Assembly (NCBI GenBank): GCA_964016885.1
Contig: OZ024759.1
Location: 35,836,001 to 35,900,000, forward strand
Source: Eledone cirrhosa
Lineage: Eukaryota
Reading direction: 5' to 3'
Length of the DNA stretch: 64,000 bases
Position numbers and translations under genes: made by a program. How positions within the stretch are numbered: the stretch's first letter is position 1; each line of letters begins with the position of its first letter. Positions 1 through 64,000 of the stretch are shown here, piece by piece. The notes beneath the pieces are model-generated. The model ran no database searches, was not told where the DNA came from, and worked only from the letters and a program-made list of their open reading frames with translations.

Positions 1-468
1 CTGCTTATGAAGATGATACCTGCTTGTGAAGATGATACCTGCTTGTGAAGATGATACCTGCTTGTGAAGATGATACCTGCTTGTGAAGATGATACCTGCT
101 TGTGAAGATGATACCTGCTTGTGAAGATGATACCTGCTTGTGAAGATGACACCTGCTTGTGAAGATGACACCTGCTTGTGAAGATGACACCTGCTTGTGA
201 AGATGACCCTTTCTAGTGTAGTTGATCCTGGCCTGTGTAGCTGATCTCTGCTTGTGAAGATGACACCTGCTAGTGTAGTTGATCCTGGCCTGTGTAGCTG
301 ATCTCTGCTTGTGAAGATGACACCTGCTAGTGTAGTTGATCCTGGCCTGTGTAGCTGACTCCTGGCTAGTGTAGTTGATCCTGGCCTGTGTAGCTGATCT
401 CTCCTTGTGAAGATGACTCTTGGCTAGTGTAGTTGATCCCTGCTTGTGAAGATGACCCCTGCTTGTGC
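1..468. repeat. 19-bp minisatellite (CTGCTTGTGAAGATGA[T/C]AC) grading into a 57-bp (3x19) higher-order unit
   Basis: About 11 near-identical 19-mers to ~208, then repeated TAGTGTAGTTGATCCTGGCCTGTGTAGCTGATCTCTGCTTGTGAAGATGACACCTGC. Confidence 0.9.
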
Positions 469-1423
469 ATAAGTTTACATTTTGTCAGAGGCCAGAATCA
501 GTTGATTCAGGTTTATTTAAAACTCCGTTATACATATTTCACTGAGGACTATCAGTTATGATAGCCTGAGCTCTTCAGATGGCAAAATCTATAAAAACTT
601 GAAAACATTGAAGGTTTCTCAAAAACTTGGTCTGAAACTAACTGTTGAAACAGCAAGAGCTCATCCATCAGGCTCCAACTATTTCTAATATATATATATA
701 TTAGTTCCTCTGGACTGAGAGTTCTACTTACTACGGATATAACCTCCAGGTGTTTTACCACTATATATATATATATATATATATAGTAATAATAATAAAT
801 GTGAAGACTAAAATCCGAAGAGGGCTCGATAAGGATAAATATATATCAAATATATGTTTGTTTTAGAAGATCCTGTTATGGGTGAAAGCAGAAATTCTTT
901 GCTTAAACTTTAATCTGTTATTTTTATAAATATATATATATATATATATATATAACAAAGGAATTGTGGTAAGGAACCAAATGGACCATAACGCACCTGA
1001 GTACTCAATACTTAGGGTAGTAGAGTGGGAAATAGATGTGTGTGTGTGTGTGTACTAGGGCTCAATATGATCAAATAAATCCCTTAAAAGTGGGGCCCTA
1101 GCAGGGCCAGATAAGGTCAGACCTGAGCCTCTAGCTTATATTATAAAGGGTCGTCATTTTTTTTTTTTTTTTTCCTAAATGTGACATTAGGGTTAAGGGA
1201 AATATAGTAGTGTAGTATGAAACAATTGTAGAGTCCCCCCTGAAAATATAGGGGACAAAATAGGGGGGAGGGGGGATATCAATTATTCCATATGTTACTA
1301 GGCTAATCCAGTTGTTTATGAGATGCAAATATAAGCCAGCTTTTATAAGATCACTCACACGTGTGTGTATGTGTGTGTGTGTATATGTGTGTGTGTATGT
1401 ATATGTGTGTATGTGTATATATA

Positions 1424-1462
<39 letters not shown>

Positions 1463-2576
1463 TATTCTGGTCAATTGAGTAGAGAGGAATTAATACTACC
1501 ACTACTACTACAGTTACCACCAGCACAACTACTATTGCCACTACTACAACTAATAATAATAATACTACCATCATCATCATCAGCTGATGTATCCTGTAAT
1601 CCTCTGTATTAAGCCAAACACTCACAACACCCACTTCAGGACATCCTATAAATCAGGGAGACATCCACCCACATACATGTGTATACATACACACATATAC
1701 ATACATGTGTGAGTATACACACACACATATGCATACATGTGTATATATATCTACATACACATATATACATACATACATGTGTATATATATATATACATAC
1801 ACATATGCATATATACATACATACACATTTATTCGCATATATATATATATATATATCTACATATATATATATATACATATATATACACACTCACACACAG
1901 ATTGGCAGATATATACACACATATCTACACACGTATACGTACATGTATATATATATACACACACACACAAGTAGACATCAGTCAAAGCGGATTAATTGAT
2001 ATAAAAAAAACAAAAACCTCCCATAAAACATAAATCCAAGATACATATTTACTATCTTCTACTTTGTGACAAGAACAGTTTTTATGTTCTCATTAGAACG
2101 TGATTTTGTGAGACTGTCAGAATTATTGTCTGCTTAATATTGTAAGGAATTCTTGCACCAAAATATAACAAATTGAAAATGTGAGATGGAAATAACTACA
2201 TTGATGTATGTATCAATATAGATCTCTCCACCTCCTCTTCTTCGTGGCCCCATGGTCCTTGCTTTTTCCCCACCTTTTTCCTCACATTTATAGCATTTAT
2301 AGTCCTTTCCTCTACATTCATATACAGCCAGATCTGCCCTTCTTTACCCTTTCCCCCCTTTTTTCATTAATTTTGTTTTTATTTTTTTGTGGGGACATTT
2401 TTTACCAAACATACATTGTGGTACTTCCAAATAACCAAACCTATTTCTTATTTGTATCTAAAAGAGATATAGACAAGGAATCAATCTCAGTACTGAAGCT
2501 GCCCCAAACAGCATCAGCTCTATTCAGATCCTTATTTTTCTCATCCTGACCTCATTATCTGACCAGCAAGTGCCAC

Positions 2577-2990
2577 CATCATCATCATATTTACGTCCAT
2601 TTTTGCCCCACACTCACACAAGTTGGACAGGTCCTTTTCAGCACAGCATTTCTCTACAACTCTCGTTCCTTTGTCATCTCTTCTGTGAGTCTCAATGATT
2701 TGCGATCAGCTCTCACCACTTCAGTCTAGGTCTTCTTGGTCTACCTCCACTGCAGCTTCCTTCTACTGAGATTTCCTGACACTTCTTCACCCAGCAATCA
2801 CCATCAATGTGCATCACAGTCTCCTCTCCTACACACCACCTCAGATCCCTCCCAAACCTAGTTTCTCCTTCAGTTCATCCAACCTCTGCCTTTCTCTCAC
2901 ACTTACATTGCACATCCAATGAAGCAAGGTTGCTTCATTTCTCTCCAGCCCACACAGGACCTCTGCAGTCACTGCCCATATCATCATATG
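2577..2990 (-). mobile_element. Decayed 3' end of RTE-type LINE
   Basis: (CAT)n tail followed by TTTACGTCC...CAGCACAGCAT...CTCACCACTTCAG...CACTTCTTCACCCAGCA; colinear with the better-preserved copy at 41053-41290. Confidence 0.75.
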
Positions 2991-3139
2991 ATTAACTGTG
3001 CTCAATATATCAATAAATTATAACATTATAAGCACCTGTCACAGACGGGGATCAATGTTGTTTAGTCATATCTCCCTCTTAAACAGATCTGTGACTAATG
3101 TGATCAAGCCCTTGACCATACAATTTATATTTCAAATAT

Positions 3140-3295
3140 TTACGACTGTGGCTGAAAGGTTCATAGACTGGCAATGAAGGAGTGATGCTAGAGCTGTGAA
3201 ATCTTGCATGGTGTAGGTCAGAACAAATAAATTAGTCACTGAGGAGGTCACAGATTGTGTGCATGTGTTTTTATTGGCAGCATGACACTCCCAAA
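3140..3295 (+). mobile_element. Probable mariner-type terminal fragment
   Basis: Starts TA-CGACTGTGGCTGAAAGGTT, similar to the mariner-MITE terminus at 22208 (TA-CAGGGGGTGGCTGAAAAGTT). Confidence 0.4.
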
Positions 3296-3396
3296 GTATA
3301 ACTATATATATATAAGGTAAACAGAAATAACATCACAATCAGTACAGTATATGGAAGGGATATATTAGGTCAAAGCTTGATATAGCAGGAAGAGGG

Positions 3397-3432
3397 TCTT
3401 AACGTTTTGGACGCTAGTCCTTCATCAGAAGA
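3397..3432 (-). ncRNA. Minimal type-I hammerhead ribozyme motif, Penelope-like, core-mutated
   Basis: Minus strand: TCTT CTGATGA A GGAC-TAGC-GTCC AAAA CG TT AAGA. Stem I TCTT/AAGA, stem II GGAC/GTCC, palindromic stem III AACGTT; GAAA reads AAAA. Confidence 0.7.
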
Positions 3433-3913
3433 AAGAATGAGAAATAAGATAGATTGAGGGGATAGACATGTGGTTTTAATGTCTCGGGGAAAAAATACTG
3501 GACATATATATATATATATATAAGTATATCATCATCACCACTATCTAACATGCACAAATGATACACACACACACACACATAAATGTGTGTGTGTGTGTGT
3601 GTATATAAAGAAATACGAGGAAGTTTCATTTACATGTGTATATTTTTTGTTGGATTGCAAGTCTGAAGAGCAAATCAATAATGGAGTCAGGTGTATTATT
3701 TCTATGGTGACCCTGAGACAATTCTCTGCAAAAAAAAAAACTAAATATATGTAAACGAAACATCTTTTTTCTTAACATACACTACCTCTGCATTGACCGT
3801 TTGCTTTGGTACCACCCCCAGTAATTCACAACACCAACCTTCAGCACTGGGCATATCAAAAAATCGAAATAACAGAAGCTTTATTCTATCATTGTTTTTC
3901 TGTTTAAATTTTA

Positions 3914-3972
3914 GCTGCCTGATGAGGTCATAGTTGTTGCATAATGGTTATCACCGAAATATATATAACAGC
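3914..3972 (+). ncRNA. Minimal type-I hammerhead ribozyme motif (Penelope/retrozyme-like), core intact
   Basis: GCTG c CTGATGA GGTcATAGTTGTT-gcat-AATGGTTATcACC GAAA TATATA TA a CAGC. Stem I GCTG/CAGC, long stem II, palindromic stem III, UA cleavage site. Confidence 0.7.
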
Positions 3973-4020
3973 AACTATGAATAAGCAAAGTTAATTTTAA
4001 CCTGTTGACTTACACTTCTT

Positions 4021-4060
<40 letters not shown>

Positions 4061-4564
4061 GGGGGGGGGGGGGGGCTGAATGCTGATACATCAAAAAACA
4101 ATGGAGTAGACATGAGAAATAATAGGATAGGTTGGCAGGAACTACAGACTCAGACATCCAAACACAACCATATATATATATATATGTATGTGTGTGTATG
4201 TATGTACATGTATATATACACACACACAGCTATACATTTATATATATAAATGTATGTATGTATATATAGACACATCATCATTCATCATCATCATCATCAT
4301 ACATCCGCTTTTCCCTGCTTGCAATACATACACACACACATACCTACACATATATATGTATATATACACACACACACACCTGCACATATATATGCATATA
4401 TACACACACATACCTACACATATACATGTATATATACATACACACCTACACATGTATATACACACACACACCTACACATGTATATATATACACACACATA
4501 CCTACACATATATATGTATATATACACACGTATATAGTCCTACCCATAGCATGGAAGATAGACA

Positions 4565-4778
4565 TTAACCCACTAGCATTTAAACCGGCCATATCCGGCC
4601 AATATTCTCAACTCTTTCTGTTCAAACTGGCTGTAACTAACCACTCATACTGATGTTAATGTGCTGTTCTCAAAATAAATAATATCAAAATCTCATAGAT
4701 TCGATATTATGTGAGGTAAAGTCTTTACCATGAAAATACAATAGTATATATAGAGTAATGTGAATGGTAAAGGGTTAA
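4565..4778 (+). mobile_element. piggyBac-like MITE (~210 bp) with TTAA TSD
   Basis: TTAA-CCC...GGG-TTAA ends; homologous copies at 7638-7919 and 60151-60374; empty-site homolog at 5260-5302. Confidence 0.85.
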
Positions 4779-5039
4779 ACGACGATGATGATTATATATA
4801 TATATATATATCATTCATTGGTTATCATTTATTTTGTTTTGACCTGTTTAGCTTGATTAGGTTTTTGGTTTGGGTGGTTGATGCCTTCTTGACCACCTTT
4901 TCGGTTTTGTATGGCTTCTTAACACATTGTTTAGCTCTGGTTTTTAACTATTGAGCACTTTGCCAGTATCATTTCTGATTTTTGCGTTTCGCTTCGCTTT
5001 TCCTGCATGCCGAAATGCGATTCTCGCTGAATCTTTATT

Positions 5040-5082
<43 letters not shown>

Positions 5083-5113
5083 AATGGTGTGCTGCGTTGT
5101 TGCAAATGGGATA

Positions 5114-5240
5114 CATACGAATAAAATTAGAACGAGAAGACAGGGCGTCCATCATCAGTGATCTTCCAGCTGTCATTGGTATTTCTTAAGAAATCACTGA
5201 TGACGGACGCCCCGTCTTCTTGCTTTAATGTTATTCATAT
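5114..5240. mobile_element. Hairpin/MITE-like element next to (TA)n
   Basis: Arms GAATAAAATTAGAACGAGAAGACAGGGCGTCCATCATCAGTGAT / ATCACTGATGACGGACGCCCCGTCTTCTTGCTTTAATGTTATTC. Confidence 0.7.
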
Positions 5241-5331
5241 ATATATATATATATATAAACCCATGCTAGCATGGAAGATATATGTTAAACGATGATGATG
5301 ATTATATATATATATATATATATATACATAC

Positions 5332-5616
5332 ACATATAACCAAATGAAATAATTCGACCATTGAGTAAAACACTACTATATGCTGCCTCTGATTCTTGTA
5401 ACATATTATATGAGATGTACCAGTAATTTGAATGGCCAGCTTTGTCACATTCTGTGTCACGCTGAATCTCCCTGAGAACTACATTAAGGGTATGCATGTC
5501 CATGGAATGCTCAGCCACTTGTACGTTAATTTCACAAGCAGGCTGTTTCCGTTGATTCCAACTGGAACACTCATCGCCATAACCGACGGAGTGCCCATCA
5601 GTCGAATGGTACAGAA
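5332..5616 (-). CDS. Probable internal coding exon of an unidentified protein (~92-95 aa)
   Basis: Non-repetitive stop-free frame (VLYHSTDGHSVGYGDECSSWNQRKQPACEINVQ...LLNGRIISFG). Acceptor ATTTTTACAG at 5617; donor GTATGT at 5331 or GTTATA at 5340; both give a phase 1-1 exon. Confidence 0.55.
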
Positions 5617-5724
5617 CTGTAAAAATAATTATATGATGAAGATACATGACTCTTGTATCAACCCTAAACTCTTCTTCCCACCATGTTGGTGAGACACTTG
5701 CTTGAAACATATCCAAATTAGCCA

Positions 5725-6285
5725 CTATTACCACCTACCACCACCACCACCACAGACACTAAATACTACTACTAAAAACCACCATCACCTACCGCCACCA
5801 CCATCACCACCACTACCACCACCACCACAACTGCCACCAACACTACCAGCAACACCACCAGAACCACCACCACCTACTACCACCACCAACACTACCACCT
5901 ACTACCACCACCACATACTACCACCACCACCAACACTACCACCACCACTACCACCAACACTACCACCACCACTACCACCACCACATACTATCACCACCAC
6001 CAACACTAACACCACCACAACCAACACTACCACCACCACCTACTACCACCAACACTCACCACCACAACCACCACCAACACTACCACCACCACCACCTACC
6101 ACCACCACATACTATCACCACCACCAACACTACCACAACCACTACCACCACCACAACCACCACCACCTACTACCACCACCACAAACACTACCACCACCAC
6201 AACCACCACCACCACCTACTACCACCACCACAACCAACACCACTACCACCACCACAACCACCACCACCTACTATCACCACCACAA
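5725..6285. repeat. Degenerate (CCA/CTA)n low-complexity tract
   Basis: Direct reading; the poly-P/T/H ORF is a by-product. Confidence 0.9.
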
Positions 6286-6446
6286 TATCTGGGATATCGC
6301 CAAACCCATCTCATCTGACATCTGTCTAACCACTTCCAAAATATTCATCATTGCCGGCTGACTGCTACTGCTGCTGCTGCTACTACTACTGCTGCTACTA
6401 CTACTGCTGCAGAAATTATCCAAATATAAAGATCTAGATATATATA

Positions 6447-6612
6447 GAGGTGTGTGTCCTAGTGGTTAGGGTGTTGCACTTAGGATCACAATGTTGTGGG
6501 TTCCATTCCTGGGTTGTGTTGTGTTCTTGAGCAAGACACTTCATTTCAGATTGTTCCAGTATACTCAGCTGTAAATGAGTACCAGCAATAGCTGGGGGTT
6601 TAACCTTGTGAT
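6447..6612 (+). mobile_element. tRNA-head SINE with CORE-like central domain
   Basis: A box TCCTAGTGG, B box GGTTCCATTCC, then GTGTTCTTGAGCAAGACACTT...CTCAGCTGTAAATGAGTACC; second copy at 36367-36498. Confidence 0.75.
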
Positions 6613-6619
6613 AAATTGA

Positions 6620-6973
6620 CCCTAGTACATTACTGGTACTTTATTCTATCAACCCCTGTAAGGATGAAAGGCAAAGCTAACCTCGGTGGGATTTGAACTC
6701 AGATCATAAAGGGTCATAACTAAATACTGCAAAGCATTTTGTCCAATGCTCTACCGATTCTGCCAATCCACTGCCCTAATAATAATTGCTTCTACTTTTG
6801 GCACAAGGCCAGCTGTTACCCCAGCGCATTACTGGTACTTTATTTTATCGACCCCGTAAGGATGAAAGGCAAAGGTAACCTCGACGGGATTTGAACTCAG
6901 AGCGTAAAGGGACGTAACTATGCTGGAAAGCATGGCATCCGACCCTCTACCGATACTGCCAATCCACCGCCCT
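6620..6973 (-). mobile_element. Two copies of the dominant tRNA-head SINE (central domain resembles Meta/MESC)
   Basis: Reverse complement of GGCGGTGGATTGGCAGTATCGG...GAGTTCAAATCCC...GCCTTTCATCCTTACGGGGTCGATAAAATAAAGTACCAG...GGCCTTGTGCC; many copies in the window. Confidence 0.85.
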
Positions 6974-7239
6974 CACCTCCCTAATAATAACAAAAGTAGC
7001 TTATGACACGTGACATGTATGACATGTGACAACGTATGTCATGTGACCTGTATGTCATTATGGACAGACAGAAATATGTGAGAACCTCCTGTCCGAGGCA
7101 GGCTGCGGAGATTTGCAATTTTCTTGTCATAATTTCTGACGTCAATAGTAGTTGTTTGTAAGGTTTATTATAAACATCTGTAGTGTTCGGTAAAGTTGAG
7201 ATACATCCTGTCTGTATTACAATACAATACAATGGCTTT

Positions 7240-7620
7240 CATATCATGGGATAAAGATAAGACGTTTATGATATGTTAAAACCCAGCAATTATATTAACC
7301 TGCTTATTAAGTTCTAAATCTAATTTGGTGCAATAAATCTTTGGCTAGGAAATGACTTAATATTCTTATGATGGTCTTCTAAAATCTAATTTCACGTAAT
7401 AAATTTTGAACTTGGAAATGACTATTTTAACATGATTTATGGCCTTCTAAATTTAATTTTGTGTAGTAAGTTTTTGGCTTGGAAATGACTATTTTAACAG
7501 GCAGGTGATAGTCTTCTAAATCTAATTTTTACAGTAAAATTTGGGCTTGGAAATTATTTTAACAGGCTTATTAGGTTCTTCTCAATCTAATTCTGTGGAA
7601 TATATTTTTGGCTTGGAACT
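7240..7620. repeat. Old diverged ~62-bp tandem repeat (~6 copies)
   Basis: Recurring TTCTAAATCTAATTT...TTTGGCTTGGAAATGAC at ~62-bp spacing. Confidence 0.75.
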
Positions 7621-7637
7621 GTAACTTTAGTCCTTTA

Positions 7638-7919
7638 TTAACCCTTTAACATTTACATTATATATACTATTGTATTTTTGTGGTAAAGGTTTTACCTCAC
7701 ATAATATCTCATAACATTTACATTACTCTATATATACTATTGTATTTTTGTGGTAATTACATAATTATCTCATATGATATCGAATCTATGACATTTTAAA
7801 GTCATTTATTTTGAGAATAATACCTTAATGTCAGTATGAGTCACCAATTATGGCCTGTTTGAACAGAAAGAGGTGAGAATTCTGACCGGATATGGCTGGT
7901 TTAAATGCTAAAGGGTTAA
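7638..7919 (-). mobile_element. piggyBac-like MITE with internal duplication
   Basis: TTAACCC...GGGTTAA; reverse copy of 4565-4778 with the ACATTTACATTA...TTGTGGTAA segment duplicated. Confidence 0.85.
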
Positions 7920-8889
7920 GGAGCTCTAATTTTTTTTTCACAAAAAAAAACAAGAATTAGTGTGTCGGTAAAATAAAGTACCAGTAATACACTGGGATAA
8001 TTGCTGGCCTTGTGCCAAAGGTAGAAACAATCATTATAGTAAACGGATCAATGAAAAAAAAAAAATTTTGCAAATTCTGAATTTGTTTCATTCAAAACAT
8101 AAAAAAATTCAAAGATCAAGGTCTCTTTTCCCAAAACAAAAAAAAAGCAACAACACATAAAATGTTGGTTGGGGGGACGGGAGAAGGGGTGGGAGAAGGG
8201 GTTTCTAACATTTCTCTGATATTTTATTTCTTTTCACATTTTCAAATTAGCTTTTAATCTTGTATGTTTCTAGTGTTTTAAGCAATAAAAGTATCATGAT
8301 TTGTAAGTATTTAGAATTTACGAGAGAGAGAGGGTTGTAATATGAACAGTGTAGGGCTAATCTGAAATCGAGGAAGAAGGGGTTGAGGGTTTGGTTACCC
8401 CCAGGTGGGTAATATAAAAGTGATTCCAGATTACTAGGGAGTTAACATGAAATGAAGGGGGTGGATGTGTAGGGTGGGGGTGGTGACAAGTAGCTTGTCT
8501 TTACATTGGTGTATCTTTCATGGGATGTAAACATTGTTTAAATAAAATATATATATATAATATATATATAATATATATATCTAATATATATATTTTTAAA
8601 TGGTGCTTTTCAAAGGAATTCCTTTGCCAGACTGAATGTCAGAAATCCATGCCATGCCTTGCTTTGCCATGGGTCCCTAATTCCTGATGGAACTGTAGGG
8701 AAGCCATCATAACATATGGCATGTCTTCAGTATTTTAATTTTAAACCTGGCAGAGGTTATTCCTCTCCAGGTCTGAACAGAGCTGATTTCCTCCAGAGAA
8801 AGACTGGTGCAGAGAGGGGGGGGGGGCTAGAATGTGTGTGTCTATATGCTTGTGTGCATTTGTATGAATGTGTTTGTACGTATGTTATG

Positions 8890-9953
8890 TGTATATGTTA
8901 TGTGTGTCTGTAGGTGTGCTCATACATGTGTGCCTCTATATATGTGCCTCTGTAGGTGTCTATATGTATGTATGTGTCTATATGTGTGCCTCTGTAGGTG
9001 TGCCTATATGTATGTGTGTGTCTATATGTGTGCCTCTGTAGGTGTGCCTATATGTATGTGTGTGTCTATATGTGTGCCTCTGTAGGTGTGTCTATATGTA
9101 TGTGCCTCTGTAGGTGTGTCTATATGTATGTATGTGTGTGCCTCTGTATGTGTGTCTGTAGGTGTGTCTATATGTGTGTGTCTCTATGTGTCTGTATGTA
9201 TGTGTCTATATGTGTGTCTATATGTATGTGTCTATATGTGTGCCTCTGTGTGTCTATATGTATGTATGTATGTGTGTCTATATGTGTGTGTCTCTATATG
9301 TGTCTATATGTGTGCCTCTGTAGGTGTGTCTATATGTATGTGTGTCTATATGTGTGTCTATATGTATGTTTCTATATGTATGTATGTGTCTATGTGTGTC
9401 TATATGTATGTATGTGTGTGCTTCTGTATGTATGTGCCTCTGTATGTGTGTCTATATGTATGCATGTGTGTGCCTCTATGTGTGTGTCTATATGTATGTA
9501 TGTATGTGTGTGCCTCTGTATGTGTGTCTCTATATGTGTTTATATGTGTGCCTCTGTAGGTGTGTCTATATGTATGTATGTGTCTATGTGTGTGTCTATA
9601 TGTATGTGTCTATATGTGTGCCTCTGTAGGTGTGTCTATATGTATGTATGTGTATGTGTGTGTGTCTATATGTATGTGTCTATATGTGTGCCTCTGTAGG
9701 TGTGTCTATATGTATGTATGTGTCTATGTGTGTATGTGTCTATATGTATGTGTCTATATGTGTGCCTCTGTAGGTGTGTCTATATGTATGTATGTGTCTA
9801 TGTGTGTGTGTCTATATGTATGTGTCTATATGTGTGCCTCTGTAGGTGTGTCTATATGTATGTATGTCTATGTGTGTGTGTCTATATGTATGTGTCTATA
9901 TGTGTGCCTCTGTAGGTGTGTCTATATGTATGTATGTATGTATGTCTATGTGT
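8890..9953. repeat. Compound (TG/TA) minisatellite with GCCTCTGTAGG anchor
   Basis: Repeated TATATGTGTGCCTCTGTAGGTGTGTC. Confidence 0.9.
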
Positions 9954-10693
9954 AAGAGGAGTCCACTGTTGCTATATTAATTGGTATATAAGGGAGGAGG
10001 AAAAGGTGAAGATAGACTCAACCTATTGTCAACTGTTGGTAGGAGGGTCTGAAGGAGTGTCACTGCAATAATTTATGCTAATTTATGATAATTTATGCTA
10101 ATTTATGATAATCTATGATAATGTATGAAGCTTTCAGTAGCTTGTTTTCATTGCATGTTAGATAAATGACATTTCAATGTAATACAATGGAAGGGGTTGT
10201 TAGAAAGGTGTGTGGTGGGTGGTAGGTGGGGTTGGTGGTGGTGGGGTAGGGTGTGGAGGGGGTGGGATGTGAGGGGGGGGGGGGGGGGGGGGGTGATAGG
10301 GTTGAGGGGTTGGTGGTGGTAGTGATGGGGTGTGGGGGGTTGGTGGTGGTTGGTGGTGGTGGTGGTGGTGAGGGTGAGGTGTGAGGGGTCGGTGGGGGTG
10401 TGATAAGATTGAGGGGGTTGGTGGTGGTAGTGATGGGGTGTGAGAGGTAGGTGGTGGTTGTGAAGGGTTGATGGTGATTGTGGTGGTAGAGTGGTGTTGA
10501 TGGCCGGGGGGGGGGGGGGGGGGTTGATGGTGATTGTGGTGATGGTGTGGCGTTGATGAGGGTGAAGTGAGGTGCTGGTGGTTGTTGTTGGTGGTGTTGG
10601 TGTTATTGTTATTGTTGTTGTGGTGGTGGTGGCAGTGTGATGTAGATATTAATTGTGTGGTGTGTGTTGTAACAATTACAACATGATGTAACT

Positions 10694-10907
10694 GGGCCCC
10701 CTACCATTAAAACACCTGAGAAACCTCAAATGAGATGTAACCTGATAGAAAGTCAGTTAAACCAGAGGTGCGAGCCGTAAATTTCATTTTTCATTTTACC
10801 TGCATAAAAAAAATGAAATTTACAGCTCACACCTCTGCAGGTTTAGCTGGCCTCCTCCATGGTTGCATCTGTCAGGGGTGGGGTTCTGAGTGTTTTATGA
10901 CAAGGGC
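10694..10907. mobile_element. Fold-back MITE-like element (~95-bp arms)
   Basis: TAAAACACC...AGAGGTGCGAGCCGTAAATTTCATTTTT versus AAAAATGAAATTTACAGCTCACACCTCT...GTGTTTTA; solo arms at ~25600-25670 and ~36296-36355. Confidence 0.75.
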
Positions 10908-10919
10908 CAAAAATCCTAT

Positions 10920-11210
10920 CAATTTTTAAAGAATCCACTCATTTCTGAGAGGGTCATGGGGCCAGGGACCTCAAACACTCCCTTCCAGTGGGTCCTGTCA
11001 GAAGCAACCGTCTCCAATTGATCCAGCTGGATCCCCAAGCAAGACCAGCCAAGCTCATGTATGTTATCCAACCATCTTGCTTGGGGTGGGTCTACCCCTG
11101 GGTCTCCTGCCAGTTGGTTTTGCCCATAAAATCTGTCCAGAGATTCTTTCCTGAGACATTCTAACCACATGTCCTCCATAGTATCAGAGCTGTGATCTCT
11201 GAAATTTACA
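10920..11210 (-). mobile_element. Decayed 3' end of a second RTE-like LINE family
   Basis: Frameshifted L.YYGHVVRM and WLDNI...LETVASDRTHWK motifs; homologous pieces at ~15525-15570 (+) and ~17965-18085 (+). Confidence 0.65.
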
Positions 11211-11296
11211 TACAATATAATGAATGCTCCCTGCATGAATTACATTAAAACTAACATGTCCGAATGTGTGCGTGTGAATGTGTCTATGTCTGTGTG

Positions 11297-11332
<36 letters not shown>

Positions 11333-11589
11333 TGTGTGTGTGTGTGTGGGTGTGTGTGTGTGTGTGTACATGTGTGTGTGTGTGTGTGTGTACATGTGTG
11401 TGTGTGTATGTGTACATGTGTGTGTCCGTATGTCTGTGTGTACTTGTGTCTATGTTTTTGCATCTGTCTATTAGTCTATGGGTATATGTATGTGCGTGTG
11501 TGCATCTGTGTATATCGGTCTGTATGTACATATGTGTATGTATGTATCTGTCTATGTGTGTGTGTGTGTGTGTGCATGTAGTTTATTAG

Positions 11590-12200
11590 TCTGTGTGTGT
11601 GTCTATCCATCTATATGTGTGTGTGTGTCTATCCATCTATATGTGTGTGTGTGTCTATCCATCTATATGTGTGTGTGTGTCTATCAGTCTATATGTGTGT
11701 CTGTGTCTATCAGTCTATATGTGTGTCTGTGTCTATCAGTCTATATGTGTGTCTGTGTCTATCAGTCTATATGTGTGTCTGTGTCTATCAGTCTATATGT
11801 GTGTGTGTCTATCAGTCTATATGTGTGTCTGTGTCTATCAGTCTATATGTGTGTCTGTGTCTATCAGTCTATATGTGTGTCTGTGTCTATCAGTCTATAT
11901 GTGTGTCTGTGTCTATCAGTCTATATGTGTGTCTGTGTCTATCAGTCTATATGTGTGTCTGTGTCTATCAGTCTATATGTGTGTCTGTGTCTATCAGTCT
12001 ATATGTGTGTCTGTGTCTATCAGTCTATATGTGTGTCTGTGTCTATCAGTCTATATGTGTGTCTGTGTCTATCAGTCTATATGTGTGTCTGTGTCTATCC
12101 ATCTATATGTGTGTCTGTGTCTATCTATCAGCCTGTGTGTATGTGTGTCTGTGTCTACCAGTCTATATGTGTGTATATGTGTCTATCAGTCTATATGTGT
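11590..12200. repeat. 22-bp minisatellite (GTGTCTATCAGTCTATATGTGT)
   Basis: About 26 near-identical units. Confidence 0.92.
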
Positions 12201-25952: not shown

Positions 25953-26617
25953 ATATATATGTGTGTGTGTATATAAAGAGAGCAACAGATACAAAAAAGA
26001 GAAGGGGTACAAAGAGAGAGAGAGCTACAGAAGAGAGAGAAATAAAGACGGGGAGAAAGGTTATATGTTTCTTTCTTTAACACTCTCTCTCTCTCATTCT
26101 GCCGGTGTGTGTGTCTGCATGTGGTTCTCTCTGTGTGGCTCTGTATGTGTGTGCGTGTTTCTGCCGGTGTGTGTGTCTGCATGTGGTTCTCTCTGTGTGG
26201 CTCTGTATGTGTGTGCGTGTTTCTGCCGGTGTGTGTGTCTGCATGTGGTTCTCTCTGTGTGTATGTGTGTGTACTTCTCTCTCTCCCTCTTTCTACCGGC
26301 GTGAGTGTGTGTGTGTGTGTATATATATATACTTCTCTCTCTCCCCTCTCTCTACCGGTATGTGGTTCTCTCTCCCCCTCACTGTATCAACAAACCTACC
26401 TGTACGTGTACCTACCCTTCTCTTTTTACCTCTCTCTCTCTCTCTCTGCGTAAACAAACTGTGTGAGGGTGTCTCTCTCTCACTCTCACTCTCTCACTCT
26501 TTCTCTCTATATATCTCTGAAGTCGGGCAACACACACACACACACACACACACACTGACACACACACCTACAGTGGCGTAGTGAGGTAGATAATTAAATG
26601 AATAAGTTTATAATAAC

Positions 26618-26928
26618 AGAAGAAGAAGAAGTGAAAGAAGGAGGTGTGAAGAAGAAGAAGAAGAAGAAGAAGAAGAAGAAGAAGAAGAAGAAGAAGAAGA
26701 AGAGAAGGAAGAAAAAGAAGAAGAAGTGAAAGAAGGAGGTGTGAAGAAGAAGAAGAAGAAGAAGATGAGAAGGAAGAAAAAGAAGAAGAAGTGAAAGAAG
26801 GAGGTGTGAAGAAGACGAAGAAGAAGAAGAAGAAGAAGAAGAAGAAGAAGATGTGAAGGAATTAAAGAAGATGTGAAAGAGTTAAAGAAGGAGATGTGAA
26901 GGAGTTAAAGAAGGAGATGTGAAGGAGT
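26618..26928. repeat. (GAA)n-based purine tract
   Basis: Direct reading. Confidence 0.9.
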
Positions 26929-27150
26929 AACGACTAACAGCTGGTTCTAAGCAGGTTCTAACGACGTTTTCTGATGATTCAACTTTTGTAAGAATTATCT
27001 CCACCTTTTGTCATTCAACATTGTAGAAAACTAGTTTAGAGATGGAGACAGGAGAGCTGGGTAGGTGTGTGTGTGTGTCAGTGTGTCAGTGTGTGTATAT
27101 ATATATGTGTGTGTGTGTGAGTGTGCGAGTGTGTATGTATGGGGGAGGGG

Positions 27151-27184
<34 letters not shown>

Positions 27185-27193
27185 GGTAGGGGG

Positions 27194-27227
<34 letters not shown>

Positions 27228-27364
27228 AATATGTATGTGCGTGAAGGTGCATGGCTTACTGGTTAGGATGATGATGACGGTTGTGGTTGTGGTGATGGTG
27301 GTGGTGGTGGTGTGGTGATGGTGGTGGTGTGGTGATGGTGGTGGTGATGGTAGTAATGGTGGTG

Positions 27365-28164
<800 letters not shown>

Positions 28165-28167
<3 letters not shown>

Positions 28168-28247
28168 GTAACACAACAGTTAGTTCACCATACCGAGAAC
28201 AATTGTTTCACCTTCTCGGTATGGTGAACTAAATGTTGTGTTACTAC
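28165..28247. repeat. Near-perfect hairpin (35-bp arms)
   Basis: GTAGTAACACAACAGTTAGTTCACCATACCGAGAA / TTCTCGGTATGGTGAACTAAATGTTGTGTTACTAC. Confidence 0.85.
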
Positions 28248-28868
28248 TTCTACCAAACACGTCCCATGGACTGAGTGCTCTACCACTATGGATATTACCT
28301 TCCAGTGTTCTACCTTTCTCTCTCTATTTATATATATATACAATGGCGGACTGGGCAGGTTGCCAGGTTGTCCCCAGGAGGCGCACGGTAGCATTACAAG
28401 AGCCGACAGTAGCATTGCAAGATCCCACAGTAACATTTTAGTATTTTAGGGGCCAATGCTTGGCTTTCAAAAAATACCTGAAATCTAAGAGAAATAATAA
28501 CATTTTTTAAAAAAAACAATAAAACAATTAAGCAAAGCATTTGGTCCACCAATTCCCCAGGGAATTACTAGAAACCAAAATATATGATAGTCCAAATAGC
28601 GGGAATCAGTGGTTGTACGTTCTACTAAATCTAAAGCTTAGTGTATTCATTCAAGTAAACATACATATATAGACACAGACACACAAGCATATATACATAT
28701 ATATATTTATATACTTACACACAAACTACTGACCAAATAATATTTGGTGTCAATGGGTTAAAGACATCTGAGACATCTAAGAAAGGCATGAACGACACCA
28801 CAACACTTTGTTTTGAAAATTATTGAAGTAGGTTTATAAGTATAAATTTTCCGAAGATTTTTGTAATA

Positions 28869-28949
28869 GTCTCTGTAGCCTAGCGGGAAGTACTGGAGAC
28901 GGTGAAAATCCTGGGCTTGGGTTCAATCCTGGTCAAAAGAAACCTTTTT
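28869..28949 (+). ncRNA. tRNA-like Pol III cassette A, copy 1
   Basis: A box TAGCCTAGCGG at +8, B box GGTTCAATCC at +52, TTTTT terminator; cloverleaf stems degenerate. Confidence 0.55.
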
Positions 28950-28980
28950 CAGTTTTTATTTTACCCATAGGAAAAAAATG

Positions 28981-29073
28981 AAAAGTTTTACCGGGAACCC
29001 AACTCCCGACTAGAATCGAACTCCGGACCAGGATCACCACCGTCTATGATTCCTCCCACTCGACCACCGAGAC
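28981..29073 (-). ncRNA. tRNA-like Pol III cassette B, copy 1
   Basis: Minus strand GTCTCGGTGGTCGAGTGG...GAGTTCGATTC...GGGAG then TTTT; resembles tRNA-Glu outside the anticodon arm. Confidence 0.55.
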
Positions 29074-29206
29074 ATCTATATAAGTATAATGAATTTTGAT
29101 TATTATAAACCTACTTTCAAAATCAAAGTTAAAAAGATGTGCTGTCGTTCATGGCTTTCCTAGAGCTATTAGTACTATTTAGGGTCGACTTCTGGTCATT
29201 ATTGAA

Positions 29207-29397
29207 CGGTGGATTGGCAGTATCGGTAGAGGGTCGGACGCCATGCTTTCCAGCATAGTTACGTCCCTTTATGATCTGAGTTCAAGTCCCGCCGAGGTTG
29301 ACTTTGCCTTTCATCCTTAGGGGGTCGATAAAATAAAGTACCAGTAATGCACTGGGTAATTGCTGGCCTTGTGCCTAAAGTAGAAACAATTATTGAA
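29207..29397 (+). mobile_element. Near full-length SINE insertion with TSD ATTATTGAA
   Basis: ATTATTGAA at 29198-29206 and 29389-29397; the other four array units show the empty site TCATTATTGAAAGTC. Confidence 0.9.
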
Positions 29398-30193
29398 AGT
29401 CTCTGGATTTCGCAAAAATCATATTTTTTATTGGAGAAGGTAAGATATTTCCGCAAAAATTTGATTGCACTGTTTTCTTTCCACTTATCTATTTTCCGAA
29501 AATGTTATTTATTCATTATAAAAATTAAATGATAGCATTCTATATGTAGGTGGGCCCCCTTCATCTCCTGGTAACCAATATTTTTAGACCGAGTCCGCCA
29601 CTTTCTCTCTCTCTAAATAAATATATATATATATATATATATATAGGAAAAGAGTCAGGACCCCGACGGCTGAGCTCCGGCCGTTTCGACACCTAGATTT
29701 CATTGTCCCACACCCTCCTCTAATTCAGAAACGTTTCCGCTGCCCTTGATATACGGCGTATCTTGGGTATTTTAGACAAGTTGGAGTTGGAGTTTATTAT
29801 CGGTTGAGGGTCGGACGCCATGCTTTGACGCATAGAGTTACGTCCCTTTATGGTCTGAGTTCAAATCCCGTCGAGGTTAATTTTGTCTTTCATCCTTACG
29901 GGGTCGATAAAATAAAGTACCAGTAATACACTGGGATAATTGCTGGCCTTGTGTCAAAAGTAGTAGAAATGAGGTGGAACAGAAATGAAACATGGATTAC
30001 AGGTTAAAATATAGTCTAGATAGATGTGAAACAAAACGAGGATGTAGTTTATGGAACACCCAAATGATTTAGAAGTCGACCTTAAGTAGGAGCAATAACA
30101 TCTAAGAAAGGCATGAATGACACCACAACACTTTGTTTTGAAAATTATTGAAGTAGGTTTATAGGTATGAATTTTCCAAGGATTTTTGTAGTG

Positions 30194-30274
30194 GTCTCTG
30201 TAGCCTAGCGGGAAGTACTAGAGACGGTGAAGATCCTGGTCTTGGGTTCAATCCTGGTCAAGAGTAACCTTTTT
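30194..30274 (+). ncRNA. tRNA-like Pol III cassette A, copy 2 (also starting 31325, 32448, 33570)
   Basis: A and B boxes at canonical tRNA spacing, T5 terminator, TATA at 30160-30163; copy 5 has a ~10-nt internal deletion. Confidence 0.55.
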
Positions 30275-30306
30275 CAGTTTTTATTTTACCCATAGAAAAA
30301 AAAATG

Positions 30307-30391
30307 AAAAGGGAACCCAACTCCCGACTAGAATCGAACTTCAGGACAGGAGCACCACCGTCTATGATTCCTCCCACTCGGCCACCGAGAC
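30307..30391 (-). ncRNA. tRNA-like Pol III cassette B, copy 2 (also starting 31522, 32645, 33758)
   Basis: A box TGGCCGAGTGG, B box AGTTCGATTC, T4 then a longer T run, TATA at 30422-30425. Confidence 0.55.
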
Positions 30392-30745
30392 ATCTATATA
30401 AGTATAATGAATTTTGATAATTATAAACCTACTTTCAAAATCAAAGTTAAAAAGATGTGCTGTCGTTCATGGCTTTCCTAGAGCTATTAGTACTATTTAG
30501 GGTCGACTTCTGGTCATTATTGAAAGTCTCTGGATTTCGCAAAAATCATATTTTTTATTGGAGAAGGTAAGATATATTTCCGCAAAAATTTGATTGCACT
30601 ATTTTCTTTCCACTTATGTATTTTTTGAAAATGTTATTTATTCATTATAAAAATTAAATGATAGTATTCTATATGTAGGTGGGCCCCCTTCATCTCCTGG
30701 TAACCAATATTTTTAGACCGAGTCCGCCACTTTCTCTCTCTCTAA

Positions 30746-30776
<31 letters not shown>

Positions 30777-33700
30777 GGAAAAGAGTCAGGACCCCGACGG
30801 CTGAGCTCCGGCCGTTTCGACACCTAGATTTCATTGTCCCACACCCTCCTCTAATTCAGAAACGTTTCCGCTGCCCTTGATATACGGCGTATCTTGGGTA
30901 TTTTAGACAAGTTGGAGTTGGAGTTTATTATCGGTTGAGGGTCGGACGCCATGCTTTGACGCATAGAGTTACGTCCCTTTATGGTCTGAGTTCAAATCCC
31001 GTCGAGGTTAATTTTGTCTTTCATCCTTACGGGGTCGATAAAATAAAGTACCAGTAATACACTGGGATAATTGCTGGCCTTGTGTCAAAAGTAGTAGAAA
31101 TGAGGTGGAACAGAAATGAAACATGGATTACAGGTTAAAATATAGTCTAGATAGATGTGAAACAAAACGAGGATGTAGTTTATGGAACACCCAAATGATT
31201 TAGAAGTCGACCTTAAGTAGGAGCAATAACATCTAAGAAAGGCATGAATGACACCACAACACTTTGTTTTGAAAATTATTGAAGTAGGTTTATAGGTATG
31301 AATTTTCCAAGGATTTTTGTAGTGGTCTCTGTAGCCTAGCGGGAAGTACTAGAGACGGTGAAGATCCTGGTCTTGGGTTCAATCCTGGTCAAGAGTAACC
31401 TTTTTCAGTTTTTATTTTACCCATAGAAAAAAAAATGAAAAGGGAACCCAACTCCCGACTAGAATCGAACTTCAGGACAGGAGCACCACCGTCTATGATT
31501 CCTCCCACTCGGCCACCGAGACATCTATATAAGTATAATGAATTTTGATAATTATAAACCTACTTTCAAAATCAAAGTTAAAAAGATGTGCTGTCGTTCA
31601 TGGCTTTCCTAGAGCTATTAGTACTATTTAGGGTCGACTTCTGGTCATTATTGAAAGTCTCTGGATTTCGCAAAAATCATATTTTTTATTGGAGAAGGTA
31701 AGATATATTTCCGCAAAAATTTGATTGCACTATTTTCTTTCCACTTATGTATTTTTTGAAAATGTTATTTATTCATTATAAAAATTAAATGATAGTATTC
31801 TATATGTAGGTGGGCCCCCTTCATCTCCTGGTAACCAATATTTTTAGACCGAGTCCGCCACTTTCTCTCTCTCTAAATAAATATATATATATATATATAG
31901 GAAAAGAGTCAGGACCCCGACGGCTGAGCTCCGGCCGTTTCGACACCTAGATTTCATTGTCCCACACCCTCCTCTAATTCAGAAACGTTTCCGCTGCCCT
32001 TGATATACGGCGTATCTTGGGTATTTTAGACAAGTTGGAGTTGGAGTTTATTATCGGTTGAGGGTCGGACGCCATGCTTTGACGCATAGAGTTACGTCCC
32101 TTTATGGTCTGAGTTCAAATCCCGTCGAGGTTAATTTTGTCTTTCATCCTTACGGGGTCGATAAAATAAAGTACCAGTAATACACTGGAATAATTGTTGG
32201 CCTTGTGTCAAAAGTAGTAGAAATGAGGTGGAACAGAAATGAAACATGGATTACAGGTTAAAATATAGTCTAAATAGATGTGAAACAAAACGAGGATGTA
32301 GTTTATGGAAGACCCAAATGATTTAGAAGTCGACCTTAAGTAGGAGCAATAACATCTAAGAAAGGCATGAATGACACCACAACACTTTGTTTTGAAAATT
32401 ATTGAAGTAGGTTTATAGGTATGAATTTTCCAAAGATTTTTGTAGTGGTCTCTGTAGCCTAGCGGGAAGTACTAGAGACGGTGAAGAACCTGGTCTTGGG
32501 TTCAATCCTGGTCAAGAGTAACCTTTTTCAGTTTTTATTTTACCCATAGAAAAAAAAATGAAAAGGGAACCCAACTCCCGACTAGAATCGAACTTCGGAC
32601 CAGGAGCACCACCGTCTATGATTCCTCCCACTCGGCCACCGAGACATCTATATAAGTATAATGAATTTTGATAATTATAAACCTACTTTCAAAATCAAAG
32701 TTAAAAAGATGTGCTGTCGTTCATGGCTTTCCTAGAGCTATTAGTACTATTTAGGGTCGACTTCTGGTCATTATTGAAAGTCTCTGGATTTCGCAAAAAT
32801 CATATTTTTTATTGGAGAAGGTAAGATATATTTCCGCAAAAATTTGATTGCACTATTTTCTTTCCACTTATGTATTTTTTGAAAATGTTATTTATTCATT
32901 ATAAAAATTAAATGATAGTATTCTATATGTAGGTGGGCCCCCTTCATCTCCTGGTAACCAATATTTTTAGACCGAGTCCGCCACTTTCTCTCTCTCTAAA
33001 TAAATATATATATATATATATAGGAAAAGAGTCAGGACCCCGACGGCTGAGCTCCGGCCGTTTCGACACCTAGATTTCATTGTCCCACACCCTCCTCTAA
33101 TTCAGAAACGTTTCCGCTGCCCTTGATATACGGCGTATCTTGGGTATTTTAGACAAGTTGGAGTTGGAGTTTATTATCGGTTGAGGGTCGGACGCCATGC
33201 TTTGACGCATAGAGTTACGTCCCTTTATGGTCTGAGTTCAAATCCCGTCGAGGTTAATTTTGTCTTTCATCCTTACGGGGTCGATAAAATAAAGTACCAG
33301 TAATACACTGGAATAATTGTTGGCCTTGTGTCAAAAGTAGTAGAAATGAGGTGGAACAGAAATGAAACATGGATTACAGGTTAAAATATAGTCTAGATAG
33401 ATGTGAAACAAAACGAGGATGTAGTTTATGGAAGACCCAAATGATTTAGAAGTCGACCTTAAGTAGGAGCAATAACATTAAGAAAGGCATGAACGACACC
33501 ACAACACTTTGTTTTGAAAATTATTGAAGTAGGTTTATAGGTATGAATTTTCCAAAGATTTTTGTAGTGGTCTCTGTAGCCTAGCGGGAAGTACTGGAGA
33601 CGGTGTACTGGGTTCAATCCTGGTCAAGAGTAACTTTTTTTCAGTTTTTATTTTACCCATAGAAAAAAAAATGAAAAGGGAACCCAACTCCCGACTAGAA

Positions 33701-34112
33701 TCGAACTCCGGACCAGGATCACCACCGTCTATGATTCCTCCCACTCGGCCACCGAGACATCTACAATAGTATAATGAATTTTGATAATTATAAACCTACT
33801 TTCAAAATCAAAGTTAAAAAGATGTGCTGTCGTTCATGGCTTTCCTAGAGCTATTAGTACTATTTAGGGTCGACTTCTGGTCATTATTGAAAGTCTCTGG
33901 ATTTCGCAAAAATCATATTTTTTATTGGAGAAGGTAAGATATATTTCCGCAAAAATTTGATTGCACTGTTTTCTTTCCACTTATGTATTTTTTGAAAATG
34001 TTATTTATTCATTATAAAAATTAAATGATAGTATTCTATATGTAGGTGGGCCCCCTTCATCTCCTGGTAACCAATATTTTTAGACCGAGTCCGCCACTTT
34101 CTCTCTCTCTAA

Positions 34113-34151
<39 letters not shown>

Positions 34152-34490
34152 AAAAGAGTCAGGACCCCGACGGCTGAGCTCCGGCCGTTTCGACACCTAG
34201 ATTTCATTGTCCCACACCCTCCTCTAATTCAGAAACGTTTCCGCTGCCCTTGATATACGGCGTATCTTGGGTATTTTAGACAAGTTGGAGTTGGAGTTTA
34301 TTATCGGTAGAGGGTCGGACGCCATGCTTTGACGCATAGAGTTACGTCCCTTTATGGTCTGAGTTCAAATCCCGTCGAGGCTAACTTTGCCTTTCATCCT
34401 TACGGGGTCGATAAAATCAAGTACCAGTAATACACTGGGATAATTGCTGGCCTTGTGCCAAAAGTAGAAACAATTATATTTATTGACAAA

Positions 34491-34602
34491 GGGCGGTGGA
34501 TTGGCAGTATCGGTAGAGGGTCGGACGACATGCTGTGCAGCAAAGAGTTACGGCCCTTTATGAACTGAGTTCAAATCCCGCCGAGGTTAACTTTGCCTTT
34601 CA
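34491..34602 (+). mobile_element. SINE 5' part, truncated by the adjacent minisatellite
   Basis: GGGCGGTGGATTGGCAGTATCGG...GAGTTCAAATCCC...GCCTTTCA, then an abrupt switch. Confidence 0.8.
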
Positions 34603-35773
34603 CCTGCCTTTTGTTGTATGTGGTCCTAGATGTGTGTATTACCTGCTTGTGTGTTGTATGTGGTCCTAGATGTGTGTATTACCTGCTGGTGTGTTATATG
34701 TGGTCCTAGATGTGTGTATTACCTGCTTGTGTGTTGTATGTGGTCCTAGATGTGTGTATTACCTGCTTGTGTGTTGTATGTGGTCCTAGATGTGTGTATT
34801 ACCTGCTGGTGTGATATATGTGGTCCTAGATGTGTGTATTACCTGCTTGTGTGTTGTATGTGGTCATATATGTGTGTATTACCTGCTGGTGTGTTGTATG
34901 TGGTCATAGATGTGTGTATTACCTGCTTGTGTGTTGTATGTGGTCCTACTTGTGTGTATTACCTGCTGGTGTGTTATATGTGGTCCTAGATGTGTGTATT
35001 ACCTGCTGGTGTGTTGTATGTGGTCCTATATGTGTGTATTACCTGCTGGTGTGTTATATGTGGTCCTAGATGTGTGTATTACCTGCTGGTGTGTTATATG
35101 TGGTCCTATATGTGTGTATTACCTGCTGGTGTGTTATATGTGGTCCTAGATGTGTGTATTACCTGCTGGTGTGTTATATGTGGTCCTAGATGTGTGTATT
35201 ACCTGCTTGTGTGTTATATGTGGTCCTAGATATGTGTATTACCTGCTGGTGTGTTATATGTGGTCCTAGATGTGTGTATTACCTGCTGGTGTGTTATATG
35301 TGGTCATATATGTGTGTATTACCTGCTGGTGTGTTGTATGTGGTCCTAGATGTGTGTATTACCTGCTGGTGTGTTGTATGTGGTCCTAGATGTGTGTATT
35401 ACCTGCTTGTGTGTTGTATGTGGTCATAGATGTGTGTATTACCTGCTGGTGTGTTATATGTGGTCATATATGTGTGTATTACCTGCTTGTGTGTTGTATG
35501 TGGTCCTAGATGTGTGTATTACCTGCTGGTGTGTTATATGTGGTCCTAGATGTGTGTATTACCTGCTGGTGTGTTGTATGTGGTCCTAGATGTGTGTATT
35601 ACCTGCTGGTGTGTTATATGTGGTCATATATGTGTGTATTACCTGCTTGTGTGTTGTATGTGGTCCTAGATGTGTGTATTACCTGCTGGTGTGTTATATG
35701 TGGTCATATATGTGTGTATTACCTGCTTGTGTGTTGTATGTGGTCCTAGATGTGTGTATTACCTGCTGGTGTG
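34602..35773. repeat. 40-bp minisatellite (~29 copies)
   Basis: TGTGTGTATTACCTGCT[G/T]GTGTGTT[A/G]TATGTGGTC[C/A]TA[G/T]A. Confidence 0.97.
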
Positions 35774-36366
35774 TTTTTCTTTTCTTTCTTTTTCCTTTCC
35801 CTTTTTCTTTGTAATATTATGTTGACGGTTGTCTAAATAAAATCATTTAACGAAGTTTATTTATTTATTCAATGTTAACGTCCGTATAGAGCTGGTAAGC
35901 TATGACAAAGTGGGGGAAGTATCGAGTACTCCTTACACTTACAGTTGGTAATCAAAAAGAGATAATAAGACAAGTAATAAAAATAAAATAAAAAGTTTTT
36001 AAAAAAACTCAAAAACAATTGTAATAAATCATTTGTAAATTTTGTTGAGTTACGTCCAATTATAGCAGCGAGGTCAACTTTGACTTTCATTAAAGATGAA
36101 ATAAAACACGATTTAAGTAAATAGTTTTCATTTAATCCCTACATCAAAGTGGTGTAGCTTCATGCTAATGTTATGGACGGGCGGATTTTTACATAAGTCT
36201 AGATAGATTTCTGAGAATATGTCGCTTATTAGCATTAAGGAAAGATTAGAATAACGTCTTTGACATACGTAGGTACTGTTGTGGGGGGGGGGGGGGGTTT
36301 AACTGACCTCCTGCGAGGTTGCATCTTACAGGAGGTTTCTAAGGTGTTTTAATGTTGCGGGTCCAC

Positions 36367-36498
36367 AGTGAAGGCTTAGTGGTTAGAGCATTGGGCTTGC
36401 AATCAAAAGGTTGTGAGTTCAATTCTCGTACCGGGTGATGTGGTGTTTCCTTGAGCAAGACACTTTATTTCACGATGCTCCAGTTTACTCAGCTGTAA
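36367..36498 (+). mobile_element. CORE-like tRNA SINE, 3'-truncated
   Basis: GGCTTAGTGGTTAGAGC...GAGTTCAATTC...CCTTGAGCAAGACACTT...CTCAGCTGTAA. Confidence 0.75.
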
Positions 36499-36816
36499 GG
36501 ACTAGAACTGCTTCATAAGTAAGGCCTAATGGCATGCCTTCTGGTGCTATATGAAAGAATACTTGCTTCTCACACCACCAACAACAACTAGTGTCTGATA
36601 TCTTAAATACCCTTATATGCTGGTTATTTATATGATATATTAGGATATCAATATGATATGTTAGGAAATCAATATGATATGTTAAGATATCAATATATGT
36701 GAGGATATCAAGTTTATCTGTTGATGAGAGTATTATTGGCAAGTAGTTACAATGTAAATATATATAATAAGACTTATTGAATCAAAAACTTCTTTATTTT
36801 ATCACATCATATAAAG

Positions 36817-36899
<83 letters not shown>

Positions 36900-36900
36900 T

Positions 36901-37083
36901 AACAAAGAAGGTATGGTAAGAAACCAGGTGGACGATAACGTACCAGAGTACTCAATACTTAGGGTTGTAGAGTGGGTAGGAAAAGAGTCAGGACCCCGAC
37001 GGCTGAGCTCCTGCCGTACGACAGCTAGTTCTAGCTGTCGAAACAGTCGGAGATCAGCCGTCGGGGTCCTGACTCTTTTCCCA
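36901..37083. mobile_element. Hairpin-plus-tail element
   Basis: Hairpin 36979-37081; TA flanks. Confidence 0.85.
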
Positions 37084-37533
37084 TATATATATGTGTGTGT
37101 GTGTAAATAAATAAAGTGTGCGGTGCTGAGACCAAGGAGGCCACTAATTATGTGAGTACTCAATACATGGGGAGTGGGTGTAGAGATATGTAAAATACCG
37201 ACCTCAGCACCAAGTGGTTTCGATTTGTGTGTTCACCACAGCCAAAAGCGCTTAACACCACGGTTGGGATTTTACATATGACGGGTGGAGAGATGCTGTG
37301 CTGAATAGGACGTATGATGATGATGATGATGATGATATATGTAAAAGATAAACAGAAATAACAACACAATCGGTACAGTATATGGAAGGGATATATTAGG
37401 TTAACGCTTGATATATATATATATGCCAAAAGTAAATGGAAAAAACAAAGCAAACAACACAGTACAATGAAGAAACATATAAATTTAATGCTTGATATAG
37501 TAAAAATACGCAGCTGAGTGGATGGGAAAGAAC

Positions 37534-37899
37534 TTAATAATTATACTGCTGTACCAGTCATTGGGGCATGTCCCTTAATAATTATACTGCTGTACCAGTC
37601 ATTGGGGCATGTCCCTTAATAATTATACTGCTGTACCAGTCATTGGGGCATGTCCCTTAATAATTATACTGCTGTACCAGTCATTAGGTATGTCCCTTAA
37701 TAATTATACTGCTGTACCAGTCATTGGGGCATGTCCCTTAATAATTATACTTCTGTACCAGTCATTGGGGCATGTCCCTTAATAATTATACTGCTGTACC
37801 AATCATTGAGGTATGTCCTTAATAATTATACTGCTGTACCAGTCATTAAGTATGTCCCTTAATAATTATACTGTTGTACCAGTCATTAGGTATGTCCCT
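37534..37899. repeat. 40/41-bp minisatellite (~9 copies) derived from LINE coding sequence
   Basis: TTAATAATTATACTGCTGTACCAGTCATTGGGGCATGTCCC; the last unit runs into the LINE fragment. Confidence 0.92.
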
Positions 37900-38310
37900 A
37901 CCATATATTACCCAATTGACTATATGGGAAACTAGTTTGACTCCAACTTCCTCCAGAAGATTTCCACACCTCAGTGGTATATCTGACAGATCTTCAGATC
38001 TACAACTTTCACATCTCCTTGATCTCCTTCTTTGATTCTTTGACCCAATATTTGTTAATTCTGATGGCCGGTACCTCTGTTGAAGTAGTCTCTCTCTCAC
38101 ACATTTCCCAGATTTATCAACCTCTCATAATAACATTTCCAGGCCTCTTTTGAGCATCAGTGGTGCTAAGTGCACCACTGTCATTTCAAAAACAACATCC
38201 TGGTTTTCACTGACACACAGCTTAGCAATGTTCAACACCTCACACCTCTCACTCTCTCATCTTCGCAAAACATTGGCAAACCTTCTTCCTTCTTTCAGCT
38301 TATTTCCATG
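37860..38310 (-). mobile_element. Decayed internal fragment of RTE-type LINE ORF (region just upstream of the RT core)
   Basis: Broken frames reading RRFANVLR..CEVLNIAKLCVSENQDVV..EAWKCYYERLIN..LVSHIVNWVIYGRDIPNDWYNSIII. Confidence 0.7.
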
Positions 38311-38329
38311 CTCGGTATATTAACAATAA

Positions 38330-39142
38330 CAACACCATGAATAGAACCACCACCATCACCACCACCATCACCAACACCACCACCACCACCATCACCACCA
38401 CCATCATCACCACCACCATCACCAACACCACCAACACCACCACCACCATCACCACCAGCAACAATCACCACCACGATCATCACCACCACCATCACCAACA
38501 CCACCAACACCATCACCAACACTACCACCACCCTCACCACCAGCAACAATCAACAACACCATCACGGCCATCACCAGCAACAACACCACCCTGACCAACA
38601 CTGCCAACAAACAACAACACCACCACCTCCATAGCCACCACCACCACTACCACCACCACCACCACCACTACCAACAACAACAGCAATATATTGTTTATAT
38701 AACACATCTACACAACTTGCCTGACACCACCACAAACAATAACACCATCCCACCATCACCCTAACCACCACCACCAACATCATAACCAATAACACTGATT
38801 GCACCACCACCACCACCACCACCACCACCACCACCACCACCACTACCATCACCACCACAACCACCACCACCACCACACCACCACCACACCACCACCACCA
38901 CCACCACACCACCACCACCACCACCACCACCACAATCATCATCACCACCACCACCACCACCACCACCACCACCACTACCATCACCACCACAACCACCACC
39001 ACCACCACACCACCACCACCACCACCACCCCACCACCACCACCACCACCACCACCACCACCACAATCATCACCATCACCACCACCACCACCACCACCACC
39101 ACCACCACCACCACCACCACCACCACACCACTACACCACCAC
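38330..39142. repeat. (CCA)n-rich low-complexity tract
   Basis: Direct reading. Confidence 0.9.
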
Positions 39143-39767
39143 ATTGTTATATGATATCTGTGTTTCCTGTGTTTAGTGCCACAGAATGAAGGTAACCTCT
39201 CATACCTACCCTAGCTGGTGAACACTGGCAACTTGAGGTATTTATATAGACACACCACACACACACACACATATATATACACCACATACACACATATATA
39301 TATAGACACACCACACACACACACACACATATATATACACCACACACACACATATATATATAGACACACCACACACACACATATATATATATATACACCA
39401 CACACATATATATATATAGACACACCACACACACACATATATATACACCACACACACATATATATATAGACACACCACACACACACATATATATACACCA
39501 CACACACATATATATATAGACACACCACACACACACATATATATACACCACACACACATATATATATAGACACACCACACACACACATATATATATAGAC
39601 ACACCACACACACACATATATATATATACACCACACACACACATATATATACACCACACACATATATATAGACACCACACACACACATATATATATACAC
39701 CATATATATATATATATATATAGACACCACACACACATATATATACCACACACACATATATATACAC

Positions 39768-39801
<34 letters not shown>

Positions 39802-39934
39802 CACCACATATATATATATATATATACACCACATATATATATGTACACCATATATATAATCATATATATATGTGTGTGTGTGTATGTGATGATTACATTG
39901 ATATATACACCATATATATCAATGTTATCATTCT

Positions 39935-40080
39935 CATCATTCAATATCTATTACATGTATCATATATACACACACACACATATATATATACACACACACA
40001 TATATATATATATATGTGTGTGTGTATATATATATGTGTGTGTGTGTATATATGATACATGTAATAGATATTGAATGATG
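39935..40080. repeat. Perfect 146-bp palindrome with no spacer
   Basis: CATCATTCAATATCTATTACATGTATCATAT...ATATGATACATGTAATAGATATTGAATGATG, centre at 40007/40008 in (TA)n. Confidence 0.92.
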
Positions 40081-40126
<46 letters not shown>

Positions 40127-40185
40127 GATATATGAGAGCTGACCTCAAATCACCAAGACTCTCAGGTGATGAGAAGGAACGCAAT

Positions 40186-40532
40186 GGAAAAGTCCACTTT
40201 CACTGTCACACCCTCCAGATTGTCAACCACCAACGGAAGAGTCCACTTTCACTGTCACACCCTCCAGATTGTCAACCACCAACGGAAGAGTCCACTTTCA
40301 CTGTCACACCCTCCAGATTGTCAACCACCAACGGAAGAGTCCACTTTCACTGTCACACCCTCCAGATTGTCAACCACCAACGGAAGAGTCCACTTTCACT
40401 GTCACACCCTCCAGATTGTCAACCACCAACGGAAGAGTCCATTTTCACTGTCACACCCTCCAGATTGTCAACCACCAATGGAAGAGTCCACTTTCACTGT
40501 CACCCCCTCCAGATTGTCAACCACCAATGGAA
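40186..40532. repeat. 49-bp minisatellite (7 copies), preceded by a short RTE 3' remnant (40132-40185)
   Basis: GAGTCCACTTTCACTGTCACACCCTCCAGATTGTCAACCACCAACGGAA. Confidence 0.95.
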
Positions 40533-40842
40533 CAGTCCAACCATCTATGATGTTTGTTTGATATCGTTAATCCATTTTCGTTGGCAATCTCTTAATTAGT
40601 TTAATTATCAAACAACAAAGGTAGAGTTTGTGTTTAATTAGAAAGATAACTAATCAATCTTTACTCTAATTAGTTCAATATTTCAATCTTGATTTTTGAT
40701 TAGTTTCTGAATGTGTAAGTTGTACCGGGGAAGCAGCACAGTTGGATGATTCGGGAGTTTACTTGGCAATCATAAGGTCCCAGGTTCAATCCCATTGTAT
40801 GACATCTTGGACAAGTGTCATTTATCATAGTCTCATATTGTA

Positions 40843-41001
40843 CAGGTGGCTAATTGGCAGAGTCGTTAGAGCGTCAGATAGAATTCTTTATGGCATTCAT
40901 TCCAGATATCTGATCTCTCAGTTCAAATCCCACCGAGGTCAACTTTGCCTTTCATCCTTTTGAGGTTGATAAATAAAGTACCAGTCTAGTACTGGGGTCG
41001 A
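40843..41001 (+). mobile_element. Dominant-family SINE, 3'-truncated
   Basis: TTGGCAGAGTCGTTAGAGCG...GTTCAAATCCC...GCCTTTCATCC...AAGTACCAG. Confidence 0.8.
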
Positions 41002-41052
41002 TTCTTCCTCTATATCTCTTTCTCATTTCCTCTCTCTGTCTCCATATATATA

Positions 41053-41290
41053 TCATCATCATCATCATCAGTTTACGTCCGCTTTTCCCTGCTTGCAAGG
41101 GTGGGACGGGTCCTATTCAGCACAGCATCTCTCCACTTGTCACGGTCCTTCGTCATCTCCTTGGTGAGCTTCAGCGATCTGAGGTCTGCCCTCACCACCT
41201 CCGCCCATGATTTTCGTGGTCTTCCTCTACTGCGTCTTCCCTCCACTGGGACTTCCTGGCACTTCTTCACCCAGCAGTCATCCTCCATGT
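41053..41290 (-). mobile_element. 5'-truncated RTE-type LINE 3' end
   Basis: Open frame MEDDCWVKKCQEVPVEGRRSRGRPRKSWAEVVRADLRSL...DRDKWR (G.R.RGRP..W motif of RTE C-termini), followed by a (GAT)n tail. Confidence 0.88.
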
Positions 41291-41334
41291 GATTCTTCCC
41301 CTATATCTCATTTCCTCTCTCTCACTCTGTCTCT

Positions 41335-41373
<39 letters not shown>

Positions 41374-41649
41374 ATACCAGTCTAATACTGGGGTCGATTC
41401 TTCCTCTATATCTCTTTCTCACTTTCTATCTTTCTCTGGAAGAAATCTGCTATATCCAGACCTGGGGACAGAGGTGGGCCCCACCAGGTTTAAAATGCCC
41501 TAGAACTGCTGTATATCAATATGGCACCCCTATGACTCCCTCGGGAGTAACGGGACCATACATACATGTTGACCCATGCCTTGTGAGTGAATTTAGGTAG
41601 ACAGAAACTGTCTGGAAGCCTGTCTAATGAACTGTAGCTGAAATTCGAA

Positions 41650-42185
41650 GTGGTGGTGGTGTGGTGGTGGTAGTAGTAGTGATGGCGTTGTTGTTGGTGG
41701 TGGTGTTGTTGGTAGTGATGGTAGTAGTTGTGGTGGTGGTAGTGATGATGATGGTAGTAGTGGTGGTGGTGGTAGTGGTGGTGTTGTTGGTGATGATGGT
41801 AGTAGTGGTGGTGGTGGTGTTGTTGTTGGTGATGATGGTAGTAGTGGTGGTGGTGGTGGTAGTGGTGTTGTTGTTAGTGATGATGGTAGTAGTGGTGGTG
41901 GTGGCGGTGGTAGTGGTGATGGTGGTGGTAGTGGTGATGGTGGAGTGTTAATAGAGGTATGGGTGTTGGAACTAGTGGTGTTGTTGATGGTGATGGTAGT
42001 AGTGGTGATGGTGGTGGTAGTAGTGATGATGGTAGTGGTGGTGGTGGTAGTGGTGAAGGTGGTAGTGTTAATAGTGGTATGGGTGATGGAGCTAGTGGTG
42101 TTGTTATTGGTGGTAGTAATGGTATTATTATTGTTGTTAGTGATGATAGTAGTAGTGGTGGTAGTAGCGGTGGTGTTAGTGGTGC
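41650..42185. repeat. (GGT/AGT/GAT)n low-complexity tract
   Basis: Direct reading. Confidence 0.9.
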
Positions 42186-43195
42186 TATTTCATGTTACAG
42201 CATCTCTCTAAACTAGAAGACAACAAACTAACGAACAAACTAACGAACAAACTAACAAACTAACGAACTAACTAACGAACTAACATGACACCTCAAACAA
42301 AAGGTATCCACTACTATTCACTGAAAAACAAGTTTATAAATACTGAAGGTGATGAATAAAAAGCGTCTTAAGAAAATAAACTGAAAGAACTTTGCTGTGG
42401 AATATCTTATCTTGGAAACAGCAGACGTAAAGTAAACAATCAACTTGTCAATAGTTTGGGAATTTTATTTTTATTTTACCATGTTTTTAAACGTGTTAAG
42501 GGGGGGGGTGGAGGGTAGGTTGGTGAGGGTTTCTTTTTAGTAAGAGGGTTCTTGGGGGGGGGGTATTTGGGGGCGGAGGGTTCTTTGGGGGAGGATGGTG
42601 GGTGAAGGTATTTTGTTTTTCGGATGGTGGGTGAAAGTTTTTTATGGGAGTGAGGGTTTCTGGGGGGGGGGGGGGGGTAGTGGGTGAAGATTCCTTTTTT
42701 TTTGGATAGAGGGTGGATAAGGGTTTCTTTTTTTTTTTATTTTATTTTATTTTATTTTAGTACCACCCTGTCAGTTTGGTGCTCCAAGATCATGAGATCT
42801 CACAGCTCAGATCATGATATTTTGGGAACAAGCTACAAACATAAATTCGTTCAGTTGTTAAAAAGTTGAGAGGGGAAAAAAAAAGACAAACAAGACTTTC
42901 CTCCCCCAACAATTGTCTACAGATGTAAAAAGACTGCTTCGTGAGTCAGGTGAAATAGTGATTGTATTACCTTTATCTTGTAGATAATTTCATAGTTAAT
43001 GTCAAAAAAAAAACCCCCAAAACAATACAACAATGGTGAATCTTATAATATGGTAGCATAACAAAGATTGTAGCCCTTCCTTTTTCTCTCTTCTATCTCC
43101 CATATTATTTTAGTCATATAGCAATCACCAACATAGTCAGCAATGTTTTATTCTTATGGTAGGTCAGACAACTGGATGACGTGAAAAATGGCGGA

Positions 43196-43658
43196 GTGGT
43201 GGTGTGGTGTGGTGTGGTGGTGTGGTGGTGTGTGGTGTGTGGTGTGTGGTGTGTGGTGGTGTGGTGTGGTGTGGTGGTGTGGTGGCATGGTGGTGTGGTG
43301 TGTATGGGTGTATGGTGGTGTGGTGTGTATGGGTGTGTGGTGGTGTGGTGTGTGGTGTGTGGTGGTGTGGTGTGGTGTGGTGGTGTGTGGTGTGGTGGTG
43401 TGGTGGCATGGTGGTGTGTATGGTGGTGTGGTGTGTATGGGTGTGTGGTGGTGTGGTGTGTATGGTGGTGTGTGTGGTGGAGTGGTGTGGTGTGTATGGT
43501 GGTGTGTGTGGTGGAGTGGTGTGTATGGTGGTGTGGTGTGTATGGTGGTGTGTGTGGTGGTGTGTATGGTGGTGTGTATGGTGGTGGGTATGGTGGTGTG
43601 TGTGGTGGTGTGTATGGTGGTGTGTGTGGTGGTGTGTATGGTGGTGTGGTGGCATGGC
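43196..43658. repeat. (GGTGT)n-type simple repeat
   Basis: Direct reading. Confidence 0.9.
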
Positions 43659-44111
43659 GTGCGGTAGATGGTTCCTTATTTTTTATTTAAAAAAACCCTG
43701 CGCTATCTCTCAGCATAAGGAATAACCAACTAAAATACAAGAGAAGGAAAAAACTAGCTTCTACATGTGTATTTATCTTTGAAGGAAATATGAGAGAATT
43801 ATTTCAGTGTAGGAAGAAGGGGAATGGAGTGGAAAGAAAGAAATAACTTAGTGACTGCTTCTTTTTTATTATTATTTATTATTTTATGACTTAATAAAAC
43901 AAGAAGCACTGGTAGTTATTAAGTATCTAATTTGTAAAACAAGCAAATGAGAACTAAGATTGTATGGAATAAATGAGAGAACTATCGAGGGATTAGGAAG
44001 GAAACGGGATGAAAAAAATGTTATACGTTGTCGTTGTTGGAATAAATTCAAGATTAAAATTGCTTGGAAACATAAAAATGTTTTCTTTGGTTAAAAGCAA
44101 CAAGAAGCTAT

Positions 44112-44572
44112 AATAATGGTTTCCGATTTAGAAACAAGACCAACAGTTTGAAGGGGAGAGGGAAGCAGATTAGAATAACCCCAGTACTTGTCTAGTGTTT
44201 TTATTTTTGTTGAACCCTGAAAGATAAAAGGTAGATTTGACCTAGACAGGATTTGAACTCAGATTGTAAAGAGATAGAACAAATGCTACAAAACATTTTC
44301 TCTGATGCTCTACTGATTATATACCATTATCCCCGCCTAAATAACAGGAATAATAGCAATGTTTCCAGCCATCAAAATACATTCCCTACTATCAAAACAA
44401 ATAAATATGGCCCCATAGCTCTTATAAATATTTCTACTTGAGAACATCAGAACATATTATGAGTAGTAAAATTCATTTCCTCATCGACCATGAAAGGATG
44501 AAAGACAAAGCTGACCTTGGTGGGATTTGAACTCAGAACATAAAGAGTTGCTCTAATGATTCTGCCAATTCC
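44112..44572 (-). mobile_element. Two diverged SINE copies
   Basis: GGATTTGAACTCAG B boxes at ~44250 and ~44523, with GATGAAAG domains. Confidence 0.7.
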
Positions 44573-44912
44573 TCAACAGAAAAACTATAATTAGCCAACA
44601 GCAACGATCCATTCTCATAAGGAAGACTTTCCATATCAATGGAGAAGATAGGTTGGGGTATATATATAAATAACAAAATAAGATGTGGCAAAATGGGGAG
44701 ATTTTACATAATGAAAGCTATACTAATTGTCACAAGAGAAGAAGACATCTCTCACTCACCACAAAACATTCTATCCGACATTCTAACGAGTCTGCTAATT
44801 GTTCCAGCATGGCCACACTCCAATGACTGAAACCAGAGGCAAATCATTTAGTCAAACACTCTACCACCTTTCTATCCGTGAATGATTTGATTGTTAGTTT
44901 AATTTAATCTCA

Positions 44913-46931
44913 ACACCTGTCTACACCTGTGTAGCCCTGTCCACAGCTGTGTAGCCCTGTCCACAGCTGTCTACACCTGTGTAGCCCTGTCCACACCTGT
45001 CTACACCTGTGTAGCCCTGTCCACAGCTGTCTACACCTGTGTAGCCCTGTCCACACCTGTCTACACCTGTGTAGCCCTGTCCACACCTGTCTACACCTGT
45101 GTAGCCCTGTCCACACCTGTCTACACCTGTGTAGCCCTGTCCACAGCTGTCTACACCTGTGTAGCCCTGTCCACACCTGTCCACACCTGTGTAGCCCTGT
45201 CCACAGCTGTCTACACCTGTGTAGCCCTGTCCACACCTGTGTAGCCCTGTCCACAGCTGTCTACACCTGTGTAGCCCTGTCCACACCTGTCTACACCTGT
45301 GTAGCCCTGTCCACAGCTGTCTACACCTGTGTAGCCCTGTCCACACCTGTGTAGCCCTGTCCACAGCTGTCTACACCTGTGTAGCCCTGTCCACACCTGT
45401 CTACACCTGTGTAGCCCTGTCCACAGCTGTCTACACCTGTGTAGCCCTGTCCACACCTGTGTAGCCCTGTCCACAGCTGTCTACACCTGTGTAGCCCTGT
45501 CCACACCTGTCTACACCTGTGTAGCCCTGTCCACAGCTGTCTACACCTGTGTAGCCCTGTCCACACCTGTGTAGCCCTGTCCACAGCTGTCTACACCTGT
45601 GTAGCCCTGTCCACACCTGTCTACACCTGTGTAGCCCTGTCCACAGCTGTCTACACCTGTGTAGCCCTGTCCACACCTGTGTAGCCCTGTCCACAGCTGT
45701 CTACACCTGTGTAGCCCTGTCCACACCTGTCTACACCTGTGTAGCCCTGTCCACAGCTGTCTACACCTGTGTAGCCCTGTCCACACCTGTCTACACCTGT
45801 GTAGCCCTGTCCACACCTGTCCACACCTGTGTAGCCCTGTCCACAGCTGTGTACACCTGTGTAGCCCTGTCCACAGCTGTCTACACCTGTGTAGCCCTGT
45901 CCACACCTGTCTACACCTGTGTAGCCCTGTCCACACCTGTCTACACCTGTGTAGCCCTGTCCACACCTGTCTACACCTGTGTAGCCCTGTCCACAGCTGT
46001 CTACACCTGTGTAGCCCTGTCCACAGCTGTGTACACCTGTGTAGCCCTGTCCACAGCTGTCTACACCTGTGTAGCCCTGTCCACAGCTGTCTACACCTGT
46101 GTAGCCCTGTCCACACCTGTCTACACCTGTGTAGCCCTGTCCACAGCTGTCTACACCTGTGTAGCCCTGTCCACAGCTGTCTACACCTGTGTAGCCCTGT
46201 CCACAGCTGTGTACACCTGTGTAGCCCTGTCCACAGCTGTCTACACCTGTGTAGCCCTGTCCACAGCTGTGTACACCTGTGTAGCCCTGTCCACACCTGT
46301 CTACACCTGTGTAGCCCTGTCCACACCTGTCTACACCTGTGTAGCCCTGTCCACAGCTGTCTACACCTGTGTAGCCCTGTCCACAGCTGTCTACACCTGT
46401 GTAACCCTGTCCACAGCTGTGTACACCTGTGTAGCCCTGTCCACAGCTGTCTACACCTATGTAGCCCTGTCCACAGCTGTCTACACCTGTGTAGCCCTGT
46501 CCACACCTGTCTACACCTGTGTAGCCCTGTCCACAGCTGTCTACACCTGTGTAGCCCTGTCCACACCTGTCTACACCTGTGTAGCCCTGTCCACAGCTGT
46601 CTACACCTGTGTAGCCCTGTCCACACCTGTCTACACCTATGTAGCCCTGTCCACACCTGTCTACACCTGTGTAGCCCTGTCCACACCTGTCTACACCTGT
46701 GTAGCCCTGTCCACAGCTGTCTACACCTATGTAGCCCTGTCCACACCTGTCTACACCTGTGTAGCCCTGTCCACAGCTGTGTACACCTGTGTAGCCCTGT
46801 CCACAGCTGTGTACACCTGTGTAGCCCTGTCCACAGCTGTGTAGCCCTGTCCACAGCTGTCTACACCTGTGTAGCCCTGTCCACAGCTGTGTACACCTGT
46901 GTAGCCCTGTCCACAGCTGTGTACACCTGTA
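44913..46931. repeat. 30-bp minisatellite of three 10-bp subunits, with a 110-bp higher-order block
   Basis: CCACA[C/G]CTGT CTACACCTGT GTAGCCCTGT; one subunit dropped every 110 bp in ~45180-45700. Confidence 0.97.
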
Positions 46932-47020
46932 CAGTAAATATACCTGAATTAATGATGTCAGTGATCAGCTTTAACAAGAAGCTCTTTAGCTAGAAGAATT
47001 ATTTGTAGAGCATTAACAGA

Positions 47021-47190
47021 AACTTGAGTGAGTGGCAACACTTGAGTGAGTGGCAACACTTGAGTGAGTGACAAGACTTGAGTGAGTGGCAGGACTTGAG
47101 TGAAGAATCAGACTTGAGTGAGTGACAAGACTTGAGTGAAGAATCAGACTTGAGTGAAGAATCAGACTTGAGTGAGTGGCAGGACTTGAT
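47021..47190. repeat. 18-bp minisatellite (~9 copies)
   Basis: ACTTGAGTGAGTGGCAAC / ACTTGAGTGAAGAATCAG. Confidence 0.85.
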
Positions 47191-47234
47191 CTGAGAAGTG
47201 AGACTCAAGTGGAGGTGGAATGCTGTCACAGTTG

Positions 47235-47630
47235 ACCACCAACACCACTACCACTACTACCACCAACAACAATACCACTACTGCTACCACTACCACCACC
47301 ACCACTACCACCACCAACACCACTAGTACCACTAACGCTACCACCACTACCACCACCACCAGCACTACCAACACCACTACCACTAGTACCACTAACGCTA
47401 CCACCACTACCACCACCACCAGCACTACCACCACCAACACCACTACCACTACTACCACTAACACTACCACCACTACCACCACCAACACCACAACCACTAG
47501 TACCACTAACACTACCACCACTACCATCATCACCAACAACAATACCACTACTACTACCACCAACACGAACACCACTATCACCACTACTACCACCAACACC
47601 ACCAACACCACCAAAAGCAACAACAACAAA
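47235..47630. repeat. (ACC/ACT)n tract
   Basis: Direct reading. Confidence 0.9.
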
Positions 47631-47942
47631 TTGTTAAACATTTCCAGCCCCAAGTCATTGCTAACATTGCGGGAATTTTCACATAAATCTTTCCTCATTA
47701 AATATAAAAAGTTGAAAATAATAAAACAGTTGATATTTATCTGAAATATTAACGATAAGAAACAAATATCTCCTTACCACATGATGGCTTCCTTCAGTAT
47801 TTTGGAAATCTAAAAGATAATTTCAGAATTTATTTTATTTTAAAAAATACATATAAAATGAGAAAACTCATCGCTACAACAGCTGTTAAAACAGCTAAAT
47901 GTTGTCAAAGACAACGATGGACAAAAACAGACATCCTTAGGT

Positions 47943-50900
47943 GACAGAGACCAGCAGCCAGTGGTCAACAGAGAGACAATCTATAAGGTGGGTGACAGGC
48001 AGATGATATATAATGTCTCAGAGGACAGAGACCAGCAGCCAGTGGTCAACAGAGAGACAATCTATAAGGTGGGTGACAGGTAGATGATATATAATGTCTC
48101 AGAGGACAGAGACCAGCAGCCAGTGGTCAACAGAGAGACAATCTATAAGGTGGGTGACAGGCAGATGATATATAATGTCTCAGAGGACAGAGACCAGCAG
48201 CCAGTGGTCAACAGAGAGACAATCTATAAGGTGGGTGACAGACAGATGATATATAATGTCTCAGAGGACAGAGACCAGCAGCCAGTGGTCAACAGAGAGA
48301 CAATCTATAAGGTGGGTGACAGGTAGATGATATATAATGTCTCAGAAGACAGAGACCAGCAGCCAGTGGTCAACAGAGAGACAATCTATAAGGTGGGTGA
48401 CAGGTAGATGATATATAATGTCTCAGAGGACAGAGACCAGTGGCCAGTGGTCAACAGAGAGACAATCTATAAGGTGGGTGACAGGTAGATGATATATAAT
48501 GTCTCAGAGGACAGAGACCAGTGGCCAGTGGTCAACAGAGAGACAATCCACAAGGTGGGTGACAGGCAGATGATATATAATGTCTCAGAGGACAGAGACC
48601 AGCAGCCAGTGGTCAACAGAGAGACAATCTATAAGGTGGGTGACAGGTAGATGATATATAATGTCTCAGAAGACAGAGACCAGCAGCCAGTGGTCAACAG
48701 AGAGACAATCTATAAGGTGGGTGACAGGTAGATGATATATAATGTCTCAGAGGACAGAGACCAGTGGCCAGTGGTCAACAGAGAGACAATCTATAAGGTG
48801 GGTGACAGGTAGATGATATATAATGTCTCAGAAGACAGAGACCAGCAGCCAGTGGTCAACAGAGAGACAATCTATAAGGTGGGTGACAGGTAGATGATAT
48901 ATAATGTCTCAGAGGACAGAGACCAGTGGCCAGTGGTCAACAGAGAGACAATCTATAAGGTGGGTGACAGGTAGATGATATATAATGTCTCAGAGGACAG
49001 AGACCAGTGGCCAGTGGTCAACAGAGAGACAATCTATAAGGTGGGTGACAGGTAGATGATATATAATGTCTCAGAGGACAGAGACCAGCAGCCAGTGGTC
49101 AACAGAGAGACAATCTATAAGGTGGGTGACAGGTAGATGATATATAATGTCTCAGAGGACAGAGACCAGCAGCCAGTGGTCAACAGAGAGACAATCTATA
49201 AGGTGGGTGACAGGTAGATGATATATAATGTCTCAGAGGACAGAGACCAGTGGCCAGTGGTCAACAGAGAGACAATCTATAAGGTGGGTGACAGGTAGAT
49301 GATATATAATGTCTCAGAGGACAGAGACCAGTGGCCAGTGGTCAACAGAGAGACAATCTATAAGGTGGGTGACAGACAGATGATATATAATGTCTCAGAA
49401 GACAGAGACCAGCAGCCAGTGGTCAACAGAGAGACAATCCACAAGGTGGGTGACAGGTAGATGATATATAATGTCTCAGAGGACAGTGACCAGTGGTCAG
49501 TGGTCAACAGAGAGACAATCCACAAGGTGGGTGACAGGTAGATGATATATAATGTCTCAGAGGACAGAGACCAGCAGCCAGTGGTCAACAGAGAGACAAT
49601 CTATAAGGTGGGTGACAGGTAGATGATATATAATGTCTCAGAGGACAGAGACCAGTGGCCAGTGGTCAACAGAGAGACAATCTATAAGGTGGGTGACAGG
49701 TAGATGATATATAATGTCTCAGAGGACAGTGACCAGTGGTCAGTGGTCAACAGAGAGACAATCCACAAGGTGGGTGACAGGTAGATGATATATAATGTCT
49801 CAGAGGACAGAGACCAGCAGCCAGTGGTCAACAGAGAGACAATCTATAAGGTGGGTGACAGGTAGATGATATATAATGTCTCAGAGGACAGAGACCAGCA
49901 GCCAGTGGTCAACAGAGAGACAATCCACAAGGTGGGTGACAGACAGATGATATATAATGTCTCAGAAGACAGAGACCAGTGACCAGTGGTCAACAGAGAG
50001 ACAATCCACAAGGTGGGTGACAGGCAGATGATATATAATGTCTCAGAGGACAGAGACCAGCAGCCAGTGGTCAACAGAGAGACAATCCACAAGGTGGGTG
50101 ACAGACAGATGATATATAATGTCTCAGAGGACAGAGACCAGCAGCCAGTGGTCAACAGAGAGACAATCCACAAGGTAGGTGACAGACAGATGATATATAA
50201 TGTCTCAGAGGACAGAGACCAGCAGCCAGTGGTCAACAGAGAGACAATCCACAAGGTGGGTGACAGACAGATGATATATAATGTCTCAGAGGACAGAGAC
50301 CAGCAGCCAGTGGTCAACAGAGAGACAATCCACAAGGTGGGTGACAGACAGATGATATATAATGTCTCAGAGGACAGAGACCAGCAGCCAGTGGTCAACA
50401 GAGAGACAATCCACAAGGTAGGTGACAGACAGATGATATATAATGTCTCAGAGGACAGAGACCAGCAGCCAGTGGTCAACAGAGAGACAATCTATAAGGT
50501 GGGTGACAGACAGATGAAATATAATGTCTCAGAGGACAGAGACCAGCAGCCAGTGGTCAACAGAGAGACAATCTATAAGGTGGGTGACAGGCAGATGATA
50601 TATAATGTCTCAGAGGACAGAGACCAGCAGCCAGTGGTCAACAGAGAGACAATCCACAAGGTGGGTGACAGACAGATGATATATAATGTCTCAGAGGACA
50701 GAGACCAGCAGCCAGTGGTCAACAGAGAGACAATCCACAAGGTGGGTGACAGACAGATGATATATAATGTCTCAGAGGACAGAGACCAGCAGCCAGTGGT
50801 CAACAGAGAGACAATCCACAAGGTAGGTGACAGACAGATGATATATAATGTCTCAGAGGACAGAGACCAGCAGCCAGTGGTCAACAGAGAGACAATCTAT

Positions 50901-53900
50901 AAGGTGGGTGACAGACAGATGAAATATAATGTCTCAGAGGACAGAGACCAGCAGCCAGTGGTCAACAGAGAGACAATCTATAAGGTGGGTGACAGGCAGA
51001 TGATATATAATGTCTCAGAGGACAGAGACCAGCAGCCAGTGGTCAACAGAGAGACAATCTATAAGGTGGGTGACAGACAGATGATATATAATGTCTCAGA
51101 GGACAGTGGCCAGCAGCCAGTGGTCAACAGAGAGACAATCTATAAGGTGGGTGACAGGCAGATGATATATAATGTCTCAGAGGACAGTGGCCAGCAGCCA
51201 GTGGTCAACAGAGAGACAATCTATAAGGTGGGTGACAGACAGATGATATATAATGTCTCAGAGGACAGTGGCCAGCAGCCAGTGGTCAACAGAGAGACAA
51301 TCTATAAGGTGGGTGACAGGCAGATGATATATAATGTCTCAGAGGACAGAGACCAGCAGCCAGTGGTCAACAGAGAGACAATCTATAAGGTGGGTGACAG
51401 ACAGATGATATATAATGTCTCAGAGGACAGAGACCAGCAGCCAGTGGTCAACAGAGAGACAATCTATAAGGTGGGTGACAGACAGATGATATATAATGTC
51501 TCAGAGGACAGAGACCAGCAGCCAGTGGTCAACAGAGAGACAATCTATAAGGTGGGTGACAGACAGATGATATATAATGTCTCAGAGGACAGAGACCAGT
51601 GGCCAGTGGTCAACAGAGAGACAATCTATAAGGTGGGTGACAGACAGATGATATATAATGTCTCAGAGGACAGAGACCAGCAGCCAGTGGTCAACAGAGA
51701 GACAATCCACAAGGTGGGTGACAGGTAGATGATATATAATGTCACAGAGGACAGAGACCAGTGACCAGTGGTCAACAGAGAGACAATCTATAAGGTGGGT
51801 GACAGACAGATGATATATAATGTCACAGAGGACAGAGACCAGTGACCAGTGGTCAACAGAGAGACAGTCTATAAGGTGGGTGACAGACAGATGATATATA
51901 ATGTCACAGAGGACAGAGACCAGTGACCAGTGGTCAGCAGAGAGACAATCTATAAGGTGGGTGACAGACAGATGATATATAATGTCTCAGAGGACAGAGA
52001 CCAGCAGCCAGTGGTCAACAGAGAGACAATCTATAAGGTGGGTGACAGACAGATGATATATAATGTCTCAGAGGACAGAGACCAGTGGCCAGTGGTCAAC
52101 AGAGAGACAATCTATAAGGTGGGTGACAGACAGATGATATATAATGTCTCAGAGGACAGAGACCAGCAGCCAGTGGTCAACAGAGAGACAATCTATAAGG
52201 TGGGTGACAGACAGATGATATATAATGTCTCAGAGGACAGAGACCAGCAGCCAGTGGTCAACAGAGAGACAATCTATAAGGTGGGTGACAGGCAGATGAT
52301 ATATAATGTCTCAGAGGACAGAGACCAGTGGCCAGTGGTCAACAGAGAGACAATCTATAAGGTGGGTGACAGACAGATGATATATAATGTCTCAGAGGAC
52401 AGAGACCAGCAGCCAGTGGTCAACAGAGAGACAATCCACAAGGTGGGTGACAGACAGATGATATATAATGTCTCAGAAGACAGAGACCAGCAGCCAGTGG
52501 TCAACAGAGAGACAATCCACAAGGTGGGTGACAGGTAGATGATATATAATGTCTCAGAGGACAGACCAGTGACCAGTGGTCAACAGAGAGACAATCCACA
52601 AGGTGGGTGACAGGTAGATGATATATAATGTCTCAGAGGACAGAGACCAGCGACCAGTGGTCAACAGAGAGACAATCCACAAGGTGGGTGACAGACAGAT
52701 GATATATAATGTCTCAGAGGACAGAGACCAGCAGCCAGTGGTCAACAGAGAGACAATCTATAAGGTGGGTGACAGACAGATGATATATAATGTCTCAGAG
52801 GACAGAGACCAGTGGCCAGTGGTCAACAGAGAGACAATCTATAAGGTGGGTGACAGACAGATGATATATAATGTCTCAGAGGACAGAGACCAGCAGCCAG
52901 TGGTCAACAGAGAGACAATCCACAAGGTGGGTGACAGACAGATGATATATAATGTCTCAGAGGACAGAGACCAGCAGCCAGTGGTCAACAGAGAGACAAT
53001 CTATAAGGTGGGTGACAGGTAGATGATATATAATGTCTCAGAAGACAGAGACCAGCAGCCAGTGGTCAACAGAGAGACAATCTATAAGGTGGGTGACAGA
53101 CAGATGATATATAATGTCTCAGAGGACAGAGACCAGCAGCCAGTGGTCAACAGAGAGACAATCTATAAGGTGGGTGACAGACAGATGATATATAATGTCT
53201 CAGAGGACAGAGACCAGCAGCCAGTGGTCAACAGAGAGACAATCTATAAGGTGGGTGACAGGCAGATGATATATAATGTCTCAGAGGACAGAGACCAGCA
53301 GCCAGTGGTCAACAGAGAGACAATCTATAAGGTGGGTGACAGACAGATGATATATAATGTCTCAGAGGACAGAGACCAGCAGCCAGTGGTCAACAGAGAG
53401 ACAATCCACAAGGTGGGTGACAGACAGATGATATATAATGTCTCAGAGGACAGAGACCAGCAGCCAGTGGTCAACAGAGAGACAATCCACAAGGTGGGTG
53501 ACAGACAGATGATATATAATGTCTCAGAGGACAGAGACCAGCAGCCAGTGGTCAACAGAGAGACAATCTATAAGGTGGGTGACAGACAGATGATATATAA
53601 TGTCTCAGAGGACAGAGACCAGCAGCCAGTGGTCAACAGAGAGACAATCTATAAGGTGGGTGACAGGCAGATGATATATAATGTCTCAGAGGACAGAGAC
53701 CAGCAGCCAGTGGTCAACAGAGAGACAATCTATAAGGTGGGTGACAGACAGATGATATATAATGTCTCAGAGGACAGAGACCAGCAGCCAGTGGTCAACA
53801 GAGAGACAATCTATAAGGTGGGTGACAGACAGATGATATATAATGTCTCAGAGGACAGAGACCAGCAGCCAGTGGTCAACAGAGAGACAATCTATAAGGT

Positions 53901-56900
53901 GGGTGACAGACAGATGATATATAATGTCTCAGAGGACAGAGACCAGCAGCCAGTGGTCAACAGAGAGACAATCTATAAGGTGGGTGACAGACAGATGATA
54001 TATAATGTCTCAGAGGACAGAGACCAGCAGCCAGTGGTCAACAGAGAGACAATCTATAAGGTGGGTGACAGGCAGATGATATATAATGTCTCAGAGGACA
54101 GAGACCAGCAGCCAGTGGTCAACAGAGAGACAATCTATAAGGTGGGTGACAGACAGATGATATATAATGTCTCAGAGGACAGAGACCAGCAGCCAGTGGT
54201 CAACAGAGAGACAATCTATAAGGTGGGTGACAGACAGATGATATATAATGTCTCAGAGGACAGAGACCAGCAGCCAGTGGTCAACAGAGAGACAATCTAT
54301 AAGGTGGGTGACAGACAGATGATATATAATGTCTCAGAGGACAGAGACCAGCAGCCAGTGGTCAACAGAGAGACAATCTATAAGGTGGGTGACAGGCAGA
54401 TGATATATAATGTCTCAGAGGACAGAGACCAGCAGCCAGTGGTCAACAGAGAGACAATCTATAAGGTGGGTGACAGACAGATGATATATAATGTCTCAGA
54501 GGACAGAGACCAGCAGCCAGTGGTCAACAGAGAGACAATCCACAAGGTGGGTGACAGACAGATGATATATAATGTCTCAGAAGACAGAGACCAGTGACCA
54601 GTGGTCAACAGAGAGACAATCCACAAGGTGGGTGACAGACAGATGATATATAATGTCTCAGAGGACAGAGACCAGCAGCCAGTGGTCAACAGAGAGACAA
54701 TCTATAAGGTGGGTGACAGGCAGATGATATATAATGTCTCAGAGGACAGAGACCAGCAGCCAGTGGTCAACAGAGAGACAATCTATAAGGTGGGTGACAG
54801 GTAGATGATATATAATGTCTCAGAGGACAGAGACCAGCAGCCAGTGGTCAACAGAGAGACAATCTATAAGGTGGGTGACAGACAGATGATATATAATGTC
54901 TCAGAGGACAGAGACCAGCAGCCAGTGGTCAACAGAGAGACAATCCACAAGGTGGGTGACAGACAGATGATATATAATGTCTCAGAGGACAGAGACCAGC
55001 AGCCAGTGGTCAACAGAGAGACAATCCACAAGGTGGGTGACAGACAGATGATATATAATGTCTCAGAGGACAGAGACCAGCAGCCAGTGGTCAACAGAGA
55101 GACAATCTATAAGGTGGGTGACAGGCAGATGATATATAATGTCTCAGAGGACAGAGACCAGCAGCCAGTGGTCAACAGAGAGACAATCTATAAGGTGGGT
55201 GACAGACAGATGATATATAATGTCTCAGAGGACAGAGACCAGCAGCCAGTGGTCAACAGAGAGACAATCTATAAGGTGGGTGACAGACAGATGATATATA
55301 ATGTCTCAGAGGACAGAGACCAGCAGCCAGTGGTCAACAGAGAGACAATCTATAAGGTGGGTGACAGACAGATGATATATAATGTCTCAGAGGACAGAGA
55401 CCAGCAGCCAGTGGTCAACAGAGAGACAATCTATAAGGTGGGTGACAGGCAGATGATATATAATGTCTCAGAGGACAGAGACCAGCAGCCAGTGGTCAAC
55501 AGAGAGACAATCTATAAGGTGGGTGACAGACAGATGATATATAATGTCTCAGAGGACAGAGACCAGCAGCCAGTGGTCAACAGAGAGACAATCCACAAGG
55601 TGGGTGACAGACAGATGATATATAATGTCTCAGAAGACAGAGACCAGTGACCAGTGGTCAACAGAGAGACAATCCACAAGGTGGGTGACAGACAGATGAT
55701 ATATAATGTCTCAGAGGACAGAGACCAGCAGCCAGTGGTCAACAGAGAGACAATCTATAAGGTGGGTGACAGGCAGATGATATATAATGTCTCAGAGGAC
55801 AGAGACCAGCAGCCAGTGGTCAACAGAGAGACAATCTATAAGGTGGGTGACAGACAGATGATATATAATGTCTCAGAGGACAGAGACCAGCAGCCAGTGG
55901 TCAACAGAGAGACAATCCACAAGGTGGGTGACAGACAGATGATATATAATGTCTCAGAGGACAGAGACCAGCAGCCAGTGGTCAACAGAGAGACAATCCA
56001 CAAGGTGGGTGACAGACAGATGATATATAATGTCTCAGAGGACAGAGACCAGCAGCCAGTGGTCAACAGAGAGACAATCTATAAGGTGGGTGACAGGCAG
56101 ATGATATATAATGTCTCAGAGGACAGAGACCAGCAGCCAGTGGTCAACAGAGAGACAATCTATAAGGTGGGTGACAGACAGATGATATATAATGTCTCAG
56201 AGGACAGAGACCAGCAGCCAGTGGTCAACAGAGAGACAATCCACAAGGTGGGTGACAGACAGATGATATATAATGTCTCAGAGGACAGAGACCAGCAGCC
56301 AGTGGTCAACAGAGAGACAATCCACAAGGTGGGTGACAGACAGATGATATATAATGTCTCAGAGGACAGAGACCAGCAGCCAGTGGTCAACAGAGAGACA
56401 ATCTATAAGGTGGGTGACAGGCAGATGATATATAATGTCTCAGAGGACAGAGACCAGCAGCCAGTGGTCAACAGAGAGACAATCTATAAGGTGGGTGACA
56501 GACAGATGATATATAATGTCTCAGAGGACAGAGACCAGCAGCCAGTGGTCAACAGAGAGACAATCTATAAGGTGGGTGACAGACAGATGATATATAATGT
56601 CTCAGAGGACAGAGACCAGCAGCCAGTGGTCAACAGAGAGACAATCTATAAGGTGGGTGACAGACAGATGATATATAATGTCTCAGAGGACAGAGACCAG
56701 CAGCCAGTGGTCAACAGAGAGACAATCCACAAGGTGGGTGACAGACAGATGATATATAATGTCTCAGAGGACAGAGACCAGCAGCCAGTGGTCAACAGAG
56801 AGACAATCCACAAGGTGGGTGACAGACAGATGATATATAATGTCTCAGAGGACAGAGACCAGCAGCCAGTGGTCAACAGAGAGACAATCCATGAGGTAGG

Positions 56901-58863
56901 TGACAGACAGATGATATATAATGTCTCAGAGGACAGAGACCAGCAGCCAGTGGTCAACAGAGAGACAATCTATAAGGTGGGTGACAGGCAGATGATATAT
57001 AATGTCTCAGAGGACAGAGACCAGCAGCCAGTGGTCAACAGAGAGACAATCTATAAGGTGGGTGACAGACAGATGATATATAATGTCTCAGAGGACAGAG
57101 ACCAGCAGCCAGTGGTCAACAGAGAGACAATCTATAAGGTGGGTGACAGGCAGATGATATATAATGTCTCAGAGGACAGAGACCAGCAGCCAGTGGTCAA
57201 CAGAGAGACAATCTATAAGGTGGGTGACAGGCAGATGATATATAATGTCTCAGAGGACAGAGACCAGCAGCCAGTGGTCAACAGAGAGACAATCTATAAG
57301 GTGGGTGACAGACAGATGATATATAATGTCTCAGAGGACAGAGACCAGCAGCCAGTGGTCAACAGAGAGACAATCTATAAGGTGGGTGACAGGCAGATGA
57401 TATATAATGTCTCAGAGGACAGAGACCAGCAGCCAGTGGTCAACAGAGAGACAATCTATAAGGTGGGTGACAGGCAGATGATATATAATGTCTCAGAGGA
57501 CAGAGACCAGCAGCCAGTGGTCAACAGAGAGACAATCTATAAGGTGGGTGACAGGCAGATGATATATAATGTCTCAGAGGACAGAGACCAGCAGCCAGTG
57601 GTCAACAGAGAGACAATCTATAAGGTGGGTGACAGACAGATGATATATAATGTCTCAGAGGACAGAGACCAGCAGCCAGTGGTCAACAGAGAGACAATCT
57701 ATAAGGTGGGTGACAGGCAGATGATATATAATGTCTCAGAGGACAGAGACCAGCAGCCAGTGGTCAACAGAGAGACAATCTATAAGGTGGGTGACAGGCA
57801 GATGATATATAATGTCTCAGAGGACAGAGACCAGCAGCCAGTGGTCAACAGAGAGACAATCTATAAGGTGGGTGACAGACAGATGATATATAATGTCTCA
57901 GAGGACAGAGACCAGCAGCCAGTGGTCAACAGAGAGACAATCCACAAGGTGGGTGACAGACAGATGATATATAATGTCTCAGAGGACAGAGACCAGCAGC
58001 CAGTGGTCAACAGAGAGACAATCCACAAGGTGGGTGACAGGTAGATGATATATAATGTCTCAGAGGACAGAGACCAGCAGCCAGTGGTCAACAGAGAGAC
58101 AATCTATAAGGTGGGTGACAGGCAGATGATATATAATGTCTCAGAGGACAGAGACCAGCAGCCAGTGGTCAACAGAGAGACAATCTATAAGGTGGGTGAC
58201 AGACAGATGAAATATAATGTCTCAGAGGACAGAGACCAGCAGCCAGTGGTCAACAGAGAGACAATCTATAAGGTGGGTGACAGGCAGATGATATATAATG
58301 TCTCAGAGGACAGAGACCAGCAGCCAGTGGTCAACAGAGAGACAATCTATAAGGTGGGTGACAGACAGATGATATATAATGTCTCAGAGGACAGAGACCA
58401 GCAGCCAGTGGTCAACAGAGAGACAATCCACAAGGTGGGTGACAGGTAGATGATATATAATGTCTCAGAGGACAGAGACCAGCAGCCAGTGGTCAACAGA
58501 GAGACAATCTATAAGGTGGGTGACAGGCAGATGATATATAATGTCTCAGAGGACAGAGACCAGCAGCCAGTGGTCAACAGAGAGACAATCTATAAGGTGG
58601 GTGACAGACAGATGAAATATAATGTCTCAGAGGACAGAGACCAGCAGCCAGTGGTCAACAGAGAGACAATCTATAAGGTGGGTGACAGGCAGATGATATA
58701 TAATGTCTCAGAGGACAGAGACCAGCAGCCAGTGGTCAACAGAGAGACAATCTATAAGGTGGGTGACAGGCAGATGATATATAATGTCTCAGAGGACAGA
58801 GACCAGCAGCCAGTGGTCAACAGAGAGACAATCCACAAGGTGGGTGACAGGCAGATGATATAT
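47943..58863. repeat. 81-bp satellite, ~135 copies (10.9 kb)
   Basis: GACAGAGACCAGCAGCCAGTGGTCAACAGAGAGACAATC[TAT/CAC]AAGGTGGGTGACAG[AC/GC/GT]AGATGATATATAATGTCTCAGAG. Confidence 0.98.
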
Positions 58864-60150
58864 AGAAAATATTGAAAGAGGAGGAGGACAAGAAGTTGGT
58901 ACACAGAAGGAAATATCAGAGACAATATTGTTTTAATTTAAATTTAAAAAATGAAAATCTTAAAGATATCTTACAAGAATGAAAAGTAGTTCTTGTAAAT
59001 GATTCTTATCATTCCTTAAGTAAATTCTACGCCAAGGAGAGATTTATCCTTGTCTAATGGATAATGAAACGGTGAAATATTATATAGTGGGGGCCTAAAG
59101 CGAGTTTTTTTCCCTCCTTATTAAAAATAAAGTGAAACAGTGGTTTCTAATATAGGTGCAGGACCAGACAAAAAAAAGGTGATGATGGGGTTTTGTTGGT
59201 GATATTCATGTTGGCGGTGGTGGTGATGGTGGTGGTAGTGGTAGTGGTAGTGATGATAATGGTGGTGGTAGTGATGATAATGGTGGTATTGGTGGTGGTG
59301 GTGGGGTCTTGTTGGTGATGTTCATGGTGGTGATGGTAAGACTGTTGGTGTTGGTGATTGATAGTTGTGGTGGTGGTGTGGTGGTGTTGGTGTTTGTGGT
59401 GTTGGTGGTGGTGTTGGTTACAATGGGGGTTATAGTGGTGGTGTTGGTGTTGGTGGTGGTGGTGGTGGTGGTGGTTACAATGTGGGTTATAGTGGTGGTG
59501 TTGGTGGTGGTGGTTACAATGTGGGTTATAGTGGTGGTGGTGGTGGTGGTGGTGGTGTTGGTTACAATGTGGGTTATAGTGGTGCTGCTGCTGCTGCTGC
59601 TGCTGCTGGGGGTGATGAAGTAAGTATATTCTCTAAATGCTAGAGAGGTAGTCAGTCCAAAATAGTTTTCTTTTTTGGGGGGGTCGGTGGGGAGGGTTGA
59701 GCGTGGGAGGGAGGAAGAGGGTGGAGGGAGAGAGAGATGGGAGGGTTGGAGAGAGAGAGAGAGAGGAGGGAGGGAGGGAGGGAAAGTGTATAAGCTGCCA
59801 CATCCATTCACAATCACTTGAATTACCCCCAAACAAAAGTATTTCTACATTCTTCCATCTCAATGATTCCATCACTTCACAACACTCTTCTCCCTTCTTT
59901 CTGTCTTTCCATCCTTCAAATTCTTCGTTTCCTCGACCAATATTTCTTTGAGAGAGGAATTATATTTCTATGGAGAAAGGAAAGCAATGAAACCAAACAT
60001 GGAACTAACAACAGTTATTTATGTGATATTTCCAACAAGACACTCAATCTTACAAACAATTTCTCCAAAATTTCTTCATTTGTGGAGTTGTTAATATGGC
60101 CCCATAACCCATAGGGGCGCTGCATTGACATATGGCGTTTCTTGGGCATT

Positions 60151-60374
60151 TTAACCCTTTAGCATTTAAACCAGCCATATCCGGCCGTAATTCTCTCACC
60201 TCTTTCTGTTCAAACTGGCCATAACAGTCCACTCATACTTATGTTAAGGTATTGTTCTAAAAGTAAATAATATCAAAATCTTGTAGATTCGATATTATGT
60301 GATAATTATGTGAGGTAAAGCCTTTACTGCGACAATATAACATATATAGAGTGATGTAAATGTTAAAGGGTTAA
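60151..60374 (+). mobile_element. piggyBac-like MITE with TTAA TSD
   Basis: TTAACCCTTT...AAAGGGTTAA; empty-site homologs of the host repeat at ~41430-41535 (-) and ~8695-8800. Confidence 0.88.
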
Positions 60375-60435
60375 ACCTGGTGGAACCATCCTTATCCAGG
60401 CCTGAGTACAGCAGATTTCTGTCAGAGAGAGGAAG

Positions 60436-61180
60436 AATTGACCCCAGTACTAGACTGGTACGTTTTTTTATCGACTTCGAAGGGATGAAAGACAAAGGCG
60501 TCACATTAAATGCTTTGGTATTTGTTCCGAGTCTCTGCACTTTGAGTTCAAATCCCGCCGAGGTCAACTTTGCCTTTCATCCTCCCAGGGTCGATAAAAT
60601 AAAGTAACAGTAATGTACTGGGGTTGATTTAATCAACTTTGCCTATCACCAAAATTGTTGGCCTTGTGCCTAAATCAGAAACTATTACTACATTCTGAGT
60701 TCAAATCCCACCGAGGTTAGCTTTGCCTTTCATCCTTTCGGGGTGGATAAAATAAAGTACCAGTAATGTACTGGGGTCAATTTAATCGACTTCCCATCCC
60801 CAAAAATTGTTGGCCTTATGTCTAAATCAGAAACTATTATTATATTCTAAGTTCAAATCATGCTGCACAGCATGTTGTCTGATGCTCTACTGATTCTGCC
60901 AATCCACCTCCCTTATAGTTATAATAATTGTTTCTACTTTTGACACAAGGCCAGCAATTACCCCAGTGTATTACTGGTACTTTATTTTATCGACCCCGTA
61001 AGGATGAAAGGCAAAGTTAACCTCGTCGGGATTTGAACTCAGACCATAAAGGGACGTAACTCTTTGCGTCAAAGCATGGTGTCAGACCCTCTACAGATAC
61101 TGCCAATCCACCATATAATAAAAAATTGTTTCTACTTTTGACACAAGGCTAGCAATTACCCAGTACATTACTGGTATTTT
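60436..61180. mobile_element. Dense SINE cluster in both orientations
   Basis: Plus copies ~60520-60860; minus copies 60436-60500 and ~60860-61180. Confidence 0.85.
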
Positions 61181-61562
61181 ATGTATTGTGTACAGTGCTC
61201 AGGTGTACTGCAACTCATCAGAAAAAATAGCCAATTTCCCTCCATAATAGGCTGAAGTTGTTTATGTCATATGTCTGCTATATATTTGTGTCATGACTAA
61301 GTAATGTCCTAAATTTTAATTTTATTCAAAAGTCTGAGTCACTATAAAACTACCAGTTTTTCAACTTTGTCTGTCAATAAACATATTTCACTAGATTTAT
61401 TGTTTTTTCTTGCTGACTCAATTATTAACATAGGTAGATAGGTAGATAAATAGATAGGGAGAGGGGGGGGGTAGATAGGTAGAGAGAGAGGGATGATAAG
61501 GAGAGAAAGGGAAGGAGAGAAGAGGTAGGTTGGTAGGTAGGTAGATACTTAAAGAGATGGAT

Positions 61563-61639
<77 letters not shown>

Positions 61640-61900
61640 GAGAAATAGATAGATAAGCAAGTAGGTAGATATATATATGTGTGTGTATATATATATATAT
61701 GTGTGTGTGTGTGTATATATATAGATATATAATATATAGATAGATAGAGAGATAGAGAGAGAGAGAGATAGAGAGACAAATATAAATTAATAGGTGAAAG
61801 ATAAATATTTAGTTAATTTGTTAAGTGTTTCTACTTTATAAGTGTTTCTACTTTATAAAACAAAAGCACGTATTACAACAACAACAACAACAACAACAAC

Positions 61901-61943
<43 letters not shown>

Positions 61944-62025
61944 GTTTCTTATATAGGCACAAGGCCAGCAATTATCCCGACACTCTACCAATTACTGCCA
62001 AATAATAATAATAAGACACTAGCAT

Positions 62026-62291
62026 AGAAGAAGAAGAAGAAGAAGAAGAAGAAGAAGAAGAAGAAGAAGAAGAAGAAGAAGGCAAAGAAGAAGGCAAAGA
62101 AGAAGAAGAAGAAGAAGGCAAAGAAGAAGAAGAAGAAGAAGAAGAAGAAGAAGAAGGCAAAGAAGAAGAAGAAGAAGGCAAAGAAGAAGAAGGCAAAGAA
62201 GAAGAAGAAGAAGAAGGCAAAGAAGAAGAAGAAGAAGAAGAAGAAGAAGAAGAAGAAGAAGAAGAAGGCGAAGAAGGCAAAGAAGAAGAAG

Positions 62292-62323
<32 letters not shown>

Positions 62324-63568
62324 GAAGAAGAAGAAGAAGAAGGCAAAGAAGAAGAAGAAGAAGGCAAAGAAGAAGAAGAAGAAGAAGGCAAAGAAGAAGA
62401 AGAAGAAGGCAAAGAAGAAGAAGAAGAAGAAGAAGAAGAAGAAGAAGAAGAAGAAGAAGGCGAAGAAGGCAAAGAAGAAGAAGAAGAAGAAGAAGAAGAA
62501 GAAGAAGAAGAAGGCAAAGAAGAAGAAGAAGAAGAAGAAGGCAAAGAAGAAGAAGAAGAAGAAGAAGAAGAAGAAGAAGAAGAAGAAGAAGGCAAAGAAG
62601 AAGAAGAAGAAGAAGAAGAAGAAGAAGAAGAAGAAGAAGAAGGCAAAGAAGAAGAAGAAGAAGAAGAAGAAGAAGAAGAAGGCAAAGAAGAAGAAGAAGA
62701 AGAAGAAGAAGAAGAAGAAGGCAAAGAAGAAGAAGAAGAAGAAGAAGAAGAAGAAGAAGAAGAAGAAGAAGAAGAAGGCAAAGAAGAAGAAGAAGAAGAA
62801 GAAGAAGAAGAAGAAGAAGAAGAAGAAGAAGAAGGCAAAGAAGAAGAAGAAGAAGAAGAAGAAGAAGAAGAAGAAGAAGGCAAAGAAGAAGAAGAAGAAG
62901 AAGAAGAAGAAGGCGAAGAAGGCAAAGAAGAAGAAGAAGAAGGCAAAGAAGAAGAAGAAGAAGAAGGCAAAGAAGAAGAAGAAGAAGGCAAAGAAGAAGA
63001 AGAAGAAGAAGAAGAAGAAGAAGAAGAAGAAGAAGAAGAAGGCAAAGAAGGCAAAGAAGAAGAAGAAGAAGAAGAAGAAGAAGAAGAAGAAGAAGAAGGC
63101 AAAGAAGAAGAAGAAGAAGAAGAAGGCAAAGAAGAAGAAGAAGAAGAAGAAGAAGAAGAAGAAGAAGAAGAAGAAGAAGGCAAAGAAGAAGAAGAAGAAG
63201 AAGAAGAAGAAGAAGAAGAAGAAGAAGGCAAAGAAGAAGAAGAAGAAGAAGAAGAAGAAGAAGAAGAAGAAGGCAAAGAAGAAGAAGAAGAAGAAGAAGA
63301 AGAAGAAGAAGAAGAAGAAGAAGAAGAAGGCAAAGAAGAAGAAGAAGAAGAAGAAGAAGAAGAAGAAGAAGAAGAAGAAGAAGAAGAAGAAGAAGGCAAA
63401 GAAGAAGAAGAAGAAGAAGAAGAAGAAGAAGAAGAAGAAGAAGAAGAAGAAGAAGGCAAAGAAGAAGAAGAAGAAGAAGAAGAAGAAGAAGAAGAAGGCA
63501 AAGAAGAAGAAGAAGAAGAAGAAGAAGAAGAAGAAGAAGGCAAAGAAGAAGAAGAAGAAGAAGAAGAA
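62026..63568. repeat. 1.5-kb (GAA)n tract punctuated by GGCAAA
   Basis: Direct reading; almost pure purine strand. Confidence 0.97.
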
Positions 63569-63910
63569 ATGTGTGCTAGTGCCATGGCAGCAGATGTGAT
63601 AAGAGTTGGATAAACTGCCCAAACTGGTTTCACTTGTTGCTTGTTCTTACACCTGTCTTGGAAATGTCCTGGAATTCAAGACATGAGCCATACCACAGCT
63701 GGGTAACTGTCAGGGCTTGGTACCCAATGAAGGAGATGTCGTTAAGTGACTTTATTTTAATTACAGATTCAATGTTAAGCCGAGGAAAGTCGTTAACTAT
63801 GTTCGAATTGCATCACAGTTATTGCGAGATATTTTATATAATAATGGAAATTATTGTGTACAGTGCTCAGGTGCACTACACTCATCAAAGGTGGATATAT
63901 AGTACATAGA

Positions 63911-64000
63911 ATAATTGTTTCTACTTTTGGCACAAGGCCAGCAATTATATTTAGTGTATTACTGGTACTTTATTTTATTGACCCCGTAAGGATGAAAGGC
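63911..64000 (-). mobile_element. SINE 3' part, running off the window
   Basis: ATAATTGTTTCTACTTTTGGCACAAGGCC...GGATGAAAGGC. Confidence 0.8.

What the first reader, a model, noticed from the sequence alone, without database searches (positions are those of the whole stretch)
30063..30518. Fold-back unit carrying two convergent tRNA-like Pol III cassettes with conserved upstream promoter geometry
Seen: cassette A (+, GTCTCTGTAGCCTAGCGGGAAGTACT[A/G]GAGACGGTGAAGATCCTGGTCTTGGGTTCAATCCTGGTCAAGAGT) and cassette B (-, GTCTCGGTGGCCGAGTGGGAGGAATCATAGACGGTGGTG[A/C]TCCTGGTCCG[G/A]AGTTCGATTCTAGTCGGGAGT) are diverged paralogues. Both keep A and B boxes at tRNA positions 8 and ~52, and each has its own oligo-T terminator in the central spacer. 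Upstream, both have AAGTAGGTTTATA, with TATA followed by exactly 30 nt of largely dissimilar spacer before the first G. Further shared blocks (GAAAG.CATGAA.GACA.CACA; AGAAGTCGACC.TAA.TAG) extend to about -130. The cloverleaf stems pair poorly, while 5'/3' end pairing and a central GAC...GTC stem are possible. Established: internal A/B boxes plus upstream TATA and elements is the layout of vault RNA and EBER-type genes; SINEs do not carry upstream flanks. Inference: this is either a pair of uncharacterised ~80-90-nt Pol III RNAs or a TIR element that carries inward-firing Pol III promoters.
Basis: partly seen in the sequence, partly recalled or inferred. Interest (0 to 1): 0.8.

Follow-up and report, generated by a model that had tools for sequence, protein, structure and literature searches.

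The report
Transposon carrying twin tRNA-like promoter cassettes
This is a worn copy of an abundant animal repeat, likely a cut-and-paste jumping element, whose core holds two face-to-face segments that keep the promoter signals of tRNA genes but not the tRNA shape, and which would be read by RNA polymerase III if those signals still work.

Summary
The anatomy is real. All 10 cassettes in the window have A and B boxes, an upstream TTTATA at -36 and a T-run, 9 of them at exact tRNA spacing; 100 shuffles gave no such layout. But the 456-mer is not a stand-alone gene pair. It lies in a 1.13-kb tandem array and belongs to a high-copy family: 4,990 contigs of one public run lie on it. The family has a fixed right end with variable AT-rich flanks in four organisms, and a matching 15-bp inverted end upstream, as in a non-autonomous DNA transposon. 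The fold-back arms are internal, not the termini. The claimed box- and spacing-specific conservation is not supported: window copies are decayed, and 22 of 27 family-majority letters make the arms more alike, including the 'dissimilar' spacer (15/30 to 22/30). No cloverleaf, no Rfam tRNA or Vault hit, no significant fold. Best reading: a hAT-like MITE that captured a tRNA-like Pol III unit with its flanks and duplicated it head-on. Transcription, target-site duplication and the transposase are untested. The closest concept in print is TRIMp3 (LTR elements); a DNA-transposon equivalent was not found in six searches.

The parts
30063..30266 (+). Arm A of the internal fold-back: about 130 nt upstream flank plus cassette A
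   Evidence: aligns with arm B at 137/197
30319..30518 (-). Arm B of the internal fold-back: upstream flank plus cassette B
   Evidence: one contig of run X4 covers 30311-30524 with 15 other letters and no gaps
30194..30274 (+). Cassette A: tRNA-length unit; A box 30201-30211, B box 30246-30254, T-run from 30270
30158..30163 (+). TTTATA at -36 of cassette A
30307..30391 (-). Cassette B: tRNA-length unit; A box 30384-30374, B box 30339-30331, T-run from 30310
30422..30427 (-). TTTATA at -36 of cassette B
30267..30318 (.). Central spacer with both T-run terminators facing each other
   Evidence: sequence
30519..30731 (+). Right sub-terminal part of the element; its last 115-150 bp are shared with repeat families of three other organisms
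   Evidence: tables 2, 7, 8
30717..30731 (-). Right terminal inverted repeat (this copy lacks the last base seen in the family)
   Evidence: table 7: loose ends behind 30731 in 73, 15, 17 and 69 contigs of X1, X4, X5, X7, agreement 0.42-0.51
29971..30062 (+). Left interior of the family, cut off on the left by a SINE in the array copies
   Evidence: table 2 (X1 depth 23,000-62,000 over 29965-30094) and table 8 records 1-2
28341..28355 (+). Left terminal inverted repeat candidate, preceded by (TA)n
   Evidence: the only further match within 2 mismatches that lies near the array; not checked across family copies
28341..29602 (+). First, apparently complete element copy (1,262 bp): left end, cassettes at 28869 (+) and 29073 (-), inserted SINE, right end
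   Evidence: longest open frame 81 codons
29207..29388 (+). SINE inserted later into arm B's flank, with a 9-bp target duplication
29389..34467 (+). Local tandem array, period 1123-1131, each unit = element body + right end + (CT)n(TA)n + unrelated palindromic-repeat fragment + SINE
   Evidence: cassette regions 95-100% identical to each other
31325..31522 (.). Third A/B cassette pair
32448..32645 (.). Fourth A/B cassette pair
33570..33758 (.). Fifth A/B cassette pair; A has a 10-nt internal deletion

Best explanation
The 456-mer is the internal fold-back core of a high-copy repeat that is likely a non-coding cut-and-paste DNA transposon (MITE-like, probably hAT-type), and each arm keeps tRNA-type A and B promoter boxes, an upstream TATA and a T-run but no tRNA cloverleaf, so it would recruit TFIIIC and could give two 80-85-nt polymerase III RNAs. 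Shown: boxes, spacing, TATA and T-runs; high copy number; a fixed right end with variable flanks; a matching inverted end in the window; no coding frame; loss of the cloverleaf; decay and local tandem amplification of the window copies. Inferred: (1) an ancestral element captured a tRNA-like Pol III gene at the DNA level, which explains why the upstream flank and a sense-strand T-rich trailer came along; (2) the unit was duplicated head-on long before the last amplification (family arms about 79% alike); (3) a transposase acting in trans on the short termini spread it; (4) the boxes outlasted the stems because promoter binding, not the RNA, was kept. The likeliest benefit is TFIIIC-bound open or insulated chromatin, with T-runs limiting read-through into a hairpin RNA.
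For: Layout beyond chance, 10 sites against 0 in 100 shuffles. Run X1: 4,990 contigs laid, 734/1385/1813/1058 at 99+/95-99/90-95/under 90% alike, summed depth 400 to 104,000 per bin where single long contigs have depth 3.5-13.8 (depth is not a copy number, so only 'order of a thousand or more' is claimed). Loose ends begin behind 30731 in all four runs with low agreement (0.42-0.51), i.e. one fixed end and many flanks. Left end at 28341 matches the right end in inverse, on a (TA)n flank. hAT elements have 10-25-bp TIRs and MITE derivatives that keep only the ends (PMC3942097, passages); run X7 holds mainly the last 115-150 bp, with different interiors. Cloverleaf pairs at chance level: 50% of cells, 0 compensatory pairs, slid controls 32-54%; with majority letters 6 and 5 Watson-Crick pairs of 21. 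Box letters are kept in both arms in the family majority (9/11 and 8/9 identical). Read-through from A to B folds as a strong hairpin (-78.8 kcal/mol, z -8.4).
Against: No target-site duplication flanks the complete window copy, and the flanks in the four runs do not settle TA versus 8 bp. The left end was not checked across family copies, and 28341-28770 has no second copy in the window. No transposase was found. Boxes are not significantly more conserved between arms than the rest (23/26 vs 132/171, Fisher p=0.15; longest run 21, P=0.20), so current selection on the promoters is not shown. Neither cassette scores against the Rfam tRNA model even at E<=10, so tRNA ancestry rests on box letters and spacing alone. 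TATA (P about 0.16) and T4 (P about 0.10) arise easily in these 69% AT flanks. Table 3 showed 40 of 101 differing places, so the majority for arm A may be incomplete.
Confidence: 0.62

Rival explanations
1. The cassette is the head of an old SINE that inserted into the transposon and was duplicated in inverse; boxes were selected in the SINE phase and are now passengers.
For: Boxes kept while stems are lost is the usual SINE-head pattern (established knowledge). SINE insertion is the origin proposed for Pol III promoters in Cassandra, Helenus and Ajax (PMC10886601, Discussion). No box-specific conservation between arms. SINEs do insert into this element.
Against: The sense-strand tail is T-rich and follows within 5-10 nt of position 72, with no body and no A-rich tail. 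A TATA lies at a tRNA-gene-like distance. No free cassette in 64 kb (nhmmer, 10 hits plus one at E 0.99). No similarity of the cassettes to the window's own SINE family at E<=1e-3.
Confidence: 0.15
2. The cassettes are, or descend from, a host vault-like small RNA gene: a panhandle RNA of about 80 nt that the transposon captured, or a true gene pair.
For: Internal A/B boxes plus external TATA are described for vault genes, and locally multicopy clusters occur (PMC10491885, passages). A hand-drawn panhandle (2-8/64-70, 22-32/46-56) pairs in 86% of cells with one G.U/U.G swap between arms, and its central 5 pairs are intact in both arms with majority letters.
Against: That structure was chosen after seeing the sequences and has 1 two-sided change in 16 pairs. 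RNAalifold picks another structure at only -7 kcal/mol. MFE z-scores are -0.1 to -0.35, and 5'/3' duplexes are no better than shuffles (P 0.12-0.58). No Vault match. The family is of repeat-scale abundance. The terminal stem does not abut the T-run.
Confidence: 0.1
3. The fold-back is itself an older long-TIR (foldback/Mutator-like) element nested in the short-TIR element, its arms carrying inward-firing promoters.
For: Arm similarity stops sharply near 30063/30518 and does not extend to the flanking interiors (local alignment scores 22 and 28, within shuffles).
Against: No target duplication is visible around 30063/30518 (sequence). No loose-end cluster at either boundary is among the 24 shown of 622.
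Confidence: 0.08
4. A two-armed RNA-derived insertion made by a Penelope-type reverse transcriptase into (TA)n, as earlier notes report for other hairpin repeats of this genome.
For: (TA)n flanks on the left end and in X1's loose ends. The Pol III layout would supply an RNA.
Against: No hammerhead core motif on either strand of 28331-30780. The arms are old (about 79% alike) and internal. The end is fixed to the base in four organisms and matches a short inverted left end.
Confidence: 0.05

Closest known systems
TRIMp3 elements: Helenus, Ajax, Cassandra (Kojima 2024, PMC10886601; abstract, Discussion and passages read)
   Same: [quoted passage not shown]
   Different: TRIMp3 are LTR retroelements with direct repeats, a primer-binding site and a polypurine tract, and they need their transcript to move. 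Here the two units are inverted and convergent, each closed by a T-run, inside short inverted termini, and a cut-and-paste element needs no transcript.
hAT-derived MITEs such as the BuT2 MITEs (PMC3942097, passages)
   Same: Short TIRs, no coding capacity, AT-rich interior, about 1 kb, high copy number, ends shared among related families.
   Different: The 8-bp target duplication is not shown here; the interior carries a fold-back pair of tRNA-like Pol III units.
tRNA-derived SINEs (definitions in SINEBase, PMC3531059, passages)
   Same: tRNA-length head with A and B boxes and a decayed cloverleaf; high copy number.
   Different: No body or A-rich tail, always paired in inverse within the window, shares 125 nt of upstream flank between units, and the repeat ends in an inverted terminus.
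Vault RNA genes (PMC10491885, passages)
   Same: Internal A/B boxes with upstream TATA, length near 80-90 nt, a possible panhandle.
   Different: No Rfam match, no significant fold, repeat-scale copy number, embedded in a mobile element.
C. elegans Tc4 fold-back transposon with tRNA pseudogenes in its arms (recalled, no call confirms it; searches did not retrieve this point)
   Same: If recalled rightly: a DNA transposon whose inverted arms each hold a tRNA-derived segment.
   Different: Tc4's arms are its termini and nearly identical; here they are internal and about 79% alike.

Membership tests
MITE / non-autonomous TIR DNA transposon | No coding capacity | tested here: met
   longest stop-free stretch 81 codons in 28341-29602 and 84 in 29965-30731
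MITE / non-autonomous TIR DNA transposon | High copy number, dispersed | tested here: met
   4,990 contigs of X1 laid; 73 contigs leave at 30731 into flanks of agreement 0.51
MITE / non-autonomous TIR DNA transposon | Terminal inverted repeats at both ends | tested here: inconclusive
   right end fixed in four runs; inverse match at 28341 in one window copy; left end not checked across copies
MITE / non-autonomous TIR DNA transposon | Target-site duplication | tested here: inconclusive
   none around the window copy, whose right end lacks its last base and abuts a microsatellite
hAT superfamily | 8-bp target duplication | tested here: inconclusive
   flanks AT-rich, starting TA in X1 but not in X4, X5, X7 consensus; paired flanks unavailable
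hAT superfamily | Short TIR of 10-25 bp | tested here: met
   about 15 bp; range from PMC3942097; fit to the hAT terminal consensus is recalled
hAT superfamily | hAT transposase in an autonomous partner | not testable with these tools
   no assembly of the host was available
tRNA gene | A and B boxes at tRNA spacing | tested here: met
   9 of 10 cassettes at 45 nt
tRNA gene | Cloverleaf with paired stems; U33 | tested here: not met
   50% of cells paired, as in slid controls; position 33 is G; ARAGORN 0; no Rfam tRNA hit
Vault RNA | Internal A/B boxes plus upstream elements and T terminator | tested here: met
   not diagnostic
Vault RNA | Conserved panhandle / Rfam Vault match | tested here: not met
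   no hit at E<=10; z about 0; 1 two-sided change in 16 hand-picked pairs
Vault RNA | Association with MVP/TEP1 | not testable with these tools
   needs pull-down
tRNA-derived SINE | Head-body-tail with A-rich or repeat tail, dispersed singly with own target duplication | tested here: not met
   T-run directly after the head; 10 of 10 window cassettes paired in inverse; genome-wide single copies not testable
TRIMp3 (Helenus) | Two direct LTRs with PBS and PPT | tested here: not met
   the two units are inverted
Penelope-mobilised retrozyme | Hammerhead core | tested here: not met
   no CTGANGA on either strand of 28331-30780

The most novel reading that the evidence does not exclude
DNA transposons with paired, inward-facing, terminator-closed Pol III units form a recurrent, unnamed class, the cut-and-paste counterpart of TRIMp3. 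The units are active and kept because bound TFIIIC shields the element from silencing or keeps its ends accessible, or because the 80-85-nt RNAs act as decoys; thousands of copies would then scatter TFIIIC/Pol III sites through the genome. An unchecked note on an arthropod element with the same layout (e1-7500488) hints at independent origins.
Probability: 0.22. Interest if true: 0.7.

Novelty: new variant of a known kind. Interest (0 to 1): 0.42.

Why it matters
A cut-and-paste element does not need a transcript to move, so Pol III promoters with terminators inside one have no accepted purpose. If they are maintained, they point to a new use of TFIIIC by transposons (insulation or anti-silencing) and to a large mobile source of Pol III sites and tRNA-like annotation noise in this animal genome. 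If they are passengers, this is one more uncurated MITE with unusual cargo. The practical lesson holds either way: conservation read from two arms of one decayed copy was misleading.

Tried and rejected
ARAGORN on the window: 0 genes. Rfam at gathering score: one hit, a tRNA-like stretch at 36373-36429, not a cassette. Rfam at E<=10 on 28500-31200: 15 hits, all far below gathering; the best (MIR2670, 42.5 of 117 bits) reflects the fold-back itself. Single cassettes: one irrelevant bacterial sRNA hit and none. Two exact-pattern scans of metagenome contigs (TATA-to-cassette pattern; right-end pattern): 0 loci each. Cassette B against phage genomes: one 18-nt hit at E 7, meaningless. Run search: 17 runs listed, 14 holding part of the stretch, 9 studies, no RNA holder listed, which says nothing on expression; 4 of the 17 were laid, and the small shares of the other ten holders are not used. 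Box-, TATA- and spacer-specific conservation: rejected as unsupported. Similarity of left and right interiors beyond the termini: none above shuffles. Hammerhead core: absent. The tRNA isotype was not determined, as no eukaryotic tRNA set was available; positions 34-36 read GTG but there is no anticodon stem. Literature searches for a DNA transposon with tRNA-like Pol III units and for mollusc vault RNAs gave no description of this element; I saw listings and abstract starts only, apart from the papers named. PMC7175516 (passages) was irrelevant. Repbase and Dfam could not be searched, so a catalogue entry may exist. Earlier notes by sequence and by place: nothing.

Full report
Observation. 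Cassette A begins at 30194 (+) and cassette B at 30391 (-), converging on a T/A-rich spacer. The window has five of each. In 10 of 10, TTTATA starts at -36; in 9 of 10 the A box (position 8) and B box (position 53) are 45 nt apart, the spacing of a tRNA gene, the tenth having a 10-nt deletion. A generic A+B scan finds these 10 sites in 64 kb and none in 100 block-shuffled windows (the pattern was written after I had seen the sequence). The arms align at 137 of 197 positions.

The unit is one period of a tandem array, 29389-34467, period 1123, 4.5 copies, 98% matches. Each period holds the fold-back, 210 bp to its right, a (CT)n(TA)n run, a fragment of an unrelated palindromic repeat and a SINE that recurs across the window. 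Upstream of the array lies a fifth cassette pair inside a 1,262-bp stretch, 28341-29602, that starts on (TA)n with a 15-bp sequence matching the right end in inverse. A SINE with a 9-bp target duplication interrupts it at 29207-29388. From recall only, the SINE and the microsatellite load look cephalopod; no call names the host.

The unit is a high-copy repeat. A run search listed 17 runs, 14 holding part of 30063-30700, one with more than half of the words. Four were laid on 29965-30735 at 80% likeness. Run X1 gave 4,990 contigs, 734/1385/1813/1058 in the 99+/95-99/90-95/under-90% classes, covering 30 of 30 bins at summed depths of 400 to 104,000, while single long contigs have depths of 3.5-13.8. 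The tool warns that depth is no copy number, so I claim only an order of a thousand or more. Loose ends begin behind 30731 in 73, 15, 17 and 69 contigs of X1, X4, X5 and X7, all starting with the same base and then agreeing only 0.42-0.51: a fixed end with many AT-rich flanks. X4 and X5 cover the cassettes thinly (depth about 10-100) and the last 150 bp deeply; X7 covers 10 of 30 bins, mainly the last 120 bp, and continues inward into other sequence. Related families in other organisms thus share the ends but not always the interior, as MITE families do (PMC3942097, passages). One X4 contig covers 30311-30524 with 15 differences, and table 3 lists 15 places there where X4 shows the X1 majority letter; whether this is a relative's copy or carried-over DNA I cannot tell. 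X1 may be the window's own source and is not independent of it.

The conservation argument fails. Between the window's arms, upstream flank and gene diverge alike (87/125 and 50/72). The 13-nt TATA block has a permutation P of 0.31 and the low-identity spacer 0.50. Table 3 showed 40 of 101 differing places; 27 lie in the arms, each with an X1 majority of 78-100%. Of these 27, 22 make the arms more alike, 3 less and 2 neither. Arm identity rises to 155/197 and the spacer from 15/30 to 22/30. Boxes plus TATA against the rest give 23/26 vs 132/171, Fisher p=0.15; the longest run, 21, has P=0.20. At 9 of the 12 cassette positions checked, every window copy examined carries the same minority letter (four A copies, five B copies), so they are one decayed local lineage. 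With two arms the test has little power; it does not show that the boxes are neutral.

What the cassettes are. They keep the box letters of tRNA but not its fold: 50% of cloverleaf cells pair, against 32-54% in slid controls, with no compensatory pair; with majority letters 6 and 5 of 21 pairs are Watson-Crick; position 33 is G. ARAGORN and Rfam see nothing. A vault-like panhandle can be drawn (86% of cells, one G.U/U.G swap, 11 of 500 shuffles as high), but I chose it by eye, seven related rows stand for two lineages, RNAalifold prefers another weak structure, MFE z-scores are near 0 and end-to-end duplexes are no better than shuffles. An upstream TATA is described for vault genes (PMC10491885, passages) but also for a subset of silkworm and Drosophila tRNA genes (PMC11346459, passage), so it does not separate the two. 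SINEBase warns that A and B boxes indicate but do not prove a SINE (PMC3531059, passage). Stems at chance level beside intact boxes at exact spacing suggest, by inference, that the promoter and not the RNA was kept for a long time; this is open to ascertainment bias, since the unit was noticed for its boxes.

Mechanism. Most likely (0.62) a non-autonomous TIR element, probably hAT-type, captured a tRNA-like Pol III gene with its flanks, duplicated it head-on, and was spread by a transposase in trans. The window copy then decayed, took up a SINE and was amplified in tandem, plausibly by unequal exchange between SINE copies, since the array starts just after one SINE and ends at the end of another. 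The T-runs would stop each transcript at 80-85 nt; read-through from A into B would give a strong hairpin (z -8.4), a possible silencing trigger. The benefit to the element, if any, is likeliest TFIIIC-bound open or insulated chromatin; tRNA genes lie in nucleosome-poor regions and have insulator activity, though their role in genome organisation has been challenged (PMC11346459, passages). Against this reading: no target duplication around the complete copy, a left end seen in one copy only, no transposase, no RNA data. Rivals are a SINE head turned passenger (0.15), a vault-like gene (0.10), a nested fold-back element (0.08) and a Penelope-made two-armed insertion (0.05; no hammerhead core).

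Comparison and novelty. The nearest described concept is TRIMp3, LTR elements with tRNA- or 5S-derived promoters that are thought to serve the element rather than the cell (PMC10886601, abstract and Discussion); the word search of that paper found no mention of DNA transposons, MITEs or inverted units. Six searches returned no paper describing a DNA transposon with an inverted pair of such units. The library lacks most subscription papers, and Repbase and Dfam were not searchable. I recall tRNA pseudogenes in the arms of C. elegans Tc4 but could not confirm it. An unchecked note of this scan describes the same layout in an arthropod fold-back element (e1-7500488); it is a lead, not support. 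No supplements were read. Verdict: a new variant of a known kind, interest 0.42; an active, recurrent class of Pol III-bearing DNA transposons has probability about 0.22 and would merit 0.7.

Noticed in passing
window 29207-29388, 29798-29963, 30929-31094 and about 20 further pieces across the window: An abundant SINE family with a tRNA-like head; one copy sits inside the first element with a 9-bp target duplication, and SINE copies bound the tandem array.
   Followed up: partly
window 14957-15113, 22889-22990, 36979-37081; half copies at 29646, 30777, 31900, 33023, 34150: A short palindromic repeat family on (TA)n flanks; the array units carry one arm plus other sequence. Possibly one of the Penelope-related hairpin ends noted elsewhere in this genome.
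   Followed up: no
window 22431-22596: A second short element with a similar inverted terminus, several GGCCC motifs and near-duplicated flanks of about 8 bp; looks like another hAT-type MITE.
   Followed up: no
window 36373-36429: Partial Rfam tRNA match (34.6 bits, model 9-63), followed by further sequence; likely the head of another SINE.
   Followed up: no
window 28165-28247: 35-bp inverted repeat, 97% complementary, 13-nt loop, just upstream of the element.
   Followed up: no
window 28310-28340 and 29599-29631: The flanks on both sides of the complete element are similar (CT)n-then-(TA)n runs (73% over 33 nt); a long decayed duplication or chance.
   Followed up: partly
window 47943-58864, 44937-46930, 19452-20989, 34612-35775: Large minisatellite arrays: 81 bp x 135, 30 bp x 68, 59 bp x 26, 40 bp x 29.
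   Followed up: no
window 30408-30477, runs X1 and X4: Two contigs in each run hold the TATA-bearing upstream block between the same non-matching flanks, the downstream one beginning like a diverged cassette: an old copy apparently shared by both organisms (table 7).
   Followed up: no
window 30700 to 29995, run X1: One contig joins the right sub-terminal region back to the left interior through 34 other letters, suggesting other tandem or rearranged copies (table 5c).
   Followed up: no
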